A stretch of 64,000 bases of DNA from a phage, in the sequence record PZ445444.1; one strand, 5' to 3'. Under the pieces are notes generated by a model. That model was not told the origin of the DNA. It searched no databases and worked only from the letters and a program-made list of their open reading frames with translations. Shown piece after piece: positions 1 to 64,000 of the stretch. The translations under genes and the position numbers were made by a program. Each line of letters opens with the position of its first letter. Positions within the stretch are counted from its first letter, which is position 1.

Positions 1-1
1 A

Positions 2-76
2 GCCCGTGAACTAGAGTCCTATCTTGATGCAGCGACGACAGCAGCTGCATTTGCCGAAGAAGTGGGAGGTTTCTGA
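2..76 (+). CDS. 3' end of a CDS truncated by the window edge
   Basis: Open frame from window start ending at TGA 74-76; ATGA overlap with the next start codon at 76. Confidence 0.3.
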   Translation, partial: ARELESYLDAATTAAAFAEEVGGF

Positions 77-471
77 TGATTACAGATGTGAAGATTGTCC
101 AATACCACTTAACCAAGTTGGAAGATGCTGAGAAAGAGCTTGCAGAAGTTCTGAATAGTGGATATACTTTGCTATCATGCGCCTGCTCAGACACCTACGC
201 TGTGTGGACACTTATCAGGAAGGAAGAGCCTGCAGGGATCTTGGTGCCAAACCCTAAGATTATTAGTGAGGTGGATGACTACCCCCAGGACGGCCTGCCA
301 GAAGGCTGGGAAGTATGGGAAGGTGGTGAAAACCCTGCACCAGGTAAGTGGGTAAAATACAAACTACGTAGTGGTGCACAGTACGCTGACTACTCTGATG
401 ACCTAGACTGGAGTCATTCTTCACCAGGATCATCTGCAAGTTCATATGATATCGTTGCTTTTCAGGAATAA
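76..471 (+). CDS. hypothetical protein (131 aa)
   Basis: ORF with ATG start translationally coupled to upstream frame; no recognisable motif. Confidence 0.55.
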   Translation: MITDVKIVQYHLTKLEDAEKELAEVLNSGYTLLSCACSDTYAVWTLIRKEEPAGILVPNPKIISEVDDYPQDGLPEGWEVWEGGENPAPGKWVKYKLRSGAQYADYSDDLDWSHSSPGSSASSYDIVAFQE

Positions 472-483
472 GGAGAGGGTGTT

Positions 484-966
484 ATGTCAGATTTTATGTG
501 GAAAGTAGGCTATGCCACTCCTGAAATGTGCGAGGCTTGCTTTGTGAAAATAGGCCGCGAGGATATCGACAAAGTGATCCTTAAGTTTCGTGATGTGGCT
601 GTGATCGGCAACCGAGTGCTTAAGCACTTAAAGAATCTGAAGCTCACCAAAAAGAAGTTCTTCGGGCTTTTCGAAGAGAAAGTTGATGCTTGGACCCATT
701 GCATTCAGGAAGCTAAATCTCACTACAGTGCTATCGTTACTCCAGAACGGGTAGCTAAGATGGAAGGATTCATTAACAGCACAGAATTTGAGTGTCTGAA
801 AGCTGCACTCGATAGTTATCCGAAATGCCTTAAGCACTTGGACAAGTATGCAGAAAAGGATGGGGAAATGTATCTAACCCTGGACGCATATTATGAGATG
901 CAAGAAATTTTAAATTTAGATTTGACATTGGTATCCACCGAGTATACAATAGGTATCCGGGTTTAA
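484..966 (+). CDS. hypothetical protein (160 aa)
   Basis: ATG preceded by GGAGAGGG; followed directly by a GNRA-loop intrinsic terminator. Confidence 0.6.
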   Translation: MSDFMWKVGYATPEMCEACFVKIGREDIDKVILKFRDVAVIGNRVLKHLKNLKLTKKKFFGLFEEKVDAWTHCIQEAKSHYSAIVTPERVAKMEGFINSTEFECLKAALDSYPKCLKHLDKYAEKDGEMYLTLDAYYEMQEILNLDLTLVSTEYTIGIRV

Positions 967-972
967 CACTAG

Positions 973-1000
973 GCCCTGCCCGAAAGGGTGGGGCTTTTTG
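973..1000 (+). terminator. intrinsic terminator (9-bp stem, GAAA loop, T-run)
   Basis: gccctgccc-gaaa-gggtggggc followed by ttttt; the same element recurs at 13268-13296. Confidence 0.6.
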
Positions 1001-1017
1001 CATTAGGAGACAGCAAA

Positions 1018-1782
1018 TTGAAATTTATCTACAAAGAACACTACCACAAAGGTGTTGTGTGGAGTCTATTTGACGGGTCTGGTGGTGCAGTCATTGACTG
1101 GGCAAAAGCTGGGTACCTGTGCCTGTGCTTTAATGCAGAAGGCGCTGATCACGGCAGTTATGCAGAGGTGATCACCGATCATCCCAACATTCACTATGTG
1201 GACTATTGGATTGACCCGTGGTTCCCTCAGGAAACTTTTTGCATGTATCCGGCTCCAGATTTTATTCTTGCATTTCCTCCGTGCACGCATTTAGCGGTAT
1301 CAGGTGCTGCACATTTTAAGAAAAAGCTGGCTAAGGACCCCATGATCCAAATTAATGCTGTAAAGGATGCTCGGGTTGCGGAAGAGCTGGGAGAGATTTA
1401 CGATTGCCCGTGGCATGTAGAGAATCCTGTGGGTGTTATGTCCACACTGTGGCGCAAACCTGATTACCGTTTTCACCCTTCGGATTATGGCGGGTATTTA
1501 CCGGAAGATGATGTAAACCCATGGTTTCCTGAATTTATAGCTCCACGTGATGCCTATCCAAAAATAACTTGCGGCTGGATAGGTAATGGATTTATAATCC
1601 CAGCCACAAAACCTGTCCCGCAAATAGTTGACGCGGTTAGCGGGTATTCCATGCAACACGCCAAGCTGGGTGGAAAGAGTGCAAGAACGAAGATGATTCG
1701 AAGCCTCACACCACGTGGCTGGGCAAAAGCCGTATTCCTAGCAAACGAGCCTGTAGTAAGGAGCAGAATTAATGGGAAGTAA
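1018..1782 (+). CDS. putative DNA (cytosine-5)-methyltransferase
   Basis: Motif I-like FDGSGG, motif IV-like PPCTHLAVSG, motif VI-like ENPVGV. Probable TTG start at 1018 after GGAGA; the track ORF start at 988 lies inside the terminator stem. Confidence 0.5.
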   Translation: MKFIYKEHYHKGVVWSLFDGSGGAVIDWAKAGYLCLCFNAEGADHGSYAEVITDHPNIHYVDYWIDPWFPQETFCMYPAPDFILAFPPCTHLAVSGAAHFKKKLAKDPMIQINAVKDARVAEELGEIYDCPWHVENPVGVMSTLWRKPDYRFHPSDYGGYLPEDDVNPWFPEFIAPRDAYPKITCGWIGNGFIIPATKPVPQIVDAVSGYSMQHAKLGGKSARTKMIRSLTPRGWAKAVFLANEPVVRSRINGK

Positions 1783-3850
1783 ATTTATGGCATCTGCATA
1801 CAACCGTTTCGGTGAGCCAAACCCGAAAGCAACTAAGTATAAAAGTGGGGGAAGTGTGAAACGAGACTATCGTGATGAAAAAGAAGTTGAAACTGTAGAG
1901 ACTGTTTTAGAAAATACTAAAATTGTCCCTGTCCCACAACAAAATATCGGTCTGATGGCTGCACAATATTTTGGTGTGCGATCAGCATTGTCACAAGAAG
2001 ACGGTGTGACAGTCACTGCAACATATTTCCCATATTACGACCGCTACGGAAATCTGTCCGGTTTCAAAAAGCGTGACTGGACTATTCCTAAGGAACAAAG
2101 GGGTCACTTCTCCGTTGTTGGCATCGTAAAGGCCAACTCCCAGATGTTTGGTCAAAAGCTGTGTGCATCTTCCAACAACCGTAAGCAGATTAACGTTTGT
2201 GAGGGAGAAGGTGATGTTATTGCAGCATGGCAGGCTGCATATCAGATACAAGTAAAAGGGATTCTCACCAACGCTAAAGCCCCGGCAAAGGTGAAGCAGT
2301 GGGCTAAAGAGGTCCAGGACGGGATCGACGCAGTTATCAACGGTGGTGATCTGGCAGGAAAACCCTGCCTGCCTTTTGTTGGAATTAACTGTGGATGTGC
2401 AAACGCAGTAGATACTTTTGCAAACAATGAGAAGTTTATCCGTAGCTATGGAACAGTTGTGCTGGCAATGGATAACGATGCAGCTAACGAGGTAGAGAAG
2501 CAAAAACACGTCATTAAAGGTGTTGAGGCCACGCACAATATCGCAGCATTTTTGATGGCTGATAACGTTTACCACGTAGAATACCCTGGTGAAGTAAATG
2601 ACCCTGACGGGGTAAAAGATATCCGTGACATGCTGAAGGCTAAAAAGCTGGAAGATATTGTCAACATGTTCCGGCACCCTGTTAAATATGTGCCTGATGC
2701 TGTGTCGGATTTAGAAGACTTCTCTATCGAGTCTTTGCGGAAAAAGACTTCCAACGGGGTAGATATCAGCGCAGAGTTCCCAAAACTGCAAAAAATGCTA
2801 AAAGGCTTGCACAAAGGGACACTCGTAATGCTTACAGGGCCATCAGGGGGCGGTAAAACAACTGTAGCTAAAAAACTGGAACATTGTATTGCAAGATACC
2901 TAATGGACCCGACATGCCCGAAGGCTGATGACTATGAAGAGGATGATCGTCTATGTATGATCCATCTTGAGGAGGACCCAGAGGAAGCAATTAACTCCTT
3001 GTATGCAAACCAGTTAGGGTTTGATGTTAAAGAGTTTGTTGAAGATCCTAGCCAGTTTTTAACTGATCAAGAACACGCAGAGATTCACCAATCATGGGCA
3101 AAAGCTGGAAAAATCAAAGTGTTCAAACATTTCGGATCTATTCCGGTGGACGAGTTGATTACCAAGCTTAAGCAAATGGTTTGCCTGTACCATTGCCGTT
3201 ATATTGTGCTGGATCACCTGTCCATGGTAATTTCAGGGCTTAATGTTAAGGATGAGCGAAAAGAACTGGACATGGCTATGACTCAGCTGGCTGCGTTTTG
3301 TAAGCAGTTTAACGTGTTTATCTTGGTGATCGCTCACCTCAAACGTACAGAGATTGTGCCTCCTAAGGACAAGGATGGTAACCCGTTACCTTTCTGGTAT
3401 CCTGTGCGAAAAGAGAATTTGCGAGGATCGGCGGGGCTTGAACAGTTGAGTTGGGTAGTCATAGGTGTCGAGGCCGAAGAAATGGTGGATCGTTCTCGTG
3501 GACGTGTCCGTCTGGTAGGTCTTAAAAACCGTCCAGCAAAAACTCTAGGTATTGCTGACACTTTGGTTATGGACCCGCACACAGGTAAGTTCCATGATGC
3601 CAGTAATTGGTACTGGGACAAAGAAATGCAAATGTTTACAGACGGAGAAGGTGGGGAGGTTGTTTGGAGACCTCAGGCTATGTTTGAGGATCAGGAGCAT
3701 GCAGTTGTAGAAACACCTATGGGCAAGGTTGTGGCTGATAAGGTTGTAACTCCTACTGTTAAGCCTGTTGACACGCAGGAAGACCTCCAGTACGATGATC
3801 CATCCTCTGACCCGGTCCCCGGTTTTGAGGATGATGAAACACCTTTTTAA
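1772..3850 (+). CDS. bifunctional DNA primase-helicase (T7 gp4-like)
   Basis: 692 aa; TOPRIM-like CEGEGD segment in the N-terminal half; Walker A LTGPSGGGKTT and DnaB-family features in the C-terminal half. Confidence 0.85.
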   Translation: MGSKFMASAYNRFGEPNPKATKYKSGGSVKRDYRDEKEVETVETVLENTKIVPVPQQNIGLMAAQYFGVRSALSQEDGVTVTATYFPYYDRYGNLSGFKKRDWTIPKEQRGHFSVVGIVKANSQMFGQKLCASSNNRKQINVCEGEGDVIAAWQAAYQIQVKGILTNAKAPAKVKQWAKEVQDGIDAVINGGDLAGKPCLPFVGINCGCANAVDTFANNEKFIRSYGTVVLAMDNDAANEVEKQKHVIKGVEATHNIAAFLMADNVYHVEYPGEVNDPDGVKDIRDMLKAKKLEDIVNMFRHPVKYVPDAVSDLEDFSIESLRKKTSNGVDISAEFPKLQKMLKGLHKGTLVMLTGPSGGGKTTVAKKLEHCIARYLMDPTCPKADDYEEDDRLCMIHLEEDPEEAINSLYANQLGFDVKEFVEDPSQFLTDQEHAEIHQSWAKAGKIKVFKHFGSIPVDELITKLKQMVCLYHCRYIVLDHLSMVISGLNVKDERKELDMAMTQLAAFCKQFNVFILVIAHLKRTEIVPPKDKDGNPLPFWYPVRKENLRGSAGLEQLSWVVIGVEAEEMVDRSRGRVRLVGLKNRPAKTLGIADTLVMDPHTGKFHDASNWYWDKEMQMFTDGEGGEVVWRPQAMFEDQEHAVVETPMGKVVADKVVTPTVKPVDTQEDLQYDDPSSDPVPGFEDDETPF

Positions 3851-3865
3851 TGTTTAACAAAGAGT

Positions 3866-3894
3866 GGGAGGGGTAGTACAACCGCCTCCCCTTT
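3866..3894 (+). terminator. weak hairpin after primase-helicase
   Basis: gggagg ... cctccc stem followed by cttt; long loop, so a weak terminator at best. Confidence 0.3.
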
Positions 3895-3908
3895 AAGGAG
3901 AACACTTT

Positions 3909-4643
3909 ATGAACGAGTTCAGAGATCACTGTGTAGCTAATCACTTGTGGTCAGAAATATTGGAGTATGACGGTCAAAATCTTTTTTGGAAGATAGACAT
4001 TCTGGCAGGCAGCGGTGTAGGATATGTTAAAACTTCAGCAGGCTCCAGAGCTGACAAGGGGCAAGATGCTGATGGCAGGCCTGTGGTTAGTCTAGGAAAG
4101 CATTGCACTAAAGGTGCCCACGTTATAATCTGGGAAATGTTTAACGGTCCTGTACCGGAGGGGTATGAGGTTGACCACATCAAGGAGATAAGGGAAACAG
4201 GTGGTGTGGCTGACAACAGTATTCAAAATTTGCAACTACTCGAACCTACAGATAACAAAAAGAAAAGTTGCAAGATACCTCGTAGCAACAACAAATCTGG
4301 CAGGGTCGGGGTGCACTATTCTGAAGAAAGAGGGGCATGGGTAGCTCAAGGCACAGACTCTGTAGGTGAAAGGGTCTGGCTAGGCCAGTACAGAACTTTT
4401 GAAGAGGCAGAGTGGGCAAGAAAGTTCTTCGAAGATAATGGTTTTTCGCACAAGAGTGGAAGAGCCGTGCAGTATAATAACACCAGCGGTTGCTCAGGGG
4501 TGAATTGGGATAAAACCCATGAAAGATGGGTAGCCAGAATTTATGTAGATGGTAAAAGGAAATGCCTTGGGTATTTCAAGAACAGGGACGATGCAATAGC
4601 TGCAAGAAAGAATGCTGAGAAGACACAGGAGGAGACAGTATGA
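3909..4643 (+). CDS. free-standing HNH homing endonuclease with AP2-like repeats
   Basis: HNH core EVDHIKEIRETGGVADNSIQNLQLL; repeated RVGVHY...GAWVA and GVNWDK..RWVARI AP2-like segments; sits between primase-helicase and DNA polymerase. Confidence 0.7.
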   Translation: MNEFRDHCVANHLWSEILEYDGQNLFWKIDILAGSGVGYVKTSAGSRADKGQDADGRPVVSLGKHCTKGAHVIIWEMFNGPVPEGYEVDHIKEIRETGGVADNSIQNLQLLEPTDNKKKSCKIPRSNNKSGRVGVHYSEERGAWVAQGTDSVGERVWLGQYRTFEEAEWARKFFEDNGFSHKSGRAVQYNNTSGCSGVNWDKTHERWVARIYVDGKRKCLGYFKNRDDAIAARKNAEKTQEETV

Positions 4644-7069
4644 GTAATTGGTGCTTCGATCTGGAGGCCTCAGGGCTTTTGGAAGATCCAGATCTTTATT
4701 ATCACTGCGGTCTGTTTAAAGAGCTGAATAAGAACCGTTTTATGCTGTTCCTTCCTCTAAATGACCGCACACACTACTCCGAGGAGGATATAGAAAAGGC
4801 TAAGAACTTCATTCTGGCAAAGAAAACTCTTTATAAAGATTTTGAAGTTCGCATAGCAGATTTTTCGGAGTTGGAAGGTTGGCTTACAGGCAATTCTGAC
4901 TGGTCACCAACAGCTTTGAACTGCCATAACTGCTACAGTTATGACTTTATGCTAATGGAAAGATTATCCGGTATTCATTTTGATATGTTCCGTGATCCTA
5001 AATGCATGGGGACTATCAACGACCACCAGGTTAACCTGTTTGATACGTTGGCTATGAGCCGAATCTTGTGGCCTGATCGCCCTTTACCAAAAGGTTGTCC
5101 GGACGCTGTATTCAACCCGGTTACTAAGAAAATGCAACCTGTTGGTCCTCACGGCCTTATGGCATGGGGCTACGCCCTTGGTAACCAGAAAGTTCAAATT
5201 GATGACTGGCGCGATCTTCCGCTGTGGAAATATGTGGATCGTGTGTTCGAGGACGTTATCATCCAGGAGTTGCTCTGGAAAGAGTTGGTAGCGGAATCAA
5301 AAGGTGTATTCTACGGCAAATCTGACATGCAGAACTTTATGTATGACCCTGCCAAAGAGAAGCCTAAAGGATTCAAGAAGATTACCTGGAAGAATGCATT
5401 ACGCCGAGGCATGCTGCAGCATTTCCTGATGGAGCTGCAGGCTCGACAGGGTGTGTATTTCGACATAGATGGGGCTATTGCTTTACGTGACCGTTGCGAT
5501 GCGTGGATGAAAGAGATCGCTGATCGTGTTGAACCTCAACTTCCTTTAAAAGAGTTGTCAATGTCTCAGCGGCCCAAGTTCCCTGAAAAGCCGTTTAACC
5601 AAGACGGGACAATCTCCAATAATGGTTGGAAATGGTTAAAAGATAAGCTTGGCTATCCTGTAGACATGAGCGCTTTAGAATTCAAAGCCCCGCCTAAGCG
5701 AGCATTTACCTCCACAGGAGATGTCAGCAAGATGGGGATAAAATGGTGCGAAGAGATGGGCTGCAAAGACCCCGACAAGATGGCTGATTTCTTGAGAGGT
5801 TATATTAAGGGCACCTCCACACCACAACCTTTACCTAAAGAGCTGATGGATCAGGCAATAAGTGATCTGCAGCAGAAGCGAATGCCTGACTGCAAGATAC
5901 CTATGAAAATCAGCAATCAGGACGACATTAAGCGATACCTGATCAGTGCTGGTTGGCTTCCGACAATGTGGAGAACTAAGGATGTAACTAAGGACAGCAA
6001 GAAGAAAGCTCTACCTGATGCAGATGTTGATGCACGAGTATATGCATATATGGACGAGCTTTTAGAGTCAGAGTATTGTGACCTGATTATCAACTTCTGG
6101 AACAAAACTGATGCTAAGTTCCAGACAACCGTGCACAAGTTCCGAAGCTTTCCTAACTCCGAAAGGATTAAAAAGGAAGTATTCGGGAAAATACGTAGAA
6201 AAGCCAGGGCACTTATTACTTCTCCGCAACTGAAAGATACGTTTGGACACCTATGTCCGAATCTTGAAAAATTGAACGGAGAGATGGCTAAAGATATCGT
6301 CTTGTGGTTATCATTGCGAAACCGCAGATCGGTCCTTGATCCAATTAAGGAGGATAAGGTTGATACTGGTCTTCTTAATCACCCACGTTTGAAGATTGAC
6401 CATAAGCTTCCTGCTAAAAGCTCTGGATTAACAAACACTTCCAGACAGAAACACAGTATTTGTGCAAACATGCCTAAACCATCTCCTAAAGTGGTTATGG
6501 GTAAAGAGATGCGTAGCTTGTGGGGTGTTCCTCCTGGATACTTTGAGATCGGTATTGACGGGTCCAACTTAGAGCAGCTTATCGGGGCTTGGGGTGCCTT
6601 TGAGTTCGACAACGGCTTGTACTATGATGTTGTAAGTAACGGGGACGCACACCAAAACAATGCTGAGGCATATACAAAAGTAGCAGGCAGAGAGGTGTCT
6701 CGTAACGACGGTAAACCTATCACGTATGGGGTTATGTACGGGGCACAAAAAGATAAAGTTGCAGATATGCTGGATATCTCCCCAGAGTTGGGGCAAAGGG
6801 TGATCGATGCACTTTGGGATGCCAACCCCGGTCTTAAGGGGCGCAAAGAGGATCTGGAGAAATTCTGGGAAGCAACAGGTAAGAAGTTTATCTACTCTTT
6901 TGATGGTCATGCTATCTGGACCCGATCTAAACACTCTTTACTTAATGCATACCAACAAAATGGTGGTGCATCGCTGTGTGACTTAGTTGGGATACTCATG
7001 CACCACCAAATGGTGAAGCGTGGGTGGTACGATGAAGGTGTCCGTCGTATTATCTATTACCATAAATAA
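4640..7069 (+). CDS. DNA polymerase, family A, with 3'-5' exonuclease domain
   Basis: 809 aa; Exo I motif FDLEASG at the N-terminus; Pol A motif B-like RNDGKPITYGVMYG. Confidence 0.85.
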   Translation: MSNWCFDLEASGLLEDPDLYYHCGLFKELNKNRFMLFLPLNDRTHYSEEDIEKAKNFILAKKTLYKDFEVRIADFSELEGWLTGNSDWSPTALNCHNCYSYDFMLMERLSGIHFDMFRDPKCMGTINDHQVNLFDTLAMSRILWPDRPLPKGCPDAVFNPVTKKMQPVGPHGLMAWGYALGNQKVQIDDWRDLPLWKYVDRVFEDVIIQELLWKELVAESKGVFYGKSDMQNFMYDPAKEKPKGFKKITWKNALRRGMLQHFLMELQARQGVYFDIDGAIALRDRCDAWMKEIADRVEPQLPLKELSMSQRPKFPEKPFNQDGTISNNGWKWLKDKLGYPVDMSALEFKAPPKRAFTSTGDVSKMGIKWCEEMGCKDPDKMADFLRGYIKGTSTPQPLPKELMDQAISDLQQKRMPDCKIPMKISNQDDIKRYLISAGWLPTMWRTKDVTKDSKKKALPDADVDARVYAYMDELLESEYCDLIINFWNKTDAKFQTTVHKFRSFPNSERIKKEVFGKIRRKARALITSPQLKDTFGHLCPNLEKLNGEMAKDIVLWLSLRNRRSVLDPIKEDKVDTGLLNHPRLKIDHKLPAKSSGLTNTSRQKHSICANMPKPSPKVVMGKEMRSLWGVPPGYFEIGIDGSNLEQLIGAWGAFEFDNGLYYDVVSNGDAHQNNAEAYTKVAGREVSRNDGKPITYGVMYGAQKDKVADMLDISPELGQRVIDALWDANPGLKGRKEDLEKFWEATGKKFIYSFDGHAIWTRSKHSLLNAYQQNGGASLCDLVGILMHHQMVKRGWYDEGVRRIIYYHK

Positions 7070-7203
7070 CATTGTGGCTTCGTGCAGTGATGCACGTCGA
7101 AAACCTCTTTAATTGACGGGAAGGCTAAGTTGACTTTTACACCTAAACATGGTAAAAGCTCAATATGCTAATCCGCAGCGAAGACTAAAGGGGTGTAGTT
7201 AAA

Positions 7204-7710
7204 ATGGCTAGATCAGTTGATTATCACGGATATACCGTGTTTGATGATGGAACAATACCTTTATCGAAACGTGATCATACAACAATGTTTTGTTTTGATA
7301 ATGGTCGAGGTTACCTTTGCGTAACCATGTTCATCGAGGGGAAGCAGTGCACAAAAGGTGTCCACCACTTGGTTGCTGAATGCTTTGTATCAAACCCTGA
7401 TCCTGAAAGGCTCACATGGGTGAACCATAAGGACGGAAACAAATACAACAATGCATACTGGAACCTTGAATGGACCACCCCTGGTGGAAATATCAAACAC
7501 GCTTATGATAATGACCTCAGAGTAAGGCCAGTCGGTGAGTATAATGCCAACGCTGTACTGACCGAGGATGAGGTAACGGAGATTTGCGAACTGTTACAGA
7601 GTGGTCTACGACAATGCGAGATTAGGGATCTTGGGTATCCTTATGAGACGGTCAGAGCCATAAAGCAAAGAAGACAGTGGAAACATATCTCTAAAAACTA
7701 CACCTGGTAG
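7204..7710 (+). CDS. free-standing HNH homing endonuclease
   Basis: HNH core VNHKDGNKYNNAYWNLEWTT; located immediately after the DNA polymerase gene. Confidence 0.7.
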   Translation: MARSVDYHGYTVFDDGTIPLSKRDHTTMFCFDNGRGYLCVTMFIEGKQCTKGVHHLVAECFVSNPDPERLTWVNHKDGNKYNNAYWNLEWTTPGGNIKHAYDNDLRVRPVGEYNANAVLTEDEVTEICELLQSGLRQCEIRDLGYPYETVRAIKQRRQWKHISKNYTW

Positions 7711-7902
7711 TAACGTTCAGAGACTATCGAAAGCATAGCGCCAACATAAATTGGTGCGAAGAAGCGAGTAGAGTAGGCCAGCAAGTGCGGTCGAAATGGG
7801 AGGTGCCTTGGTAACAAGGTAGTGAGATAGTCCGATCCATACAGGAAACTGTATGGCTGTGCACGTAATGGTGCGGGGTAGCTTAACGACCTACCTGAAC
7901 TA

Positions 7903-8259
7903 TTGGATGAGTACCAACTTCAGGTCCCTGACACACCTAAGTATAAGACTGTGTACACCTTCGACACAATTGAAGAATTGGAAGCATTTAAGGCAGAGCA
8001 GGAGGCCAAACTTCATGTGTTCGACGGTCATAAGTACAAAAAGGCACGCAAGGATGAAAACGGAAACGAAGTGGTTGACAGAGACGGAAACACGGTGTAC
8101 GATCCTATCCTGAACGATGACGGAAAGCTTGAACTTATCTGGAGCCCTGTGGGTGAAATGGTGGTGCATTGCTTCTGGCAAGCTTCTAAAATGATGGGAG
8201 TCCCGTTCCAGATCACAGGTGAATACTTGTGTGGTCGTAACTGGGGTGATTGTCACTAA
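7903..8259 (+). CDS. hypothetical acidic protein (start uncertain)
   Basis: Protein-like D/E/K-rich frame; TTG start without clear RBS. The overlapping 7853 ATG frame has an RBS but a low-complexity product, so a frameshift or alternative start is possible. Confidence 0.45.
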   Translation: MDEYQLQVPDTPKYKTVYTFDTIEELEAFKAEQEAKLHVFDGHKYKKARKDENGNEVVDRDGNTVYDPILNDDGKLELIWSPVGEMVVHCFWQASKMMGVPFQITGEYLCGRNWGDCH

Positions 8260-8308
8260 TGTAAACTATCAGCACAGGGAGGTGCTGTTGAGCAAAGAGG
8301 AGACTTTT

Positions 8309-8593
8309 ATGGTAGTAGAGCCAACAAAAACATTTACATCCATGACCATTCCTGTTATTATGCAGGTGGAGTGTGTTCAGGTATCTCAAGTGTGGCCTGG
8401 CACCAAAATCCCAACAGGGCCTGATTTCTTTCAGGTTGGGAAAGTGTACAATGTCTGGAAGGCACCAGATTGTTACCCTTTCATTAAAGATGACCGTGGG
8501 ATGCTGTGGTATCTTGGAAATGACTTGACACTGCACCTTGGGAATGCTATTATTGCAGTATTCAGACTTAACAAGAAGGAGACCGATCAATGA
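8309..8593 (+). CDS. hypothetical protein (94 aa)
   Basis: ATG at 8309 preceded by AAAGAGGAGA; inside track ORF 8219..8593. Confidence 0.5.
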   Translation: MVVEPTKTFTSMTIPVIMQVECVQVSQVWPGTKIPTGPDFFQVGKVYNVWKAPDCYPFIKDDRGMLWYLGNDLTLHLGNAIIAVFRLNKKETDQ

Positions 8594-8814
8594 CGACTTT
8601 GGTTAAAGCTACCTTTGTAGAAGAAAAGATGACAGACCTGTCATTCTTTAAAGAAGGAAAGACCTACGAGGTTTATTACGATAAAGCTCGTGCAAACAAA
8701 ATGATTAAAGACGAGGAAGGGGGTTGCCTGGTATATCTCTCACCTGGCAAACGGTGAGTATCATATCTACGGAACCACTTTGCTTGCCAAGTTTGTAGTT
8801 GTTGAAGAGGACCT

Positions 8815-9009
8815 ATGAAAGTAAAGTATCTTGCTGAAGGTATGAATAGGTATTTTACCCTTGGGGAAGAATATTGGCCCTTTACAAACAACGGTGATGT
8901 CTACGTGAAAGATAATTTCGGCACGCCGTGGTTTCTGCACTCTAATGGGCTGGGATACTCCATTTACTGCGGTGCAGTGAACAACACAACTCTTGCAGAG
9001 TTCGTTTAG
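8815..9009 (+). CDS. hypothetical protein (64 aa)
   Basis: ATG start with GAAGAGGA upstream. Confidence 0.5.
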   Translation: MKVKYLAEGMNRYFTLGEEYWPFTNNGDVYVKDNFGTPWFLHSNGLGYSIYCGAVNNTTLAEFV

Positions 9010-9019
9010 AGGAGGTAGG

Positions 9020-9391
9020 ATGTTAGTAAAAGGTACCCGCACAGTCAAACAACGTATTGAAGTTGAGATTGATGATTGTGAGCTGAAGCATATTTTACGG
9101 TCATGCTCCAACGTTTTGCTCCTTAGTATTCTTCAGGAGCGAGCGGAGAACGAGTTCTTAAATGCATTGGCAGGCCGTCCCGGTGACTTCTGTGTGCGTA
9201 AGCGTGGTGACAACAAGTCATGGTTGTGGGAAATCGATGCCGACTGGGATTACCACAAAAATGAGGGTATAGATGAGCCTATTCGTGAACTGACTGACAA
9301 AGAGATTCAGATGTACAATGAAGTTTGTCATTGGGCAACACGCCAACAAATTTACCTAGACCCTGTGTGGCTGATTGAAAATAGCCATTGA
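9020..9391 (+). CDS. hypothetical protein (123 aa)
   Basis: ATG at 9020 preceded by AGGAGG; inside track ORF 8993..9391. Confidence 0.55.
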   Translation: MLVKGTRTVKQRIEVEIDDCELKHILRSCSNVLLLSILQERAENEFLNALAGRPGDFCVRKRGDNKSWLWEIDADWDYHKNEGIDEPIRELTDKEIQMYNEVCHWATRQQIYLDPVWLIENSH

Positions 9392-9416
9392 CAAGAAGTA
9401 AGATTAGATATAAGAT
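9388..9416 (+). promoter_or_regulatory. sigma70-like promoter
   Basis: TTGACA-N17-TAAGAT upstream of the gene at 9468. Confidence 0.5.
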
Positions 9417-9467
9417 GCTTCGCACAAACAGAGTGTTGATTTTTAAATAACTAAGGAGACTGCTAAG

Positions 9468-9722
9468 ATGAAAATTACTTTGAAGTCAGAATGCGTTGCA
9501 AATGACCGAGCTTTTAAAGATTGCACAGTCGGTGCAATTTATGAAGCAGAGTTTTGTGAGAACCCTCTGGTAAAAGCCCTCCTGGAAGAAGGGGCCCCTT
9601 TATCACAAGAAGAGATCGATGAGCTGGAAAACTCAGCACAGTGCCTTACCTTTAAAGATGATGAAGGAGACTCTGTCTGGTGCACTGTTAATGAAGTAGT
9701 TTTTGTAAAACCTGAACATTAA
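9468..9722 (+). CDS. hypothetical protein (84 aa), paralog of 9786..10046
   Basis: RBS AAGGAGA; shares DRAFKDCT...GD.V.CT pattern with the next gene. Confidence 0.6.
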   Translation: MKITLKSECVANDRAFKDCTVGAIYEAEFCENPLVKALLEEGAPLSQEEIDELENSAQCLTFKDDEGDSVWCTVNEVVFVKPEH

Positions 9723-9725
9723 TAC

Positions 9726-9754
9726 TTGACAACAGTGATGGAGCCTAATATAAT
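9726..9754 (+). promoter_or_regulatory. sigma70 consensus promoter
   Basis: TTGACA-N17-TATAAT exact consensus hexamers. Confidence 0.6.
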
Positions 9755-9785
9755 GGCCCTATCAAAACGAAAGGGGACCACAGCA

Positions 9786-10046
9786 ATGACCAAACAATAC
9801 CAACGAATTAAAGCCAAGGTTAAGCCAGACTATCTGGAGAAAGACTCTGCTTTTCGGGACTGCACAGCCGACAAAGTTTACACAGGGGCTGTCCTGTTGA
9901 ACGATAAACTTGAAGTAGATGTGCTGGGTAAAGAGGCCGTTATCGAGGATGACAACGGTGACTGTGTTTTCTGCACCACACGGGAGCTAGAAGTCTTAGA
10001 ATACTTCGGTGAAATCTTCAACTCTTTAGACGACGAGGAAGCGTGA
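9786..10046 (+). CDS. hypothetical protein (86 aa), paralog of 9468..9722
   Basis: ATG at 9786 after AAAGGGGA; the track start at 9726 is the promoter -35 TTG. Confidence 0.55.
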   Translation: MTKQYQRIKAKVKPDYLEKDSAFRDCTADKVYTGAVLLNDKLEVDVLGKEAVIEDDNGDCVFCTTRELEVLEYFGEIFNSLDDEEA

Positions 10047-10435
10047 TGAAAAATATTTGGGATATTGATATCTTTGAAGCCTCTAAGCTTGACGGTGCTG
10101 ATGGAGTTATTATGGTGTCTGATGGCAAGGCAACACTAACTTCCGGAGATATCATCTATGCCTTGGACGAGCTGGCGCTTCTGAAATCTACCGGTAACAC
10201 TTTAGAGGAGCGTCTTCAAGGCTTCGCCTTCAAAGAAGGCACAAATACCGCCATGATGTGCACCACACGGACAGTTCAGGTTGGTAACGGTATCTATATG
10301 ATCATTGCGGTGTGTCCTAAATTCAGCAACGTCAATAAAGATGATGCTGACGCTGTCAACGATGTGGTTGTTCTCTTCGTAGGTGACGCTATGGCAGACC
10401 TGATGAATGCAGGAGAAGCAGCAAATGAAGACTGA
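10043..10435 (+). CDS. hypothetical protein (130 aa)
   Basis: ATGA overlap with upstream stop; no recognisable motif. Confidence 0.55.
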   Translation: MMKNIWDIDIFEASKLDGADGVIMVSDGKATLTSGDIIYALDELALLKSTGNTLEERLQGFAFKEGTNTAMMCTTRTVQVGNGIYMIIAVCPKFSNVNKDDADAVNDVVVLFVGDAMADLMNAGEAANED

Positions 10436-10727
10436 AAACATTACCCCAGCAGGGTTCTTAAAAGTATACCGTGAACTGCTATATACTACAGAGGACAGTG
10501 TTCTAGAGTATCCAGAATATCTTTTGCTGTATAAGTATCTGCAGGAGGCTGGTGAAAATCTGCCAGTTAGTGCAGAAGGTGGTCCGAACTGGATATACAG
10601 CGCATGGAGAAAGGTTGACATTCTCCCAGATCCAGGTAAAGATATGGTAGTTTGGCAGCTTATCAACAACATTGGGATTCCAATCTTTGATGAAGCTGTT
10701 AAAATCTATTTTGAACTTGACGATTAA
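10425..10727 (+). CDS. hypothetical protein (100 aa)
   Basis: ATG at 10425 preceded by AGGAGA; alternative start at 10407. Confidence 0.5.
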   Translation: MKTENITPAGFLKVYRELLYTTEDSVLEYPEYLLLYKYLQEAGENLPVSAEGGPNWIYSAWRKVDILPDPGKDMVVWQLINNIGIPIFDEAVKIYFELDD

Positions 10728-10744
10728 TATCAGGAGACCTTAAG

Positions 10745-10990
10745 ATGACTGAAGTAGTTGCTCGCGCAGGACAGAAAGTACGTTGTGTTGAAGTAGGTTT
10801 TGGTGGCAAAGGGTGTCAAAACTTGACTCAAGGTAAGGAATACGCTGTTATTTCTGGTGGTGGCGACGAGAGTATTGTGTTCGAGGGCCACATCCTGGAT
10901 GCTGAAAACTTTGAAATCTTTGACGACGATGGAGATCCGATCACCTGCCTGCTGGACGGGAATTGGGGAACTTTCGAAGTGATTGGCTAA
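10745..10990 (+). CDS. hypothetical protein (81 aa)
   Basis: RBS GGAGA upstream of ATG. Confidence 0.55.
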   Translation: MTEVVARAGQKVRCVEVGFGGKGCQNLTQGKEYAVISGGGDESIVFEGHILDAENFEIFDDDGDPITCLLDGNWGTFEVIG

Positions 10991-11073
10991 CAAATACCTA
11001 TTGTAATTTACAGAAGGGGATGCTAAAATAGTGTCTCCTTCTATGTTGTTCAAATAAAATCGGAGATTCCATA

Positions 11074-11439
11074 ATGGAACAAATGAACGATCAAGCGTCG
11101 GTTGCGATGAACGAGCAAGAACAACCTCAAGAATTTTTCTTAGGGTTAAGTAAAGATCAAGTGTCTCTTCTGCTAGTGCTTTCTTCTTTCATGGGAAGAC
11201 TTCAGGAGCTCACACAACAGCCAGAGGCTGAACAATTATTCCAAGCTTTGCGTGAAGAAGAAAAATATCGTCGTTTGGACTATGCCTTAGGTTGGGTAGC
11301 TCAACAACGAGATATGCTGATGGCCCTCTCTGGGACCACAAGTTTTGCAATGGGCCTGCTGGCTCAAGTTCAGGACAAATTAATTCAAGCAGGGTTTGCA
11401 CACACGGCAAACACTAACGAAGAACAAGGAGACAAATAA
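11074..11439 (+). CDS. hypothetical protein (121 aa)
   Basis: RBS GGAGA; stop overlaps the SSB start. Confidence 0.55.
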   Translation: MEQMNDQASVAMNEQEQPQEFFLGLSKDQVSLLLVLSSFMGRLQELTQQPEAEQLFQALREEEKYRRLDYALGWVAQQRDMLMALSGTTSFAMGLLAQVQDKLIQAGFAHTANTNEEQGDK

Positions 11440-12665
11440 TGAGCGTTATTCAACAATTCGCTAACCCGATGAATCCGCGTGAAACTGTTTTACTGGCTCA
11501 CGGCATGATTAAACGTGTCAGCATCAAGCCTATCAAAGGTGCTGATCCTACAACAGGTATTAAAACCACTGTGTGGCAAGGTAAGAAAATTGAATCCAGC
11601 CACACCATCTCTTTACTGATTTCTGAACTGGATTCCTCTGATAACCTGCTTCAAGGTGGTGAAGAAGTTTGGATCAGCATGGGTGATAAGCTGCTTAAAC
11701 CTGGTCATCAAGACTCTGTCTCTGTTAAAATTGATGACAAGTGGGAAACCGTAACGCCGGGATGGATCGTAAATATCCCTTTGAAGGCAAACGAGCATAA
11801 CGGTAAGACCTATTACAAAGGCTCACTGGCTAAGATGGTCAAGCTGGGTGCAGGAGAGGCTCCAGCAGCGACTCAGCAGCAAAAACAGCAACAAGGTGCA
11901 CAATCACAAGGCCAGAAGCAGAAACCTCAGCAGAATGCCAATCAGGACGTTTTACGCATCTATGGTGATGTGACTCAGATTGTTGGCAACGTGGTTACTG
12001 TTAATGACCACAAGATTGGCGAAGGTGCTATGGTTGTAACTGATGAGCAGCTTAAAGACCTGGTGGTAGGTGGTCGTGTTGCAGCCATTGTTGACAAAGA
12101 CACCGGAAACATTATCAGTGGTTTCAAAGCCTATCCCCCTAAGGCAGAGAACGGCACTCAAGGCTCCGGTGGCAAGCGTAAATCCTCTTACGACCCTATC
12201 GGTGTGGAAACGGGGCATAGCATCAATGCGTTGCAGATCATCCTGGATCGCGGGTTTAAGGTAGACGACCCACTGGGCGTGGCTAAAACACTGCACGTAG
12301 TCACCATCGAGCTTAAGAAAGAGTATGCTCAAGCCACCAACCGAACTGAAGATGAAGTAGGTGCCAGTGTCGGTAATGCGGTGTTGAACGCTTGTCGCCG
12401 TATTGACAAGAAAACGAAAGTTGATGATTTTGCAGCGGCAATTACTGCAGAAGCAAAAGATGTCTTGACTAATCTGGCTGAGCCGTTGTACGATTGGATC
12501 AAGAACGGTGCTGGGTCAACTGACCATCAAGAACCTCAGGCTGCCAAACAGGAAGCAGCTCCACAGCAAAACACTGTAGACGCTCCTCCTGTAAATGACG
12601 AGGAAGATGACCCGATGGATCAGAATCCAGCACAGTATGAGTTCGATGACTCGATCCCTTTCTGA
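11439..12665 (+). CDS. single-stranded DNA-binding protein (candidate)
   Basis: 408 aa; Q/G-rich linker; acidic C-terminal tail ending DDSIPF, resembling the SSB C-terminal DDDIPF motif; sits in the replication module. Confidence 0.6.
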   Translation: MSVIQQFANPMNPRETVLLAHGMIKRVSIKPIKGADPTTGIKTTVWQGKKIESSHTISLLISELDSSDNLLQGGEEVWISMGDKLLKPGHQDSVSVKIDDKWETVTPGWIVNIPLKANEHNGKTYYKGSLAKMVKLGAGEAPAATQQQKQQQGAQSQGQKQKPQQNANQDVLRIYGDVTQIVGNVVTVNDHKIGEGAMVVTDEQLKDLVVGGRVAAIVDKDTGNIISGFKAYPPKAENGTQGSGGKRKSSYDPIGVETGHSINALQIILDRGFKVDDPLGVAKTLHVVTIELKKEYAQATNRTEDEVGASVGNAVLNACRRIDKKTKVDDFAAAITAEAKDVLTNLAEPLYDWIKNGAGSTDHQEPQAAKQEAAPQQNTVDAPPVNDEEDDPMDQNPAQYEFDDSIPF

Positions 12666-12673
12666 GGTCAGTT

Positions 12674-13252
12674 ATGAAATGCAAACGTTGTGGAGAGGAC
12701 AAGGAGGCCTCCGACTTCTACACCAGTAACAAATCAACGTGCAAAGAGTGTTGCAAGAAGGCCAGCAGGGAGGCTGACCAATTTGCTAGAGACTCTTCAG
12801 AAAAAGGTGTAATACGTGTGTTGTACAAGGCTCAAAAGTGCAACAGCAAGCAAAGAGGTCACCCTCCTCCGACTTACACCAAAAAAGAGTTTAAGGAGTG
12901 GCTATACCTTAACGGTTACAAAGAGTTGTATGATCAGTGGGTAGCCAGCGGATACGACAAAAGGAAAAAGCCTTCTTGTGACAGGATAGATGATTTCAAA
13001 GGGTACTCTTTTGATAATATCCGTTTAACGACTTGGGGAGAAAATAAAGACAAGCAGACAGAGGATATTCTGTTACATAGAAGCACCAGCGGTAGACGGT
13101 GCAAAAATGTAAGGAGGTTGGACATGAATGGTAACGTTCTTAAAGAATGGGTATCTCACAACTCTTGTAGCAGAGAAACCGGAATATATATTGGTTACTA
13201 CATTCATGAAAAAATTCCAGCTCCAGATGGATACTTATACGAATACTTTTAA
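12674..13252 (+). CDS. zinc-ribbon protein, possible degenerate HNH-type endonuclease
   Basis: N-terminal CxxC...CxxC; segment CDRIDDFKGYSFDNIRL resembles an HNH core with H replaced; followed by the repeated terminator. Confidence 0.4.
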   Translation: MKCKRCGEDKEASDFYTSNKSTCKECCKKASREADQFARDSSEKGVIRVLYKAQKCNSKQRGHPPPTYTKKEFKEWLYLNGYKELYDQWVASGYDKRKKPSCDRIDDFKGYSFDNIRLTTWGENKDKQTEDILLHRSTSGRRCKNVRRLDMNGNVLKEWVSHNSCSRETGIYIGYYIHEKIPAPDGYLYEYF

Positions 13253-13267
13253 CACATAACTAACATA

Positions 13268-13296
13268 GCCCTGCCCGAAAGGGTGGGGCATTTTTG
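13268..13296 (+). terminator. intrinsic terminator, second copy of the 973-1000 element
   Basis: gccctgccc-gaaa-gggtggggc followed by a ttttt run. Confidence 0.6.
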
Positions 13297-13314
13297 TATA
13301 AGGAGATCTGAAAA

Positions 13315-13731
13315 ATGACATTAGAAGATATCATTGTTAAACCTGAGAACTATGACCAATACAACCTGTCAACTCAATCTGTAGACCTTGGATGCGCCAC
13401 GGTCAGTGCGTGGCTGGTTAACGGAAAAGAGCTGGATAAATGCTTAGAAGCTCACATGTCTATTAACAAGTTTCTGGATGAAAATACTCACTGGCTTGAG
13501 GGTGCAGGCGTATATGCTTCATGGTTGGAGAGTATGGGATTCGACTACCAATCTGAAGAGGGGTGGTGGAGCTATTTAGCTATCTGTCCAGAGACGCTAC
13601 AATGCTTCATGAAATATTCTGAAGATTTGGAGTACCGGGCGGTGGTTGATAGTGCTATTGCCCGTTATAGCCGTAAACCTTTTTCCCACGACATTAAAAC
13701 TGTGGAAGAATTTGTTGAAGTTTTCTGTTGA
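13315..13731 (+). CDS. hypothetical protein (138 aa)
   Basis: RBS AAGGAGA upstream of ATG. Confidence 0.55.
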   Translation: MTLEDIIVKPENYDQYNLSTQSVDLGCATVSAWLVNGKELDKCLEAHMSINKFLDENTHWLEGAGVYASWLESMGFDYQSEEGWWSYLAICPETLQCFMKYSEDLEYRAVVDSAIARYSRKPFSHDIKTVEEFVEVFC

Positions 13732-13757
13732 CACAGATTGAAAGGTGTGCAATTATA
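13728..13757 (+). promoter_or_regulatory. sigma70-like promoter
   Basis: TTGACA followed 17-18 nt later by AATTAT/ATTATA; upstream of the three-gene unit ending with the macrodomain gene. Confidence 0.45.
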
Positions 13758-13827
13758 ACTTCATAGAACGGGAGGACGTGATGAACGAAGAAAACTGGGA
13801 TGTATAACTAACAGGAGGCCACTGCCC

Positions 13828-14025
13828 ATGATTTATCGAATCCGTGTAAGAGAAGATGCACCAGGCTGTTACTTTGACTGGCGTGGGTGGTGGTTTATCC
13901 ACCCAATGGATGGACTCACAGATAGAATGCTGGATGCTGCCCTTTATACAGATACCGACATAGAATATAATCTCTATCTGAAGGACGGTATAGATAACGG
14001 CCTGTTTGAAGCAATTCCTGTGTAA
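13828..14025 (+). CDS. hypothetical protein (65 aa)
   Basis: RBS AGGAGG; first gene of the putative operon. Confidence 0.5.
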   Translation: MIYRIRVREDAPGCYFDWRGWWFIHPMDGLTDRMLDAALYTDTDIEYNLYLKDGIDNGLFEAIPV

Positions 14026-14093
14026 GAGACTGTGATAGCTATGTTTTATGATCTTCCTGTAGCACCACCACCTGTTGAACCCGGAGAACTAAG

Positions 14094-14519
14094 ATGATCT
14101 ATGAAATGCCAAAACTGATTCGTGACGATGCCCAAAACGCCCACACCTTTATCATGGGCAAGCGCATGGATATTATTTGTCATAAAGATTTCTGGGAAGG
14201 TAGTTACTTCACAGAATATTTTGGTAAACTGGATAATGGTCTGCTGATCCAGTTCTACACCGATGCGGAAAACAATATCTGCTGGGAGTTCGAAACTGAA
14301 GATATCCATAAACTTTTCACCTTCCTAGGTATTAAGGTTGAGGCCAAGTTTGAAGAAGGCGAGTGCGACGATTGTGGATTCTACGAGGTAACAGATTTCT
14401 ATCTCCCAAGTGGTGAGAACCTTTACTATGAAAGCCACTTCGGCAACTCAAATATGCCACAAGGTTGGGATGAGTTTTTTGAAATTGCGGAAGAGGAGCT
14501 GACATACCGTGATTATTGA
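14094..14519 (+). CDS. hypothetical protein (141 aa), coupled to the macrodomain gene
   Basis: Overlaps the macrodomain start by 11 nt; no recognisable motif. Confidence 0.55.
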   Translation: MIYEMPKLIRDDAQNAHTFIMGKRMDIICHKDFWEGSYFTEYFGKLDNGLLIQFYTDAENNICWEFETEDIHKLFTFLGIKVEAKFEEGECDDCGFYEVTDFYLPSGENLYYESHFGNSNMPQGWDEFFEIAEEELTYRDY

Positions 14520-14967
14520 TACTGTAGCGGGAGATTTAATCTCCCTTTTTAAGAGCGGTGCTGGTCACCTGATCCACGGTTGTAACTGCTTTCATACAAT
14601 GGGTGCAGGCATAGCGAAAGATATTGCCCGTGAGTTCCCTCAAGCACTGGCAGCCGACAAAGAGACTGCCTATGGTAATCTGGACAAGCTGGGTATGTTT
14701 TCTTGTTGGGAGCATTTTGCCAAGAACAGGGTCGTATATGGAATCAACCTGTATACCCAGTTCTACCCAGGGCCCAATGCTGAATACTTCTCAATAATGA
14801 AAGGTTTTGAGCGAGTCAACGAGGTATTCAAAGGTGTGTCATTGCCGTTCTACATTCCTAAAATTGGATGCGGTATTGGCGGTCTAAAGTGGGAACATGT
14901 AGAAGATGTAATTAATCTTGCAACCACAGATATTGATGTGGTTGTAGTAGAGTACAAAAAGTGTTGA
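14509..14967 (+). CDS. macrodomain protein (TARG1/DarG-like ADP-ribose hydrolase, candidate)
   Basis: Segments HGCNCFHTMGAGIAKDIAREFP and FYIPKIGCGIGGLKWEHVEDVI match the two glycine-rich macrodomain motifs of the TARG1/OARD1 type. Confidence 0.7.
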   Translation: MIIDTVAGDLISLFKSGAGHLIHGCNCFHTMGAGIAKDIAREFPQALAADKETAYGNLDKLGMFSCWEHFAKNRVVYGINLYTQFYPGPNAEYFSIMKGFERVNEVFKGVSLPFYIPKIGCGIGGLKWEHVEDVINLATTDIDVVVVEYKKC

Positions 14968-14992
14968 CGACCATCTTCTGAGGTGATATAGT
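14964..14992 (+). promoter_or_regulatory. sigma70-like promoter
   Basis: TTGACG-N17-TATAGT. Confidence 0.55.
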
Positions 14993-15218
14993 TTCCACAA
15001 CAACTAAGAGAGGAGAGCACTGTGGAGACTAAAATCTTAATTCTTGCTGTGGTAGATACAACCGAAGGAGCTATATTCGAATCTGCAGGGGGGTATTTCT
15101 ACCTACCATACGGAAAAAGAACTTCCGAGCCAAGTAAAGATTCAATCCTCAAGGTGTTCCCGTGTGCTTTCTGGCTGGAGATTTTGGTATAAGATTGCAG
15201 AGGATTTGGGAGAGAATT

Positions 15219-15413
15219 ATGAGAAACAAGAAAGAGCTTTACTCTGGTGAGTGGATCAACGATCAACAGGTGGGAGAGGTAACCTGCTTCCGATGTTTTA
15301 CCAGGTACAATCTTAAAACTGCACCAAAAAGTGTTCCAAAGACTGATGGTTATTACATAAAAGAACCTCATTGCCCAAAATGTAAATGCCGATTATACTG
15401 GAGTAACCTGTAA
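15219..15413 (+). CDS. hypothetical Cys-rich protein (64 aa)
   Basis: ATG at 15219 after GGGAGAGAA; CxxC...CxxC pattern suggests a zinc ribbon. Confidence 0.5.
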   Translation: MRNKKELYSGEWINDQQVGEVTCFRCFTRYNLKTAPKSVPKTDGYYIKEPHCPKCKCRLYWSNL

Positions 15414-15417
15414 AAGA

Positions 15418-15445
15418 TTGACATCTGAAAACTGCAGTGTATAAT
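15418..15445 (+). promoter_or_regulatory. sigma70 consensus promoter
   Basis: TTGACA-N16-TATAAT. Confidence 0.6.
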
Positions 15446-15476
15446 ATATGCATAAACTAACAGAGAGTGATGTATT

Positions 15477-15668
15477 ATGGTAATTTTTAACCGGGATGGT
15501 ATCATAGTTAGACAGCACCCCTTCCTTGAATACTATCAAATTGAGCAATGGTGCTACGGGGATTGCAGTCACTCCTATGGGCAAAGTTGGGGATATCGTA
15601 CAGTTTTTGAATCCACAGACCTTGACAAAGTAAGACAGAAAGTTTTAGAACTTATTAACAACAAGTGA
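15477..15668 (+). CDS. hypothetical protein (63 aa)
   Basis: ATG start downstream of the promoter. Confidence 0.5.
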   Translation: MVIFNRDGIIVRQHPFLEYYQIEQWCYGDCSHSYGQSWGYRTVFESTDLDKVRQKVLELINNK

Positions 15669-15678
15669 GCATCGTGCC

Positions 15679-16011
15679 ATGGTAACATTGGAAAGACGTA
15701 AAGCTATCGCCGCCACACTGGCAGACATCTTTTGGGATTGCAACTTAAAAGATACCCGAAATTGTGGCGCATCTGTAGATGTATTATTCCCACGGCCCAC
15801 CATTGTTGCAATGGGCAACCTGCTCGATGTGGTATATGGAGCATGGGACAAGGAAGGTGGATTCTATATCTGGCAACCTGACTACGGGACCTGGAAAGAG
15901 GTTAGTGGTTCTGCGGACTTCACTCCTGCAGAGGCTAAAATGGATGGCTGGAAAATCTATGTCGGTAACGACATGAAGCTGAAAGGCGAGATTGTTTACT
16001 GGTTACCTTAA
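15679..16011 (+). CDS. hypothetical protein (110 aa)
   Basis: ORF in the co-directional small-gene array. Confidence 0.55.
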   Translation: MVTLERRKAIAATLADIFWDCNLKDTRNCGASVDVLFPRPTIVAMGNLLDVVYGAWDKEGGFYIWQPDYGTWKEVSGSADFTPAEAKMDGWKIYVGNDMKLKGEIVYWLP

Positions 16012-16031
16012 GAGAATGCAGGAGATAAGGT

Positions 16032-16277
16032 ATGAACAAAGGGTGGACATTTGTAGACGGCGTTAAAAACATGCCTCTAGGAAAGTATATTGTAGCCATG
16101 GCAGATGAGAATGGCAAGGTGGATTTCGGAGTTTGCGAGGTTGTTCTTGCAGGATCTGGTGACTATGCTCACAAAACTGGGATAATTAACGGTCATTTCT
16201 ACTTTGATTACAACCCTGTTGTGGCGTATATGGCTATGCCAGAGTTAGAGCTCCCAAAGGAGGGTGCAGATGTTTAA
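16032..16277 (+). CDS. hypothetical protein (81 aa)
   Basis: RBS GGAGA upstream of ATG. Confidence 0.55.
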   Translation: MNKGWTFVDGVKNMPLGKYIVAMADENGKVDFGVCEVVLAGSGDYAHKTGIINGHFYFDYNPVVAYMAMPELELPKEGADV

Positions 16278-16467
16278 GCTTAAATCTGCATGGAACATCG
16301 CTGTGGGGGACGAGATCCGTATCCCAGGTGGAAAGACCATTATGAAGATATCTCGTATCGAGTACGAAGGTGATCGTGTATTTCATATCTTTGCAGAGGA
16401 TGGTCGAGAAATTTATATACAGGCAGGCTCTCACATCTATATTCGTAAGAAAGGGGACGACAAATGA
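16264..16467 (+). CDS. hypothetical protein (67 aa)
   Basis: RBS AAGGAGG; overlaps neighbours at both ends. Confidence 0.5.
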   Translation: MQMFKLKSAWNIAVGDEIRIPGGKTIMKISRIEYEGDRVFHIFAEDGREIYIQAGSHIYIRKKGDDK

Positions 16468-16793
16468 CAGAGATCATCATTTCAACTGCAGGGTATGTGT
16501 TCCTGACAATCATTGCACTGACCATTCTGGTTGTGGTATATGGAATTGTTATTCTCCCTATTCTTGAGACAATTAGTTTGTGTCGGTGTTGGAGAAAGGC
16601 TTACGGTCCACAGCCGTGGAAGGACTGGCCCCACCTTGTGCACATAGCGTTCTCTTATGCTTATGATCACGCCAGCAGTGCATGCATAACCGGGTATCAC
16701 GCCCACAACTGGAGCTGGGAAGGGTTGAGGAAATGGAATGTTACAAAGACCATACCTCTGCGCATGTACAAACCTAAAAACAAAGACAGCTGA
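16464..16793 (+). CDS. hypothetical membrane protein (109 aa)
   Basis: N-terminal hydrophobic segment TAGYVFLTIIALTILVVVYGIVILPIL. Confidence 0.55.
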   Translation: MTEIIISTAGYVFLTIIALTILVVVYGIVILPILETISLCRCWRKAYGPQPWKDWPHLVHIAFSYAYDHASSACITGYHAHNWSWEGLRKWNVTKTIPLRMYKPKNKDS

Positions 16794-16799
16794 TACTTG

Positions 16800-17300
16800 A
16801 AAATTTCTGGCATATCAAGTGTAAGGAGGATTTCTAAAATGGATTTCCTCCTTTTGATATTTCACCGGGCTAGATATTTTAAAATTCTTAGAAAATCAGA
16901 AAATGGATCGAAAACTAAAATGGATTTTTCAGAGCAGGCACGACGAGATGAACCACTCATCCTATCGTCTGCACCATATTCCAGACCACCATTACAGATT
17001 TCCCGCACATGCTCACATCCTTCTACTAGAACTTCCCCCACTTACCCTTGACCTTTTATAGTAATAATCCAACCACTACCTTGAAGTTGTGGCGCAGCTT
17101 TCCAAGTACTCGATCTGTTTTTCGTTTCAAAGATTGAATTTTCTGAAAATTTTTCTCGATAAATTTCTCAGTACTCGATCTGTTTTTCGTTTTCTGAATC
17201 GGATTTTCTGGAAATCGTTCCGGCTCTCGACCTGAAATTTTTGGGGACGAAATCGATTTTTCGTTTTCAGAAATGGATTTTTAAAATTTCTATATGGGAA
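16800..17300. repeat. iteron-like direct-repeat region without convincing ORFs
   Basis: Repeated aaaatggat units and two copies of tactcgatctgtttttcgttt plus related cgatttttcgttttc. Confidence 0.5.
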
Positions 17301-17401
17301 TATTTTAGTGGATACTATTTTATAGGAAATTGTTACGGAGGGTAATTAGCGTGCTAATTAAATTTATTAAATGCGAGGAGTTCTCATTTAGAATTTTGAA
17401 T

Positions 17402-17480
17402 GATAATCATTCTCGTTTGCAGAATAACGGGCAGGCCCGGTGATTGTCTCCCGGCCCCTACTGCCCCGGCTTGTTATTAT
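17402..17480 (+). repeat. structured hairpin repeat element, copy 1
   Basis: gataatcattctcgtttgcag ... cccggtgattgtctccc ... ctgcccc; nested inverted repeats around conserved ttgtctccc. Confidence 0.5.
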
Positions 17481-17530
17481 AGTAACACACAGGACAAAGA
17501 AAGCAAGAAGTTTTTGCATAAATTTTTAGA

Positions 17531-17620
17531 CGATAATGATAATCGTTCTCATTTCATGCAGCGCCCATCCCCGGTGGTTGTCTCCCCCGTCACCGGTGCC
17601 TGCCGTCCTTTCGATAGGTA
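17531..17620 (+). repeat. structured hairpin repeat element, copy 2
   Basis: gataatcgttctcatttcatgcag ... ccggtggttgtctcccccgtcaccggtgcctgccgt. Confidence 0.5.
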
Positions 17621-17667
17621 TATTTTGCCACCTAGCGGGGCCGCTGTCAACACTTTTCAAAAAAAAA

Positions 17668-17682
17668 AAAAAATTTCTAACC
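17668..17682. repeat. A homopolymer tract (about 14-15 A)
   Basis: Uninterrupted run of A in a non-coding region. Confidence 0.8.
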
Positions 17683-17816
17683 TGATGCGCTGACCGCTGC
17701 AACCTGGCGGGGCCAGCCTGGCAGGGCCTAACTGACCAGGTAGGAGAGAATGAAGGCTTGCAAACCTGGTGGGCCTATGCTATAGGATAGATAACAATTG
17801 AAGAGGAGGTACAAAA

Positions 17817-17993
17817 ATGGAAGGTAATATGATCCCCCTGGAAAATGTAGCTATTAATGACGCTGAGGCTATCGCCCTGGTTGAAAAGGCTATGGCGGGA
17901 GCGTTGGAACATAAAGAAGAGTACGAAAAAATGATGGTTAACCTGGCAGGGGCGGCGGCTGGAGAATTCTACCCAAAAAATAATTTTAACTAA
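17817..17993 (+). CDS. hypothetical small protein (58 aa)
   Basis: ATG preceded by GAAGAGGAGG; below the ORF-track length cutoff. Confidence 0.45.
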   Translation: MEGNMIPLENVAINDAEAIALVEKAMAGALEHKEEYEKMMVNLAGAAAGEFYPKNNFN

Positions 17994-17996
17994 TGG

Positions 17997-18025
17997 TTGA
18001 CAGCTCGGACAGTTCTTGTTATTCT
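17997..18025 (+). promoter_or_regulatory. sigma70-like promoter
   Basis: TTGACA-N17-TATTCT. Confidence 0.45.
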
Positions 18026-18078
18026 TATCCTCGCAAGGTGAACAACACCACACCAATTAACAGAGAGGATAAAAAATC

Positions 18079-18276
18079 ATGAACGCCTACGGAATTAAAG
18101 TACGTCGCAACACTCGCCAGGTGGTCACCAATCAAGTGATTTGCCGGGTGGATGTAACCATCAACAACGGGCAAGGCCTTTATAAATTTCGTCGCGGTCA
18201 TAGCTATACCCTGCAACAGCTTAATCGTTGCGCCCTGACAAAAGGTCAGATCAACCACTGGTTTAATAAAAAATAA
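18079..18276 (+). CDS. hypothetical basic protein (65 aa)
   Basis: RBS GAGAGGA upstream of ATG. Confidence 0.5.
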   Translation: MNAYGIKVRRNTRQVVTNQVICRVDVTINNGQGLYKFRRGHSYTLQQLNRCALTKGQINHWFNKK

Positions 18277-18279
18277 GTA

Positions 18280-18308
18280 TTGACATATAGTCCGACACCA
18301 AATACACT
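18280..18308 (+). promoter_or_regulatory. sigma70-like promoter
   Basis: TTGACA-N17-TACACT. Confidence 0.5.
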
Positions 18309-18340
18309 AAAAGCACAAAAGACACTAAGAGGATAAAATC

Positions 18341-18739
18341 ATGAAAACCACTACCTTTAATTTTGATAATGCAGACTTTTCTTTTTCTGATGTCAAGAAC
18401 TGCCGCCGTGATCGTGGATTTTACAAGGCTTATAATCTGGTGGGCCTGGACGATGACAATAATTTGCACGAAGTAGCTGAGATCCGGTATTATGCCGCCG
18501 CCAGTGGTAACACTCACTACTGCGTGTTTTGGATTCACGACAACAAGAACAATAAGTACGGTTATACTGGCGGCAAGGCGAGCGGTCACGGTTACGATAA
18601 AGCTAACGCAGCACTTGAGAGCGCATTAAATGCTATGGGGATCACTGCCGACGGCTGGATCTACGAAGAAGAGTTTTTGTCGGCACTTGCTGACCACCTG
18701 GGCTATAAAAAGCACATTGTGACATGCGCCCACGAATAA
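18341..18739 (+). CDS. hypothetical protein (132 aa)
   Basis: RBS AAGAGGA upstream of ATG. Confidence 0.6.
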   Translation: MKTTTFNFDNADFSFSDVKNCRRDRGFYKAYNLVGLDDDNNLHEVAEIRYYAAASGNTHYCVFWIHDNKNNKYGYTGGKASGHGYDKANAALESALNAMGITADGWIYEEEFLSALADHLGYKKHIVTCAHE

Positions 18740-18745
18740 AAATCA

Positions 18746-18773
18746 TTGACACGCTGCAAAATTTAAGTAAACT
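18746..18773 (+). promoter_or_regulatory. sigma70-like promoter followed by GC-hairpin leader
   Basis: TTGACA-N16-TAAACT, then ggcgggaa-tgt-ttcccgcc hairpin before the RBS. Confidence 0.5.
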
Positions 18774-18822
18774 AGACACAAAAGGCGGGAATGTTTCCCG
18801 CCAGCACAAAGGAAAAAAGATC

Positions 18823-19218
18823 ATGAATAAGAACGTACGCCGCATCATGAACGAACTGGCAAACGATGAAAAAATTATTGACATGCATTTAGTCAACATT
18901 TGCCGCCGTTGTGTAACATATAACAACCGCGCCGCAAAAGCGCGTGAGATGAACGCAAAAGGCACCTTAAAGCCCTTTCAGGTGGTTGTAAAATCTATAA
19001 CCAGTGCAGCAGGCCAGGCGCATGACCACAACAACGGGAGCACTAATATTGATCCGTCTTACGTAATGAAACGGATCCGGACTTGCAAGAATAAAGAGCA
19101 GGTGTATAATGTCATAGACTGGTTGGACTCTATGGGCGATGTGGTTTACAATAGGTTTTCTGCAGCTATCGAGATCCAGCTTGACAGGTTGGACGGTAAA
19201 GTACTGAAAACTTACTAA
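18823..19218 (+). CDS. hypothetical protein (132 aa)
   Basis: ATG at 18823 after AAAGGAAAA; the track start at 18724 is upstream of the promoter. Confidence 0.55.
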   Translation: MNKNVRRIMNELANDEKIIDMHLVNICRRCVTYNNRAAKAREMNAKGTLKPFQVVVKSITSAAGQAHDHNNGSTNIDPSYVMKRIRTCKNKEQVYNVIDWLDSMGDVVYNRFSAAIEIQLDRLDGKVLKTY

Positions 19219-19220
19219 GA

Positions 19221-19266
19221 TTATTTTTAGATGGCCTTGACTTCAGGGCCATCAATAAAGTAAACT
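19221..19266 (+). promoter_or_regulatory. conserved hairpin element with TTGAC in the loop, copy 1
   Basis: ttatttttagatggccttgacttcagggccatcaataaagtaaac; about 10-bp stem; possible TTGACT-N18-TAAACT promoter. Confidence 0.45.
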
Positions 19267-19298
19267 AATCCCAGTTAAGCGAAAAAGGAGGCTTGAAG

Positions 19299-19418
19299 AT
19301 GAGCACTACACGCCAACACACAAAGGTAACGATTATCGTTTGCATCATTGGTTACATCCTGGCGCAAATGTTGATGGGTAGCGCCAATGATTTCGCAAAA
19401 TTTTTCTTAGACTTTTAA
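19299..19418 (+). CDS. hypothetical small hydrophobic peptide (39 aa)
   Basis: ATG preceded by AAGGAGG; product MSTTRQHTKVTIIVCIIGYILAQMLMGSANDFAKFFLDF has a single predicted membrane helix. Confidence 0.4.
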   Translation: MSTTRQHTKVTIIVCIIGYILAQMLMGSANDFAKFFLDF

Positions 19419-19446
19419 TTGACAAGCTAACTTAAATCAGTATAAT
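19419..19446 (+). promoter_or_regulatory. sigma70 consensus promoter
   Basis: TTGACA-N16-TATAAT. Confidence 0.6.
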
Positions 19447-19498
19447 ACTAAGCACATAAACGGGAAAACTTCCCAGAACACCAAAAGGAGAAAACATT

Positions 19499-19849
19499 AT
19501 GAATACTTCCATCACTATGACCGCCGAAGAAAAAGCCCTGCAGATCGCCGCTCTGAAAAAACAGATTGCAGAACTTGAAGACAAGATCGACAATTTTGAA
19601 ATCGACGAAGACAAGTACGACGATAAATATGATGAATGGTTAGACGAGATCTACGGCGAAATCATGATCGGAAACATTTCTTTTCTTCCGTCGCGTATCC
19701 TCAAGGAGCTAGATCCTATCGCTTACCGCTGCGGATTTAGCGACTACATCGACAGCCTGGATATTGAGGACGATGAAGAATACCAGGAATTACAGACAGA
19801 GCTCGAAGAAGTGAAAGAAGAGCTTGCAGAACTGGAAGAAAACGAGTAA
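19499..19849 (+). CDS. hypothetical acidic coiled-coil protein (116 aa)
   Basis: RBS AAGGAGA; heptad-like E/K-rich segments. Confidence 0.6.
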   Translation: MNTSITMTAEEKALQIAALKKQIAELEDKIDNFEIDEDKYDDKYDEWLDEIYGEIMIGNISFLPSRILKELDPIAYRCGFSDYIDSLDIEDDEEYQELQTELEEVKEELAELEENE

Positions 19850-19851
19850 AT

Positions 19852-19898
19852 TTATTTTTAGATGGCCTTGACCCCAGGGCCATCAATAAAGTAAACTT
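19852..19898 (+). promoter_or_regulatory. conserved hairpin element, copy 2
   Basis: tttatttttagatggccttgaccccagggccatcaataaagtaaac. Confidence 0.45.
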
Positions 19899-19938
19899 TA
19901 GACTGTTAACACTTAACCAATACAGAGGAGTTAAAACC

Positions 19939-20184
19939 ATGGCAGCACTAATCACCAAATATTATGCCCCTACCAACACCAAAAGCGCCCGTATCATGGT
20001 AAAAGGCTTCGGACGTAAAAAGGTGTACACCTGGGATTATGCCTTAGACACGGAAGACAACTACACCAACGCAATGACCGATTTTATTAATGAACTAAAT
20101 AAGCAGATCTTGACAAGTTATAAAGTGACCGATATTGCTTATATAGGTGAAGGCGGGATCTGTTTTGTAGGCATTGTGAAATAG
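19939..20184 (+). CDS. hypothetical protein (81 aa)
   Basis: RBS GAGGAG upstream of ATG. Confidence 0.55.
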   Translation: MAALITKYYAPTNTKSARIMVKGFGRKKVYTWDYALDTEDNYTNAMTDFINELNKQILTSYKVTDIAYIGEGGICFVGIVK

Positions 20185-20189
20185 TTATT

Positions 20190-20235
20190 TTTTCGGTGGT
20201 CCTGGTTGCAGGGCCATCTATAAAGATAATTTATT
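20190..20235 (+). promoter_or_regulatory. conserved hairpin element, diverged copy 3
   Basis: ggtggtcctg-gttg-cagggccatc forms a 10-bp stem with wobble pairs, followed by tataaagataat. Confidence 0.4.
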
Positions 20236-20258
20236 AACACCATGAAAGGAGAAAGTAC

Positions 20259-20612
20259 ATGATCAGCGGGGCAAGTTTTATTATTGGCGCTATTGCTACG
20301 GCTTTAATTGTAAATAAGATCCAGGATAAAAAGGAAAGAGGAAGTACCGCCCTTGCAGAATATCCATTTTGGGCATTCAACGATAACGAAGATTATATTA
20401 TAAAGTATAAAAATAAAGAAGGTGACCAAGTAACACCGCGACCGATCCCGGCTTACAAAATGCAGGAAACACTATACCGCCTGGAGGCGGGAGGCGCAAA
20501 AATTGTAGACTTTTGGGGATACGACCACACAGATCAGGAAGTTATAAAGCGCCGTATCCGGGCTATTCAGGCCAATATTGAAGTTAGCAAGGGGGGAATA
20601 TATGAAGATTAA
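20259..20612 (+). CDS. hypothetical protein with N-terminal membrane helix (117 aa)
   Basis: RBS AAGGAGA; N-terminus ISGASFIIGAIATALIV. Confidence 0.55.
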   Translation: MISGASFIIGAIATALIVNKIQDKKERGSTALAEYPFWAFNDNEDYIIKYKNKEGDQVTPRPIPAYKMQETLYRLEAGGAKIVDFWGYDHTDQEVIKRRIRAIQANIEVSKGGIYED

Positions 20613-20799
20613 TTTTGAGAAGATTGTAAAGCGATCTCATGATTCCGAAGAGCTGCCGGAACGACGCCAGCGTAACAATAAACTGAATAAGCCAAAAAGA
20701 TTTGGAAAGATCTGGCGAAATCATTATGATCGTAAATTGCCTGGCCTACTTTTGGAACGTGAACGACAGGCAGAACGATACCGCCATAAAGACAAATAA
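20602..20799 (+). CDS. hypothetical basic protein (65 aa)
   Basis: ATG at 20602 after AAGGGGGGA; overlaps the upstream gene end. Confidence 0.5.
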   Translation: MKINFEKIVKRSHDSEELPERRQRNNKLNKPKRFGKIWRNHYDRKLPGLLLERERQAERYRHKDK

Positions 20800-20807
20800 C
20801 AACCAAC

Positions 20808-20834
20808 GCCCCGCCATTGTGCGGGGCTTTTTAT
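20808..20834 (+). terminator. intrinsic terminator
   Basis: gccccgc-cattgt-gcggggc followed by tttttattt. Confidence 0.7.
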
Positions 20835-20980
20835 TTCTATCCTACAAATAGCGCCCCTGGTTGGCCCTGTAAGCGCCAAAAAGGCCCCACCTATGCAATC
20901 GCCCCCCTTTAACCTGAAAACATCGCTTAGGGCCGTTTTATGGCGTTAAAAATATCATTGACAGTGATTTTATTTAAAGC

Positions 20981-21008
20981 TTGACATCTTAAACAGGTTA
21001 GCTATACT
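20981..21008 (+). promoter_or_regulatory. sigma70-like promoter (second of tandem TTGACA boxes)
   Basis: TTGACA-N16-TATACT; another TTGACA lies about 25 nt upstream. Confidence 0.6.
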
Positions 21009-21040
21009 AACCACATCAAAGAGAGAAAGGAGTAAACGCC

Positions 21041-21301
21041 ATGCGTAAATTAAAAAATTTTGATAAAGTTGATGTTGTCCTGAATAATTTTTACTACTGC
21101 AACAACAAGGCCATTTGGTGGCGTGATAGTTCCACCGATAAAGTTAAAGCTCGCTTTCTCCAAGGGCACTGGCAAGGCCGTCCAGTGATTAAAATACTGG
21201 GGCAACTGGTAGCGTTTAAAAATTGCCGCCGTGTTGATGACGTTGAAGAGATCTTGAACATTTTACGCCACAATAATTTAAAAAATAGTGTTGACAAGTA
21301 A
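21041..21301 (+). CDS. hypothetical protein (86 aa)
   Basis: RBS AAAGGAG upstream of ATG. Confidence 0.55.
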   Translation: MRKLKNFDKVDVVLNNFYYCNNKAIWWRDSSTDKVKARFLQGHWQGRPVIKILGQLVAFKNCRRVDDVEEILNILRHNNLKNSVDK

Positions 21302-21318
21302 ATCTCGATAAGTATACT
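21291..21318 (+). promoter_or_regulatory. sigma70-like promoter with GC-hairpin leader
   Basis: TTGACA-N16-TATACT, then ggcgggaa-aac-ttcccgcc hairpin. Confidence 0.6.
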
Positions 21319-21375
21319 TAAACACACAGGCGGGAAAACTTCCCGCCACTAACAAAGAAAATAGGAGAAAATATC

Positions 21376-21999
21376 ATGACCACCGTTAACATTACCACAG
21401 GTTACAATTTATCTTTCGACGTGCTGACCGACGAACAAAAAGAAAAAGCTATTGAAATGGTCCGCGAAAGAGAAGAACACAGCGGGGATAATTTTTTTGC
21501 AGAAAGTGTAATTGAACACTATAAAGAATATGTCTTTCCAGAGTACGGCCTTGAAGATACCGAAGTACGTTGGTCCGGCTTTTGGTGTCAAGGCGATGGC
21601 GCGTCAATCAGTGCTGAAAACGTGGATTTAGAAAAATTCTTGCGTAAAGTAAAGGCCCTGACCAAGTTCCGATCAATTCGTCACTTGTTCGGCACAATGC
21701 ACGATGGCGAGTTATCAGCCAGTGTTGAACGTATCCCGTTTAGCCATTATCATCACGAAAACACAATAGGAGGGTGCATCGATACTAATTGGCTAGACCT
21801 GACCACCAAGCAAGAGGACAAAGTTGAAGAGCTGGAAGAGCTGATCACCGAGACGGTACGGGAGCTATCCCGCAAGGTTTACGTAGACCTGGAGGAGGCC
21901 TATCTTGAACAGTTTACTACCGAAAACCTGATCGGCCTTATTGAAGCCAATGATTGGCGGTTTGATGTGGATGAATATGGGGAGATGAGTTTTTCATAA
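21376..21999 (+). CDS. hypothetical acidic protein (207 aa)
   Basis: RBS AGGAGA; no confident motif. Confidence 0.6.
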   Translation: MTTVNITTGYNLSFDVLTDEQKEKAIEMVREREEHSGDNFFAESVIEHYKEYVFPEYGLEDTEVRWSGFWCQGDGASISAENVDLEKFLRKVKALTKFRSIRHLFGTMHDGELSASVERIPFSHYHHENTIGGCIDTNWLDLTTKQEDKVEELEELITETVRELSRKVYVDLEEAYLEQFTTENLIGLIEANDWRFDVDEYGEMSFS

Positions 22000-22007
22000 A
22001 TAAAGTG

Positions 22008-22035
22008 TTGCAATAATCTAAAAACCTGCTATATT
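22008..22035 (+). promoter_or_regulatory. sigma70-like promoter
   Basis: TTGCAA-N16-TATATT, followed by ggggc...gcccc leader hairpin. Confidence 0.5.
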
Positions 22036-22088
22036 AAAAACTCAAGGGGCGAGATGACTTGCCCCCACAAAACAAAGAGGAAAACATC

Positions 22089-22469
22089 ATGAAAAACACT
22101 ACTAAAGCTATTGACACCGTTATGTTTAACCTGGTTACATTCCGTGAAGATATGAAAGATCTTCCACGTGAAACAGTGTGCGACCATATCGAAAACTATC
22201 GCAAACTAATCAAAGAGTTGCCTTTAAAACGTGACCAGTACGCGGCTAACGCTATGCTTAACGCCATGATCAAAAAGATGATCCAGTGTGATTTAACTCT
22301 GGCCTATGATTATGCAGGCGGTCGTTTTGCAGTATACAATCAGCCCGTGCCCGGTATGAGCACCACCGAAGAATTGCACGCGTTAAATCTGAAACAAGAT
22401 GTATGGGATAACATGCCCCGCGTGGTGGTGTGGGCAGAAAGCGGAAAGATTTACGGCGATAATTTTTAA
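22089..22469 (+). CDS. hypothetical protein (126 aa)
   Basis: ATG at 22089 after AAAGAGGAAAA. Confidence 0.55.
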   Translation: MKNTTKAIDTVMFNLVTFREDMKDLPRETVCDHIENYRKLIKELPLKRDQYAANAMLNAMIKKMIQCDLTLAYDYAGGRFAVYNQPVPGMSTTEELHALNLKQDVWDNMPRVVVWAESGKIYGDNF

Positions 22470-22533
22470 TCAGGTAACAGGCGGCATATTTGCCGCCTTA
22501 TTGTTAAACAGAACTGCAAAAGAGGTACATAGA

Positions 22534-22905
22534 ATGGAATTTATTATTTTGGCTGTAGTAGTTGCCTTGTTCAACGCCTGGATCGCTGGCAAGATGGGTA
22601 GATCCGCTTTTTTATGGTTTATTATATCTATTTTCCTGGGGGTGGTTGCAACTATTGTACTTGTTATCCTTGCAATTGTTGACAAGGGGAATAATAGAAA
22701 GGGTAAAGTATTTTCAGACCTGTACGACGCTCAAACATTTGTCAACGCCTACTACAGCGATCTTCCAGTCTCCCTACGTTGCAGCCTTGCACAACAGGTT
22801 TTCGATGAAGCTAAAACCAGAGATCACGCCCATGAGATTTGTTTAACTGAGGCGGATCGCCTATTTGAGAGGAATAGAAAATATGTGGACCAGCCGTTTA
22901 AATAA
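22534..22905 (+). CDS. hypothetical membrane protein (123 aa, two predicted helices)
   Basis: ATG at 22534 after AAGAGG; hydrophobic stretches FIILAVVVALFNAWIA and FLWFIISIFLGVVATIVLVILAIV. Confidence 0.55.
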   Translation: MEFIILAVVVALFNAWIAGKMGRSAFLWFIISIFLGVVATIVLVILAIVDKGNNRKGKVFSDLYDAQTFVNAYYSDLPVSLRCSLAQQVFDEAKTRDHAHEICLTEADRLFERNRKYVDQPFK

Positions 22906-23124
22906 TGCCACGTTAATTAACCCCTTTAGTGAAGATTTGAAGCCAGCCGCCTGGCGGGATGGATTCAATAACGAAAGCTTTATTTTCAGGCCTGATCTTA
23001 AGGAATTTTATAACAATGGATCGAACAACGACAGAGATAATTTTTCTTGTAATGTGCGTGGTGATAATACTCCTGGGGGCCATTGCAAACCACGTCACTG
23101 CTAACAGGAGGAAAGGGGGAGACG

Positions 23125-23244
23125 ATGACACCTAAGGATAAGCCCCGCACCGATAAGGCGCGCCGTGTTATGGTATGGCTTGAGATCATCGCCCTTGAAA
23201 TATTGTTAGGCGTAGGGATGTATTTTATCGCTGTAAGTAATTGA
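23125..23244 (+). CDS. hypothetical small membrane peptide (39 aa)
   Basis: ATG preceded by AGGAGGAAAGGGGGAG; hydrophobic C-terminal half. Confidence 0.35.
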   Translation: MTPKDKPRTDKARRVMVWLEIIALEILLGVGMYFIAVSN

Positions 23245-23296
23245 TAACGGCCCCGATCCCTGGGGCCTAACTTTTCAAATTTTTTTCTCCCTGAGT

Positions 23297-23325
23297 GTTG
23301 CAATCCGATCCAGAATATGGATAAT
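23297..23325 (+). promoter_or_regulatory. sigma70-like promoter
   Basis: TTGCAA-N17-ATAATA. Confidence 0.4.
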
Positions 23326-23384
23326 AACAATCAACGGGGAGACACTCCCCACCGCATAGACAAAGTTCCAAAAGGAGAAACAAA

Positions 23385-23586
23385 ATGAGCAACAATATCC
23401 GCGTTATTAACTTCAAAAAAGAAGAAAAAAATTGCCGTGCTGATTGACGGTCAAGAAATCTTTAAAGGTGATTATGAAGATCATCAAACGGCGATTAGTA
23501 TCACTCGCGTGATTGGTTACCATAATTTTTACCCTCAAGGCGCTGAGGCAGCAGTAAAACGAATTAAAGAGATTGTAGGCCTGTAA
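23385..23586 (+). pseudogene. small gene interrupted by a +1 frame change at an A7 run
   Basis: ATG 23385 after AAAGGAGAAA; frame stops at 23447 just after the A7 run at 23425-23431; a downstream frame runs uninterrupted to 23586. Removing one A gives a continuous 66-aa ORF. Confidence 0.45.
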
Positions 23587-23588
23587 AA

Positions 23589-23636
23589 TTTATTTTTAGA
23601 TGGCCTTGACTCCAGGGCCATCAATAAAGTAAATTT
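23589..23636 (+). promoter_or_regulatory. conserved hairpin element, copy 4
   Basis: tatttttagatggccttgactccagggccatcaataaagtaaat. Confidence 0.45.
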
Positions 23637-23677
23637 AAACCCTGTTAAAATAATCAGTGCAAAAAGGAGTAATGATC

Positions 23678-23977
23678 ATGTTTATCCAGGCTAATAATCT
23701 TTATTTCTTTGATGGTCAGATCGTAGACGGCGTGGAGGTGGAAATCACCGGGTGCCCTGGCGGTCAGGTTATGACTTTTCGGAATAATGCCTTTGATGAT
23801 TCTCATATCGTTATGAGAATGGAAGTTAGTAAGCTGGATGACAAGAAAACACTCATTGATTATTCCGTGAAAGATCATCCAGACTACCACATGATCTATG
23901 GTGATTTGTGCATTGTTGACCGTGACAAGGTGGGCGGCATTGTGATCGCTATTGTGAACGATGTTTTCTCAAACTAA
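23678..23977 (+). CDS. hypothetical protein (99 aa)
   Basis: ATG at 23678, 8 nt after AAGGAG. Confidence 0.55.
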   Translation: MFIQANNLYFFDGQIVDGVEVEITGCPGGQVMTFRNNAFDDSHIVMRMEVSKLDDKKTLIDYSVKDHPDYHMIYGDLCIVDRDKVGGIVIAIVNDVFSN

Positions 23978-23994
23978 TTTCAGCAGGTGATTTT

Positions 23995-24345
23995 ATGAAA
24001 GTAAAACTATATTACCTTAATGAGCTTAACCCCCTTGCCCAGGTCCGCGCCCTGGCTAATACCTTGATTTGTGAGAAATCTGTATATTGTGTTGAGCTTA
24101 ACTCCATGCGTGAACGTCTCAAAGGTGGTTACTTTGACATCCATGCTGCAATCAACGGCCTGAATATGGAATTTATCCGCTTACGTAACAGCCGCCAGAA
24201 TCTGGCAAGAATGGAACAAGATCCGGCCCACCTTCGTAAGCTGGTTATTGAAAATCATCTAATGTTTAATGCCGATGGTGATTATTACCATTTTCACCGT
24301 AAACGCTGGTACCGTAGCGGCAATATAGGAAAGAATGCAAAATAA
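23995..24345 (+). CDS. hypothetical protein (116 aa)
   Basis: ATG start; no recognisable motif. Confidence 0.55.
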   Translation: MKVKLYYLNELNPLAQVRALANTLICEKSVYCVELNSMRERLKGGYFDIHAAINGLNMEFIRLRNSRQNLARMEQDPAHLRKLVIENHLMFNADGDYYHFHRKRWYRSGNIGKNAK

Positions 24346-24382
24346 GGCCCCTGGCAGGGCCTGCAGCGATATAATCACATAA

Positions 24383-24414
24383 AGGCTATGCGGTTGCATA
24401 GCCTTTATTATTTT
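24383..24414 (+). terminator. intrinsic terminator
   Basis: aggctatgc-ggtt-gcatagcct followed by ttattatttt. Confidence 0.6.
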
Positions 24415-24463
24415 GGCGTTACAGCGGCCCCCAAGGCGCTTAAAAAAATTTTTAAAGAAGTAC

Positions 24464-24492
24464 TTGCATCAAGTCCTACAATATGGATAATA
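24464..24492 (+). promoter_or_regulatory. sigma70-like promoter (weak)
   Basis: TTGCAT-N17-ATAATA. Confidence 0.4.
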
Positions 24493-24550
24493 AAGGGTGT
24501 CGGGGGGGTGAGGCCTCCAATCATTAACCGGATAGATAGGAGTTAAAACC

Positions 24551-24835
24551 ATGGCTATTGTTACCGTTGGCGATGTAGTAGAAATGGAAGCCAAATACTT
24601 AAAAGCTGGTATGCATATCATACGGAATGATCAAGAATTGTTATTAACCATGGTTGAATATAATCCCGGTCAGGATTATCCAAGCACTGACTACTTTTTC
24701 CAGTATGTTGATGAAGAATTAAAAGAGGATGAGGCTTATCAGGGTGAATTTTGTAATTTCTTTTGCCCTGATGAGGTTGTAAAAGTTATCTATCAACCTG
24801 GCGTACCTTTCCCGCTGCACGCTATCAACAAATAA
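24551..24835 (+). CDS. hypothetical protein (94 aa)
   Basis: RBS TAGGAG upstream of ATG. Confidence 0.55.
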   Translation: MAIVTVGDVVEMEAKYLKAGMHIIRNDQELLLTMVEYNPGQDYPSTDYFFQYVDEELKEDEAYQGEFCNFFCPDEVVKVIYQPGVPFPLHAINK

Positions 24836-24890
24836 ACCTGGCGGGGCCGAAAAGGCCCCCAATTATGAAAATAAAGAGAGGCAAATCATC

Positions 24891-25124
24891 ATGATGGAAC
24901 AAATTAAACGCGCCGAGGCTATTAATGGCAACGTGATCTATTTTGTCAGCAAAAACGAAAAAGGCGTACCCTATGCGGCGGTAATAGTACAGCCTGACGG
25001 CGATTATTGGTGTACTGTGTACGGCGCTTATTCTTTTGGGCGTCCAGTGCATGATAAAATTTTGAAAGTAGCGAACCCTACCGGGAAAAATATCACAGCA
25101 GAAAAATTTTTTGAAAATAGTTGA
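24891..25124 (+). CDS. hypothetical protein (77 aa)
   Basis: RBS AAAGAGAGG upstream of ATG. Confidence 0.5.
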   Translation: MMEQIKRAEAINGNVIYFVSKNEKGVPYAAVIVQPDGDYWCTVYGAYSFGRPVHDKILKVANPTGKNITAEKFFENS

Positions 25125-25149
25125 CATGACCATATAAGACTGTAGTATA
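25121..25149 (+). promoter_or_regulatory. sigma70-like promoter with GC-hairpin leader
   Basis: TTGACA-N16/17-TAGTAT, then ggggc-aa-gcccc hairpin. Confidence 0.5.
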
Positions 25150-25195
25150 TAAATCAAAGGGGCAAGCCCCACCAACCACAAAGAGGATAAAAATC

Positions 25196-25375
25196 ATGGC
25201 TATTATTGCAAAGACTGAGATCGTAGGCTTGGATTCTATTCTCCTCGCATATGAGGAAGCTATAGAAATGTATGTGGTTTCCTATGGTGAGTATATCCGT
25301 GAATATAAATCTATTGATCTGGCTTTTGAATGTTATATTCGCCAGGTTAATAAAGCGTACGATGATTATCGTTAA
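25196..25375 (+). CDS. hypothetical small protein (59 aa)
   Basis: ATG after AAAGAGGATAAAAA; below the ORF-track cutoff. Confidence 0.45.
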   Translation: MAIIAKTEIVGLDSILLAYEEAIEMYVVSYGEYIREYKSIDLAFECYIRQVNKAYDDYR

Positions 25376-25465
25376 AATAGTTTGAAAACAAACAACCATC
25401 TTACAAAGCATAATACATAAGGCGGTGGAATGGTCCGCCACCTGGAACAAGAAGAGGAAAACAAA

Positions 25466-25570
25466 ATGAAACAGAAATTAATTGATGCGGTGATCCTGGT
25501 TATTGCCCTGGGTATTGGCCTGATTGCAACCATGGCTAATGTGATCTTGTCTTCCAACGGTATCGGGTGA
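25466..25570 (+). CDS. hypothetical small membrane peptide (34 aa)
   Basis: ATG after AGAAGAGGAAAA; product MKQKLIDAVILVIALGIGLIATMANVILSSNGIG. Confidence 0.35.
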   Translation: MKQKLIDAVILVIALGIGLIATMANVILSSNGIG

Positions 25571-25579
25571 GGTTGGCAA

Positions 25580-25795
25580 ATGATCACTAACAAAACAGGC
25601 AAAACGGAATTTTTACGCAACTTACAGATCGGCAAGCCTGAGATCTGGTATTGCACTAAAACACCACGTGACGAAATGAAAGACTTCACCGCCACGCTGC
25701 AACGGGTAAAGATATCCATCACGCAGAAAAAGGCCTTGATAGTGGTGGAAGGTGAGATCCCTCAAACCGTTGTTATAGTTGAGCGTACAGCATAG
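25580..25795 (+). CDS. hypothetical protein (71 aa)
   Basis: ATG start closely following the small peptide ORF. Confidence 0.5.
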   Translation: MITNKTGKTEFLRNLQIGKPEIWYCTKTPRDEMKDFTATLQRVKISITQKKALIVVEGEIPQTVVIVERTA

Positions 25796-25886
25796 TTTAA
25801 TTTATACCGATACCCGAAAATTAACCAACAAAGCATAAACAGGCGGTTACCGCCGCCTTAAACGTAGCAGAAAGAGGATAGACACA

Positions 25887-26171
25887 ATGAAAAAGATGAT
25901 CGCAGTGGTTGCCCTGGTTGTTGGACTTAATGCGCCTGTAATGGCTAAAGAGCTGGCAAAAGAGGTTAATCTAACGGATATTCATGCCGTCAATCGAATC
26001 GGGGTTACTTATCGCTTATGCCTTGCCGCTAAAACTTTTAAGGACGGCACGACAGAGTACTACGGATTCGAAGGTGTCCGGTGCGGTGAACTTGCTCGCG
26101 ACCTTAAGGAAGATCCAGACCTGGAGGATCTGCCCATCACCGTAAACGGGAAAACTTACGTAAACCGTTAA
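25887..26171 (+). CDS. hypothetical secreted protein (94 aa)
   Basis: RBS AAAGAGGA; N-terminal signal-peptide-like MKKMIAVVALVVGLNAPVMA. Confidence 0.55.
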   Translation: MKKMIAVVALVVGLNAPVMAKELAKEVNLTDIHAVNRIGVTYRLCLAAKTFKDGTTEYYGFEGVRCGELARDLKEDPDLEDLPITVNGKTYVNR

Positions 26172-26173
26172 CC

Positions 26174-26308
26174 ATGATAAAGATAATCATCACCTTGGGG
26201 ATTGTGGCGGGATCGCTGGCGCTCTTTCTCCTTATGGTTAGGTATGTGCTGATCGGTATTGTCCTGGTAGTCAGTGATCTATTGGAAACGGTTGGCACCT
26301 TGTTTTAA
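26174..26308 (+). CDS. hypothetical small membrane peptide (44 aa)
   Basis: ATG 2 nt after the upstream stop; product almost entirely hydrophobic. Confidence 0.35.
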   Translation: MIKIIITLGIVAGSLALFLLMVRYVLIGIVLVVSDLLETVGTLF

Positions 26309-26320
26309 AGAGCGGTAAAA

Positions 26321-26512
26321 ATGAATATCGAACAAGTTAGAAAGGTATTGGCGGTACTGCGTTATCATAATCATAGAAAGGTCATAGACGATCCTGATTA
26401 TGTCGATTCAAGCCTGGAAGGGGATACACTACAAGCCATAAGTAACATGCAAGAATTGCTAAAGCGCATGACAGAGAAAAACCGACCGGACTACATAGGC
26501 GAAAAAATATAA
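26321..26512 (+). CDS. hypothetical protein (63 aa)
   Basis: ATG start; followed by a terminator. Confidence 0.5.
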   Translation: MNIEQVRKVLAVLRYHNHRKVIDDPDYVDSSLEGDTLQAISNMQELLKRMTEKNRPDYIGEKI

Positions 26513-26526
26513 TCCTTATAAACTAC

Positions 26527-26556
26527 AAAACAGGGCTTGCAATGGTCCTGTTTTTT
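26527..26556 (+). terminator. intrinsic terminator (imperfect stem)
   Basis: aaaacagggc ... ggtcctgtttt followed by a T-run. Confidence 0.45.
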
Positions 26557-26571
26557 GTTATACTTGTTTCA

Positions 26572-26622
26572 CGGCAGGCACCTGGTGACGGGGGGAGACA
26601 ATCACCGGGTGTGCCTGCTATA
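26572..26622 (-). repeat. structured hairpin repeat element, copy 3 (inverted relative to copies at 17.4-17.6 kb)
   Basis: Reverse complement reads ccggtgattgtctccccccgtcaccaggtgcctgccgt, near-identical to the 17531-17620 copy. Confidence 0.5.
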
Positions 26623-26640
26623 TAAAAACTATAAAAACCG

Positions 26641-26669
26641 TTGACATCTGCCAGGTGGTGGGGTAGCAT
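26641..26669 (+). promoter_or_regulatory. sigma70-like promoter
   Basis: TTGACA-N17-TAGCAT. Confidence 0.5.
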
Positions 26670-26724
26670 TTATCTCGAAGGGGGCAAAAGCGCCCACACA
26701 ACAACCGGAAGAGAGGAAAACGCC

Positions 26725-26997
26725 ATGTTAAGCTGGATTAACCAAGAAGTTGAATCACGTTTCAATGCTATTTGGGATCTCATCGAAAAAGAGGACGGAA
26801 CATCAAGCCCTTATCTCAATAATCTTGAATTCCATTTCGTGGAAGCGATGAACGCAGAACATGATCACGAAGGTGGTGCGGATGAATTCGCTAAAGGATA
26901 TGGCTTCAACAATGCCAACGAAATGATCGAGGCGGTTGTACTCCAGGCTGAGGAAGATTATCAATTAAAAACGCTTGAATTCTGCCGCCGTAAGTAA
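26725..26997 (+). CDS. hypothetical acidic protein (90 aa)
   Basis: ATG at 26725 after GAAGAGAGGAAAA. Confidence 0.55.
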   Translation: MLSWINQEVESRFNAIWDLIEKEDGTSSPYLNNLEFHFVEAMNAEHDHEGGADEFAKGYGFNNANEMIEAVVLQAEEDYQLKTLEFCRRK

Positions 26998-27059
26998 TAA
27001 GATAATGACACAGGCCAAAAGGCCCACTAAACAAAAACCACATAAAGAGGAAAAACATC

Positions 27060-27323
27060 ATGAAACGCCTTGATCAGCTCAAATTAGTTCAATATATGGC
27101 TTATCGTGTTCTTGAAGTCCAGAAAGGTAGCAAAAAAGAGGTTTGCGAGAAAGCTTATAAGATCTTCACTCGCAAAAAAGATGATTGGATGTTACGCCAG
27201 ACCAAAAAAGCCGATATCTTGGGGTACCTGGAAGAAGAGATCCGGCTTGAAGAGCAAGAAGAGATCCGCCGCAGTGAGGCAGATTATCAGGCAGCTTGGG
27301 AAAACTGGATGAATAACAAATAA
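27060..27323 (+). CDS. hypothetical protein (87 aa)
   Basis: RBS AAAGAGGAAAAA upstream of ATG. Confidence 0.55.
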   Translation: MKRLDQLKLVQYMAYRVLEVQKGSKKEVCEKAYKIFTRKKDDWMLRQTKKADILGYLEEEIRLEEQEEIRRSEADYQAAWENWMNNK

Positions 27324-27388
27324 TACAACAAGTTACATGGTCAGGGGCAATAAAGCCCCTTGATCACATAAAAATTATGCCATCCTTG

Positions 27389-27417
27389 GTTGACAGGGAT
27401 CGGCAGTTTTGCTATAT
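27389..27417 (+). promoter_or_regulatory. sigma70-like promoter
   Basis: TTGACA-N17-TATATT. Confidence 0.6.
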
Positions 27418-27467
27418 TCTTTTTTGAAGGGAAGTTGTAAGAAAATTAACTAAGAGGTAAAAACACC

Positions 27468-27887
27468 ATGAACATTAAATCTAATAATCCGGCATATAGC
27501 TTTGATAACGCTTTTTGTCACGGTCCGGCGGCGAAAGGATTCGAAATCGATGGTAAACTAGTTATTGTCAATGTTGACGGGGAAGAGGTTGCAGTATATC
27601 CGGTGGCAGACGTTAAAAGCCGTCTACAATGCCGCATCGATGTTACCGCCTACCAGCTTGATCCGGTCCGGGTAGTTGCCCTGGTCCTGGAAGAAGAAAT
27701 TAAAGCAATGCACCACAGCAACAAGTTTATTGGTGACGCTCAAGATAATATGAAGGTGTGCCGCCATAAAGTTAATGAAGTGCTTAAAGAATATGGCTTT
27801 AAAGATCTGATGATCAAACGTGAGGAAAAATTCCGCTACCGTAACGACCTGGCAAATCGGATTTTTGAAATATACGAATCATTATAA
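27468..27887 (+). CDS. hypothetical protein (139 aa); last gene of the plus-strand block
   Basis: RBS AAGAGG; followed by a strong terminator. Confidence 0.6.
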   Translation: MNIKSNNPAYSFDNAFCHGPAAKGFEIDGKLVIVNVDGEEVAVYPVADVKSRLQCRIDVTAYQLDPVRVVALVLEEEIKAMHHSNKFIGDAQDNMKVCRHKVNEVLKEYGFKDLMIKREEKFRYRNDLANRIFEIYESL

Positions 27888-27905
27888 TTTCTTAACTGAA
27901 TTATC

Positions 27906-27932
27906 AAGGGGCTTAAAGGCCCCTTTCTTTTT
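27906..27932 (+). terminator. intrinsic terminator closing the plus-strand block
   Basis: aaggggc-ttaaa-ggcccctt followed by tctttttgt. Confidence 0.7.
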
Positions 27933-27939
27933 GTCTGCT

Positions 27940-30350
27940 CTTCTCCTACCATAAACGGCCCTACCTGGCAAGTGGAATAATTGACTAGCCATCAATCCCA
28001 CATACTGTACAAATATACATTGAAAATAACTATTGCATAATTTTTCATTGTGTGGTAGCAGGGCCATTTTTACCCGTTTTCTCTCCCAAAAGTGCACGTA
28101 ATGCCGCTATTGCACAAATTTTAACCTGATGCACATCTCCAATATCTTGTCAACAACTAAAAATCTTTATAAGTCATACACTTACACAGCATCGAAAGCG
28201 TGTTCTACGCGAAAAATAGAGTATAACTATAGCCGCCAGATCTCAGAATTCACGTACGCACGCCATTCTATAGCCTGCAAAGTATTTATTCCAACCACAG
28301 AATAAAGGAATAGTCAATACCTGCATAAAATAATTATTCGTGTAAACTGCATAACATAAATCAGCTCAGGTGTCAACATTTTTCGTAAACAGCCCGAAAT
28401 TATCACGATGAGTTATCATAAACAGAGAAATCTTTAGTCGTCTAATGTTTACTGTACATTACTATACTGACTGGAATCATTAGATGACTAAGAGAAAGAT
28501 AAGAAATAATTAATAATGTAATTGTTTTACCTGTAACAATAAGGCAACTATGCAAACGAATGGCATGGCGCGACGGAGTCGCGACATAATATAAAAGCAG
28601 TAACCATCACCCCCGTGATAGTTTGTCTGCAAACTATTAATCAGATCATAGTTGCCTTGTATTTAGTTAATCATGACATAACAAGCAAGGCAACTATAGA
28701 TCTTATAATAGTTGCCCTGCTTTTATATTATGTCATGCTAATTATAATCAGTGCGATTATTGTCATGTATAATTATTGTCATGCAAACGAATGGCATGGC
28801 TGATTATCGGTGTGTAAACAGTCAATCATGTAAATGGTTAGCATGTGAACAATCAGGAATGTAAACAATCCAGTGTGTAAACTAATAGGTGTGTAAAAGT
28901 GTCATGTTGTGTCAGTTAGGTCACATTATGTCAGACAAGTTTTTCTCCTCTTTGTCAAGTGCTGCATGAAAAATTTACAATCTTGTATGGTAGCATTTTT
29001 GCGGCCCTGTTTACATTCAGGAGTGTATGTATAATCCTTGGTGTGTGGGCGTTTAGACGTCTAGACGGTCAGAAGTCTGCAGGTCAATATCTAATCTATT
29101 GGCTGCTAACTATATCCCCCACAAATAATAAGAAATATAATTGTTATGTGCGTAAACAGTAACCCATGTTATCAATCCCTGTATGTATCGCCAGTGGTGC
29201 GCATAATGGGTATTATGTTAAATTGCCCGTAATGATAACTATTCTCACAATGATAGGTATTCTCATTCACTCCCACAAGATAGGTTGCAAATGTTGTGCC
29301 ATTGTGTGAACGGCCTCACCTATTAATTTGCCTCACTGCCTCGATATTTGAGAATTGTTATAAGAATGAGAATGATTCCCATTTCGTCCGCCTAGCAGCA
29401 CTCCTGTAGGACAAGCACAAAATCGTGGCATAGCTGGACCTGTTCAGATATTTCTGGCTGGCTCTTCAGGTCTGTGTGGGAAAAGCCAACCCCCTCCGGC
29501 GGCGGGGAGGGTGTCAATTAAAAAATTTACGGGGTATATGAAGCGCTCTTCAGGTAAGGCATGTACTATGGGATGAAACCCTCTTCGGGCAATGATATTT
29601 GTGGGTGTGATATTTGCTGGAAAGCCAGATATGACGGGACTCCCGGCGGGGCAGGGGTAGTACAGACAGGGAAAATATGGGGATGTAGTTGGGTGAATTG
29701 ATCGGGCAGGTAGAGTATGGAATATGTTACAAGTATGTTAAATATGGAGGGTGAATATCTGCAGGATTTGTGTGTAAAATCAAAGACTTAAGTAGTGTTG
29801 TGGTATTTTCTATAAATAATTCAAGTTTAATAGGTAATATTTGTCTCTATCCACTTTGTGTGGTAAACAAATTCAAATGAGATTGGTTTACAAGTGTATA
29901 CATAATATACAAATTAAAGATACAAGAAACCCCCCTCCCCCTTCGGCTACCATTCACCTTTTCCTCTGACTGGTACTTAAACACTTATTCAGACTCTTCA
30001 GGTTATCACCCATATACCATATGGCAGTGACTGGTGTCCTCCGGCCCCTCTTTCGTCACCCGTCCGCTTCGCCATGCTAATGCCATAGCCAAATGTTCGG
30101 TTGTTCACCCTGTTCACTCAGGTGTATCTCCATACCCCTTCAAACCGAAGAGAACAGAAAACCCGAATTACTCGGTAAAAGAAAAGAGAAGAACTTAATT
30201 TTATCAGGATAGGCAAGAATGTCAAGGCATGACTGCTCACTAAACAAGCAAACAGTCATGTGTGGGAGGTAAGTGATTGTGGTGGTAGGAAATTTAGTTG
30301 AAAGATGTGTTATAGGTGCTTCCAGCACTTTAGCCTGGCAGCTAATTGTG
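27940..30350. repeat. 2.4 kb AT-rich non-coding region between convergent gene blocks
   Basis: No ORF with an RBS; 20-bp direct repeat atgcaaacgaatggcatggc (28551-28570 and 28781-28800); ggcaactata/tatagttgcc palindromes; six tgtRaac repeats (28810-28900); four ctcttcagg repeats (29460-30650). Confidence 0.6.
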
Positions 30351-30352
30351 TG

Positions 30353-30568
30353 TCAGTCCAGCGGTTCATCCTCTACTTCACTGAAATCAATGTTCATGGT
30401 CTCTTCCCAACCATCGATCTCAGCACAAGAGTGGAGTTCTTTAGGGTTTACTCCCAAAGCCTCAGCAACAGAGTCTATATTTAACACCTCTGGCAGGTAT
30501 GATTCATCGAATTCAAGGTAAATCAGGCCACGAGTGTTGTCAACTCCACCAAATATTTCTATCTTCAT
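30353..30568 (-). CDS. hypothetical small acidic protein (71 aa)
   Basis: Last ORF of the minus-strand block; MKIEI... N-terminus like the paralog families upstream. Confidence 0.5.
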   Translation of the reverse strand: MKIEIFGGVDNTRGLIYLEFDESYLPEVLNIDSVAEALGVNPKELHSCAEIDGWEETMNIDFSEVEDEPLD

Positions 30569-30688
30569 GAAATCTCCTCTGGAAATGAGAGTGTGAACGG
30601 GTTTTATACGTCACAATGCACAGGAATTATGCACGTTTGCCTCTTCAGGCCATGCTTTAGCATGAGGAACCTGTGTGGGCTCGGTGCT

Positions 30689-30901
30689 TCATAGTCTACC
30701 ACCCCTGAACTCTTCGTGCTCAGGCATAATAGAGAACCAGATATCTACGATGTCCTCCCACGTCAGGTCATCAGCCTCAGGATCTGTCTGGGACGAAGAT
30801 GAAGAGTCCTCAGAATCTAAGTTTTCCTCTTTAACTGGCTCATCCAAGGGACATATGGTCACTCCTTCGGATGTCTCTTCAGATGCATGTGTGTTGATCA
30901 T
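30689..30901 (-). CDS. hypothetical acidic protein (70 aa)
   Basis: ORF in the co-directional array; highly acidic. Confidence 0.45.
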   Translation of the reverse strand: MINTHASEETSEGVTICPLDEPVKEENLDSEDSSSSSQTDPEADDLTWEDIVDIWFSIMPEHEEFRGGRL

Positions 30902-31261
30902 GTTCCACCCGTGAGTATTCCGGCAACAGCCGCTATGGAAGTAATGATCATCAGGATCACCACTAAAACTTCAGACAATGTTCTCATTGTGTATTCCATA
31001 TTCTCCAAACTGTGTGTGGATACTATCACGGGAGCGGTAATGTGTCAACAGCAACGCCGCGAGGGTTTGGTTAAAATCCGAGCGTATGGTGATTTGGGTC
31101 AAAACGGACGTGCGTTCTCGCTACGCTCGAAATATGGAGTTGTTTGTAGGGAGCTCTTAAACGCTCTGTAATGAGATTAACTACCCAAGGTATGCAATCG
31201 TGCACCAGATAAAGAAAAGGACGCCACAGAGCGTCCTAGGTGTCTTAAATTTGATATTTTG

Positions 31262-31573
31262 CTATACCCACGAGGGCTTATCAAGGTTGGAGTAGCTGAA
31301 AGGTGTCAAAAGGTGACTGTCAAAATCTCTCAAACTATCCAAATCTTTTTCCTCGTCCTGACACCATCTGTGCCTACATTTGTTGTTGTAGTGCATGGAA
31401 TGCATAGCGTTCTGCAACTTAACAGGCACAAGTGATTCAGGAGTAGATAGTATTGTTGGGTATGCCAGAACCACCTCAAACAGTGGAAACACATCGAAAC
31501 TAAAGTCTACCTCTGCAGAGGTTGATGGCATATAGGAGTATTTAGCCGCCTTTGTAGACATAATCCACCTCAC
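31262..31573 (-). CDS. hypothetical protein (103 aa)
   Basis: ORF with start overlapping the upstream stop. Confidence 0.5.
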   Translation of the reverse strand: MRWIMSTKAAKYSYMPSTSAEVDFSFDVFPLFEVVLAYPTILSTPESLVPVKLQNAMHSMHYNNKCRHRWCQDEEKDLDSLRDFDSHLLTPFSYSNLDKPSWV

Positions 31574-31947
31574 ACAGGTTTGATAATACCTTCACCGAAT
31601 AACTCTTCATATCTAATCTTATCCGGATCCCACTCCTGGATAATTTCGAAGACAATATCCAACCCAGGAATAATCACTTCTCCAGTGTCAAGTTTGGCAA
31701 GAACAAAACCAGAAGGCTGAATGGTTTCCCAGTTGCGACGATTGGAATAGAAGACCTCGAAAATATCACCGACCTTGATCTGTTGATCAAGATGTTCAAG
31801 ATTCTCTTTCATATAGACGCAGCGGATTTTTCGTGCAGGCCATAGACCACCTGCATCACGTTCATTTAGCTCTTTCACAGTGATTGGCATTCTCATAGCT
31901 GGTTCCTTTTGCAAATAGTGAAAGAGGGGCCGTAGCCCCTCTGCCAT
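31570..31947 (-). CDS. hypothetical protein (125 aa)
   Basis: ORF in the co-directional array. Confidence 0.55.
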   Translation of the reverse strand: MAEGLRPLFHYLQKEPAMRMPITVKELNERDAGGLWPARKIRCVYMKENLEHLDQQIKVGDIFEVFYSNRRNWETIQPSGFVLAKLDTGEVIIPGLDIVFEIIQEWDPDKIRYEELFGEGIIKPV

Positions 31948-31948
31948 A

Positions 31949-32254
31949 TTATTCTACAGAGCGTTTGAACAGAATGTCTGCCTCAGACATGTGCTCAACC
32001 TCTTCTTCAATCTTAGCGCGACGTTTTTCAGCTTCGTAGCGGATATCAAACTCTGTAGCCACCAAAGATTTGATGAATTTAGGAGAATACAGATGATCCT
32101 GCTTCTCAACAAGAATGATATCCTTGATGGCATCTTTCAAATCTTTAATCTGAAGCTGGAGTTCCACCAGTTCTTCAATTGTTTTGCGAAGGCGATCACG
32201 TTCTGCAGTGTCAGAAGGAAGAGAGGTGAACAGTTCAACTTTAGATTTAGCCAT
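31949..32254 (-). CDS. hypothetical coiled-coil protein (101 aa)
   Basis: Charged heptad-like sequence; GGAG upstream of ATG. Confidence 0.55.
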   Translation of the reverse strand: MAKSKVELFTSLPSDTAERDRLRKTIEELVELQLQIKDLKDAIKDIILVEKQDHLYSPKFIKSLVATEFDIRYEAEKRRAKIEEEVEHMSEADILFKRSVE

Positions 32255-32282
32255 AGTAAGAGTCTCCTTATGTTGTTTTAAA

Positions 32283-32534
32283 TTAACGTTCTACAAAAAT
32301 ACCGTTCAGTTCAATAACCAGGAATTTCTGGTCTTCACTATCGTCACGAGCCAGCACCTCACAGACGTAACGGTCATCTCCGTCATCATCACAGTCAAAT
32401 ACAAGACTGAGGACTTTATCATGATAAACCTTCGCCACTACCGCCTCGTAAGTATTGCCGATTGTGAATCCAAGATAATCTCCAATGCATTTGACAACAA
32501 CATGATCACCAGCATTCAAGTCAATCTTCGTCAT
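32283..32534 (-). CDS. hypothetical protein (83 aa)
   Basis: ATG at 32534 preceded by AAGGAG 8 nt upstream; inside track ORF 32283..32600. Confidence 0.5.
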   Translation of the reverse strand: MTKIDLNAGDHVVVKCIGDYLGFTIGNTYEAVVAKVYHDKVLSLVFDCDDDGDDRYVCEVLARDDSEDQKFLVIELNGIFVER

Positions 32535-32689
32535 TACTGCGCTCCTTGGGTAATAATACTGTATGTAAAACTTTAACCAGAGATGTGAATAACGCCCCAA
32601 AACACACCGATAGCGCTAAAACAGACAAGGCCATCATTAAAGCTTCAGTAAAATCAGTCACCCCTCACCTCTTGTTAGTCACTATACTG

Positions 32690-32953
32690 TCATTTATCCT
32701 TGCCGTCAAGAACTTTTTTAAATCTTTCAGGGATATCGCCTGTTCTTAGATAGCTCATGACCTCACAAGGTTCCCACTTAAATTTCTTACAGAGCAGGGC
32801 GGCTGAGATTGTTTCATTGCGAAAAGAAAGGATATTAATATCCCACTCTGAGAACCCCAACTTCCGAAGGGTAGCTACAGAAATCCTCACCGCAACCCAG
32901 CAGCAAAAACATGCAACAAACGCCACTGCTACAACCCACATCAGGATGTTCAT
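32690..32953 (-). CDS. hypothetical membrane protein (87 aa)
   Basis: N-terminal hydrophobic helix MNILMWVVAVAFVACFCCWVAV. Confidence 0.5.
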   Translation of the reverse strand: MNILMWVVAVAFVACFCCWVAVRISVATLRKLGFSEWDINILSFRNETISAALLCKKFKWEPCEVMSYLRTGDIPERFKKVLDGKDK

Positions 32954-33042
32954 ATAAGCACCTTACTGAAATACAAGACACAGTGTTAAGGTTACTGACC
33001 AGCAAATAATTAACAGTGCCGTTGCAACCTTGGCAAGATTTA

Positions 33043-33330
33043 TCATAGTGCCTCTAAGATTTCATATCCTTCGGGTCGGAATACAAGCCACTCCGTGGCT
33101 CCGTTTGGTCGATACGCTTTATACAGAACAACCTGATCTCGGCACATGCACATAGCTACATAGTTTTCATCCACACCTGCAGCCTGCATTGCAGCTTCTT
33201 CTCCGGCAACTGCTTTGCTTACAACTTCCTTGGTAGGCAGGTGTGCGATCAGCTCGTCACCATCATTAATTCCAAAATGGCTGAGTTCGCCGTTGGTATC
33301 TTTAATCTTAATCTTAACCAGATCTTTCAT
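33043..33330 (-). CDS. small acidic protein, paralog family C (95 aa)
   Basis: MK..VKIKIK N-terminus and acidic YEILEAL-type C-terminus shared with neighbours. Confidence 0.55.
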   Translation of the reverse strand: MKDLVKIKIKDTNGELSHFGINDGDELIAHLPTKEVVSKAVAGEEAAMQAAGVDENYVAMCMCRDQVVLYKAYRPNGATEWLVFRPEGYEILEAL

Positions 33331-33659
33331 TAGTCTTCCTCCAGGTTCAAAGGTCCTAAGATTTCATATGCCAGATTAGAAGTTACAAGAGGGTCTTCTG
33401 CGTCTTTAGTATTATACCACCCGTGAATAACCAGAGTCCCACTTTGTTTCATGTCCAACTGGAACTCTTCTGCCGTTACCTCATCCAGCTCCAAGATTTC
33501 CATAAGGTATTTGATGTTAGGGAGGTATGCAGCTGTTACAGTCCCCTCTACCAGACCTTCAGGCCAACCTACATCTGGATGACAAGTAGGAACCAGGTTG
33601 GTCAGCTTAATGGTGTACGCTTTTTCTGCACGAGCCTTCAGTAACGGGTCAATCTTCAT
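33330..33659 (-). CDS. small acidic protein, paralog family C (109 aa)
   Basis: MKID... N-terminus; C-terminal YEILGPLNLEED; ATGA coupling. Confidence 0.55.
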   Translation of the reverse strand: MKIDPLLKARAEKAYTIKLTNLVPTCHPDVGWPEGLVEGTVTAAYLPNIKYLMEILELDEVTAEEFQLDMKQSGTLVIHGWYNTKDAEDPLVTSNLAYEILGPLNLEED

Positions 33660-34009
33660 TATTCGTCCTCCTCTTCGGTACCTGCTTCCAGTAATAAGTT
33701 AAGAATATCTTCTGCACAAGGTTCATAGAACTCTTGGCCTTCATTATCGATGATTTTGTAGTCATCTCCACGAATAATCAGGGGATCACTATCAAAATTA
33801 TCGAGACCTTTAACAACGACAACACGATCGATTGCCATCATTGTAAGAACTTTATCGACATCTTCCTCTGCTACACCATACTGCAGCAGAATGTCTTTGG
33901 TAGGAGGAACAGCATCCACCACAACGCCGTTACCAAAACCTTCTGGAAGTTTAGCTAAAATATCTTCCGGAACCACATTCACATCAAAACCGGTAATTTC
34001 TACTTTCAT
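33659..34009 (-). CDS. small acidic protein, paralog family C (116 aa)
   Basis: MKVEITG... N-terminus; acidic C-terminal tail. Confidence 0.55.
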   Translation of the reverse strand: MKVEITGFDVNVVPEDILAKLPEGFGNGVVVDAVPPTKDILLQYGVAEEDVDKVLTMMAIDRVVVVKGLDNFDSDPLIIRGDDYKIIDNEGQEFYEPCAEDILNLLLEAGTEEEDE

Positions 34010-34270
34010 TTACAGCACCTCTTCGTCAACTACTTCATAAAAATGGCCTGGGATTGCAATAGCGTTATCACCTTCACCTACAAACACAGTTCCGTCAAGA
34101 ATCAACATCATAAGAATTTCTGTAATATCCTCTTCCGGAACGTTGCCAAAACCTTTAATCAGCTCGTAGGTTGGAATATTTACCTCTAAGATGTCACCAT
34201 CTTTAGAACGGAAATCAACACCGTCCTGAATCTCTGCCGTTTCAAGGTTTTTCAATTTAATCTTCATCAA
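34010..34270 (-). CDS. small acidic protein, paralog family C (86 aa)
   Basis: MMKIKLKN... N-terminus; C-terminal FYEVVDEEVL. Confidence 0.55.
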   Translation of the reverse strand: MMKIKLKNLETAEIQDGVDFRSKDGDILEVNIPTYELIKGFGNVPEEDITEILMMLILDGTVFVGEGDNAIAIPGHFYEVVDEEVL

Positions 34271-34299
34271 TCGGTCCCCTGTCTTGTTAAGATGAAGGT

Positions 34300-34328
34300 A
34301 TTATTTCACACAGGGTTGGCGTTGTCAA
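34300..34328 (-). promoter_or_regulatory. sigma70-like promoter with -35 inside a hairpin loop
   Basis: Minus strand TTGACA-N17-AATAAT; -35 sits in the loop of cacacagg...cctgtgtg (8-bp stem). Confidence 0.45.
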
Positions 34329-34346
34329 CACCTGTGTGCAAGAAAA

Positions 34347-34742
34347 TTACTGAAACAGTGCGGATAAATTACCTTCTGGTGGGAACTTATCTGCCAAAAA
34401 CGGTGTTAGCACAGTAGCCTTCTGAAGATCTGGGGTCCACTCGTTGTTCAGAACATCCCAGTAGTACGCAATGTTGCTGTGTGGGTGCCGCATTACGAAC
34501 TTTTTCCCTTCGTAGTCGTCTGAAACCTCTACAGAAGAAATAACAACAGAATCTTCAAGGGTTTCCTCGTAGAAAGATCCACCTTCAAATTTCCAACGAG
34601 ATGCAAGAGCTCCTGCCTTGAACGCTGCAGATAACGGACTGTCGGCAAGAACATACATTTCTTGCACTCTGTCGCTGCGATCTTTGCTTCTTACATTGTA
34701 TACAGTATCTGAGCTATACTCAACACGGTATAGGCTTACCAT
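34347..34742 (-). CDS. hypothetical protein, paralog family A (131 aa)
   Basis: Shares RHPHSNIAYYWDVLNNEWTP-type segment with 36549..36947 (VHPDSRVKHYWNARTKTWTP). Confidence 0.55.
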   Translation of the reverse strand: MVSLYRVEYSSDTVYNVRSKDRSDRVQEMYVLADSPLSAAFKAGALASRWKFEGGSFYEETLEDSVVISSVEVSDDYEGKKFVMRHPHSNIAYYWDVLNNEWTPDLQKATVLTPFLADKFPPEGNLSALFQ

Positions 34743-35101
34743 TACCGCACCTCCTCAATAACTTCCACATCTGAACCTACCACAAATGCAAAAGGACAGG
34801 TTTCATGAAAGATATCCGGATCGCCGCCAAGCTTGCTAACAATTTCTCCACCACTAATAAACACAAGCTCACCGATATTCATCAGATTGCTGAAATAGTA
34901 CCCATAATGATTAAAGAATGCAGCAGGGTCAGGTAGACTAGTAGCCTCAAGCACTACATCAGTTGAGGTTACTTTCTTATCATAACCTCTCGCCTTTTGA
35001 GATGCAAGATCTGCAGAATCCTCAGGCGACCGGAGATGCACAGGAATTGTTTCACCAATAAAGCGTACTTTCATATTATCACCCAACAACCATAGCTTCA
35101 A
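34742..35101 (-). CDS. small protein, paralog family B (start uncertain)
   Basis: Internal MKVRFIGE start is likely; conserved V.G(S/G)D motif region. Confidence 0.5.
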   Translation of the reverse strand: MKLWLLGDNMKVRFIGETIPVHLRSPEDSADLASQKARGYDKKVTSTDVVLEATSLPDPAAFFNHYGYYFSNLMNIGELVFISGGEIVSKLGGDPDIFHETCPFAFVVGSDVEVIEEVR

Positions 35102-35342
35102 AAGGGGTCATGAACGAATAAACGGCATCATCATCTGCTTCAGGGAATGCTCCCAAAGACTTCATGTCTGAGCCCTTGACAAATACAAGGTTTTGATCAA
35201 AAGCTTCTTGAGGATCAATCCGATACATATTTCGTAGAATATCGCCTACCTCCTCATCAAGAGGTGAGTATGCTGTGCACGTTTTTCCGATCAAGCTTTG
35301 AGAATCAGGGTATCCACCTGAAGTTTTAAAATAAACAATCAT
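35079..35342 (-). CDS. small protein, paralog family B (87 aa)
   Basis: YPDSQSLIGKT ... LVFVKGSDM pattern shared with the MKVK paralogs. Confidence 0.5.
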   Translation of the reverse strand: MIVYFKTSGGYPDSQSLIGKTCTAYSPLDEEVGDILRNMYRIDPQEAFDQNLVFVKGSDMKSLGAFPEADDDAVYSFMTPFEAMVVG

Positions 35343-35433
35343 ATAGTATCACCTCTGGTAAGAGATTGGGATTCCTTTCCCACAAATAATTACAAACCTT
35401 CCTTATCGAGGAAGTATGCTAATCCAAGCAGGA

Positions 35434-35703
35434 TTATTCCTCTACAATCTCATACACATCCGGAGTTACAATCAACTCTTCTCCGTTACCCGGTGCAACA
35501 AACACCACCATGCCTTCAGGTGTGTGCTTTTTAGCCATCTCGATAACATCTTCTCGCAGAGCTGGCTCCATCAGATCAAAACCTTCACCCAGGGCATCAC
35601 GAACCACCTTCATATAGTCAACTGGTTGTGCTTCGACAATCATACCTTCAACCAGTCCACAGTTTTTGTCTGCCAGCTCAGTTTTGAATAATTTAATTTT
35701 CAT
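35434..35703 (-). CDS. small acidic protein, paralog family C (89 aa)
   Basis: MKIKLFK... N-terminus; C-terminal VYEIVEE; RBS GAGGAG. Confidence 0.55.
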   Translation of the reverse strand: MKIKLFKTELADKNCGLVEGMIVEAQPVDYMKVVRDALGEGFDLMEPALREDVIEMAKKHTPEGMVVFVAPGNGEELIVTPDVYEIVEE

Positions 35704-35840
35704 TTAGAGGTCTCCTCAATTATTTGATATTAATAGCCGTAACCTAACACATTAACTACAACTGCGATTGCAAACATAATTTCAAAGCATGCAATCTCTA
35801 CATTTGGGACTAATTTCTTGATCACACCCATTGTAGCACC

Positions 35841-36158
35841 TCATTCTCTAAAGTCAATCTTTACTTTGCCTTTCCCCTTACCTTTCTTTCCACCGCATTT
35901 AGCCAGTTGACGTGCTGCAACATCTACCATACGGTCAGTTGCCTCGTAAGCATCACTGCCTTTAGCTTTGGCAATAACTTCTTTTCCAGAATTGTCAAAA
36001 ATGAACGCCATAACTTCCTGGTGATCATTTTCAACTTTTACACTCACACGTGCATAGTTGGCAGAGGGATGCAAACGCTCCAGCTTAGACATTTTGTGGG
36101 AAATGAAAGACACCATACCTTCAGTGATTTCTACGTTGCCAGTGATTTCAATTTGCAT
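35841..36158 (-). CDS. hpf: ribosome hibernation promoting factor / RaiA-family protein
   Basis: 105 aa; MQIEITGNVEITEGM...KLE...VKVE...G.EV.A.A.G.D.YEA.D..VD..ARQL.K aligns along its length with E. coli HPF (MQLNITGNNVEITEAL...); basic KGKGKGK tail. Confidence 0.75.
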   Translation of the reverse strand: MQIEITGNVEITEGMVSFISHKMSKLERLHPSANYARVSVKVENDHQEVMAFIFDNSGKEVIAKAKGSDAYEATDRMVDVAARQLAKCGGKKGKGKGKVKIDFRE

Positions 36159-36205
36159 AACGTGTTCCTTTTAAAGAAGAGGGAACCAAACCCTCTTTGA
36201 AAACA

Positions 36206-36234
36206 ATGATACTAAATCTGAAGCGTTGTGTCAA
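36206..36234 (-). promoter_or_regulatory. sigma70-like promoter for the hpf homolog
   Basis: Minus strand TTGACA-N17-TATCAT, followed by a 5' UTR hairpin agaggg-tttggtt-ccctct before the start codon. Confidence 0.55.
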
Positions 36235-36240
36235 CAGTTT

Positions 36241-36531
36241 TTACAGATTGTTGTCGATAGTTTTTAAAATATCCACAGCAAGATCTGCCATTTTTCGAAC
36301 ATACTCTGCAAACTCAACAGGATCCTTGATCAAAGAATTCACAGGGTCGTACCCTAGAGCGTTCAAAATGGCTGCAGCATCTACAACCTTCTCATCATTT
36401 GCGAAGATCTCTCCATCAAACTTGTAGGTCCATTTTGAGTCAATCTTGGCAGGGAATGATTGGTCAACGCTTGTTACACCATCCTTTTTAAACGCTCCGG
36501 TGTTATCAGTGTCTAGAACTAAATCCATCAT
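36241..36531 (-). CDS. hypothetical protein (96 aa)
   Basis: ORF in the co-directional array. Confidence 0.55.
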   Translation of the reverse strand: MMDLVLDTDNTGAFKKDGVTSVDQSFPAKIDSKWTYKFDGEIFANDEKVVDAAAILNALGYDPVNSLIKDPVEFAEYVRKMADLAVDILKTIDNNL

Positions 36532-36548
36532 GTTAGTACCTCACCGTT

Positions 36549-36947
36549 TCAGTTTAGCTTTTCTTCAACAACCCCATAGCTCGGGACAGAGTCAAGAGCT
36601 TTCTGGTTTAAAAGTGGTGTAGCAGAATCTGCAAACGGTGTCCAAGTTTTTGTTCTGGCGTTCCAGTAATGCTTCACTCTGGAATCTGGATGCACTATAA
36701 CAAAAACTTTTTCACTTGTCAACACATTAATTTCTTCCACACCCCTGCTGATAATTTCTCCGTCATATCCCCCGGTCTGGTATCCTTCGTACCAGGTTCT
36801 TGCATAGGCATAGCCAGCCTGCCAGCATGCAGCCTCCTCCGAGGTGGAGACTACGTAGAAGTCTTTCTCAAATTCTGGGATACGCCCTTGCTTTACGCTC
36901 CAAGCTCCGCGAATTTTCATTGTAACTTTGAATAGTTTATTTTTCAC
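36549..36947 (-). CDS. hypothetical protein, paralog family A (132 aa)
   Basis: Paralog of 34347..34742. Confidence 0.55.
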   Translation of the reverse strand: MKNKLFKVTMKIRGAWSVKQGRIPEFEKDFYVVSTSEEAACWQAGYAYARTWYEGYQTGGYDGEIISRGVEEINVLTSEKVFVIVHPDSRVKHYWNARTKTWTPFADSATPLLNQKALDSVPSYGVVEEKLN

Positions 36948-36959
36948 AACGGTTACCCA

Positions 36960-37214
36960 TCACAGTTCTACAATATCTGCATCTGACCCTGCCCCAAAGG
37001 CATAATAGGACTCTTCCCCGAAATAATATTCCGGTGCACCAGCAGCGATCAGGTCTGATCCCAAAATGAATACCACGTTGTGGCCTACATAGCTGTGATT
37101 TTGCCGCACAGGATCATCCCACGGCAACCCTTCGAAGTATACCGCAGGGACGACCTTTCCTTTCAGGAAGGATTGCCCCAAGTAGACGTTAGAATCAAGA
37201 ATTTTAACCTTCAT
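36960..37214 (-). CDS. small protein, paralog family B (84 aa)
   Basis: MKVKILDS... with GSDLIAAGA motif. Confidence 0.55.
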   Translation of the reverse strand: MKVKILDSNVYLGQSFLKGKVVPAVYFEGLPWDDPVRQNHSYVGHNVVFILGSDLIAAGAPEYYFGEESYYAFGAGSDADIVEL

Positions 37215-37431
37215 GATCGTCCTCCACTATCTCTACATCCTCACCTAGGGCAAAGTTGTAGGTCCACTGACTGTCAAAGCATTCCTGAGATGCACCAGCG
37301 GCAATAAGATCTGCCCCTTTTATTTTTAAAAGGTCAGGGTAATCTTCGTTAGGGACAGCAGTAAACACTTTCCCTACTAAAGGCTCCTGACCAATATAGA
37401 AGCTTGAATCTAAAACTTTAACTTTCATCAA
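37204..37431 (-). CDS. small protein, paralog family B (75 aa)
   Basis: MMKVKVLDS... with GADLIAAGA motif; tandem to 36960..37214. Confidence 0.55.
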   Translation of the reverse strand: MMKVKVLDSSFYIGQEPLVGKVFTAVPNEDYPDLLKIKGADLIAAGASQECFDSQWTYNFALGEDVEIVEDDHEG

Positions 37432-37715
37432 CGGTCTCCATCAGGTGGTTGTGGGACGTAAACACTGTTACGAATATCGTCCGCAGTATAGTAATAAGTG
37501 TCTCCAACCCTATCTCTGGCTGCAATGTACTCTGCTATACCAATAAGTGCCATTGATTTGGTGGCGTATCTTCCCCACTCGTTAGCTCCCCAGTAGAATT
37601 TAGACCAGTAGGGAATAATACCGAACAAATATACCTTTTGACGAACTTCCCAGTAAGTGCCTTTTCCGACAAGTTTAAACTCTACTTCACTACTGTTAAT
37701 CTTTTTCATTATCAA
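37428..37715 (-). CDS. hypothetical protein (95 aa)
   Basis: W/Y-rich ORF with ATGA coupling. Confidence 0.5.
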   Translation of the reverse strand: MIMKKINSSEVEFKLVGKGTYWEVRQKVYLFGIIPYWSKFYWGANEWGRYATKSMALIGIAEYIAARDRVGDTYYYTADDIRNSVYVPQPPDGDR

Positions 37716-38008
37716 TCTCCCTCTACCGTGGTCGGATTGTCAGTAAGAAATTGAGCATTGGCTGGAGGCACGCCTGACATTTTCCACACAACCATAAGTT
37801 TGTAACCAGGAACTCTATTAAGTGCAGATCGAGTAGAGTTTGTGCACGTATACTTTCGCTTTCCAAACCCGTTCTCCATCATAATCCAGTACCCAGTATC
37901 TTTGTCACCAGGTATCGGTAGACCACCTTCATCAACCCACTGAATGGACCACGGCACGATGGCTACAGCTTTATATTTAAACTTTTTAAACCACTCAAAA
38001 AGTTTCAT
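37712..38008 (-). CDS. hypothetical protein (98 aa)
   Basis: ORF in the co-directional array. Confidence 0.5.
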   Translation of the reverse strand: MKLFEWFKKFKYKAVAIVPWSIQWVDEGGLPIPGDKDTGYWIMMENGFGKRKYTCTNSTRSALNRVPGYKLMVVWKMSGVPPANAQFLTDNPTTVEGD

Positions 38009-38103
38009 AATTCAGCCTCGCATAGACATAATCACTATAAACAGGCAAACAATGAATCCGAATGCCACGCCACCCATAAACGTTAATATTGATGCAATCA
38101 TAG

Positions 38104-38301
38104 TCAATCAGCCTCGCTTGGCAACTCTTCTACCTTAACATGCCGAAAAGTGTTACCGTAATGGTTGATCCATGACATCAGCTCGCTTTCTTGCTCTTCC
38201 TCTGGGATGAACTCTCGAATGCTGACAAGTTTTAAGAAAACCCAATCACAATCTGCACCCATTCTACCAGACAGGCAATAGTGCTTCATAAAACCCCCCA
38301 C
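38104..38301 (-). CDS. hypothetical protein (65 aa)
   Basis: Short ORF, co-directional. Confidence 0.45.
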   Translation of the reverse strand: MGGFMKHYCLSGRMGADCDWVFLKLVSIREFIPEEEQESELMSWINHYGNTFRHVKVEELPSEAD

Positions 38302-38306
38302 CTGGT

Positions 38307-38501
38307 TTAGAATATTGCTTCTTCCATTGCACCTGAGAGCAACAAAGAGGTGATCTGGCTAACATTCATCTCAGACTCTACTTCCTCCCCTTTGAAAGGT
38401 TCGCGGCAGAATAGGACTGTTTCAGGACTTTTACTTCGAACAATATAATACAAATCATTCAATGTGTTGTAGTAATAAGTGTTAAAACGTAAGTTTTTCA
38501 T
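38307..38501 (-). CDS. hypothetical protein (64 aa)
   Basis: Short ORF, co-directional. Confidence 0.45.
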   Translation of the reverse strand: MKNLRFNTYYYNTLNDLYYIVRSKSPETVLFCREPFKGEEVESEMNVSQITSLLLSGAMEEAIF

Positions 38502-38785
38502 TTTCTAGTCCCCTTCTTAGATTTTTGTGTAGAAACGCTTTCTGCAATACGAGACAAACGTTCTTCTGAAGCCTTGCCTATTCCAGGTTTTTTGAGTGGG
38601 TTATCTTTATGACCACAATCCAATTGGATATTGGATACCTCTCCAACCTTGTAAGTCAATTCTAGCAAAAGGTTGTCGTCCTTGTCAAATGTTCTTACGA
38701 TAAATTTTTTATCGTTCTCCTGAACTTCGTATCGGGTACCCGCAGTATACAGCATGGTGCCATCCGCATAGGATATCCAGATCAT
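38498..38785 (-). CDS. hypothetical protein (95 aa)
   Basis: ATGA coupling to the upstream gene. Confidence 0.5.
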   Translation of the reverse strand: MIWISYADGTMLYTAGTRYEVQENDKKFIVRTFDKDDNLLLELTYKVGEVSNIQLDCGHKDNPLKKPGIGKASEERLSRIAESVSTQKSKKGTRK

Positions 38786-39129
38786 TGAACCTCCTTCTGC
38801 TGCAACAGCATTAACTCTTTGTTGGAGATTTTTACTGCTGTTTTTATTGTTCCATCTTCACGAAACCACGACCAGAACTCTACAGTGTCCCCACTGTCAA
38901 GCAAAGCATACCCGTGGTAGAAGTCTTTGTCCTTAGACAGTTTCTCATCTATGTCTGCATCGACACATTCGTGATCCATAGCATTTTGCCTGAATGCATC
39001 GGTTATACCAATGCACGCCTTGCTCTCAAGACTGGTATATCCGATATCTTTTAATTCAGTTTCCCAAGTCCAGTACCCTATAAAAGCTAAAACAGCTACC
39101 CACATTAATAACGTTTTAATCTTTGGCAT
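38782..39129 (-). CDS. hypothetical protein with N-terminal signal anchor (115 aa)
   Basis: N-terminus MPKIKTLLMWVAVLAFIGYWTW. Confidence 0.5.
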   Translation of the reverse strand: MPKIKTLLMWVAVLAFIGYWTWETELKDIGYTSLESKACIGITDAFRQNAMDHECVDADIDEKLSKDKDFYHGYALLDSGDTVEFWSWFREDGTIKTAVKISNKELMLLQQKEVQ

Positions 39130-39191
39130 TCTCTCTACCTCTTTCTTAGTTTATTTCACTATGGCACATCCTTTGTGCCATATCTCAACCA

Positions 39192-39599
39192 CTACTTAAA
39201 TAGTAGTCCAAAATAGTGCAAAATTAACAGAAGTTGAACTACACCTAGTGCAACGGCGAGTATGTTAATCTTAGAATCGAAAAACTTCTTAACTTTTACT
39301 CTAAAAGGTTCCTTAATGTCCTTTACGATCCTATTTATAGATGATTTCATATCCCTGATTACCATCCTAAACATTAGAGACGGATCTTCCTTCTCTGTAA
39401 TAGAATCGAAAACATACTCTCTTCGGTCATAAGGACCTCCAGATCTGCGTATTAACCTCTCCACAGAGACCTCGTACGACACACCTGTAACGTAATCATC
39501 TATGATAAGTAGTGACGGGTCTTTATCGTCCAAGGGTATTAAAGTTATCTTTCCAGATTTTGTTAAAATTTCTCCTTTTTCAAGCAAGGTGTACCCCAA
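39192..39599 (-). CDS. hypothetical tail-anchored membrane protein (135 aa)
   Basis: C-terminal hydrophobic segment ILAVALGVVQLLLILHYFGLLF. Confidence 0.5.
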   Translation of the reverse strand: MGYTLLEKGEILTKSGKITLIPLDDKDPSLLIIDDYVTGVSYEVSVERLIRRSGGPYDRREYVFDSITEKEDPSLMFRMVIRDMKSSINRIVKDIKEPFRVKVKKFFDSKINILAVALGVVQLLLILHYFGLLFK

Positions 39600-39651
39600 T
39601 GCTCTCTACCAAGATTGTTGAGGCACGTTTTTACATATTTAACAAACATCG

Positions 39652-39855
39652 TCACCCCTCATCGCACGTCTGATATAACCACTCTATGAAATCTTGATAC
39701 CATTCGCCCTCTGAGCGCTCCGTAGGCCAATAATCTTCACCCTCTCGTGCATTAAAATCTGAGTATTCAACTTTCCACTCCTTTACCAGCTCGTGGAGAA
39801 GGTTTTCAGCCTGCTCTAAAGATTTATTTTTTGCCATTGCTGTCTCCTTTTTCAA
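39652..39855 (-). CDS. hypothetical protein (67 aa)
   Basis: Short ORF, co-directional. Confidence 0.45.
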   Translation of the reverse strand: MKKETAMAKNKSLEQAENLLHELVKEWKVEYSDFNAREGEDYWPTERSEGEWYQDFIEWLYQTCDEG

Positions 39856-40056
39856 GATAGTTATACATCAGAACTGCACCACCTAAGATGGCTACCAGTA
39901 ACAATATCCCAGATAGCATCTCAATAAACATGGCTTGAAACACTGTAAGGTCTCCCTAAATTAACGCACCATTTTAAATACATGCTCTTTTCCCATAAAG
40001 GTGCCTGGCTAAGATCTGCGTAGAACGCAATCTCTTTAAGAACAGTATAGATAGTT

Positions 40057-40284
40057 TTAGGTGCGGTCTCCATCCCTACTCTCCTTCCTGATATTCTTGT
40101 AGTAATCAACTAGGCACATTATTACGATGAAGATAACAACAGGCCAAAAAGGTGCAGCAGTGATGATGGTGATAAAATCATCAAACTTCACCCTTCGTCT
40201 GGACACGATGCATACACCTGTCAAGAATACCGCTGTTATAACGGACATTACCAGGTAACCTATTAGCACAACATTTATACTCAT
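40057..40284 (-). CDS. hypothetical membrane protein (75 aa, two helices)
   Basis: Two hydrophobic stretches, VLIGYLVMSVITAVFLTGVCIV and IITAAPFWPVVIFIVIMCLV. Confidence 0.45.
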   Translation of the reverse strand: MSINVVLIGYLVMSVITAVFLTGVCIVSRRRVKFDDFITIITAAPFWPVVIFIVIMCLVDYYKNIRKESRDGDRT

Positions 40285-40314
40285 TGGTCCTCCCTTTGTA
40301 GGTTAAATTGTATA

Positions 40315-40848
40315 CTACAAATGGTCGCTGAGGGTGTCAAGAAAATTATCCCGTTCTTTCTCAGAGTTTTCATGTGTGTAGCTGAAAAACATATCGAGAA
40401 TAACCTTATTGATATATTCCAGCTCCTCTGTGTTCAGATGCTTAGCAGGATCTACAATGACATCCCAAATATCATACAGACCACACTCATGATACCCATA
40501 ACGCCACTCAATTGTCAAGCTGAGCGGCAAATCTTTACCTTCACAAACAACCTTCCATCTACATATGTTGGTATCTGGTCGTACCTGTGCACGGTAAACC
40601 TGCACAAAATCCAATTTGAATTTGAGGTACTCGTCATACAATTTAAGCACAAAGCTCTCGATTTGTGGAGACACTTTTGCAGCAAACTGTGCGTATTTGT
40701 ACTTGCACTGGATGATCTTTCTACGTTTTGCAGTTAAATTTTTTGCCGCCAGTTGTTCTTCAGTGTATCTCCACCTACGATCAACAAACGCAACAGGGTC
40801 TTTGTCCCCATAGAGGTCTTCCCAGTTAATCAGAAGCATACCTGTCAC
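40315..40848 (-). CDS. hypothetical protein (177 aa)
   Basis: ORF in the co-directional array; no recognisable motif. Confidence 0.55.
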   Translation of the reverse strand: MTGMLLINWEDLYGDKDPVAFVDRRWRYTEEQLAAKNLTAKRRKIIQCKYKYAQFAAKVSPQIESFVLKLYDEYLKFKLDFVQVYRAQVRPDTNICRWKVVCEGKDLPLSLTIEWRYGYHECGLYDIWDVIVDPAKHLNTEELEYINKVILDMFFSYTHENSEKERDNFLDTLSDHL

Positions 40849-41078
40849 TCCTCCACAACTTCAAGGCCTTTACCGCCTCGCTCTGGCAGATTACTTAAAG
40901 ATAGGTAATACATATAATCAGGAGAGATCCTGCCAGACTCTGCACCTGCAGCTAGTAAATCCTTCCCTTTAACCAGGACAACATTCTCGTTTGCAGATAG
41001 CCGTTTTGCTTCCACAATTTTACCAACACAGTCAACCAAGGAAGGGTACCCTAAATCTGTAAGAAATTTAACTTTCAT
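40845..41078 (-). CDS. small protein, paralog family B (77 aa)
   Basis: MKVKFLTD... with GKDLLAAGA motif. Confidence 0.55.
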   Translation of the reverse strand: MKVKFLTDLGYPSLVDCVGKIVEAKRLSANENVVLVKGKDLLAAGAESGRISPDYMYYLSLSNLPERGGKGLEVVEE

Positions 41079-41115
41079 GCTACCTCCTACCTACCGTCCC
41101 TGGTAAGATAAATTA

Positions 41116-41514
41116 TTACTGAACAGAGCGCGGTGCTGGGAAGGATAACTCTTCTAAAGAGAAGATTTCATTTCCTACCACCCAAGTTGCTGGGTCATCT
41201 GGATCAATAGGTTGGATAATCATTACCTCATCCGCCTCGCACACACGTTTCCCACCCATAGTAGCGTCAGCCACTAACATACGCGGCTCTTCAGAAATGC
41301 ACAGGTAGCCACCTCGGCCCACTGTTCCTTCCACGGGATCCTGCCCTTTGACCACAATGAATACCTTCTCTCCTGTGGCGATATTACTTTTCACACTAAC
41401 AGTTTGACCAACTTTAGATGTACCGACCTTGGTGGCTTCAAACATTAAATCCCGAATTACTGTTGCATAGTTGCCGGACACTTTCTTACCTTCTTTAGTA
41501 ATCTCAATCTTCAT
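41116..41514 (-). CDS. hypothetical protein (132 aa)
   Basis: MKIEITKEG... N-terminus. Confidence 0.55.
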   Translation of the reverse strand: MKIEITKEGKKVSGNYATVIRDLMFEATKVGTSKVGQTVSVKSNIATGEKVFIVVKGQDPVEGTVGRGGYLCISEEPRMLVADATMGGKRVCEADEVMIIQPIDPDDPATWVVGNEIFSLEELSFPAPRSVQ

Positions 41515-41783
41515 AATCTAGGCTCCTTAAATGAATCTATGTAATCAATTAAATCCCAAGCATCCCTATGACCTGTCAGAGGGTATACTTCTCCAAGAGG
41601 GATCATAGCAATAAGTCTATCAAAAACCCAATCTGGACGCAACATTTTATGGTGATACTCCCACTCACCTTCTACAGACTTTTTCTGAGTGATCAGGATC
41701 TCTGTGTAGTGTTTCGCCTGTCTTGAGTAGATTGAGAATGACTTGTACATAAATGGCCCCCTCTTGTTGAAAACAAAATACAC
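41511..41783 (-). CDS. hypothetical protein (90 aa)
   Basis: ATGA coupling to the upstream gene. Confidence 0.5.
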   Translation of the reverse strand: MYFVFNKRGPFMYKSFSIYSRQAKHYTEILITQKKSVEGEWEYHHKMLRPDWVFDRLIAMIPLGEVYPLTGHRDAWDLIDYIDSFKEPRL

Positions 41784-41785
41784 TA

Positions 41786-42070
41786 CTACCAGGTCACTGT
41801 CAAGTAGGCAACTGTGTTATTTTTCTCCGGAGAGATGCCAACAACATCCACCTGCAGACCTCCTGCCCTCAAATCCCCAACAATGTGTGGGAAGTAGTCT
41901 GAGAGGTGTGATGGGAGATTTATCGAAAATCCACATCCCAGAAAGCCTGCTAACGCTTTATTTTGTATCTCCCCAACAATCGCATCATAAATAGAGTTAA
42001 GCTCGTCAGGAAGCGTTACAGGACGTTTTAGCGCTAACTGGTGCAACTTGTCCTTAGCACTCATTTTCAT
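41786..42070 (-). CDS. hypothetical protein (94 aa)
   Basis: Probable start at internal ATG 42070, overlapping the methyltransferase stop as ATGA. Confidence 0.45.
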   Translation of the reverse strand: MKMSAKDKLHQLALKRPVTLPDELNSIYDAIVGEIQNKALAGFLGCGFSINLPSHLSDYFPHIVGDLRAGGLQVDVVGISPEKNNTVAYLTVTW

Positions 42071-42600
42071 TTCAAGTCTGCCTCTGGTGGTGCCAACCAC
42101 ATAAATGGCGGCAAGTCTAGACGGTTTTTCTTGTCCCATACAAAATATGCATATGCCTGCCCATCCGTTCTACCATTAGATTGGAATGACGGACGCTTAG
42201 ATATTGTGATCACAGTGGTAGGTGCATTATCAAGCCACCATTCAAATCTGGCCTTGCTTTCCAGAAAATTAAGACGCAAAAGCATAATAACTACGTCGGC
42301 ATCTTTCAACGCCTTGTCCACAAACTCACGAGCCAGGCTGTACGGCGGGTTGGTGATAATACAGTCAACATGGTTGTATTCTGTATTCAGATAGTCAACA
42401 CCTTCTTGGATTTCTCCCCATGCAGATCCTAACGGCATACGGGAGTAGAACACACCTGAGGCACTATTCCTGCAAGGCTCTAAGTAGGTCCAGTCTTCTG
42501 GGAACGGAATAAGGTCATACAGTCCTTCTGCACACCACTCCGGTGTCACATACTCATCGTAGGCGTTACGTTGTTCATCAGGTTTTCTAGCACAAGTCAT
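42067..42600 (-). CDS. DNA N6-adenine methyltransferase (NPPY motif)
   Basis: Catalytic motif DCIITNPPY. Confidence 0.65.
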   Translation of the reverse strand: MTCARKPDEQRNAYDEYVTPEWCAEGLYDLIPFPEDWTYLEPCRNSASGVFYSRMPLGSAWGEIQEGVDYLNTEYNHVDCIITNPPYSLAREFVDKALKDADVVIMLLRLNFLESKARFEWWLDNAPTTVITISKRPSFQSNGRTDGQAYAYFVWDKKNRLDLPPFMWLAPPEADLK

Positions 42601-42651
42601 GCAAATCTCCAGATCATAAAAGCCCTCCGAAGAGGGCTTTAGAATTAATGT

Positions 42652-43701
42652 TTAAGCTTCTTCGACAATTCCTGCACCCAGGATTTTTTCATTGAGCTCT
42701 TTTGCTGTTTTAATAATATTGTCCACAAGACGCTTGCGAGTCTTATCTTTCACCTTAACCTCTTCACCGCCGTTCAGAGTAGTCTTCAATTGAGACAGAA
42801 TATCCTGAAGTTCAACGACAGAGAATCTCTGCAGATCTTCTGAAGTAATCTCACCCAGGGCAATTCGGACGGTCTCGCCACTTTCCATCTGCAGATTCAG
42901 GAACACAGTGTGAACATCACCTTTCGAACCACCCGCTTTTGCAGATTCAACAGCATGAACTAACTCATCTAAAGATGTGCACTGATGAATCTCCGGAAGA
43001 CCTGCTTCACCTAACACGCCTTCTTCATCACCTTTTGCCAGAAGCTTTTTCGGTTTTTGTCCGTTCTGGATGCGTTGTATGTTGCCTTCATCCAGAATAA
43101 TAGCTCCAGTGCGTGCTGCCAACTCTTCTCCGTCCAACCACACTTCGCCACCAGCTGTGATGGATGCGATCTCATCTTCTGTCAGCACCCCACCGTAGTA
43201 TTTTTCGATCAGGTGTTCAAAATGTTTTTTCCAGTAGCTGACCTGAGTATTCATGTTAACACCGTTACCATAAGTGCCACCTTGATAGTAGTGGAACATA
43301 AATTCTGTGTCCGGAGCCACAGTACGTTCTTTGCAACCAAGCCATAAGATTGTTCCAGCAGAGCAGCACATCCCTTCAGCATGTGCAACAACGCTTGCCT
43401 GAGACTCGCGGAATGCCTGCAGATAGGCCATTGCAATGTGCACGCAACCACCAGGGCTATTGATGATCACACGAATGCTTTCTTCCGGCTGAGCCATACG
43501 GATCGTCTGCAGACGAGACATATGATCCTGCAGGTCCTCCAAATCGTCGATATAAAGAACGTGGTCAACAACAGGTGTTGGGTAGCTGTATGTTTCCATG
43601 ATACCGCCCGGCATACCAAACATTTTATTACTCATAGGTTCGAAACCGTTCTGTTTTTCTTTCATGCCGTGTACCATGGTGCTGCGAGGTGTTAAATTCA
43701 T
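42652..43701 (-). CDS. ClpP-family serine protease with C-terminal extension
   Basis: 349 aa; IRVIINSPGGCVHIAMAYL and MCCSAGTIL match ClpP (S14) core motifs; about 150-aa charged C-terminal extension. Confidence 0.65.
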   Translation of the reverse strand: MNLTPRSTMVHGMKEKQNGFEPMSNKMFGMPGGIMETYSYPTPVVDHVLYIDDLEDLQDHMSRLQTIRMAQPEESIRVIINSPGGCVHIAMAYLQAFRESQASVVAHAEGMCCSAGTILWLGCKERTVAPDTEFMFHYYQGGTYGNGVNMNTQVSYWKKHFEHLIEKYYGGVLTEDEIASITAGGEVWLDGEELAARTGAIILDEGNIQRIQNGQKPKKLLAKGDEEGVLGEAGLPEIHQCTSLDELVHAVESAKAGGSKGDVHTVFLNLQMESGETVRIALGEITSEDLQRFSVVELQDILSQLKTTLNGGEEVKVKDKTRKRLVDNIIKTAKELNEKILGAGIVEEA

Positions 43702-43761
43702 GAGAAATCCTTAATATTGGAAGTTGAAAGCTATTTATTTAAACCTGATTCACATTTACCT

Positions 43762-44073
43762 TTATTTAGCAATCACTATGGAGTACTTACGATTGTCAGA
43801 AGCATCACAACTCAATGATTGCCAATCTACCACATACCACGTATCATTGTCAACAATTACTTTATCGCCTGTTCTGTAGCAAGTGCTGCTTTCAATAATT
43901 CGAGACTCGATAAAGAATCTGTGTCGGCGCTCACGTAGCAACGCTAAGTTGATTATATTACCACCGCTGTCCTTGATCCACACATTCTTGGATCCTTTAT
44001 TTGCCAAAATTGTCTCGCCGTTATAGACAAACAGGCAGTATATTTTATTCAGTCTCTCTTGTATTGTAGCCAT
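43762..44073 (-). CDS. hypothetical protein (103 aa)
   Basis: ORF in the co-directional array. Confidence 0.5.
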   Translation of the reverse strand: MATIQERLNKIYCLFVYNGETILANKGSKNVWIKDSGGNIINLALLRERRHRFFIESRIIESSTCYRTGDKVIVDNDTWYVVDWQSLSCDASDNRKYSIVIAK

Positions 44074-44176
44074 ACTATCTCCTTCTCCTTGTCTTGTCCG
44101 ATAATAATATCTAAAGCTTACCTGTTTGTCAACAACTGTTTTAGATATTTAAGGGTGGAATAACCACCCTTCTGTA

Positions 44177-44965
44177 TTACTCGGAAACAGGGGTCCAAAT
44201 ATGATTTGCACGATCCTCAATAAGATTGAGTGCGATTTGACGACCCAACCCGGAACGAACGACATCGTCTGGACTATCAAAGCTGATCATTCCAACCTCA
44301 GGATCTGGATGACGAGTAAAGAAATCCGTCACCCATGCAAGGCCAGATTTACCAGGGATGTCACGTTGGCTATTATCACCCATAATTACAAGGGTGGCTT
44401 GATCAGAGATCCTTGTGATAATTGACAACATTTCTTCAGGGTTAGTTTGCTGTGCCTCGTCAATCAGGACAAAGCATCGCTCATCGAAACTACGACCACG
44501 AATGCTTTCAACTTCACAAATCTCGATACGACTGTTCTGACCGTCTCCCAGCATTGCGGCAAAAGCACCTTTGCCAACACGACGACAAATCGTGTCCATC
44601 ATGCTTCGAAGATAGGGCCACAGTTTCTGCATTGCATTTCCGGGTTTAAATCCTGAAGTCTTTCCTGTCTGGACGTAAGGACGTGCAACAATGATCTTAT
44701 CAATCTCGTTCTTACGCAGAAGATCACCTGCATATGCAGATGCCATAAATGTCTTACCGGATCCAAACACACCGTTTACAATAATAATCTTACGTGACCC
44801 TAGATAATCAAGATACTTTTGCTGCTTCTTATTCATTGGTCGGAGAGCTGGAGCGGTGTGCTCTCTTTCGTCAGCAAATTTCTCAGCAGCCTTACGCAGG
44901 CGATCAGATTTGCGAGCCTCTCTAGCTTCATCACGCATGCGTTTTGTTTCTTTAGCTCGACCCAT
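44177..44965 (-). CDS. phoH: PhoH-like ATPase
   Basis: Walker A GVFGSGKT, Walker B-like VLIDEAQ and overall PhoH-like layout. Confidence 0.8.
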   Translation of the reverse strand: MGRAKETKRMRDEAREARKSDRLRKAAEKFADEREHTAPALRPMNKKQQKYLDYLGSRKIIIVNGVFGSGKTFMASAYAGDLLRKNEIDKIIVARPYVQTGKTSGFKPGNAMQKLWPYLRSMMDTICRRVGKGAFAAMLGDGQNSRIEICEVESIRGRSFDERCFVLIDEAQQTNPEEMLSIITRISDQATLVIMGDNSQRDIPGKSGLAWVTDFFTRHPDPEVGMISFDSPDDVVRSGLGRQIALNLIEDRANHIWTPVSE

Positions 44966-45003
44966 GTTGGGACTCCTTTCAGATTGAGATGTGCCAAGTA
45001 CTT

Positions 45004-45354
45004 TTACTGCAACAGTTTTTCAATAGCCGCTTCCATGCTGCTTGCAACAGCCTGAACTCGGATATTCATCTCTTCTTGGTGGATCAGCTCCTTAAGCTCT
45101 TTAATGGTAAATTCTTTAGAGAAACCTTCCACCATAATCTTGTGTAAGTCTTCTTGCGTATCTACTTGCAAGAACTTTTCCAGTTTGTTGGCAGAGGCTT
45201 CTAAATCAGCTCGAATACGAGGATCATCTGTGCGATTCAGCATTAGGCGTAAGCCATCAAGATTAGTAGAAATAGCGTCTGCATGTTGAGTAACTAACCG
45301 TGGCAAAATGAGATCTACAAACTTATTAGCCAAATCGATACGTTCTTGTGTCAC
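45004..45354 (-). CDS. hypothetical protein (116 aa)
   Basis: GTG start overlapping an upstream small basic ORF. Confidence 0.5.
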   Translation of the reverse strand: MTQERIDLANKFVDLILPRLVTQHADAISTNLDGLRLMLNRTDDPRIRADLEASANKLEKFLQVDTQEDLHKIMVEGFSKEFTIKELKELIHQEEMNIRVQAVASSMEAAIEKLLQ

Positions 45355-45526
45355 TGTTGCACCCCCTCTTCATCTTCATGATGTTTCTTTTCACGCTTGT
45401 GTTTTTTCTTAAGCTCAAGCGCAATCTCTTTCTTGTACGCCTTCTTCAAGGCTTTTTTAGCCATTTGGCACCTCCTCTGCTTTCATTACGACAATTATAA
45501 CCGACTTAACAAAGCTTTGTCAACGA

Positions 45527-46000
45527 TTAGTCAACCTGAACCCAACCATCTGCTACCTTTTTAAACATTCTTTGGTTATCACTGCCTCTAAAGGGTTTTT
45601 TGGTGGGGTTATCTTTTTCGTACTTACCGTCCATAATGTAATCAACACTATCTTTAATGTAATCGGGGACTTCTTCAAACAAATACCCTGTGTACACCCA
45701 GATAGTTTTTGTGTTGCCGAAGCGTTCACGGATAGCGCAAATGATTGAATACATACCATCAATATTGTAAGGCGCTAAAGGCTCTCCACCGCATAATGTA
45801 ACGCCGGTAATATGGTTTGGTTCTATAGAGCTAAGTATGCTCTCGATTGTGTCATTTGTTAACGGTTCCCCTTTAGCGGGTGACCAAACACTTTTGTTTT
45901 GGCAACCAACGCAGTGATGTGGACAACCAGAACAGAACACCGTTGTCCTAATGCCTGGGCCGTCAACCATACTACACTCTATAATATTAACAACATTCAT
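45527..46000 (-). CDS. nrdG: anaerobic ribonucleotide reductase activating protein (radical SAM)
   Basis: 157 aa; Cys cluster CSGCPHHCVGCQN near the N-terminus; adjacent to nrdD. Confidence 0.8.
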   Translation of the reverse strand: MNVVNIIECSMVDGPGIRTTVFCSGCPHHCVGCQNKSVWSPAKGEPLTNDTIESILSSIEPNHITGVTLCGGEPLAPYNIDGMYSIICAIRERFGNTKTIWVYTGYLFEEVPDYIKDSVDYIMDGKYEKDNPTKKPFRGSDNQRMFKKVADGWVQVD

Positions 46001-46232
46001 TCCTTATCCTCTTTGAGGTAGGGATATTCAGGCCACAATAAGCTCGATCTAAGAAAACAGCTTCTTCCCCTCTGGAATCGGTAGATCTATAATACCCATC
46101 ACCATGGTAACTAACGAACCAGTAGCACCCATCATCGCTTTCCACTGTTGTGGCTCTGTCCGAATGAAAGATAATTTCGTAATCCTTACCGAGTGTAAAC
46201 CATCTGTTAGCTTTTACACAGACACCTATCAT
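45987..46232 (-). CDS. hypothetical protein (81 aa)
   Basis: Short ORF between nrdG and the zinc-ribbon gene. Confidence 0.4.
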   Translation of the reverse strand: MIGVCVKANRWFTLGKDYEIIFHSDRATTVESDDGCYWFVSYHGDGYYRSTDSRGEEAVFLDRAYCGLNIPTSKRIRNECC

Positions 46233-46548
46233 AAGTAACCTCTCTTCTGTGGTGCGCTTCTATTCAAGATAGACCTATAAAAGTCCATTTGATGAAGCCG
46301 TATAACTTTTTATACTTACACTTCAGTGCTAACAATTTTATCTTGATTTTCTTGATAGATTTCCGCATTTCGACCCCTTATGCTTATAAGTACTCCGCGT
46401 CGCATTCAGGACAATGCCAAATAAAATCGTCCAGTGCCTTGCACCAACGAAGATTGCAACGACAACCACACTTGCAAATTTTATAAATGCCTGATGACAT
46501 GCTGCACCTCCTTTAGTTTATACCATGTTTAAAGGTTGATATATGGCT

Positions 46549-47541
46549 CTACAGGCTATTACCTGTCCTATGTTTACAACAAATCTCTCTATGCGCTGAT
46601 TCTACCATACTGAACACTTCAGGTCTGTAGTTAAAGAATTCGGTACTACCATCAAATTTTACAGGGAAGTTTATTTTATATTTACTGAAGGCTTTGTGCA
46701 CAGATTTTTCTACAGCCAGCATGTTTTCAGTTGATCCTTCCAACGTTTTCACTATGTGAAGATCGCGGATACTAGCTCCAGATCTTTGTGCACTTTTAAG
46801 TATCTGGTCTCTTCGCTTACTTTCATTATGACTGACCCCTATTTTCATAAATGTAGGCACTTCTGGATCATCAACCATAATGTAGAGTTTTCCGTTATCG
46901 TGTGATAAAAATCCTGTTTTAGCACATCTAGGGCAAGCATGTCCCTGCTTAAGACTGCTTGGTACGGTTAACCATGTGTGGCTACAATTTTTACAGCAGC
47001 ACAGGACTTTCTTATCCCACCTAATAATTTCTTCCAATATCTCAACATAAGGATTTCTACTTCTTATGGACTCAACCCACTTTTCGTGTGGTGATGTTTT
47101 ACTTTGTGAGATTCTTGACCCCTTACAAACTGGACAACCTCTTTTCAAATTTATATGGTTATCAGGTGTCTGTGTAAAGTGATTTCCACAAGTGTTGCAG
47201 ATTATTTCTACCCTGTCTTTGCAAGTCTTGTAGTATACGAGAGAGTAGTCATATTTATCTCCATGGATTTCTTTGGCCCTTTCTACAAATTTAAGACCTT
47301 TATTACACTTTGCAGCACGAGAAAGTTTTGCACAAAAAGGACAACCACGACCTTGCAAGTGTTTACAAGGTGCTTGCATAAAATCCCCATGGATTTGGCA
47401 GGTAATGCAAACCTTCGCATAGCAATCCACGTACACTGTTTTCGTGTAATCGTATTTATAACCGTGAATGATTTTCGCCTTCTCTATAAACTCTTCTGTT
47501 GATAATTTAGCCATTTCTTGTTTCCTAACTTCTCTAAACAT
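46549..47541 (-). CDS. zinc-ribbon repeat protein with C-terminal T5orf172/GIY-YIG-like domain (possible free-standing homing endonuclease)
   Basis: Three repeats of HG.KYDY...C..C...CP.C type; C-terminal KLYIMVDDPEVPTFMKIGVSHN ... GSTEFFNY resembles the T5orf172 (GIY-YIG superfamily) pattern. Confidence 0.5.
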   Translation of the reverse strand: MFREVRKQEMAKLSTEEFIEKAKIIHGYKYDYTKTVYVDCYAKVCITCQIHGDFMQAPCKHLQGRGCPFCAKLSRAAKCNKGLKFVERAKEIHGDKYDYSLVYYKTCKDRVEIICNTCGNHFTQTPDNHINLKRGCPVCKGSRISQSKTSPHEKWVESIRSRNPYVEILEEIIRWDKKVLCCCKNCSHTWLTVPSSLKQGHACPRCAKTGFLSHDNGKLYIMVDDPEVPTFMKIGVSHNESKRRDQILKSAQRSGASIRDLHIVKTLEGSTENMLAVEKSVHKAFSKYKINFPVKFDGSTEFFNYRPEVFSMVESAHREICCKHRTGNSL

Positions 47542-47578
47542 CTGTATAGTGCCACATCCTTGTGGCTTTTGTCAAGTA

Positions 47579-48841
47579 TCAGCAACTACAACTTCCATAG
47601 TGCTTAACTCGCTCGATAACTTCCGCTTGCTTACCTTTATTGTAAGGACGGGAGTTAGGACTGGAAAGGTATCCAGACACACGTCGAATTACACTGATCG
47701 TTCCCTCTTCATGGTTTCCACACTCTGGGCATACAAAGCCTTTAGCTGTTGCACTGAACTCACCAGAGAAACCACACTTGAGACATTTATCCACAGGTTG
47801 GTTAATACCAAAATACATAATGTGTTTATACCCGAAGTCAACAAGAGCCTCTAAAGCATCCAGGTTGTTTTTCAGGTTGGGTGTTTCTACGTATCCGATG
47901 TTGCCACCAGAGGAGATCATAGCAAAACCTTCCTCATACTCCCACTTATCAAAAGGAGAGCTATTTATCCATACTGGCTGATGGAAACTGTTGGTGAGAT
48001 ATTCATGCTCGTGCTTCAACACTTCCGGATATTCACGATCCAGACAGGTTGCAGCTTTATAGCATAGACTCTCAGAAGGAGTGCCGTACAAGCTAAATGC
48101 TAGTCTACTTTCCTTCTTGTATCGCTCACAAGCATCTCTCATGTGCTGAAGGATTCCAAGAGCTAAAGCCTTGTCACCCTCTCTGCCCAAAATCTGACAG
48201 GTTTCATACACACCGATATACCCAATACTGATGGAAGCGTACCCGTCATAGAAGAGTTTATCAATACTCTCTTCAGGATCCAGGCGAGCAAGAGCGCCTT
48301 CACACCACATGATGGGGTTCTGCCCTGCCTTTGTTCCTTTTAGACGATTAACCCTTACAAGGTGAGCCTCGTATGCAAGATCCAAGTATTCGTCAAGAAC
48401 TGCAAAGAAATCAACACCTTCAGTCTTGGCTTTTGCCGCAATCATTGGCAGGTTAAGGCTAACAACGCCTAAGTTAAATCTGCCAAGGTATTTCTCCTCG
48501 CCTGTTTCCAAGTCATTGTATTTGCTAAGAAAACTCCTGCAACCCATGCTAGTTACTTTGCCATCTGTCGAGCCTGTCACTTTTCTATTTAGTGGTACAG
48601 ATACGAAGTCAGGATAGATACGTTCTGCACAGCATTCCAGAGCTAATCGTTTCAAATCATAGTTAGGATCCCCAGGGTTCATGTTGACACCCTCTTCCAG
48701 GAAGAACAGCACTTTAGGGAACACAGGTGTGATACGTTCTTCACCAAGACCCATTTTGTGGACTTTCAGGTAGTTTTTGGTAATCATTCTACCAAAGACC
48801 GAGGTATCCAGTCCTAAACTCAATGTGATGAATGGAGTCTG
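47579..48841 (-). CDS. nrdD: anaerobic ribonucleoside-triphosphate reductase, exon 2
   Basis: Begins QTPFITLSLGLDTS (E. coli NrdD QTPFVTFGFGLGTS); C-terminal glycyl-radical region RRVSGYLSSPNSRPYNKGKQAEV and Cys cluster. Confidence 0.8.
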   Translation of the reverse strand, partial: QTPFITLSLGLDTSVFGRMITKNYLKVHKMGLGEERITPVFPKVLFFLEEGVNMNPGDPNYDLKRLALECCAERIYPDFVSVPLNRKVTGSTDGKVTSMGCRSFLSKYNDLETGEEKYLGRFNLGVVSLNLPMIAAKAKTEGVDFFAVLDEYLDLAYEAHLVRVNRLKGTKAGQNPIMWCEGALARLDPEESIDKLFYDGYASISIGYIGVYETCQILGREGDKALALGILQHMRDACERYKKESRLAFSLYGTPSESLCYKAATCLDREYPEVLKHEHEYLTNSFHQPVWINSSPFDKWEYEEGFAMISSGGNIGYVETPNLKNNLDALEALVDFGYKHIMYFGINQPVDKCLKCGFSGEFSATAKGFVCPECGNHEEGTISVIRRVSGYLSSPNSRPYNKGKQAEVIERVKHYGSCSC

Positions 48842-49638
48842 CTGTCTCCTCCCTGTGTTTCCACAGGGCCAGACTATCTCTTACTCTACTTCAATAAGAT
48901 AATAACCCTTTATTGTGAGATGCTTACCTTCGGCATTTCCTTCGATAGCCCTATGAACGTTACCTACGTTCAAATTTAAGGCTTTTGCACAGGCATAGAG
49001 TGAAGGATATTCACCCACCAAGGTTTTCCCTTTGTATGCCTGCACTTTCCTATAGCACTTACCTGGACAAAGTCCTGTTCGGAAAGCATGTCTCTTATTA
49101 TCTTCCGGCAAAACCCACTCTAGGTTAGACGGATGATCATTCAATGTATTGCCATCTTTATGATTCACTTCCCAGTTTTCAGGGTCTTCTGGGACATCCG
49201 GCAAACAATACAAGGCAACAATCCTTGAGGTTTGGATTCGAATCTTTTTACCTTTGTGGTTGAAAGAGTACATATAACGGCGTTTAACATGCTTGTTACC
49301 TTTTCCATAACCTCCCCACAATATTGGGTGTAGCATTCCACGTTTTCCGTATACGTTTCCAACCTCATCAATCACATAGTTTGATTCTTCACCATTAAGA
49401 ATGATCTTTTTCATAGAGCCTCTCCATTTCGAAGTTAGTATTTCAACTAACCCCTACACTACTTGGTTCAGAAATGTTTGTCAAGCATCTCTGCCTTTCG
49501 TTAGTCGTTACAACCGTTCCAACTCCTGTAAGAACTAGTCACGGGATTGGCATAGCTTTCGCCTTAGCGTTCCCCGTTAGCCGGATTTACCGACCCCTCT
49601 TATGAGGTTAGGAGAGTTTTACAACGGCCAGTTTGTTA
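48842..49638 (-). mobile_element. group I self-splicing intron interrupting nrdD
   Basis: Exon 1 frame stops right after ...NTLTSVNG; intron starts after exon-terminal T and ends in G before QTPF. Core-like elements aacggggaac (P), caatcccgtg (Q), gtaacgactaacg (R), gagatagtctgg (S); P9-like cctgtg-gaaa-cacagg; HNH ORF between R and S. Confidence 0.7.
48881..49414 (-). CDS. intron-encoded HNH homing endonuclease
   Basis: 177 aa; HNH core VNHKDGNTLNDHPSNLEWV; RBS GGAGAGG; lies wholly inside the nrdD intron. Confidence 0.8.
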   Translation of the reverse strand: MKKIILNGEESNYVIDEVGNVYGKRGMLHPILWGGYGKGNKHVKRRYMYSFNHKGKKIRIQTSRIVALYCLPDVPEDPENWEVNHKDGNTLNDHPSNLEWVLPEDNKRHAFRTGLCPGKCYRKVQAYKGKTLVGEYPSLYACAKALNLNVGNVHRAIEGNAEGKHLTIKGYYLIEVE

Positions 49639-50499
49639 ACCGTTGACAGAAGTTAACGTATTGATTTGATAGAGCAAAGTCTGCATGCTGTCAAATACGT
49701 CTTTATCTGTCATTTGCATTGCAACAGTCTCAGCATCTGGCAACCAATGTTCCTGGCAAAATTTAAGGTTCTTCTCATAGGTCGCTTCAGCATACTGTGC
49801 CAGATAATGATCAATATGGCTCATAGTCTGACCCCCATATTGAGCACTAGCTACTGCACTAGAGATTTGGCTAAGGATTGTTGTTGCAACCCCTATTGAC
49901 TTAGGCTTACTGACATGGGCGTTACCAATGTTGAATCCGTTTTCCAACATATCTGGATAATTTACCAAACAACAGTTTGTTAACGGACTGATCAAGTAGT
50001 CAAGATCATGCACATGGATGAAGCCTCTATTGTGCTCTTCTGAGACACGGTCTGGCAGGATCTGTGTTGATGCAAGGTGTTTGCTAAGAATGCCTGCAAG
50101 CAGGTCACGATGAGTGTGTACATGATTGGTAGGCTTATTTGCGTTTTCTTTTGTAAATTCATCACAAGTGCGATCCAAGAAGCCACTAATATCTGCAAGC
50201 AGTTTTCCACCTGCCTCTCTGTTATTATCTCTTGTCTGCCTATACTGGATGTATTCTCTGGCTGCACATTTTAAACCCATATCCATAAGAGCGTCTTCAA
50301 CAAGGATATGGATATTTTTTACAGAGATCGTGCACTGGTCGGTTGGTAGATTGTTAGCAACAACTTCATTAACCGCGCAGGCGATCCGGTAAGCTTCTTC
50401 TTCAGTATGTCCAGACTCAAGTAAGGCGGACTCTGCCGCCTTGATCACCTTAATTCCGTTATAGACCTCTTCTCTACCGTCCCGTTTTACAACTTTCAC
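49639..50499 (-). CDS. nrdD: anaerobic ribonucleoside-triphosphate reductase, exon 1
   Basis: N-terminal ATP-cone (VVKRDGREE...); collinear with the E. coli NrdD N-terminal 300 aa up to ...NTLTSVNG. Confidence 0.8.
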
Positions 50500-50774
50500 T
50501 TTTTCTCTCCAAAACCATTCTTAACAAAAGAGATGAAATCGTCGGCACCGCCTATATGGACACTTTCAAGATTACTTTCTAAGAAGATCTGCGGCAACGT
50601 TCTGGGTACGATTGGACTGCACTTCTCAATAAGCTCTTCTTTTGTGTAACCCTCGCCAAGTGTCTTATATACAAAAGGCAGACCCTTACTGACTGCAAAT
50701 TCTTTTGCTCTTACACAATGTGGGCAGTTATCTTTACCGTAAATAATAAAGAAAAAAGATTTTTCACAGCTCAT
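50496..50774 (-). CDS. glutaredoxin/NrdH-like redoxin
   Basis: 92 aa; active-site CPHC; adjacent to nrdB. Confidence 0.7.
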   Translation of the reverse strand: MSCEKSFFFIIYGKDNCPHCVRAKEFAVSKGLPFVYKTLGEGYTKEELIEKCSPIVPRTLPQIFLESNLESVHIGGADDFISFVKNGFGEKK

Positions 50775-50777
50775 GTA

Positions 50778-51866
50778 TTAAAACTCCCAAATTTCTTCTT
50801 CAGCGTCGTTAACAGTTGTGTTGACGCGGTAGTCAGTGTTCGACATTTCTTGGTTCGCCGTCTGTTGCAATGAAGGTTTCATCCACACCTGCATAAACGG
50901 TAGCGGGTCCTTTGTTGGCGGCACAAAGTCTTTGTCGATATCGTAGTAATCATAAATCGGTGAGCAGTTATAGTCAACCCATTCTTTAAGCAACGGTGAG
51001 TTAAGGCCTATAATCGCTCTTCCTTCGCTGAAAATATAGTCGCTCCAACCGTACTCCTTGGTTCGTACTTCATCAAGAATCTCTTTTAACTCCCCTTTTA
51101 TCTCCAGGAAGCTTTTCTCCCATGCTGGATCGTTAAGCAGGATATCAATGATGGCAAAATCACCTTTCGAATGTAGCATTTCGTCAAGCATGATTTTTTG
51201 AACAAGCTGTGCCACCTGAACAAAAATACCCTGTTCAGCTACTGCGAAAGTGCATGCAAAACTTGCAATAAACTCAATACTTTCCAGAGCTAAAAGTGCA
51301 AAAAGCGCTCTAAGAATGCATTTCCGCACAACATCTTCTTCAACACTAGAAGGATCCAGTCGGTATTTTGCACCAATAACCTCAAGCTCTTGCATGTATT
51401 TGACAATAACGCCGGATCTGCTCAGAACGTTTTGGTTTTCCTGAATCTCTTCTATAATCTCACGGGCATTGGGGAGGCATTGTCTAACAATCTCTGAGTA
51501 AGTTAGTGCGTGAAGAACTTCAATCTCTGACTGTTTCATCAATAGAGTGAAAAGCTCACTATTGGTGATAAATGGTGAAAACAGACAAATGATAGATCTT
51601 GCCGCAACGCTATCAGCCTCCCATTGCCACATCAAGGTCTGCACCATCACGTCATAAGTTGACTTTGAGCATGTTACAAAATCTGAAATAGATTGCGACA
51701 AATCCACTTCATCCTCTGCCCAGTCTTGTTCTTTTTGTTTTTTGTATAGTTCAAACAGTTGTGGATATTTTTTGTTGATAGAGTCGTACATACCCATTTG
51801 CTGTCCTAGAAACAGCGGATAGTCACCAGTTTTATGAGCGGTGTTCTCAGCATTAAATACAGCCAT
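50778..51866 (-). CDS. nrdB: ribonucleotide reductase class Ia beta subunit
   Basis: 362 aa; ferritin-like helical protein with acidic C-terminal tail ...EEEIWEF; immediately downstream of nrdA. Confidence 0.8.
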   Translation of the reverse strand: MAVFNAENTAHKTGDYPLFLGQQMGMYDSINKKYPQLFELYKKQKEQDWAEDEVDLSQSISDFVTCSKSTYDVMVQTLMWQWEADSVAARSIICLFSPFITNSELFTLLMKQSEIEVLHALTYSEIVRQCLPNAREIIEEIQENQNVLSRSGVIVKYMQELEVIGAKYRLDPSSVEEDVVRKCILRALFALLALESIEFIASFACTFAVAEQGIFVQVAQLVQKIMLDEMLHSKGDFAIIDILLNDPAWEKSFLEIKGELKEILDEVRTKEYGWSDYIFSEGRAIIGLNSPLLKEWVDYNCSPIYDYYDIDKDFVPPTKDPLPFMQVWMKPSLQQTANQEMSNTDYRVNTTVNDAEEEIWEF

Positions 51867-51877
51867 TATTCTAACCT

Positions 51878-51898
51878 CTAAAATGGGGCCGAAGCCCC
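51878..51898 (-). terminator. possible intrinsic terminator after nrdA
   Basis: Minus strand ggggc-ttcg-gcccc followed by auuuuag. Confidence 0.4.
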
Positions 51899-51905
51899 TT
51901 TAAAA

Positions 51906-54221
51906 TTATAGTGCACAACTTTCACAATACTGATCTTCAACTGAACTATCTGCATTCAAAGGATAGTTCTTTCTGGTTTCATCTTCAGCCTGTTTCTTGG
52001 CATGAAGTTCCTCTGCCAAGGAGTCGCCAGCACCAACCCTAGAGTTTAAATAATACCATGTCTTCATTCCGAATTTAGTGGCACGGATAAGGTACCCTAG
52101 CTGCTCCTTCATTGAAATTTTACCATCTTTCAACTTGGTGTAGTCTATGTACAAATCCGCGCTGATTGCCTGACCTGTGAATTTTTGAATCACAGCATAC
52201 ATATCGATCATGTCGTTAGTATCAACGTCCCAAGCCGAAGTGTAATACTCTTTCAACTCATCATAGTCAGGAACGATAAACAGCACCTGCCCTTGTGGCG
52301 ACTTTTTAAAGATAATGTGCTCACGGACAGGATAGACCCCGTTAGTGGTGTTTGTTGCCAGCGAAGAGCTTTCATTAGGCATATATGCTTCAAGAACGCT
52401 ATTACGTAGCCCACCATTTTCAATGATTTCTTTACGTAACCCTTCCCAATCCTGTTTAAGAGAAGGATCTTTCACCACGCTATCGACCTCTTTGTTATAG
52501 GTGTCGATTGGTAACCAACCTTCTGGATATTTTGTCTTATGCATCCACTCGCAGACACCACGCTCTTTTGCCAACCGTAAACTTGCCTTATGCAAGCTGT
52601 AGCTGTGAAGTTCTGCAAGATCGTGAACAAGCTGTTTACTTTCAGGAGATCCGTAAGTAACCTTGTGGCTGGCAATAAAATGTGCAACATTGGTAAGGCC
52701 AACCCCGATGGATCTGCGTTTTTTAACAGTACTCTCCATATTTTCATACGGATATGTCATGATTTCCATAACATTGTCAATCATAAGCACCGTGTAGTAT
52801 GCAACATCCTCATACTCCTCTGGGGTAACCCTTCCAGCTACAAGGGATGACAGGAAGCACAATGCAACCTCACCATCATCAACATCGTACTTGAAGATAT
52901 TACGCATATCTGAATAGCCTTTTGTCGGGAGAGCTATTTCTGCACACAGGTTACTTGAATAGATCACATCTTTAAAAGGTGTATGTCTATTCATCTCATC
53001 TGTCCAGTATACGTACAGTCTTCCCACCTCGGTACGCTGCGTGATCAGCTCAACAGCAAGATCTCTAGCTCGGATCCATGTTTTAGGAATACTGTCATCT
53101 TTAGCGATACGATCAACCTCTGCATCAAACTCCTCCATAGACATGGTGAAGATACCTTCATGCAGTTGAGGCGCGTGCTTATAAGAAACAAGCATCCAAT
53201 CTAAATTCTTAGCCACACGGTTGATAAACGACCTATTAATACCTATGGAGTAGTCCATGGTGTTGATTCTTTTTGAAGCAACAGTCATAGGGTTTCTCAA
53301 ACGGATTAGCTCATCAATCTGCGGGTCTAGTGCAAGGAATGATACTGTTGCAGAACCGCCACGTGATTGTTGTCTGTTCTCCTTAACCCCAGCATCAATA
53401 CCTCGATAATATGGAATCTTACCCATATGTTTAATAGTGTTACCACGAACACCATCGCCTGCAGATCTTGAGGATAAGTAGTAGCCGATACCTGCTTGGT
53501 TAACCGTCATTGTGTACGCAACTTCACGTGCCACACCAATCGATTTTGCTGTATCATCAGCTTTTATTACACAACAAGATGCATACCCTGTCTTACCTGT
53601 GCGCAGCCCGTTTAAGTATGGTGTCGGGGCATTGATCTTTAAGTCGGACAGATAAGTGTATAATTTTACAACATCGTTGATACGACGTTCTTTCGGCATA
53701 TTCTTCATGACAGCCATTGCTATCCCCATAAACATCATCTGGGGAGATTCAAACAGGGTGTCTTTAAGAGTATCCTTGATCCCGTATTTGTCGCGAAACT
53801 GTTTAAGGACTGCATAGCCATAACCGAGATCTTTACTGTGGTCAATAACAGCGTCTAAAGTGTTTAGCTCGGTAAAGCTATAACCCATATCCTCCCAATA
53901 ACCTTTCTCAACCATGGTATTGTAAAAGGATGGTAAGGAAGGGATCTTTGTAAACCCTCCAAAAGCCTCTTTATAAATCTGACCAATAAGAACACGACCA
54001 GCCATACGGGAATGTGCTTCGTCTTTACGGCTAACACAGGAGTCTATGATAGCTTGGTTAACTTCTTTGGTTGTACATCTATCATACAGTCGTTTGTATG
54101 CATCCAGTGCAATGTGTGACCAATTGCCGTTACCGTCGTCACCGAAAATAGCTGCCTTATTTAAACGTTCTGGATCGAATGCCACTTCACATCCGTTGCT
54201 TTTAATTACCTTGGTGATCAA
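51906..54221 (-). CDS. nrdA: ribonucleotide reductase class Ia alpha subunit
   Basis: 771 aa; N-terminal ATP-cone; active-site SSNLCAEIALPT; C-terminal Cys pair CESCAL. Confidence 0.9.
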   Translation of the reverse strand: MITKVIKSNGCEVAFDPERLNKAAIFGDDGNGNWSHIALDAYKRLYDRCTTKEVNQAIIDSCVSRKDEAHSRMAGRVLIGQIYKEAFGGFTKIPSLPSFYNTMVEKGYWEDMGYSFTELNTLDAVIDHSKDLGYGYAVLKQFRDKYGIKDTLKDTLFESPQMMFMGIAMAVMKNMPKERRINDVVKLYTYLSDLKINAPTPYLNGLRTGKTGYASCCVIKADDTAKSIGVAREVAYTMTVNQAGIGYYLSSRSAGDGVRGNTIKHMGKIPYYRGIDAGVKENRQQSRGGSATVSFLALDPQIDELIRLRNPMTVASKRINTMDYSIGINRSFINRVAKNLDWMLVSYKHAPQLHEGIFTMSMEEFDAEVDRIAKDDSIPKTWIRARDLAVELITQRTEVGRLYVYWTDEMNRHTPFKDVIYSSNLCAEIALPTKGYSDMRNIFKYDVDDGEVALCFLSSLVAGRVTPEEYEDVAYYTVLMIDNVMEIMTYPYENMESTVKKRRSIGVGLTNVAHFIASHKVTYGSPESKQLVHDLAELHSYSLHKASLRLAKERGVCEWMHKTKYPEGWLPIDTYNKEVDSVVKDPSLKQDWEGLRKEIIENGGLRNSVLEAYMPNESSSLATNTTNGVYPVREHIIFKKSPQGQVLFIVPDYDELKEYYTSAWDVDTNDMIDMYAVIQKFTGQAISADLYIDYTKLKDGKISMKEQLGYLIRATKFGMKTWYYLNSRVGAGDSLAEELHAKKQAEDETRKNYPLNADSSVEDQYCESCAL

Positions 54222-54469
54222 TTTGCTTCCTCCACTTCATTAACGTATTTATCAAGGCAGGTATCAGTATCTTGCTGGACAAAGGTATCCTCTTCTACAG
54301 AGATATTTATAATTTTACCTGTATACTCGTCATAATAAACATCATCATACATTTTAATATCGTTTGTCAGGCCGTTGAACCAAAGCCAGCCAACATATTC
54401 TGCCCGACTTGCAAAACCAAGATCCTTCCACTTGGAGTTATGACTCATCTTCACCACCTTAGCTTTCAA
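54218..54469 (-). CDS. hypothetical protein (83 aa)
   Basis: ATGA coupling to nrdA. Confidence 0.45.
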   Translation of the reverse strand: MKAKVVKMSHNSKWKDLGFASRAEYVGWLWFNGLTNDIKMYDDVYYDEYTGKIINISVEEDTFVQQDTDTCLDKYVNEVEEAN

Positions 54470-54959
54470 TACCGAATAATTTTTCTAGGCGATGCAGATC
54501 TTCAAAATTGAAAGGTTCATCAACAATATGAATATCTTCAGCCTTTTCAGATTGTTTTGTATACTTTCTTACATTAACACGATCCTCTACAGGGATATCA
54601 TACGGAAGATCTTGAACAAGCATTGCCTCACCAGGTGCTTTATCTACATCTAAAATATCTACACCGTTATACATTTGTGGGTATCTAAAGTCTGCACGCA
54701 TGACACCAGCAAATACATCTGCCTTTCGATAATGGGTTGGCTTATTTTTGCATCTAACGTTTTTTCCACGAAGAACATCAATATTTTTTAAATCAAACCC
54801 TACGGCGAAGAGTGCAGCTCGGAGACCGTTTCGTGTGCGAACGTTAAACCCAGGGACGGTAGCTAGGAAATCTAAAGTAACTGAAATAAATGTCTTTTTA
54901 GGAATCATAACATTACTCATATCTGTCTCCATTTCTGGCTCACCAACAAAGTGAGCCAT
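54459..54959 (-). CDS. hypothetical protein (166 aa)
   Basis: ORF in the nucleotide-metabolism cluster; no confident motif. Confidence 0.5.
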   Translation of the reverse strand: MAHFVGEPEMETDMSNVMIPKKTFISVTLDFLATVPGFNVRTRNGLRAALFAVGFDLKNIDVLRGKNVRCKNKPTHYRKADVFAGVMRADFRYPQMYNGVDILDVDKAPGEAMLVQDLPYDIPVEDRVNVRKYTKQSEKAEDIHIVDEPFNFEDLHRLEKLFGIES

Positions 54960-55018
54960 TATTATAGATTATCTGATACTATTAGTCAACACAAAAGTTA
55001 CCTATCGCTGTGATAGGA

Positions 55019-56002
55019 TTAACCTTTCACGAAGTGGTTATTAAGCAGTTGTCTGTGCTGAACCCACCCACAAAAGTTGGCAGACCAGAATTTACCATCA
55101 CGGTCTTGATGGGTTACACCTTCCTGCCAAGTACTAATGTCTTGTGTGATTTCACATGAAGACAGGTAGTAGTTTAAACGTTCCATTGCGTTATCATGAT
55201 CCATAGGTGTTGCCTGGTGTTCGTAAGGGCTTGCATGAATACGATCCCCACCAATCAATTTTTTAGCCACACTGTCTGCCTTTTCAAACGTACTGTCAAT
55301 ATTTCGATAAGATACTTGTGCACAGCAACTAGCACTAATAGACAGAGCTTCTTTAGTATCAAGAATGCAGAGCTTTCCTTCTGTGTCACGTACAGCGTAG
55401 TTAAACTCTCCGTCCAAATAAACGTGCTCTACATATGGAGTGTGCCATTGACCAGGTTTAAGGATTTCAGGAGTGCTATTAGTCATAGCCTCCCACATAC
55501 AATTAGCCAACATATGAATCGTAGGATCTGCATCGTGCCAGCAACGGAGGTGGAAAAAATTATTCCACTCGGTGCTTGTTACAACTGTTTTCATGCGCTG
55601 AAACGGCTCTACTAAGCGGTTACACACCTGCTTATGGTATCCAGCAAGAGCAAACTTCTCAGCGTGCCAGGCTGCATTTTTGGCAGCTTCTTTCCAGAAC
55701 TCTTCAGGAGAGAACTCAAGATCAGTATACTCTACACGGATCTTCTGATCGTGATCGCCACCATCCTCCATACCTCGCTGGTTTACACCAAAACGAACTG
55801 GCATTGCAGGATTTTCCATAACCTGCTGCAGCATTTTGTTAACAGGTACTGCACGAGAGGACATGGCGTTTCTGCTGAAAACTCGGTGTGTCATGAGTTC
55901 AGAGTGAATGATTCTAGGATACTCTAGCTCAAAAGTGGTTATACGCTTACCTTTCTCGGAAATGCTGTCAGCAATAATCTTTGCAGTGCACAGTTTTAGC
56001 AT
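55019..56002 (-). CDS. thyX: flavin-dependent thymidylate synthase
   Basis: ThyX-type motif HR-x7-S in THRVFSRNAMSSR; 327 aa. Confidence 0.7.
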   Translation of the reverse strand: MLKLCTAKIIADSISEKGKRITTFELEYPRIIHSELMTHRVFSRNAMSSRAVPVNKMLQQVMENPAMPVRFGVNQRGMEDGGDHDQKIRVEYTDLEFSPEEFWKEAAKNAAWHAEKFALAGYHKQVCNRLVEPFQRMKTVVTSTEWNNFFHLRCWHDADPTIHMLANCMWEAMTNSTPEILKPGQWHTPYVEHVYLDGEFNYAVRDTEGKLCILDTKEALSISASCCAQVSYRNIDSTFEKADSVAKKLIGGDRIHASPYEHQATPMDHDNAMERLNYYLSSCEITQDISTWQEGVTHQDRDGKFWSANFCGWVQHRQLLNNHFVKG

Positions 56003-56202
56003 TATTTAGCTCTCCTTGTTTTAATTTTGGAAATTTCGTCTGGGTTTATGTTGGCCTTAAATGCAAGGTACCTGTTAAACATGTCAGAGCACATATCCTG
56101 GGTGATCCTGGAAGCATACACTAGCTTTCCCTCCAGATTATATACCTCTAGCCAGTCTCCGTATCTGACTACAGGATCGCCACCTTTAGAACATCTGCCC
56201 AT
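56002..56202 (-). CDS. hypothetical protein (66 aa)
   Basis: Short ORF coupled to thyX. Confidence 0.45.
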   Translation of the reverse strand: MGRCSKGGDPVVRYGDWLEVYNLEGKLVYASRITQDMCSDMFNRYLAFKANINPDEISKIKTRRAK

Positions 56203-56203
56203 T

Positions 56204-56797
56204 TCAAATACCTTCTAAAAACTTTCCTATTTTATACCAGCTATTAGCGGTATAGTCAATACTGACCTTTAACTCCTCGAATTGCTCATAAGGCGTATCT
56301 TTTAGGATTTTAATAACTTCAGGTCGTGAAGCGAATTGGTTCAGGTATTCATGCCTGTCGTCAATTATAACATCTACAGCCACATTTCCTTTGAAATGTG
56401 TGGCGTAGAAGCCGTGGCCCTGGGTGTGATCGTCCAGATCCATAAAATCACTGGTCCAACGCTTTAAGAACCTTGATTTAGATGCAAGGTGGCCTTTCTT
56501 GCATACCGAGATAAATGCAAGCTTGTGACCACGAGCCACCAAATCTTTCATAACCTCAATAGCCCCCTCTTCAGGCTTAAGGAAGTCGTAGAGGAACGGG
56601 TCACTCCAGAAATCAAAAGGCCCTATGATGTTTTCTTTGGGGCGATCAGGCCAATACTTCGACAGATCGTAATACATTAGCCCATTAGAAGGTTTAGCGA
56701 CTGTCTTACTGGCTGGACCATACAAACGCTCCAACCACTCCCACCATGCTGTTCCTGAATCTACCAGTGTCAAATCTACATCAATTCCGATTAACAT
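56204..56797 (-). CDS. HAD-superfamily phosphatase (possible deoxyribonucleotidase)
   Basis: N-terminal motif I-like GIDVDLTLVD (DxDxT). Confidence 0.5.
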   Translation of the reverse strand: MLIGIDVDLTLVDSGTAWWEWLERLYGPASKTVAKPSNGLMYYDLSKYWPDRPKENIIGPFDFWSDPFLYDFLKPEEGAIEVMKDLVARGHKLAFISVCKKGHLASKSRFLKRWTSDFMDLDDHTQGHGFYATHFKGNVAVDVIIDDRHEYLNQFASRPEVIKILKDTPYEQFEELKVSIDYTANSWYKIGKFLEGI

Positions 56798-57405
56798 TCT
56801 TCTTGGGCCTCTTTAGCATCAATATACTTGCACACAATCTCCGATGCACACTCCCAAGGTGCACCTTCAGGGTTTACAACATCAAACTCAACCCCTTTTA
56901 TTCCGTTCTTTTCCAGACTTAGATAGGTTCTGGAATCATTTCCCCAGCCATATCCTACACGGTGAATACGGAACAACAACAGATCTCCACCTGTGCTGTA
57001 TGCGTACTCGCTAAGGCATGCCAGCTCCTCTTTGAATCCACCATCGGAGTAAACAATAACCCCTTTACTTTCAGGAAAATCTTTCTTCAAAGATGCGACT
57101 GCGGCTTTACCGAAAGCATCTTCACCAAAGATAGGTTTAATCAGATTTTCACTACAATGGATCATCCATTCTCGCGGAGAAACATGCTTGCCGTCTATCA
57201 TTAAGAAAGGGCAAGGCCCTTCTTTGTAGTGGCGGTCATAAAGTGCATTCCAGAGTTGAGGAGTTACACCAGCTGCCTTAATTGCCACACTGAAGAGCAT
57301 TTCCTTAACCTCACGGTGGTGTGAGTTAGGAATAGCTTCCAACAAGAGATCTGCAATGTGATCCTTACCACTGCTGGGTGGGGCGTTAAGAACAATAATA
57401 TCCAT
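56791..57405 (-). CDS. deoxynucleoside monophosphate kinase-like P-loop protein
   Basis: N-terminus IIVLNAPPSSGKDHIADLL resembles T4 dNMP kinase LIFLSGVKRSGKDTTADFI. Confidence 0.55.
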   Translation of the reverse strand: MDIIVLNAPPSSGKDHIADLLLEAIPNSHHREVKEMLFSVAIKAAGVTPQLWNALYDRHYKEGPCPFLMIDGKHVSPREWMIHCSENLIKPIFGEDAFGKAAVASLKKDFPESKGVIVYSDGGFKEELACLSEYAYSTGGDLLLFRIHRVGYGWGNDSRTYLSLEKNGIKGVEFDVVNPEGAPWECASEIVCKYIDAKEAQEEC

Positions 57406-57608
57406 TAAAAACCTCCGTGGTATTCTTCAACTGCATCAATAATACTTTTACACTTATCTACCAGCTCGTTAGCCACTACAGCATCGTCTTCCCAAACAGC
57501 CTCCTCAATCTGATCAAGCAATGATCGCATCTTACTCATCATTTCTGGGATAAAGTTTTCTGAAAAGCTGTCTGGAATTGTTAACTCTAGTGTCATTTCG
57601 GTCTCCAA
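57405..57608 (-). CDS. hypothetical acidic protein (67 aa)
   Basis: Short coupled ORF. Confidence 0.45.
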   Translation of the reverse strand: METEMTLELTIPDSFSENFIPEMMSKMRSLLDQIEEAVWEDDAVVANELVDKCKSIIDAVEEYHGGF

Positions 57609-57623
57609 TCATACTATGCGTTA

Positions 57624-58082
57624 TTAGAAGTTTGTTTTTACACGTCCCTTCTCATCAACCTCGTTGTTAGCTAAAAGCGTTACAAAGTCTGTGAAACGAA
57701 CATGAAGAACCCTTTTCTTATCAAGGTATCCTAAAGCCACCCCTGAGAAATTTAGCATCAAAGGGGCTAAAGAAGCTCTGGCACTGAAATGCTGTTGTTC
57801 TACCCTTCCAACACCCTTAGTGTAGGATGGGTTAAGATTGTAAGTTCTGAATCCCAGTTTTGTTGGAGCTTTAGAATTAAAAACGACTTTATAGCGTTTC
57901 TTACTCAACTTATGCTCCAGGATAAGCATTCCCTTATCACCTTTGATAAGTTGAAAATCTGTAAAGTGCTCTTTTAAGACGAAAGGTAGTGCCAGTCCCA
58001 TCGCCTGTCCTCTTTGTACCGCTGTCTCACCAAAAGCTTTTGCATCAGTAAGTTCTTTGGTCAAGTCTATGCTTTTGATCAT
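57624..58082 (-). CDS. hypothetical protein (152 aa)
   Basis: ORF in the co-directional array. Confidence 0.5.
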   Translation of the reverse strand: MIKSIDLTKELTDAKAFGETAVQRGQAMGLALPFVLKEHFTDFQLIKGDKGMLILEHKLSKKRYKVVFNSKAPTKLGFRTYNLNPSYTKGVGRVEQQHFSARASLAPLMLNFSGVALGYLDKKRVLHVRFTDFVTLLANNEVDEKGRVKTNF

Positions 58083-58893
58083 ACCTGGTCTCCAAAATGT
58101 ATTGTAGTTCTTTCTTACCTATACTCTTCATTCCAGCAGTCTTACCTGCTTCTTCTTGAAAAGAAGAATAGCATTCAGCAAACACTCTGTCAACACCGTC
58201 AACTAAAGATTTTATGAAATATGTTGATTCTTCAGATTTTGGGTCATCATCCCCCAATACTTTTCCAGCATTATACCCAACACGTCTTACACAGAAGTCG
58301 TAGTCATCTGGTGTGCTAAAAGAAAATAACTTATTCTCTCCAATCTCTACAGGATCCCTATTGCACACCTTTTTCTCCCAAATTTGGAAAACACATGGCA
58401 CGTCATAAGGTTTGCCATTAAGTAAAAACGAATTCTTAGGGCACCTTTCGCTGTAGACAAGGTGCATCGACATGTCCAGTTTGTTTGCAAAAAATATTTT
58501 TTCAAATGTCCGTGGCAAGATGAAGGCTATAGCCCCTCCAAGCTCTAGCAATGATGCACAATGGTTAAAGAATTTGCAAGCTAAGGATGAATTCTTGCCA
58601 AATGGTGGGTTACCTATGAAGACATCTGCCTTGGGATGCACCTCCAAGAAGTTTGCCTGAATGCACGGTGTTGGTCCTTCAAATTCAGGATCTGGTACTA
58701 AATCGTACGACAGTATCTCTGAAAATAGTTTTGAAAAAGAACCCCTTCCAGCAGAAGGCTCAACGTATGCACAATTCCCATACTTATCTTTTACTTTACC
58801 AACAAGATATTCTGCATACTCAGGGTTTGTGTAGTATTTGTCGTTGGACTCTTTCTTGCTCAAAGTGCCTCCAAAAGGAAAAGGGAGGCGCAA
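58045..58893 (-). CDS. DNA N6-adenine methyltransferase (NPPF motif)
   Basis: Catalytic motif DVFIGNPPFG; start uncertain because the track TTG start lies inside a hairpin at 58883-58900. Confidence 0.6.
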   Translation of the reverse strand: MRLPFPFGGTLSKKESNDKYYTNPEYAEYLVGKVKDKYGNCAYVEPSAGRGSFSKLFSEILSYDLVPDPEFEGPTPCIQANFLEVHPKADVFIGNPPFGKNSSLACKFFNHCASLLELGGAIAFILPRTFEKIFFANKLDMSMHLVYSERCPKNSFLLNGKPYDVPCVFQIWEKKVCNRDPVEIGENKLFSFSTPDDYDFCVRRVGYNAGKVLGDDDPKSEESTYFIKSLVDGVDRVFAECYSSFQEEAGKTAGMKSIGKKELQYILETRYDQKHRLDQRTY

Positions 58894-58908
58894 GCCTCCC
58901 TATAATTG

Positions 58909-59892
58909 TTAGATTATCTGAATCAGGGTATTTTTCATTTCTTCTCTGGTGCGGATGTTGTTACGGTCACGAACAACAGATCCACAACCTTCGCAGCGGT
59001 ATGTTTTAAATGCACTCAGTTGAGTATACGCCAAAGCTTCTTCCTCGTGAAGGTGTTCTCCACCACAGCGTGGGCAACGAACTTTTGGCTCCTCATCCTG
59101 GTAGTACAATGACATGTTGGGGTGCTGCTTAGCAAACGGGCGAGCCAGCAAATACAGGCCTTCCAGAGATAGGATATCGCCAACATTGTACTCCCGCATC
59201 TGTTTAAACGCCTCAAGATCACCGTGAACACACTTGATCCACATTTCAAATGTGTGGTCAATCAGTTTCTGTCGGGCAAGTTGGAAGTATTTGCATGCAT
59301 ACTCCAAAGTGTTTGCATTCAAACGGAATGCCTTCTTGATCATTTTAAGGGTGTCAACCTCTTTGTAGGGGCTTGTTGGAGGCAATCCGTGAAATGCAAA
59401 TCGTTGGTTGGCCCACCCACAGTCAAAACCTGAATTGTGGGCTACTGCGACATCACATTTATCCAGATAATACCACAAATCCTGAATCAATTCGAGATCA
59501 TTGTGAATATCCTCATCCCACATTTTGTAATCAGGAAGAGCGCAGTCAACCACACTAGGACTGTCTAACCACTTACCTGCGAAAGTTAGCATGTAGGGCA
59601 TAATTTCAATACCGCAGGTTTGAATGTTGGTCTTATAGTGCCCAAAGAACCAGCCGTTTGTTGGAGATGTCTCTGTATCATACACCCAAACTTTAGCACC
59701 TTTGTGCTCTTCAAGGAAGCGCTCCGTTGCTTCTCCTACAATCTCTGACATATTCTCTTGTGCACGTTTAAGCTGTAGTCGGATCCAGCTCTCACGTGAC
59801 TCACGGCCTAAAAATTCACGAGCAATTTGTCTATTAGTGTATCCCTGTTGCTTTAGTGTTAAAATTTGCTCAAGAGTTAACTTTGTCATCAT
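58909..59892 (-). CDS. DnaQ-like (DEDD) 3'-5' exonuclease with C-terminal zinc ribbon
   Basis: Exo I-like VWVYDTETS, Exo II-like VAVAHNSGFD; C-terminal CPRCG...CEGCG. Confidence 0.55.
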   Translation of the reverse strand: MMTKLTLEQILTLKQQGYTNRQIAREFLGRESRESWIRLQLKRAQENMSEIVGEATERFLEEHKGAKVWVYDTETSPTNGWFFGHYKTNIQTCGIEIMPYMLTFAGKWLDSPSVVDCALPDYKMWDEDIHNDLELIQDLWYYLDKCDVAVAHNSGFDCGWANQRFAFHGLPPTSPYKEVDTLKMIKKAFRLNANTLEYACKYFQLARQKLIDHTFEMWIKCVHGDLEAFKQMREYNVGDILSLEGLYLLARPFAKQHPNMSLYYQDEEPKVRCPRCGGEHLHEEEALAYTQLSAFKTYRCEGCGSVVRDRNNIRTREEMKNTLIQII

Positions 59893-59904
59893 CGTTAAGA
59901 TTCC

Positions 59905-60126
59905 TTAGTAAAACTGAAGAATGTCTTTTAAAGCGAAGTCACGATATTCGCCCTTGTCTACATCGAAGGCACGCATCAACCACTGCTCTTCTTTATGATA
60001 CTCTGTAGAGCCAAACCATAAATTAGGCTCAGTAACGCAGCGATCTGCAACAACACCTTTCCAGTTACGGTATTTCATCCTGATCAGAACTGAATCGCAA
60101 GGATTGAATACCTTTTTCATCCCCAT
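59905..60126 (-). CDS. hypothetical protein (73 aa)
   Basis: Short ORF. Confidence 0.4.
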   Translation of the reverse strand: MGMKKVFNPCDSVLIRMKYRNWKGVVADRCVTEPNLWFGSTEYHKEEQWLMRAFDVDKGEYRDFALKDILQFY

Positions 60127-60670
60127 AGAAATCTCTCTCCTCAGTTTTCTTTATAAACTCCTGCATGTAGAACTCAATAGCCTCATGCTTGGTGCACTCC
60201 GGATTAATGACAAGATTGAGATCTGATTCTGCTCGTGCAATGATCGTAGCTTTAGAGCATCTCCTCAAGAACTTTGTCATATCATCTCTGTAGTTTTTGT
60301 GGAGCGGGAAGTCGCTGTAGTCTTTCTCCAAATAGTCAGCCATCCGGCGCAACGCCTCTGATAAACTGCAATCTGTATACTCGTTACAGTATTTCATCCA
60401 GTATTTAAGCACATACCCCTCAAAGGTATTAGTGCATTGGGACAAAACACCCCTGCAACGACCAGTCAGATGGTCATGATCCAAACAAGGCTTACGAAGT
60501 GGCTCGCACAAGATAGGATCAAGACCATCCTGCTCCTCTGACAATTCTTTTCGAAAGTTGGCTATGTCCTTAGAATCTTTTAACCACCCGTTATGAACGG
60601 GGGCTTTGACAGCTTTCTTTCTTATTTTACGCTTTGCGATAATCCCTCCAGATGCGCCCTGCCTATCCAA
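60065..60670 (-). CDS. endonuclease VII-like junction-resolving nuclease
   Basis: LDHDHLTGRCRGVLSQCTNTFEG resembles the T4 endonuclease VII zinc/His-Me finger region (LDHDHELNG...RGLLCNLCNAAEG). Confidence 0.6.
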   Translation of the reverse strand: MDRQGASGGIIAKRKIRKKAVKAPVHNGWLKDSKDIANFRKELSEEQDGLDPILCEPLRKPCLDHDHLTGRCRGVLSQCTNTFEGYVLKYWMKYCNEYTDCSLSEALRRMADYLEKDYSDFPLHKNYRDDMTKFLRRCSKATIIARAESDLNLVINPECTKHEAIEFYMQEFIKKTEERDFYGDEKGIQSLRFSSDQDEIP

Positions 60671-61251
60671 TAAGCATCTGCGAGATCGGCCTTACCTTGT
60701 ACCAAATTGATCCCATCTAGGAACCCAGGTTCAGATACTTCGCAGGCCTTAACCATCAACTTTTTATCCATCGTAACAGGTTTCTTCACAGTATGCTCTT
60801 TACCTGTCTTTTTGTCAAGCTTTTTCTTCTCCTCGAAAGCAAGTTCCTCAGGAAGATGACCACGAGCAAACTTTTTGGCAGTTGTTGGTGTCACTGTGTG
60901 GACCTTAAACAGGCCGTCATTTTCACAATCAGCTAAGGCATCCCAAAGCATAACTTCAAGACCGTAAAACAACCCAGCCAGTTCACGTGTGGCATCCCCG
61001 CGTGATCCAAAGGAAAGCCCTTCCATAACTACAGTGTCAACGCCGTGCGTGTGGATATAATATCTGACCTGTTTGCAGATCCAGTCAATACGCTCAGCAG
61101 CTGTTGCAAAAGAAACCGTCCCTGGTTTCTTCTCTTTTGCAGATGAGCTTTGAGTTCGTAACACAACCTTATGAACAGGCTTTCCATCGTCCCATACAAC
61201 GCAAGCTGTGTGTGTCAACGACTGGTCTATGGATAATAGACGCTCTCTCAT
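60622..61251 (-). CDS. RuvC-like nuclease (candidate)
   Basis: Spacing of acidic residues (SIDQS, VVMEG, DLADAY) is consistent with an RNase H-fold resolvase; weak. Confidence 0.4.
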   Translation of the reverse strand: MRERLLSIDQSLTHTACVVWDDGKPVHKVVLRTQSSSAKEKKPGTVSFATAAERIDWICKQVRYYIHTHGVDTVVMEGLSFGSRGDATRELAGLFYGLEVMLWDALADCENDGLFKVHTVTPTTAKKFARGHLPEELAFEEKKKLDKKTGKEHTVKKPVTMDKKLMVKACEVSEPGFLDGINLVQGKADLADAYWIGRAHLEGLSQSVK

Positions 61252-61583
61252 GCTTCCTCATCCTCCTCTCCTTCATCAGGAGCATAAGCCTTATCTTTGA
61301 ACAATACGAGAGAGCAAAGCTTAACATCTGTTTCCACACTGGTGAACATGCATAACCGCTCGCCCTCAATCAGCTCACAATCCTCTTTTAAAACAGCAGA
61401 CCATACACGGTCATCTGCGTAATCATCCGTGTACAGGATGTATGAAATGGTGTCATCTTCATACAACCGCCACATACCTGTGGCAACAACGAATGTATTT
61501 TTTGTTTTAAGTGTCCCTGTTGTGTGATCATCCTCAAAAACAGCTTCCATAATTGCGTTATCTACAGAATTTTTAGTCATCAA
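61248..61583 (-). CDS. hypothetical acidic protein (111 aa)
   Basis: ATGA coupling. Confidence 0.45.
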   Translation of the reverse strand: MMTKNSVDNAIMEAVFEDDHTTGTLKTKNTFVVATGMWRLYEDDTISYILYTDDYADDRVWSAVLKEDCELIEGERLCMFTSVETDVKLCSLVLFKDKAYAPDEGEEDEEA

Positions 61584-62719
61584 ATTGCTCCAACATTTCT
61601 AAGAACGTTAACAAGTTTTGTTTGATCATTGAATGTTCGCTTCATATACAAACAGTCAAAAATTATACTCATCCATTGACCTACGGAGATTCTACGATCA
61701 ATACCATTGAAGTCAGTATACTTAACAACACCTTTCGGGAACCACTTCTTGTACTGATCAATAATAGCCACCCACATCTCCTTTGGAGTGCTGCACTGAG
61801 ACAGTAGGTAGAATGCTGAGGCATCTCCGAACTTACCCTTACCGATAAGTCCTTGATACGGCTTGATGTTGTCAGCAGAGTCACCACACAGCATTTGGTA
61901 TCCGAAGAACAGCATTCCGTAACCACCAACCTCTCCATTAGGCTTCATGAAGATGTTCCCCATACCGTTATCGATCAGCATAGGGGTTTCCCTTACAAAA
62001 TCTCCCTTATCGTTTCGCATGGGATCGAACACAAGCCCCGGTAGTGTTCTTTGGTCCTTATCAATAGAGATAATAAACTTGTTGAACTTACCTGTTTTTT
62101 GGTAGTGGTTCCAACCTTCAAATTGCTGGATAGCTAACCAGTCATCAGCCTCGATACCGTTGATCACTTGAGCATTATACTGCTTTTGGAGATACTGTCT
62201 TGCATCTCCAAGCAGCAGTGGTCGAAGAGTATTGTTACGGTTGGCTTTGTATCTTTCCGGCATTGGAAGATCTAGTCTGAAGTTACCTGTGCCTCCCAAC
62301 ACCCCGACACATCGCTCTTCCGGAATACCAAGATAGTTAAGAACTGCATTTGCCTTACATTTTATTGTGTGCAAGCAGTTCTCTACAGGGTCAGGTGTTT
62401 GGATATCCAAGACATCAAAATCTTCACGTGTCCACGGAATAAACTCCTTACCAGACTTTTTACATGCGGCTTCACGGTTGGTATTCTCAGCTTTTAGCCA
62501 ACCACCAACGGTGTTCTTCTGCCGCCCCCAGAACTCTGTTCGTGTTTTAAACATCTTCTTACGTCCGGAGGCTTTGTGTGTTACCTCAATTGTCCTTTTT
62601 TCACAACTTGCTGCAGCTTGATATGCAACCTGATCGAAGTCATAATAAACTATAGCGTCAGGTTCAAGAAGATCAGCCAGACAATCTATGGACTCAATAA
62701 GTGGATATTCTCTACTCAA
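61580..62719 (-). CDS. 5'-3' exonuclease / flap endonuclease (FEN family)
   Basis: FEN-type motifs GIEADDWLA, ISIDKDQRTL and GDSADNIKP. Confidence 0.6.
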   Translation of the reverse strand: MSREYPLIESIDCLADLLEPDAIVYYDFDQVAYQAAASCEKRTIEVTHKASGRKKMFKTRTEFWGRQKNTVGGWLKAENTNREAACKKSGKEFIPWTREDFDVLDIQTPDPVENCLHTIKCKANAVLNYLGIPEERCVGVLGGTGNFRLDLPMPERYKANRNNTLRPLLLGDARQYLQKQYNAQVINGIEADDWLAIQQFEGWNHYQKTGKFNKFIISIDKDQRTLPGLVFDPMRNDKGDFVRETPMLIDNGMGNIFMKPNGEVGGYGMLFFGYQMLCGDSADNIKPYQGLIGKGKFGDASAFYLLSQCSTPKEMWVAIIDQYKKWFPKGVVKYTDFNGIDRRISVGQWMSIIFDCLYMKRTFNDQTKLVNVLRNVGAI

Positions 62720-63020
62720 AGACCCTCCTGTTAGTTATTCTGCAAGATGGTTGGATGCTGTAATGGAATGCATCATCACTCTCTGCAATAAGTGACTCAA
62801 CATCCCAATACTTTTCAAAAAGGAACGGATTAGACCCCCAGTGGTGGGTTATTTTCATCAAGGAGTCTGGTATCATATAACCACAGATCTTAATTACATC
62901 GCCAGGTTGAATTGTGTTTTCATGAAGGTTGCTTGCCTTCTTCAGAATCATACCTTTATGATTCTCGTTTGCATACAACTGGACAATATCTTTATCTTCA
63001 ACAATAAAAATTTTAAGCAT
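62712..63020 (-). CDS. hypothetical protein (102 aa)
   Basis: ORF in the co-directional array. Confidence 0.45.
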   Translation of the reverse strand: MLKIFIVEDKDIVQLYANENHKGMILKKASNLHENTIQPGDVIKICGYMIPDSLMKITHHWGSNPFLFEKYWDVESLIAESDDAFHYSIQPSCRITNRRVFE

Positions 63021-63079
63021 ACCTAGTTCTCCTAGTTTATAGATATCTGACCGATAATATCAGATTAATAACACTTTTG

Positions 63080-63373
63080 TCAAGACTTTTTAGTCTTTCT
63101 TGGAGAGCTTTTTGTTGATCTTTTCCTTTTGTGGTAGATTCCAAGTGCAGCGTTTTCTTGGGCGCACGTTTTAACAGTTCTCAGACAAGAGCTTTCAGCT
63201 TTAGGCAGGTTTAACTCCCACCAACCAAGCCAGTAAAGTTCTGATTCAGACAACTGCTCAGATTCAGCCTTCCGATACAAGGCTTGCATACCCCTGATGA
63301 TATCGTCCAGAGGTGTATCGAATACAAAAGCTGTCTTATCGAATTTCTCTTTTACAGATCTCTTAGCCATCAA
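63080..63373 (-). CDS. hypothetical basic protein (97 aa)
   Basis: Basic C-terminal tail. Confidence 0.45.
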   Translation of the reverse strand: MMAKRSVKEKFDKTAFVFDTPLDDIIRGMQALYRKAESEQLSESELYWLGWWELNLPKAESSCLRTVKTCAQENAALGIYHKRKRSTKSSPRKTKKS

Positions 63374-63827
63374 GGTAACCCTCTATCCACGAAAAGTCAG
63401 TCTTCCATTCTGGAACTTTACTAAGCTCGCGCCACTCTGCAAAGCAGTCTCGGTAATACGCCTCTGCCATACCTCTGGTGATCTTATTCACCTTAGCCAA
63501 CTGATTAACTGCCTGAGCATACTTTCCACGGATATTTGCTAATCCAGGATGTACCGATGTGTGACAATCTGGGCACAACGCTATCAGTCCGACAAGCCGG
63601 ATCACTCCCTCTTCGAAAGTGTAAAGTTCATGACACTCCACTGGATGTTTGCTGCCTTTACCGCCGCACACCTCGCAAGTGTAGTTTGCCTCTCTGTAGC
63701 ACTTCTTACGGATCTTATCCCACTCACTCTTCTTCACAGCGTTTCGGAGGTTATTATACCAAGCTGTTTCTGGGATCAGTTGCACAATAAGCCTGCGTTC
63801 AGACCTCATTAAACGTCCGTCTTCCAC
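63363..63827 (-). CDS. HNH-type nuclease-like protein
   Basis: CEVCGG...H..ECHEL...LCPDCHTSVH zinc-binding HNH-like arrangement. Confidence 0.45.
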   Translation of the reverse strand: MEDGRLMRSERRLIVQLIPETAWYNNLRNAVKKSEWDKIRKKCYREANYTCEVCGGKGSKHPVECHELYTFEEGVIRLVGLIALCPDCHTSVHPGLANIRGKYAQAVNQLAKVNKITRGMAEAYYRDCFAEWRELSKVPEWKTDFSWIEGYLDG

Positions 63828-63839
63828 GTATCCCCCTTA

Positions 63840-63998
63840 TTCAAAGAAATGGGTGCGAGGGCAGGAACCTGCCTCGCCTTGTTTCACAAGCTCGTAGAGC
63901 TCACCTTGGCTTGTCTCATAAAGGCAAATACGTTTACCATTGTCCCGATATACATCGACAAGATACGCTGTTTCACCTGCAAACACTACACCACAGGC
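63840..63998 (-). CDS. 3' end of a CDS entering from beyond the window
   Basis: Open minus-strand frame from the window edge ending TAA at 63842-63840. Confidence 0.3.
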
Positions 63999-64000
63999 CA

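Follow-up and report, generated by a model that had tools for sequence, protein, structure and literature searches.

Conserved accessory genes for small hydrophobic peptides in an rV5-like coliphage

Introduction

Several single-pass inner-membrane peptides of 30-50 aa in Escherichia coli, namely MgrB, AcrZ, MgtS, SgrT and PmrR, use their transmembrane helix to modulate a larger membrane protein. The type I toxins (Hok/Gef, TisB, Ldr, Ibs and ShoB) are likewise very small, hydrophobic, single-helix peptides of the inner membrane, and LysM of phage M, a 37-aa single-gene lysis peptide, is reportedly a hydrophobic single helix that acts in the inner membrane. Gp11 of Staphylococcus phage PhiNM1 is an early small membrane protein that binds host MurG and DivIC (PMC11237401).

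Here we describe five small ORFs, designated P1 to P5, in a stretch of phage DNA of 64,000 nucleotides (record PZ445444.1, hereafter the window). P1-P4 are like Gp11 in that it is a small membrane protein of a phage, and in the kind of mechanism proposed (PMC11237401). However, there is no sequence relationship between them, the host of Gp11 is Gram-positive, and its mechanism has been demonstrated experimentally, whereas for P1-P4 we infer it. The E. coli regulators differ from P1-P4 in being host-encoded rather than phage-encoded, and no Pfam or NCBIfam homology connects the two groups. There is also no family match to the type I toxins or LysM, and an antisense-RNA partner is not evident. 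Unlike those peptides, P1-P4 belong to a large lytic dsDNA phage that has its own endolysin and predicted holin, and lie in a presumed early block of its genes.

Genomic context and previous annotation

The window belongs to a Vequintavirus, an rV5-like coliphage, and shares 98.5% identity with phage nom across the 7.5 kb that were searched. All five ORFs reported in an initial annotation of the sequence are present at exactly the positions given there. They had been described as unannotated, which proved incorrect, since their orthologues are annotated CDS in rV5, the BASEL phage JohannBauhin, FV3, JES2013 and I29, and Table S3 of the rV5 study labels every one of them 'membrane protein, 1 TMD' (Kropinski et al. 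2013, Virol J 10:76). The term can apply only to the ORF track that accompanied the initial annotation. That annotation pipelines miss such genes is nevertheless true, as P1, P4 or P5 is uncalled in several records. The rV5 orthologues of P1-P5 show 68-100% amino-acid identity and agree in position, length and sequence, and each of the five ORFs is matched at full length by a PHROG family (E = 1e-22 to 1e-32). Neither the rV5 orthologues nor PHROGs 16391, 13629, 14631, 16005 and 15151 have an assigned function. Searches of Pfam, NCBIfam, PADLOC and PDB recovered no family or homologue for the peptides, and a profile search of 1.84 billion representatives returned only three clusters for P4, all of 44 aa. 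P1-P4 are genuine accessory genes that had been catalogued before (rV5, 2013), and the finding is correct but ordinary.

P1-P4 sit within a block of small plus-strand genes in which consensus sigma-70 promoters are interspersed, and these promoters together with terminators flank their transcription units. The region is presumed to be early, and the promoter type suggests early timing of P1-P4; this timing is not proven, because promoters of the sigma-70 type are spread over the whole rV5 genome.

Shape and conservation of the small ORFs

Each of P1-P5 contains a 19-residue stretch with a mean Kyte-Doolittle hydropathy of 2.1-2.8; the N-tail carries a net positive charge, and the C-tail is neutral or acidic. 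The six frames together contain 209 ATG-ORFs of 30-59 aa, and only 10 reach this hydropathy. Coding-strand gaps between larger genes hold six of these ten, versus 15 of the 199 non-hydrophobic small ORFs (Fisher p = 8e-5), a pattern that exceeds chance.

Exact length, start and stop are kept by P1 in 15/15 relatives (ATG, TAA and 39 codons), by P2 in 15/15 (39 codons), by P3 in 19/19, four of them Phapecoctavirus (34 codons), and by P4 in 17/17 (44 codons, with a GTG start in ECML-10). Disruption in close relatives had been named as evidence that would count against these genes, and none is seen in 66 orthologue instances of P1-P4. For each gene, dN/dS is lower in the proposed frame than in the other five (P1 0.15, P2 0.19, P3 0.32, P4 0.45), in a relative panel that is mostly close kin and with P1 and P2 values that depend on few substitutions, while synonymous divergence is normal (pS 0.11-0.39). 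P3 and P4 retain their hydrophobicity and exact length in Phapecoctavirus, which belongs to another subfamily, at about 50-55% identity. Since whole genes are present or absent and alleles are swapped at gene boundaries, P1-P4 behave as discrete modules. They are, as originally proposed, real small genes for hydrophobic single-helix peptides.

Strength of Shine-Dalgarno (SD) sequences was expressed as duplex energy to the 16S 3' end, the median of which is -7.4 kcal/mol for the larger genes of the phage and -2.7 kcal/mol for all ATGs. Good SD sequences had been attributed to all four plus-strand genes; those of P1 and P2 are indeed strong, as is that of P5, but the P3 sequence is average to weak and P4 has none (+0.5 kcal/mol).

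The individual loci

P1 (MSTTRQHTKVTIIVCIIGYILAQMLMGSANDFAKFFLDF, 19299..19418, plus strand) encodes a 39-aa peptide orthologous to rV5 ORF193/gp188 (phrog_16391) and is found in 112 phage records, full length in every one. Its SD (AAAGGAGG, 19284..19291, plus strand) lies 7 nt 5' of the ATG, has a duplex energy of -11.6 kcal/mol, in the top 0.8% among all ATGs in the window, and is kept in relatives as AGGAGG, GGGGG or GGGAG. A repeat search identified an intergenic hairpin/promoter-like motif 35 nt upstream of P1 (GGCCTTGACnnCAGGGCCATCAATAAAGTAAA, 19233..19264, plus strand), with further copies at 19864 and 23602 (three copies versus zero expected by chance), which the promoter scan reads as TTGACT-18-TAAACT. 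The P1 stop codon is abutted by a sigma-70 promoter with a 12/12 match, TTGACA-16-TATAAT (19419..19446, plus strand), which is the promoter annotated as P192 in rV5.

P2 (MTPKDKPRTDKARRVMVWLEIIALEILLGVGMYFIAVSN, 23125..23244, plus strand), the orthologue of rV5 ORF181/gp176 (phrog_13629), also encodes 39 aa and occurs across 118 records. Its transmembrane half is almost invariant despite synonymous changes, with one A-to-S change in phage D1. The SD region (AGGAGGAAAGGGGGAG, 23106..23121, plus strand) reaches -10.7 kcal/mol, in the top 1.4% of ATGs. An intrinsic terminator hairpin with a T-rich tail (GGCCCCGATCCCTGGGGCC, 23249..23267, plus strand) is conserved in relatives with compensating variants and lies 5 nt past the P2 stop, which makes P2 the final gene in its transcription unit.

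P3 (MKQKLIDAVILVIALGIGLIATMANVILSSNGIG, 25466..25570, plus strand) is a 34-aa peptide gene orthologous to rV5 ORF173/gp168 (phrog_14631) and exists as two alleles that are about 53% identical to each other. Conservation is concentrated in the C-terminal half, where A21, T22, M23, N25, I27-S30 and G32-G34 are invariant. In rV5, gp168 is annotated as a 46-aa protein from an upstream ATG, in contrast to the 34 aa given here; the corresponding ATG at 25430 is not conserved, because Aya, JES2013 and LL12 have in-frame stops, and the comparative data favour the 34-aa form. The SD of P3, GAGGA (25454..25458, plus strand, -6.0 kcal/mol), stands at the weak quartile among the phage's own genes. A 71-aa gene (25580..25795, plus strand; rV5 ORF172 homologue, phrog_5988) starts 9 nt past the P3 stop codon, which its own SD (GGGTGAGG) overlaps. 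The two genes are adjacent in REC and phAPEC8 but not in phiWec181.

P4 (MIKIIITLGIVAGSLALFLLMVRYVLIGIVLVVSDLLETVGTLF, 26174..26308, plus strand), the 44-aa orthologue of rV5 ORF170/gp165 (phrog_16005), is found in 163 records, with identity down to 52% in Phapecoctavirus. It follows a 94-aa protein gene with an N-terminal signal-peptide-like sequence (25887..26171, plus strand; rV5 ORF171 homologue, phrog_9845), which adjoins P4 in all 17 P4-carrying relatives and overlaps it as ATGA in ZCKP1 and phiWec181. Since the P4 ATG stands 2 nt after the stop codon of this gene, P4 is probably translated by coupling to it. AlphaFold2 models P4 as one continuous helix (residues 2-43, pLDDT 94.6); against this, a near-invariant Pro19 in the family and a charged residue at position 23 indicate that the peptide may form a helical hairpin. 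P4 in the window has I2 and L19, in contrast to R/K2 and P19 in most relatives, and of the two C-terminal alleles found among relatives it carries 'LLETVGTLF', whereas rV5 carries 'VLYINSLF'. In LL12 and C12, of the murica lineage, the gene is precisely deleted, and this clean loss indicates that P4 is dispensable.

Possible roles of P1-P4

We consider it fairly probable that P1-P4 are accessory membrane micro-proteins that modulate the host, with P5 forming a separate, nucleotide-level case. Each would be a bitopic micro-protein of 34-44 residues, in which a single hydrophobic helix is flanked by a short positive tail at the N-terminus and a short neutral or acidic one at the C-terminus. Host sigma-70 RNA polymerase would transcribe these genes soon after infection, P1-P3 would be translated from their own ribosome-binding sites, and P4 would depend on coupling by termination-reinitiation with the signal-peptide protein gene that precedes it. 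Mass spectrometry of rV5 took in virion proteins only (Kropinski et al. 2013). The peptides would insert N-in/C-out into the inner membrane, the N-in topology being suggested by the positive-inside rule applied to the tail charges, and would contact host (or co-expressed phage) membrane proteins helix to helix. Each gene would then represent a dispensable, horizontally exchanged host-modulating module. By analogy with Gp11, and with E. coli regulators such as MgrB, AcrZ and MgtS, the peptides may act on membrane-protein partners. Modulation of host membrane proteins by early, N-in, single-pass peptides appears to be the most likely role.

Type I toxins and small exclusion proteins resemble P1-P4 in size, hydrophobicity and N-in topology, and accessory, exchangeable genes (the P4 deletion, the allele swaps) would fit phage-phage or phage-host conflict. 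Instead of being specific regulators, P1-P4 could accordingly damage the membrane or serve as exclusion factors, either as toxin-like depolarising peptides that halt the energy metabolism of the host or as superinfection-exclusion peptides that keep the DNA of other phages from entering. We regard this as unlikely. None of the Pfam/NCBIfam families, Hok, Ldr, TisB and Ibs included, matches the peptides; their tails are very short, and the charged C-terminal segments that many type I toxins carry are missing. Moreover, conserved polar positions, such as D35 in P4, the pair of glutamates within the P2 helix and the invariant residues of the P3 C-terminal half, speak for an interface of specific packing over generic insertion. 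The suggestion of holin- or antiholin-like factors in the initial annotation is unsupported. Small membrane peptides in a phage do bring lysis to mind, and a neighbouring 123-aa membrane protein is called 'putative holin' in BASEL records, but the peptides have one short TMD each and no charged C-terminal tail, they are encoded in sigma-70-promoter units among small genes without assigned function, P4 is dispensable, and the rV5 map places the endolysin (rV5 gp89) and predicted 2-TMD holin gp129 at a distance of tens of kb. A role as holins, antiholins or other lysis-timing factors is therefore very improbable.

We give still less credence to chance or purely regulatory (leader-type) frames whose amino acids are irrelevant, a reading to which the very short ORFs, the position of P1, flanked by a strong promoter and a hairpin/promoter-like repeat, and the missing SD of P4 lend themselves. 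The comparative data have largely refuted it already, given that dN/dS is well under 1 and lowest in the proposed frame, that no frame is disrupted in any orthologue instance, that length and hydrophobicity are held between alleles about 50% identical, and that hydrophobic ORFs are enriched in the gaps between genes.

The minus-strand ORF and its conserved block

P5 (MGVIKKLVPNVEIACFEIMFAIAVVVNVLGYGY, 35730..35831, minus strand) is a 33-aa ORF orthologous to rV5 ORF145/gp140 (phrog_15151) and is present in 117 records at 90-100% identity, but its status as a coding gene is doubtful. Its dN/dS is about 1.3, and the integrity seen in P1-P4 extends to it only in part: in 13 sequences, chosen partly for divergence in P5, there are one nonsense codon (Mangalyan, codon 12) and two start-codon losses (ACG in rV5_ev168, ATA in D1). 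An SD-like GAGGTG 5 nt upstream of the ATG (35837..35842, minus strand, -9.2 kcal/mol) is invariant in the same 13 sequences. An ultra-conserved nucleotide block (35704..35795, minus strand) extends from codon 13 of P5 up to the ORF146 homologue, which starts with the ATG at 35703. In this block, 4 of 92 sites vary versus 16.7% in the flanking genes (P = 3e-4); in P5 codons 13-33, none of the 21 third positions varies, versus 39.7% in the flanks (P = 2.4e-5). These substitution patterns show constraint at the nucleotide level and do not demonstrate selection on the peptide.

It is quite possible that P5 is not, or not only, a peptide gene, and that conservation acts on a nucleotide element some 90 nt long, for example the 5' leader of the ORF146 homologue or a promoter-proximal regulatory sequence for that gene. 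The hydrophobic ORF would then be a by-product of this conservation. Synonymous sites are frozen, and every change is nonsynonymous, nonsense or a start-codon loss; moreover, the -10 element of a sigma-70-like sequence, TTGACT-16-TGcTACAAT, overlaps the P5 ATG, so that a transcript from it would begin within P5. On the other hand, RNA structure is not significant (z = -0.44 and -0.50), no Rfam family matches, and the block has no second copy in the window. A start codon is always present at codon 1 or 3 after the strong invariant SD, and the ORF is hydrophobic like P1-P4, with 1 TMD according to Table S3 of the rV5 study.

A sixth small hydrophobic ORF (MEYTMRTLSEVLVVILMIITSIAAVAGILTGGT, 30898..30999, minus strand), absent from the initial list, is intact in I29, C2, LL12 and D1, and shares an ATGA stop-start overlap with the following 70-aa gene.

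Small hydrophobic ORFs in a Vequintavirus genome

The 7.5-kb stretch around the reported ORFs matches 204 phage records. Escherichia phage nom ranks first (98.5%), and further Vequintavirus (rV5-like) myophages come next. Approximately 20 UNVERIFIED records labeled 'Campylobacter phage' (e.g. MG065655, MG065646 and MG065635) are 92-95% identical across the region and are classed by NCBI as Vequintavirus; their Campylobacter host label is probably wrong. In the window up to ~30 kb GC skew is positive and genes are encoded on the plus strand, and beyond this point skew is negative and genes are encoded on the minus strand.

The five ORFs reported in the initial annotation are all present exactly where it had placed them. 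Four are on the plus strand, namely P1 (19299-19418, 39 aa, MSTTRQHTKVTIIVCIIGYILAQMLMGSANDFAKFFLDF), P2 (23125-23244, 39 aa, MTPKDKPRTDKARRVMVWLEIIALEILLGVGMYFIAVSN), P3 (25466-25570, 34 aa, MKQKLIDAVILVIALGIGLIATMANVILSSNGIG) and P4 (26174-26308, 44 aa, MIKIIITLGIVAGSLALFLLMVRYVLIGIVLVVSDLLETVGTLF), and one, P5 (35730-35831, 33 aa, MGVIKKLVPNVEIACFEIMFAIAVVVNVLGYGY), is on the minus strand. Each encodes one 19-residue stretch with a mean hydropathy of 2.1-2.8, preceded by a net-positive N-terminal tail and followed by a neutral or acidic C-terminal tail. Among the 209 ATG-initiated ORFs of 30-59 aa in the six frames of the window, 10 are as hydrophobic as P1-P5. Gaps on the coding strand between larger genes hold six of these 10 and 15 of the other 199 (Fisher p = 8e-5), indicating that the concentration of hydrophobic small ORFs in such gaps is not a chance pattern.

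The sixth of the six hydrophobic ORFs located in gaps, which had been overlooked, is found at 30898-30999 on the minus strand (MEYTMRTLSEVLVVILMIITSIAAVAGILTGGT) and should be curated alongside the other five. It ends in a TGA that shares nucleotides with the ATG of a 70-aa acidic protein gene (30689-30901), and it is intact in I29, C2, LL12 and D1. The annotation of LL12 instead lists a 101-aa ORF overlapping it in another frame, as does that of rV5, where coordinate mapping leads to ORF162, likewise of 101 aa; in the window this longer frame is closed. Further hydrophobic ORFs of 24-29 aa occupy coding-strand gaps on the minus strand, at 32963-33046 (MINLAKVATALLIICWSVTLTLCLVFQ), 38012-38101 (MIASILTFMGGVAFGFIVCLFIVIMSMRG) and 59976-60050 (MQIAALLSLIYGLALQSIIKKSSG). 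The first is kept in four relatives, with GTG as the start codon in LL12; the other two lie outside the loci fetched for comparison.

Prior annotation and family membership

Orthologs of all five genes are annotated in rV5 (NC_011041), where gp188/ORF193, gp176/ORF181, gp168/ORF173 and gp165/ORF170 correspond to P1-P4 and gp140/ORF145 to P5. The rV5 genome paper lists all five as 'membrane protein, 1 TMD' in its Table S3, with lengths of 39, 39, 46, 44 and 33 aa, and reports 15 TMD proteins recognized by TMHMM and Phobius as well as '88 mainly small ORFs' in the same part of the genome (PMC3606486). Gene order is as in rV5 (ORF194-193-192, 182-181, 174-173-172, 171-170-169 and 144-145-146). 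The genes are also annotated in the BASEL phage JohannBauhin, FV3, JES2013 and I29, the last of which labels four of them 'putative membrane protein'. P1-P5 match, over the whole profile, PHROG families 16391, 13629, 14631, 16005 and 15151, with E-values of 7.9e-32, 7.3e-32, 1.8e-22, 4.1e-22 and 3.7e-26, respectively; these families have no assigned function.

The description of these genes as unannotated is contradicted by those records and families: they are already known as predicted 1-TMD proteins of rV5 without assigned function, and as a discovery they carry small weight, since the rV5 reference annotation and PHROGs already list them as single-TMD proteins. The accompanying expectation that automated pipelines miss such genes is borne out by the many other records in which P1, P4 or P5 is left uncalled. 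What is new here is confined to points of curation, which are the start of P3, the putative coupling and the dispensability of P4, the atypical evolution of P5, and the sixth ORF.

P1-P4 are conserved under purifying selection

Orthologs were extracted from 18 fetched related loci. Codon number is constant across the relatives compared: 39 for P1 and for P2 (15 of 15 relatives each), 34 for P3 (19 of 19) and 44 for P4 (17 of 17, one of them with a GTG start). Pooled Nei-Gojobori dN/dS values in the proposed frame are 0.15 (P1), 0.19 (P2), 0.32 (P3) and 0.45 (P4), in each case the lowest among the six frames, and synonymous divergence is normal (pS 0.11-0.39). All four genes therefore show the signature by which we recognized purifying selection, namely an intact ORF and a dN/dS below 1 that is the best of six frames. 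Database records number 112 for P1, 118 for P2, 71 for the first allele of P3, 163 for P4 and 117 for P5. In view of this retention of length and frame, P1-P4 are very probably real coding genes, and the alternative that they are incidental ORFs is scarcely credible. It is also likely, if somewhat less assured, that their products are inserted in the membrane.

Alleles, start codons and rearrangements of P3 and P4

P3 occurs as two alleles that are only ~53% identical. No relationship is apparent between their N-terminal halves, which are nevertheless equal in length and hydrophobicity. The C-terminal half is conserved: the alleles differ there at synonymous sites, yet A21, T22, M23, N25, I27-S30 and G32-G34 never change. 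The second allele is common to Phapecoctavirus and some Vequintavirus (FV3, C12 and ECML-10), indicating exchange between genera. When the window was compared with related loci L012, L010, L011 and L015-L018, FV3, C12 and ECML-10 were found to carry the Phapecoctavirus-type P3-ORF172 module at near identity (window equivalent 25466-25795), which indicates that the module recently passed between two phage subfamilies and that the recombination joint is inside P3. An upstream ATG at 25430 has a good Shine-Dalgarno (SD) sequence, and both rV5 and nom call a 46-aa protein from there. In three relatives, however, the sequence upstream differs and is interrupted by in-frame stops, which means that the conserved gene is 34 aa long and should be called as such, not as 46 aa.

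P4 still has 44 codons in Phapecoctavirus, where identity drops to 52%. Its C-terminus comes in two alleles, and the downstream gene changes at the point where these switch, marking a mosaic joint. In LL12 (locus L005, 17960-17990) and C12 (locus L010), of the murica lineage, P4 has been excised almost exactly, leaving its neighbors intact: ~142 nt corresponding to window 26176-26317 are replaced by ~15 nt, and the upstream gene gains two codons. In V18 an in-frame deletion has left P4 codons 1-43 joined to the final 20 codons of the gene that follows. This fusion accounts for the partial tblastn coverage of P4 in V18, and an intact alternative C-terminal allele accounts for that in rV5_ev158; neither reflects disruption. 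The AlphaFold2 model of P4 is one helix spanning residues 2-43 (pLDDT 94.6). Because most relatives have Pro19 and residue 23 alternates between Arg and Glu, P4 may form a tight hairpin rather than one TMD.

P5 overlaps a conserved nucleotide block

P5 is flanked by an HPF/RaiA-like gene and, downstream, by the homolog of rV5 ORF146 (ATG at 35703), both of which are under purifying selection (dN/dS 0.03-0.04 in a nine-sequence set). Disruption in close relatives, named in the initial annotation as a sign that the ORFs are not genes, is absent from P1-P4, where all 66 instances are intact. It does occur in P5, with one nonsense mutation (codon 12 in Mangalyan) and two losses of the start codon (ACG in rV5_ev168 and ATA in D1, both with GTG or ATG at codon 3) in 13 sequences taken across the available divergence, although divergence in P5 was one of the grounds for selecting these sequences, which biases this rate upward. 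The other changes are E17G, V24I and G32D; dN/dS is ~1.3, and the signature of purifying selection is not seen. In the same 13 sequences ~40% of third positions vary in the flanking genes, compared with 0 of 21 in P5 codons 13-33 (P = 2.4e-5). The block at 35704-35795 on the minus strand, 92 nt from P5 codon 13 to the start of ORF146, takes in the last two-thirds of P5 plus the intervening spacer and has four variable sites where ~15 are expected (P = 3e-4), the flanks being variable at 16.7% of sites. Third positions that are frozen, combined with changes that are disruptive or nonsynonymous, argue that the constraint is on nucleotides, without demonstrable selection on the peptide.

P5 may be a conserved cis-regulatory element posing as a membrane-peptide gene in ~117 phage genomes. 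The P5 ATG is overlapped by the -10 element of a sigma-70-like site (TTGACT-16-TGcTACAAT), and a transcript starting from this site would carry the conserved block as the leader of ORF146. The frozen third positions, the nearly invariant block and the high dN/dS favor a nucleotide element over a peptide gene, but folding of the block gave no significant structure on either strand (z = -0.44 and -0.50), Rfam has no family match anywhere in the window, and the window contains no second copy of the block. We hold this reading tentatively, at somewhat less than an even chance, and recommend that P5 not be assumed to be peptide-coding. A wider sliding-window conservation scan of seven long loci was uninformative, as just four close relatives extend over 30-36 kb.

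Possible functions of the membrane peptides

Scans of all peptides against Pfam, NCBIfam and PADLOC gave nothing above noise, and the PADLOC defense-system models in particular returned 0 families for all six. P4 has no match in a PDB sequence search. A search of 5.8 billion proteins with P4 recovered four clusters, all from Vequintavirus records, and a profile search of 1.84 billion representatives recovered three, all of 44 aa, indicating that within these searches P4 has neither distant relatives nor bacterial homologs. Nine neighboring genes scanned against Pfam and PHROG provide no functional context except for the HPF/RaiA-like gene upstream of P5, and in our literature search no work on these genes by transcriptomics, Ribo-seq or functional assay came to light.

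Holins usually end in a charged C-terminal tail and have either two or three TMDs or one TMD combined with a large domain in the periplasm. The holin or antiholin role proposed initially agrees poorly with P1-P5, each of which has one hydrophobic stretch and a C-terminal tail of 2-11 residues with a net charge of 0 to -2, and their neighbors are genes without known function rather than a lysis cassette. On the rV5 map the endolysin gp89 is at 71.6 kb and the putative holin gp129 at 94.1 kb, tens of kb from most of the small membrane-protein genes at 98.5 kb and 108-115 kb (PMC3606486). It is thus highly improbable that P1-P4 are holins or antiholins. That they are generic toxins or exclusion factors is less remote but still unlikely; type I toxin families (Hok/Gef, Ldr, TisB, Ibs, ShoB and Fst) have no Pfam or NCBIfam match above noise.

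The most likely mechanism, by analogy, is that P1-P4 are specific modulators of membrane proteins, although this proposal is a tentative one, held at somewhat less than an even chance. They would be expressed early and adopt the N-in/C-out orientation expected from the positive-inside rule, and their transmembrane helices would contact and thereby affect membrane proteins of the host or the phage. Such a mode of action would resemble that of E. coli MgrB, AcrZ and MgtS. It would also resemble the mechanism of PhiNM1 Gp11, which acts on MurG and DivIC (PMC11237401). A more specific scheme, in which each of P1-P4 is a host-takeover micro-protein directed against one E. coli inner-membrane machine and P5 is separately a cis-regulatory element, is doubtful as a whole. 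Targets in that scheme may include transporters, enzymes of the cell wall or of division, and defense systems anchored in the membrane, and the binding determinants may be the invariant C-terminal residues of P3 (A21 to G34) and two intramembrane glutamates of P2. Vequintaviruses are widely used as therapeutic and biocontrol phages, and any of these micro-proteins that proved to act on one particular membrane protein of the host would enlarge the very small group of characterized phage membrane micro-proteins.

Translation and transcription context

SD strength was computed as the duplex energy with the 16S 3' end. Values for P1, P2 and P5 (-11.6, -10.7 and -9.2 kcal/mol) compare with medians of -7.4 kcal/mol for the larger genes of this phage and -2.7 kcal/mol for all ATGs; P3 is marginal (-6.0 kcal/mol) and P4 has no SD (+0.5 kcal/mol). 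Ribosome-binding sites are therefore strong at P1, P2 and P5. The initial annotation was correct that the ORFs are present and that pipelines miss such genes, and its interpretation is partly supported, but it overstated the sites of P3 and P4 as well as the novelty of the set. The strongest SD sequences found (AGGAGGTG and AAGGAGGT) belong to two non-hydrophobic mini-ORFs on the minus strand, 45351-45464 and 46384-46500. One encodes a 37-aa lysine-rich peptide and the other a 38-aa Cys-rich, zinc-ribbon-like peptide (CxCxCxC...CxxC); judging by position, the first ORF may be the counterpart of the 37-aa rV5 ORF118.

P4 comes directly after a 94-aa gene whose product has an N-terminal signal-peptide-like sequence, its ATG being 2 nt past the TAA of that gene, and two Phapecoctavirus relatives have an ATGA overlap at this junction. 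Proximity or ATGA overlap of stop and start is the classic arrangement for translational coupling. We infer that P4 is translationally coupled to this upstream gene, and it should be curated as a putatively coupled, SD-less gene that many pipelines drop.

The stop codon of P1 adjoins a perfect promoter, TTGACA-16-TATAAT (P192 in rV5). P1 is preceded by a hairpin/promoter-like repeat, GGCCTTGACnnCAGGGCCATCAATAAAGTAAA, whose three intergenic copies on the plus strand (19233-19264, 19864-19895 and 23602-23633) compare with 0 expected by chance. Each copy is found just past the stop of a gene and ~35-60 nt before the next start, and contains a short G+C hairpin with TTGAC in the loop followed by TAAAGTAAACT; the repeat may be a phage-specific promoter or terminator-promoter element. 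P2 is the final gene ahead of an intrinsic terminator at 23249, and the stop codon of P3 falls within the SD of a gene that begins 9 nt farther on. Overall, the results show that P1-P4 are modular genes, conserved and under selection, that encode peptides with a hydrophobic helix and belong to units driven by host-type promoters.

The homolog of rV5 ORF179 (window 23385-23586, plus strand) is split by one extra A (A7 versus A6, at ~23425-23431) into a 20-aa ORF (23385-23447) and a 49-aa remainder (23437-23586). The intact protein is 66 aa long in nom, JohannBauhin, FV3 and JES2013, and the extra A reflects either a mistake in sequencing the homopolymer or a true frameshift.

Follow-up and report, generated by a model that had tools for sequence, protein, structure and literature searches.

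Genes broken or bridged at homopolymeric runs are known from several systems. Spontaneous null alleles of dispensable phage accessory genes carry a +/-1 change in a short run, found in one lineage, while the gene is intact and selected elsewhere, secondary decay is absent and the tract can be hit independently. Programmed +1 frameshifting of the prfB (RF2) type uses an in-frame stop or hungry codon and an upstream Shine-Dalgarno-like stimulator, and phage −1 frameshifts, such as those of the lambda G/GT tail chaperone and T7 gene 10A/10B, use X_XXY_YYZ-type heptamers. In phase-variable contingency loci, a tract length that depends on the lineage switches a gene off. Transcriptional slippage is described for Thermus dnaX, for A/T runs of IS elements and for endosymbiont poly(A), the known bacterial cases involving runs of ~9 or more, or helper structures. 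With the RNA polymerase of E. coli, slippage in reporters was undetectable as long as runs stayed below T7 or A8, and poly(A) gave no slippage by deletion (PMC6260861, Koscielniak et al. 2018).

We compared with these systems a small gene that is split between two frames at positions 23385-23586 (+ strand) of a 64,000-nucleotide stretch of phage DNA (PZ445444.1), hereafter called the window. The ATG at 23385-23387 opens a frame of 20 codons closed by the TGA at 23445-23447, and a run of seven A residues (A7, 23425-23431) lies just 5′ of this stop. Across the lesion the initial frame reads GAA (23424) AAA AAT TGC CGT GCT GAT TGA (23445-23447), giving the product MSNNIRVINFKKEEKNCRAD*, and the +1 frame, ...IAVLIDGQEIFKGDYEDH...KEIVGL, continues to the TAA at 23584-23586. 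Deletion of one A fuses both frames into a 66-aa ORF, which reads EEK-IAVLIDGQEIFK across the lesion. The ATG at 23385, the A7 run at 23425-23431, the stop at 23447 and the end at 23586, all given in the original prediction made from the letters alone, were confirmed on re-reading the sequence.

The locus falls into several parts, all on the + strand. The 5′ gene fragment (23385-23447) comprises 20 codons, 15 of them wild type and 5 out of frame, followed by the TGA, residues 1-15 being those of the intact protein of relatives. The lesion itself is the A7 run, where the relatives carry A6 within the codons GAA AAA ATT, encoding E-K-I. The 3′ gene part (23432-23586) holds residues 16-66 in the +1 frame, from the last two bases of Ile16, together with the TAA, and its DNA is 100% identical to that of rV5_ev147, nom, Phage 203 and naam. 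A 49-aa ORF with a GTG start 8 nt before the upstream stop (23437-23586) is reported by gene callers when the gene is broken. The Shine-Dalgarno region AAAGGAGAA (23371-23379, including GGAG at 23374-23377), read directly from the sequence, lies 7 nt before the ATG and is identical in relatives. Further upstream, a consensus scan yielded a sigma-70-like promoter candidate, TTGCAA-16-GATAAT (23298-23325), in a region whose hit count is no higher than in shuffles.

The joined 66-aa protein had been proposed as plausible, and this was borne out by a match to PHROG 12347, a family of unknown function, over 66/66 positions (E=1.6e-49, residues 1-66, 66-position profile) and by the 201-nt CDS annotated as intact in all relatives inspected. 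It is this homology, and not statistics, that shows the two ORFs to belong together and not to be paired by chance. In its present form in the window, the gene specifies no more than residues 1-15 of the PHROG 12347 protein. Among 15 sequences (10 distinct), the variable sites were distributed over codon positions 1/2/3 of the + frame as 5/2/38, and 9/66 residues varied. This codon-position pattern, together with the PHROG match, indicates that the intact frame is the selected state and is held by purifying selection. An antisense ORF of 68 aa (23331-23538, minus strand), intact in relatives and broken here, was rejected as the real gene because the 5/2/38 pattern fits the + frame, because the + ORF has a Shine-Dalgarno sequence and an ATG, and because all records annotate the + ORF.

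A homologue search returned 8 clusters at 90% identity, all of them rV5-like. Natural lesions occur elsewhere in this family: the C-terminus is frameshifted in phiWec193 (P0006) and in an ENA contig (P0005), and a further member (P0008) has lost 15 residues in frame. The 66-aa gene is therefore dispensable. A Pfam search with the 66-aa protein gave no match above threshold. The AlphaFold2 model predicted a beta-beta-beta-alpha-alpha arrangement of three strands followed by two helices with moderate confidence (pLDDT 73.7), and a Foldseek search of the model against the PDB gave no significant neighbour (best E-value 0.45).

Judged by its sequence, the window belongs to a Vequintavirus, an rV5-like E. 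coli myophage. A 601-base query around the site matched 121 phage records, with rV5_ev147, rV5_ev156 and nom as the best at 99.8%, all of them Vequintavirus; over 24 kb the best record was nom, only 96.7% identical, so the genome of the window itself is absent from this set of records. In every relative inspected, the annotation shows promoter-proximal small genes on the window's + strand, and a 201-nt CDS is placed exactly at the split ORF. The region was also 94-98% identical to 17 GenBank records named 'Campylobacter phage' (e.g. MG065635 and MG065653-MG065682; host Campylobacter jejuni), which look mislabelled or contaminated.

The A7 allele was found in this isolate only. An 86-nt query containing A7 matched 119 phage records, none of them at >=99% identity, and in 60/60 listed rows, sampled evenly down the ranking of the 119, the span in the record was one base shorter; the A6 version of the same query matched 30 phage records exactly. 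Apart from their A6, rV5_ev147, nom, Phage 203 and naam match the window at 100% over 23370-23600, so that the sequence flanking the lesion carries no other change and the downstream frame is undamaged. Among the fetched loci, 34 had A6 and the 66-aa protein, one (MiataMamis) had an interrupted run and the 66-aa protein, three had A5 and an 18-aa product, and A7 occurred in the window's own isolate only; a single 66-aa frame was thus present in 35/39 fetched loci, including all 34/34 A6 loci. MiataMamis, the most diverged relative, reads GAT GAA AAG CTG at the tract and keeps the protein, so the run is incidental to the E-K-I/L codons and is not a conserved signal. When IMG/VR and JGI metagenomes were scanned with a pattern that let the tract vary in length, 3 loci were found, all A6 and none A7, and a look-up of the 49-aa product, made in search of A7 elsewhere, recovered A5 contigs and not A7.

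These A5 contigs are three ENA metagenome contigs (L013, L014 and L015) in which the tract, at about position 435, has five A residues and the gene is cut to 18 aa. Identity among the three is 99.9-100%, and that to the window ~95.7%; their sample names and assembler styles differ. They are one wild phage lineage, and a real mutation at this tract is thus demonstrably possible. The A5 tract shifts the frame in the direction opposite to A7 and leaves the downstream frame undamaged, and gene callers report the 49-aa product in these contigs. The independent occurrence of A5 at the same tract makes the A6 tract a recurrent frameshift hot spot, and an undamaged downstream frame, seen in the A5 lineage as in the window, is consistent with alleles that are young and mildly deleterious. 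Immediately 5′ of the ATG, the A5 lineage carries one A more.

To see whether homopolymer indels are in excess, as in a poor assembly, we compared the whole window with rV5_ev147 and nom and built an alignment of five genomes, in which the window was joined by ev147, nom, naam and RudolfGeigy. In well-aligned context the window had 5 unique indels of 1-2 nt against 1-8 in the other genomes, which is no gross excess; only the frame-breaking subset stands out. Three events in the window (8719, 23425 and 39594-39597) break coding-strand ORFs that all four relatives keep whole, compared with none in nom, none in RudolfGeigy, one in naam (C-terminal only) and ~4 in ev147. At 8715-8719, G4 has become G5 in a + strand gene (8590-8818) where ev147 has G4 and the others GGGA. 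This lesion cuts a conserved 75-aa gene to 55 aa, matching PHROG 12623 at positions 1-44 of 75, and breaks its coupling to the following gene, whose start overlaps it (ATGA at 8815); 114/114 matching phage records are one base shorter there, and the truncated 55-aa product is also present in the Logan assembly of SRR26885545. At 39594-39597, CC, as found in the four relatives, has become CCCC in a minus-strand gene (39192-39655), breaking a conserved gene of 153-156 aa near codon 19, whose annotation varies among relatives between 'putative structural protein' and 'HNH homing endonuclease'. Two further changes are specific to the isolate, an expansion of A6 to A7 at 24442-24448, which is intergenic between genes of 116 aa and 94 aa, and a gain of AA (A to AAA) at 27915.

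The long A tract at 17668-17682, to which the A7 run had been linked, is A15 in the window and A6-A10 in the four relatives, where it is followed by T3-T5; its length differs in every genome compared, and it is reproduced in the Logan contig. It sits at the 3′ end of a 97-aa ORF of doubtful status (17400-17693), within sequence that repeats CCTGGCGGGGCC motifs. The link held only in that both runs are isolate-specific expansions, and it gives no evidence of a regulatory use. Homopolymer-length differences among the five genomes concentrate in window positions 16900-30000, an early-gene and intergenic-rich part, and are almost absent from genes of replication and nucleotide metabolism.

Considering these observations together, we regard the lesion as probably a genuine and recent frameshift mutation, that is, an isolate-specific, non-programmed loss-of-function allele. 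The Logan assembly of SRA run SRR26885545 contains one contig (contig_1, L025; 90 kb) that is 100% identical to window 1-18757 and another (contig_11, L046; 51 kb) that is 100% identical to window 22051-27335, including the A7, where no gene was called. By coordinate arithmetic, the two contigs abut near window 20393-20414, where the Logan assembly breaks; as the window spans this junction, it is a different assembly of the same isolate, and the presence of A7 in both indicates that the extra A is in the reads and is not an assembler slip. Agreement was perfect over the 24 kb compared, and a k-mer assembly that carries the A15 tract in this way suggests accurate and consistent reads, so that the base at the site is most likely read correctly. 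A literature search for the run accession SRR26885545 gave no match. The homopolymer sequencing error offered as one option in the original prediction is weakened by the A7 of the Logan assembly and keeps a minor share of the probability: a systematic read-level miscall common to both assemblies, in a phage that truly has A6 and an intact gene, is rather unlikely. It would fit a lesion that lies in a homopolymer and is unique among >150 related sequences, and the two assemblies were probably built on the same reads. Two more run expansions that break a frame are likewise unique to this genome, which makes three broken conserved genes in 64 kb where the three best-annotated relatives have 0, 0 and 1, and each of the only two A7 runs of the window (23425 and 24442) is an A6 that has expanded in this isolate alone. 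Comparable oddities occur in records of the genus, with several unique homopolymer indels in ORFs of ev147 and split gene calls in rV5. It is mainly for the expansion-only pattern, nearly all unique small indels of the isolate being run expansions, that we keep some probability on a read error, as such a one-sided pattern could be the signature of a technology. Against a miscall stand the identity of the k-mer-based assembly, the unexceptional number of unique small indels, two unique events of +2 (CC to CCCC and A to AAA), which are unusual for homopolymer miscalls, and the independent wild lineage with a frameshift at the same tract.

Readings that give the split gene a function, whether by slippage, phase variation or re-initiation, are improbable even when taken all together. 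The proposal that the run is a slippage-prone site used for regulation was not supported, given an out-of-frame state in 0/119 phage records, an unconserved run and the absence of a stimulator. A functional slippery site, transcriptional or at the level of a +1 tRNA-Lys slip that restores the 66 aa, or a phase-variable switch with A6 as ON and A5 or A7 as OFF, is very improbable, although several features would permit it. As with prfB, a +1 shift is needed and the A run would allow perfect re-pairing of the P-site tRNA, a slip of Lys-tRNA from AAA (23427-29) to AAA (23428-30) giving the exact wild-type protein, and the downstream frame is without further damage. As in known transcriptional slippage, a sense-strand A run lies in the coding region, and an mRNA shortened by one A or lengthened by two (A6 or A9) would restore the frame and yield the exact or a near-exact wild-type protein. 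Tract lengths of 5, 6 and 7 are all found in nature and, as in contingency loci, differ between lineages and switch the gene off. However, the locus differs from each of these systems. The A-site codon after AAA is AAT (Asn), neither a stop nor a rare, hungry codon, the upstream sequence AAAAAAGAAG has no GGAGG-like (Shine-Dalgarno-like) element, and the homologues have a single frame; a programmed +1 frameshift was rejected, the two-frame arrangement being unconserved and the shift site and stimulator absent. The 69 nt downstream gave an RNA fold of z=-1.6, which is not significant (13/200 shuffles fold as well), and a stimulatory downstream structure was accordingly rejected. The in-frame heptamer A_AAA_AAT is a textbook −1 site of the X_XXY_YYZ type, but a −1 slip there (equivalent to A8) gives KLPC* and ends after 4 codons, short of the downstream ORF, and a 66-aa early gene is unlike the tail chaperone and capsid genes of those systems; a −1 programmed frameshift was rejected on that basis. 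A transcriptional slippage site was likewise rejected on run length, as A7 is unconserved and below the threshold of the E. coli enzyme (PMC6260861), and a sense-strand A7 that needs a one-base deletion is the least favourable case for slippage. Decisively, programmed sites are conserved out of frame, whereas this tract is in frame everywhere else in the phage records and is broken in the diverged MiataMamis. We take it that rV5-like phages rely on the host polymerase. A phase-variable locus was rejected because A6 was found in 34 loci, A5 in one lineage (3 contigs) and A7 in this isolate only; six or seven residues are too few for phase variation at a high rate, one length is shared by 34/38 independent loci, and OFF alleles that are rare singletons or single lineages are as expected under mutation-selection balance.

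Partial function by termination-reinitiation, from the TGA at 23445-47 to the GTG at 23437, producing a 49-aa C-terminal fragment, is also hard to credit. In its favour, the GTG is in the correct frame, 8 nt before the stop, and the same 49-aa product was called in the A5 contigs, but no Shine-Dalgarno sequence precedes it and the Logan contig has no gene call there. From the predicted three-stranded sheet, the fragment would be missing strand one and the greater part of strand two (E5-10 and E15-20; pLDDT 73.7), and the 49-aa form shows no evidence of selection. Least probable of all, by our estimate, is a slippage-prone Vequintavirus switch in which OFF alleles (A5, A7) circulate and revert or leak, tuning the dose of a putative host-directed 66-aa protein; if it were true, the leak would pass through a +1 slip of tRNA-Lys or polymerase stuttering.

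If the lesion is a genuine mutation, as we favour, ordinary replication slippage at the hot spot would most likely have inserted one base, turning A6 into A7 at codons 14-16 of a conserved and non-essential 66-aa early gene (PHROG 12347). Translation from the ATG at 23385 would then end after 20 codons, and the remainder of the gene would be untranslated, or at most weakly re-initiated at the GTG at 23437, with no recoding mechanism involved; the allele would most likely be null. The absence of further change in the flanks is what is expected of a young deleterious allele. Compared with the spontaneous null alleles of dispensable phage accessory genes, the split gene shows no essential difference, sharing the +/-1 change in a short run of one lineage, the intact and selected gene elsewhere, the lack of secondary decay and the independent hit at the tract (A5); the two cases differ at most in that the extra base here may, less probably, be a read error.

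The event is therefore an ordinary one of an already known kind, a null allele or, less likely, a read-level error. The locus would best be annotated as a frameshifted copy (a pseudogene, or a gene needing resequencing) of the conserved 66-aa PHROG 12347 gene, and its annotation as two ORFs or as a recoding site is unwarranted. For studies of early-gene function in rV5-type phages, it shows the gene to be dispensable and its A6 tract to be a recurrent frameshift site, and it draws attention to two other broken genes of this isolate. In the original rV5 record (L039, DQ832317.1), two small genes, uninterrupted in other genomes, are each called as two pieces, one at 6770-6969 (30+36 aa, against 65 aa elsewhere) and one at 14186-14487 (32+68 aa, against 99 aa elsewhere), which suggests frameshifts or sequencing errors there too.

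Follow-up and report, generated by a model that had tools for sequence, protein, structure and literature searches.

A candidate genome-end region with a dif-type Xer site inside the direct terminal repeat of an rV5-like Vequintavirus

Recombination at dif-type sites normally requires FtsK at the division septum, and the E. coli dif site itself is a 28-bp sequence in which 11-bp arms for XerC and XerD stand on either side of a 6-bp centre. Several mobile elements carry a dif-like site and use host XerCD. Among them are the IMEXs (integrative mobile elements exploiting Xer), with attP sites in filamentous, microvirus and double jelly-roll (DJR) phages; they insert at the host dif, and as a rule their XerD arm is degenerate or their centre is longer. 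Others are plasmids with cer and psi sites, which require some 180 bp of accessory sequence beside the XerC arm for the binding of ArgR/ArcA and PepA. In the searchable literature, the only elements described as exploiting Xer are plasmids, genomic islands and non-tailed phages (filamentous, microvirus, double jelly-roll). Bacteriophage P1 reportedly cyclises its terminally redundant virion DNA through Cre acting at loxP, and two lox copies are present in some P1 virions only because packaging is headful. The TR of T7 is said to be flanked by the short-repeat arrays SRL and SRR and to be duplicated by a hairpin-primed process. In T7-like phages, variable-number short-repeat arrays adjoin the terminal repeat, which must be duplicated (PMC5923468). 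Xer strand exchange is governed by central-region homology (PMC5357621).

The DNA analysed in this study (the window) is a stretch of 64,000 nucleotides. It belongs to an rV5-like Vequintavirus, a lytic myovirus of E. coli whose genome measures about 137 kb, so that an earlier note on this DNA was wrong to speak of a compact phage genome. The region considered here was already drawn as a "non-coding" box in the rV5 genome paper (Kropinski 2013, PMC3606486), and the long gene-free stretch that the earlier note had described between two gene blocks is real. The left-hand, + strand block has its last position at 27887 and is followed by an intrinsic terminator (Table 1) that is likewise annotated in the Alma and Murica records; the right-hand, - strand block has its last position at 30353. 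None of the ORFs in between is credible, as all are of 71 aa or less and relatives show indels of 1-3 nt in them, and Pfam searches with eight flanking ORFs gave zero hits above threshold. Our comparison set consisted of 19 relatives and five other Vequintavirinae genera. The leftmost spacer has a nucleotide diversity (pi) of about 0.09-0.10 in these relatives, above that of the flanking genes, and holds no conserved ORF. We consider that the region is the genome-end or concatemer junction of Vequintavirus, with host XerCD joining copies of a direct terminal repeat (DTR) at a dif-type site, and we put the probability of this reading at roughly 60%. The earlier note missed the two most informative features of the region, namely the dif-type site at 29196-29223 and the DTR boundaries (28934 and 29392).

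Table 1. Coordinates of the features discussed, given as positions in the window.
Feature	Position	Strand	Remarks
Intrinsic terminator, end of left + strand block	27906..27925	+	hairpin AAGGGGCTTAAAGGCCCCTT then T-run
AT-rich spacer, near-neutral drift	27940..28539		179/600 columns variable
Nested palindrome, nearly invariant	28540..28735		potential ~150 bp hairpin or cruciform
GGCAACTAT boxes, four in palindrome	28543, 28648, 28689, 28708	+, -, +, -	
20-bp direct repeat, copy 1, ATGCAAACGAATGGCATGGC	28550..28569	+	ATGC-N9-GCAT dyad, operator-like
Perfect 18-bp inverted repeat in palindrome	28583-28600 / 28717-28734		
Side hairpin in palindrome	28602-28623		
20-bp direct repeat, copy 2	28781..28800	+	
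yGTrAAyA array ("iterons"), hypervariable	28806..28897	+	15-16 bp period; 1-8 units in relatives
TGTCA units	28898..28933	+	~10-11 bp spacing; 3-7 in relatives; reach left DTR edge
DTR (assigned by homology), 459 bp	28934..29392	+	left end GACAAGTTTTTCTCC..., right end ...CATTTCGTCCGCC
Predicted promoter, sigma-70-like, end-proximal	28952..28981	+	TTGTCA-18-TACAAT, pointing into genome
dif-type Xer site	29196..29223	+	GGTGCGCATAA-TGGGTA-TTATGTTAAAT; inside DTR, 262 bp from left end
 XerC arm	29196-29206		
 6-bp centre	29207-29212		
 XerD arm	29213-29223		
Two tandem 18-bp boxes, AATGATAacTATTCTCA	29233..29268	+	repeat_region in naswa, Alma, magaca records
...CTCCTGTAGG units, indel hot spot	29393..29420		directly outside right DTR edge
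Two CTCTTCAGG motifs (29462, 29546)	29462..29554	+	GC hairpin between, 29492-29511
Most conserved block of the region	29900..30270	-	31/371 columns variable, below neighbouring gene
Poly-C tract, variable length	29933-29947		within conserved block
Small hairpin	30163-30175		within conserved block
Predicted promoter, strong	30225->30198	-	TTGACA-16-TGnTAAAAT

The interval 28934-29392 is assigned as the direct terminal repeat of the virion chromosome through 96% homology to relatives. The Gotham record carries an annotated repeat_region at 1-459 and at 136567-137025, the two copies being identical, and these repeats map exactly onto the window interval (95.9% identity). The YN3 record starts at window position 29392 and ends at 28934, and the records of bov10K2 and bov25_3 also start at 29392. 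Hena1 has an annotated DTR of 519 bp, and the 514-bp DTR of KPP-1, which is backed by twofold read coverage and was classed as T7-type by PhageTerm (PMC9862379), corresponds to the matching interval when converted to Ro1 coordinates. Comparison of the sequences indicates that the Hena1 and KPP-1 repeats are homologous in layout to that of the window. The motifs at the left boundary (...GCTA/AACAC..TTTTCT..TGTCAAG, the slash marking the edge) and at the right boundary (...GTCCGyC/TArC) are conserved in five genera, being common to the window, Hena1, Ro1/KPP-1, 4MG and an Av-05-like contig; the right-boundary motif was not found in CR3. Taken together, the Gotham repeat, the ends of the YN3 and bov10K2 records, the Hena1 and KPP-1 layout and the boundary motifs support the packaging or terminus site that the earlier note had listed among its options.

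This layout resembles that of T7 in that a short, exact, non-coding terminal repeat adjoins variable arrays (28806-28933 and 29393-29420), and that a palindrome closely precedes the right-end copy. Among relatives, Gotham has identical copies at its two ends, the ends of the YN3 record fall on the same boundaries, and the KPP-1 repeat is backed by coverage and PhageTerm; no ORF was found within 28934-29392. The likeness is one of layout. The present phage is a 137-kb myovirus using host RNA polymerase, its repeat sequences differ from those of T7, and T7 is not known to have an Xer site. Inside the repeat, the predicted end-proximal promoter agrees with the consensus at 10 of 12 positions and is invariant among relatives, and in Ro1, 4MG and Hena1 a yTGTCAAG...TACAAA arrangement is found equally far from the left end. 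The tandem 18-bp boxes together with inverted TGAGAAT boxes at 29347-29384 form a palindromic box set within the DTR; related GAATGATTCTCAT boxes recur within the DTR region of CR3 (seven copies) and of Ro1. The boxes inside the DTR may resemble Fur boxes.

The dif-type site shares the 28-bp layout of E. coli dif, and its two 11-bp arms are identical to those of the host site at 22 of 22 positions (PMC3025954; chromosomal locus L024). Its centre, TGGGTA, differs from the host's TGTATA at the middle two positions, the outer 2+2 bp being matched; in rV5 the centre is TAGGTA. Identical arms and a centre within the range of 6-8 bp are thus both found. The site is present once in the window, and its arms are exact in all 19 relatives (0/22 columns variable, P=0.003). 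When the DTR segment with the site was compared with complete E. coli genomes, it matched 5274 of 5426, once each and at the dif locus only. A site in the equivalent place and orientation is found in Hena1, KPP-1/Ro1, phage DP, 4MG, CR3 and the Av-05-like contig, lying inside the DTR in Hena1 and inside the published DTR in KPP-1/Ro1, and nothing else in the region shows similarity across genera. All the other genera examined likewise have a centre of 6 bp, and none has the host's TGTATA. An arm change, AGTGCGTATAA, was seen in Ro1 and CR3. It was through the dif-type site that the homologous gap in other genera was located; an earlier approach to deep covariation by way of synteny had been abandoned, as the conserved neighbour gene at 31949-32254 lies inside a co-directional block with no adjacent gap in Seunavirus, Mydovirus and Certrevirus.

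Like E. coli dif, the phage site stands where convergent gene blocks and a switch in GC skew meet. In contrast to dif, it is not the target of polarised KOPS: guidance toward the site was rejected because GGGNAGGG occurs four times toward and four times away from it, a polarity below that of control G-rich words. A phage-encoded activator of Xer was sought by Pfam searches of the flanking ORFs and none was found. The candidate considered for an FtsK-gamma activator, the 87-aa ORF at 27060-27323, was rejected because Pfam gave no significant hit to it, whether for FtsK_gamma or for another domain. The same ORF is named "DNA translocase FtsK" in several records.

The position of the dif-type site in the terminal repeat of a lytic phage implies that each virion DNA has two direct copies. 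Host XerCD would bind the site and recombine the two DTR copies; recombination within one injected genome would give a circle, and recombination between genomes would give a concatemer of genomes joined head to tail through a single DTR, in either case independently of homologous recombination. By analogy, this would resemble the P1 loxP system, where the recombination site likewise lies within the terminal redundancy, so that recombination between two copies could circularise the injected genome without homologous recombination. Unlike P1, which supplies its own recombinase, the present phage would depend on host XerCD and would have two sites in every virion. Because strand exchange needs homology of the central region and the phage centre is not that of the host, the phage site would be barred from recombining with chromosomal dif. 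An extension to the whole subfamily is more tentative, and we hold it to be slightly less probable than its opposite: in Vequintavirinae at large, a host dif mimic in the terminal repeats, with a centre compatible with itself and incompatible with the chromosome, may allow XerCD, possibly together with FtsK or a phage activator, to circularise or concatemerise the genomes.

The flanking arrays and the palindrome may help terminase to recognise and cut the DNA and may assist in duplicating the repeat, in the way put forward for packaging of the T7 type; position is the only basis on which roles are suggested for them, for the promoters and for the ultra-conserved block. The palindrome lies about 200-390 bp upstream of the left DTR edge, bracketed by the 20-bp direct repeat, and it folds far better than shuffled sequence, with z = -7.7 as + strand RNA, -6.8 as - strand RNA and -8.3 as DNA. 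Only 20 of its 196 columns vary among relatives, and a 33-nt insertion in two of them falls within the apical loop. Its four GGCAACTAT boxes, recognised in the earlier note as palindromes, compare with 0.44 expected across the whole 64 kb, and the cgcgac-gga-gtcgcg hairpin of the same note is found at 28570-28584. Analogous perfect inverted repeats of 18-22 bp, 72-204 nt apart, occupy the equivalent place in four other genera (Hena1, 4MG, Ro1 and CR3). The 20-bp direct repeat was also correctly described, the copies being exact with a chance expectation of 0, and the first starts at 28550 rather than 28551. This first copy is invariant among relatives. The distance between the copies varies from 213 to 339 bp, and the interval 28736-28780, between the palindrome and the second copy, is a hot spot of cassette insertions. 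An exact-pattern scan of IMG/VR with the repeat returned two contigs only. In Ro1, a similar repeat pair, ATGCGAACAAATCGCAT, stands on either side of the inverted repeat.

The iterons that the earlier note had reported are real in that their core is enriched (10 of the 25 GTRAACA copies fall within 3.8% of the window, p ~1e-8); the array consists, however, of five yGTrAAy units and one degenerate unit (28813-28897) with a period of 15-16 bp, and not of six units spaced at 11-15 bp. The GTGAACA iterons may resemble the type I repeats of P4. Units of the form GTAAACTGTCA are also present near the DTR edges of 4MG and Hena1. Across the yGTrAAyA and TGTCA arrays, 118 of 133 columns are variable, and the arrays stop exactly at the left DTR boundary.

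The same left-hand elements could be read as an iteron-type replication origin, in which some initiator would bind the 20-bp repeats, the palindrome, the iterons and the AT-rich DNA, the adjacent promoter perhaps supplying transcriptional activation. We regard this as unlikely, at odds of about four to one against, and it could coexist with a genome-end function. The strong enrichment and periodicity of the iteron core are in keeping with an origin, as are the invariance of the palindrome, the two 60-mers of GC 0.22 at 28470 and 28718, which belong to the lowest 1% of the window, and the maximum of cumulative GC skew in this region. The skew switch, however, tracks gene orientation at all four switch points of rV5 (PMC3606486) and is confounded by it. 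None of the 34 DnaA boxes of the window lies in the region, GATC is depleted and forms no cluster, and no adjacent initiator gene was recognised, the flanking ORFs being without Pfam hits; the origin option of the earlier note thus found no specific support. Moreover, some viable relatives are down to one iteron unit, and the exact stop of the arrays at the DTR boundary fits a role in packaging.

Returning to the genome-end reading, the right-hand part of the region lies outside the proposed repeat. Here the predicted - strand promoter, whose hexamers are kept in the most distant relative (L004) where the spacer has diverged, probably makes a transcript. The hairpin between the first two CTCTTCAGG motifs reads as a - strand terminator, and its pairing is kept despite sequence changes in relatives. 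The four CTCTTCAGG repeats noted earlier exist (29462, 29546, 29994 and 30641), although the fourth lies outside the region then described and a GC hairpin is clear after some of them only. The window has three more copies at distant places, and these encode Pro-Glu-Glu in frame. Genome-wide enrichment of the motif is therefore partly a matter of coding bias, and a genome-wide regulatory motif was rejected on this ground. An 84-bp insertion with CTCTTCAGG target duplication at 29450-29540 was likewise discarded, being a gap-column artefact of the diversity profile.

A further alternative is that non-coding RNAs, one or several, are encoded here, for example a - strand RNA of about 270 nt that would start at the promoter and run across the ultra-conserved block, with the CTCTTCAGG motifs acting as RNA signals. 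The retention of the promoter hexamers beside a diverged spacer, a conservation of 29900-30270 that exceeds that of neighbouring genes, and the terminator-like - strand hairpins at 30175-30163 and 29511-29492 all point in this direction. Against it, Rfam gave 0 hits at the gathering threshold in the whole window and a single spurious lncRNA match in the region at E<=5, and folding yields z scores of only -0.3 to -1.9, those of the conserved block itself (-1.4 and -0.3) being no improvement on shuffled sequence. Folding (z only -0.25 to -1.9) likewise led us to reject a large structured RNA at 29440-29700 or 29915-30192, and a hammerhead core at CUGANGA was rejected because Rfam finds no ribozyme. 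Other genera lack a counterpart of the block, which shows too little variation for a covariation test. The cluster of non-coding RNAs envisaged earlier is not supported by the Rfam searches and the folding of the right-hand blocks, and we judge an RNA explanation of the region to be rather improbable, somewhat more so than an origin.

It is more doubtful still that the dif-type site is a multimer-resolution or maintenance site (cer/dif-like) of a plasmid-like carrier state, or an IMEX-type attachment site at the host dif. Plasmids and IMEXs are known users of dif-like sites, and a complete Vequintavirus genome has been deposited as a circular 137,565-bp E. coli "plasmid" (CP057073.1). An integrated copy was nevertheless found in 0 of 5,426 complete E. 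coli genomes, where no match extends beyond about 46 nt, so integration at the host dif, which defines IMEXs, is not seen. The combination of perfect arms with a mismatched centre appears to be the reverse of known IMEX attP sites, in which the centre is homologous to the host dif on at least the exchanged side; in the phage centre, the outer 2+2 bp match the host and the middle two do not. A comparison with 72,556 plasmids revealed nothing similar to the accessory sequences of cer or psi, the hits comprising the 30-40 nt core only, and the phage site has a 6-bp centre where that of cer is 8 bp. Both cer/psi-like accessory sequences and captured chromosomal flanks were rejected in general, as similarity to plasmids and chromosome ends at about 30-46 nt. 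The carrier here is a virulent tailed phage, unlike those of IMEX, cer and psi sites, and these phages are described as strictly lytic. A maintenance or attachment site would also leave the place of the dif-type site inside the DTR unexplained.

Least probable of all is that there are no fixed ends and the 459-bp "repeat" of some records is a convention of assembly or annotation in phages that package by headful from a pac site. In its favour, two papers report circular permutation or headful packaging, as determined with PhageTerm, for bov10K2 and BpE1AUH (PMC8407724, PMC13211470), and Certrevirus CB7 and PhiTE are likewise reported as permuted. Against it, the records of Gotham, YN3 and the bov phages are independent and share the same pair of break nucleotides, with the bov records opening precisely at 29392 despite the permuted call; the break nucleotides carry motifs conserved at the Hena1 DTR edges, and the coverage-backed KPP-1 DTR converts to the matching Ro1 interval.

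A genome-end junction would explain the 2.4-kb "non-coding" box that has stood unexplained since the 2013 rV5 genome paper, and more than 120 deposited Vequintavirus genomes would gain their true ends in the form of a 459-bp DTR. Phages of the rV5 type find wide use against E. coli O157 and multidrug-resistant E. coli. A dif mimic in their terminal repeat predicts a dependency on host XerC, XerD and perhaps FtsK. If true, this would make a major group of therapeutic phages reliant on host factors in a way that is new, and it could affect host range, routes of resistance and behaviour in non-dividing cells. Lytic Caudoviricetes would also be seen to use Xer for the first time. A conserved site with perfect arms and a non-host centre in lytic myoviruses would represent a new mode of Xer use and a natural experiment on central-region insulation, and the site would offer a built-in recombination handle for engineering rV5-like phages. 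Most deposited Vequintavirus records have been opened at arbitrary positions, and some are described as circularly permuted.

The source of the window is, as judged from its sequence, of the rV5-like E. coli myovirus type with a genome of ~137 kb; 121 GenBank phage records match the 2.5 kb around the finding at 87-96% identity, and all of them belong to the genus Vequintavirus. It is therefore not the compact phage that an earlier note had taken it for, since the matching genus consists of ~137-kb myoviruses. The gene-free stretch which that note described between convergent gene blocks is real: the left block (+) runs to 27887, where it has a clean terminator, the right block (-) ends at 30353, and no credible ORF was found between these positions. 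The rV5 paper drew the same stretch as a grey "non-coding" box with genes 163/164 on either side, saw a GC skew switch at this box, and could not place an origin (PMC3606486). The deposited records leave it nearly without annotation.

The edges of the direct terminal repeat (DTR) of phage Hena1 (Henunavirus) resemble window 28931-28958 and 29383-29393, and some Vequintavirus records break at 28934 (YN3) or at 29392 (Gotham, bov10K2 and bov25_3). We therefore predicted a 459-bp DTR at 28934-29392 and checked it against the Gotham record, whose repeat_region features at 1-459 and 136567-137025 are identical copies that map exactly to this interval at 95.9% identity; the first and last positions of the YN3 record are 29392 and 28934. 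The boundary motifs are common to five genera (left, ...GCTA|AACAC..TTTTCT..yTGTCAAG; right, ...GTCCGyC|TArC). We thus regard the interval as the DTR, with its coordinates placed by homology to relatives, and we consider established both the anatomy around it and the identity, conservation and position of a dif-type recombination site that it contains. A DTR was previously annotated or published for a few members (Gotham, Hena1, KPP-1 and DP) and lacks general recognition for rV5-like phages.

An alignment of the window with 19 relatives gave a conservation profile in which the region is a mosaic of differently conserved intervals. The left boundary of the DTR is the exact end of the iteron and TGTCA arrays, of which the relatives hold 1-8 and 3-7 units, respectively, and its right boundary is the exact start of an indel hot spot. 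The only indels within 29900-30270 are changes in the length of a poly-C tract.

Intervals of the gene-free region and their conservation among the 19 relatives
Interval	Feature	Variable columns	Character
27940-28539		179/600	drift like neutral DNA
28540-28735	palindrome	20/196	almost invariant
28801-28933	iterons and TGTCA units	118/133	hypervariable
28934-29392	DTR (placed by homology)	106/459	moderate conservation
29393-29420			indel hot spot
29900-30270		31/371	conservation above the adjacent gene (52/216)

The repeats already noticed in this stretch held up, with minor corrections. The 20-bp direct repeat is exact, with copies at 28550 and 28781, and the GGCAACTAT boxes number 4 against 0.44 expected. 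For the iterons, the enrichment of the core GTRAACA is strong (10 of 25 copies in 3.8% of the window, p ~1e-8), and the spacing of 11-15 bp has to be replaced by a period of 15-16 bp. Four copies of CTCTTCAGG do cluster at 29462-30641, although a clear hairpin follows only some of them and not each; the 3 remaining copies in the window are in-frame Pro-Glu-Glu codons. The palindrome and its bracketing 20-bp repeats lie 200-390 bp upstream of the left DTR boundary, and four other genera have analogous perfect inverted repeats of 18-22 bp at the same relative place, with a similar ATGC-N9-GCAT repeat at the corresponding place in Ro1. For T7, Dunn & Studier 1983 and Chung et al. 1990 reportedly described SRL/SRR arrays and a hairpin-intermediate model. 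The layout seen here matches the T7-type concatemer junction, in which short-repeat arrays of variable number flank a short non-coding terminal repeat that is duplicated during packaging (PMC5923468). Some Vequintavirinae members have been published as circularly permuted by PhageTerm. Two of the records so described, MT884008.2 and MT884011.2 (bov10K2 and bov25_3), nevertheless begin exactly at 29392, and a short DTR may have been missed in their analysis.

The dif-type site, absent from the earlier note, occupies 29196-29223 and reads GGTGCGCATAA-TGGGTA-TTATGTTAAAT, whereas GGTGCGCATAA-TGTATA-TTATGTTAAAT is the E. coli dif sequence confirmed by experiment (PMC3025954). Both arms, XerC and XerD, are identical to those of E. 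coli dif, also when checked against the chromosomal locus. The site occurs once in the window, and its arms are exact in 19/19 relatives while the flanks vary (0/22 variable columns versus a background of 23%, P=0.003). An independent check used a 431-bp segment around it, which has exactly one match each in 5274 of 5426 complete E. coli genomes, over ~46 nt only, and no integrated phage copy was found among the 5426. Plasmid matches are confined to the site core, and there are therefore no cer- or psi-type accessory sequences.

When the phage collection was searched with the E. coli dif locus as query, dif-type sites were recovered in further Vequintavirinae genera. 4MG (Seunavirus), CR3 (Certrevirus) and Ro1 (Mydovirus) have the site in a gap of the same type, at the meeting of a + and a - block, and in like orientation; in Hena1 it lies within the annotated 519-bp DTR at both ends. 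For KPP-1 (Mydovirus), a 514-bp DTR at 116,316-116,829 was published on the basis of 2x read coverage and PhageTerm (T7-type) (PMC9862379), and the dif-type segment, at 116,456-116,616, falls inside it. The distance from the left end is 262-288 nt in Vequintavirus, Henunavirus and Mydovirus. Across genera there is no change in the XerD arm, there are 0-2 in the XerC arm, and a spacer of 6 bp is always kept, with centres GGTGTA, CGTGTA, CGTGTT or TGGGTA and never the host TGTATA. The site is the sole significantly similar DNA across genera in the whole 2.4 kb, as expected if the specificity of the host XerCD, and not the phage, imposes the constraint.

XerCD could recombine the two direct copies of the site on injected DNA to form a circle, in parallel to the cyclisation of P1 phage DNA by Cre/loxP; alternatively, it could recombine copies on separate genomes, which would give concatemer junctions with a single DTR. 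The non-host centre would block exchange with chromosomal dif because Xer strand exchange is governed by homology of the central region (PMC5357621). This scheme faces several difficulties: dif-type sites normally require FtsK, no phage-encoded activator was found, KOPS motifs show no polarity toward the site, and published PhageTerm analyses called some members circularly permuted. Pfam gave no FtsK-gamma or other significant match for the 87-aa ORF at 27060-27323 (+), which APCEc02, naswa, nom and nomine label 'DNA translocase FtsK'; this label looks like an annotation error that has been propagated. In the searchable literature, exploitation of Xer sites is on record for plasmids and genomic islands, for the TLC satellite, and among phages for the filamentous, microvirus and double jelly-roll (DJR) groups; we found no description there of their use by virulent tailed phages, the search being limited and an earlier description possible.

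Two other readings offered for the region were an origin and a cluster of non-coding RNAs. DnaA boxes are absent from the region, which is also depleted in GATC and whose AT-rich stretches are of a generic kind. Rfam gave no match at the gathering threshold nor at E<=5, no tRNAs were found, and folding of the right-hand blocks does not exceed that of shuffled sequence (z = -0.25 to -1.9). An exceptional nested palindrome makes up the left invariant block (z = -7.7 as + RNA, -6.8 as - RNA and -8.3 as DNA); it is symmetric on both strands, which suggests an element that acts at the level of DNA. A minus-strand promoter at 30225->30198 is probably real, since both hexamers are kept while the spacer has diverged in the most distant relative.

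Several minor observations concern the same region. The poly-C/poly-G tract at 29933-29947 (GGGGGAGGGGGG, minus strand) differs in length by 1-3 nt among relatives in an otherwise invariant block, and is predicted to pair, in the folded RNA, with the pyrimidine-rich 5' end of the putative minus-strand transcript. Relatives hold small hairpin-containing cassettes, such as CACCCGAAGGGGTGACCAAAGGTCACC, at 28736-28780, the stretch that separates the palindrome from copy 2 of the 20-bp repeat, and two relatives have a 33-nt insert in the apical loop of the palindrome (28679); these places look like a hot spot for short insertions. Palindromic GAATGAT-TCTCAT-type boxes occur within the terminal-repeat region of several genera (window 29233-29268 and 29347-29384; other-genus loci L076, 2891-3492, and L077, 3170-3311), with 7 copies in CR3, and some copies resemble the Fur-box consensus. 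Two large 'viral' IMG/VR contigs, L027 (1-520) and L035 (960-1560), of 154,976 and 261,806 bp, carry paired dif-type sites ~100 bp apart, with an inverted XerD arm beside each, next to DnaA boxes in clusters of four (TGTGGATAA); such a combination of ori and dif is plasmid-like, and the element differs in kind from that of the Vequintavirinae.

At the end of the left block, the gene at 27468-27887 (+) is rV5 gp159, carries the name 'Rel homology domain' in Murica and is missing from 6/19 relatives; it is an accessory gene adjoining the genome-end region. The 101-aa protein encoded at 31949-32254 (-) is 100% conserved throughout Vequintavirus, where some records call it 'transcriptional regulator' or 'dsDNA-binding protein', and has homologues at 42-58% in Seunavirus, Mydovirus and Certrevirus; its sole Pfam signal is a sub-threshold one to GapR-like DNA-binding (E = 0.04). 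About 19 'Campylobacter phage' records (MG0656xx; UNVERIFIED, chicken) share 89-95% identity with this E. coli Vequintavirus over the region, and their hosts are probably misattributed. CP057073.1 (137,565 bp, circular), deposited as plasmid pRHB39-C03_2 of a cattle-faecal E. coli isolate, is a complete Vequintavirus genome, 94.8% identical to window 28990-29410 and alike in gene order; a carrier state or pseudolysogeny may account for this, or contamination of the culture with phage DNA.
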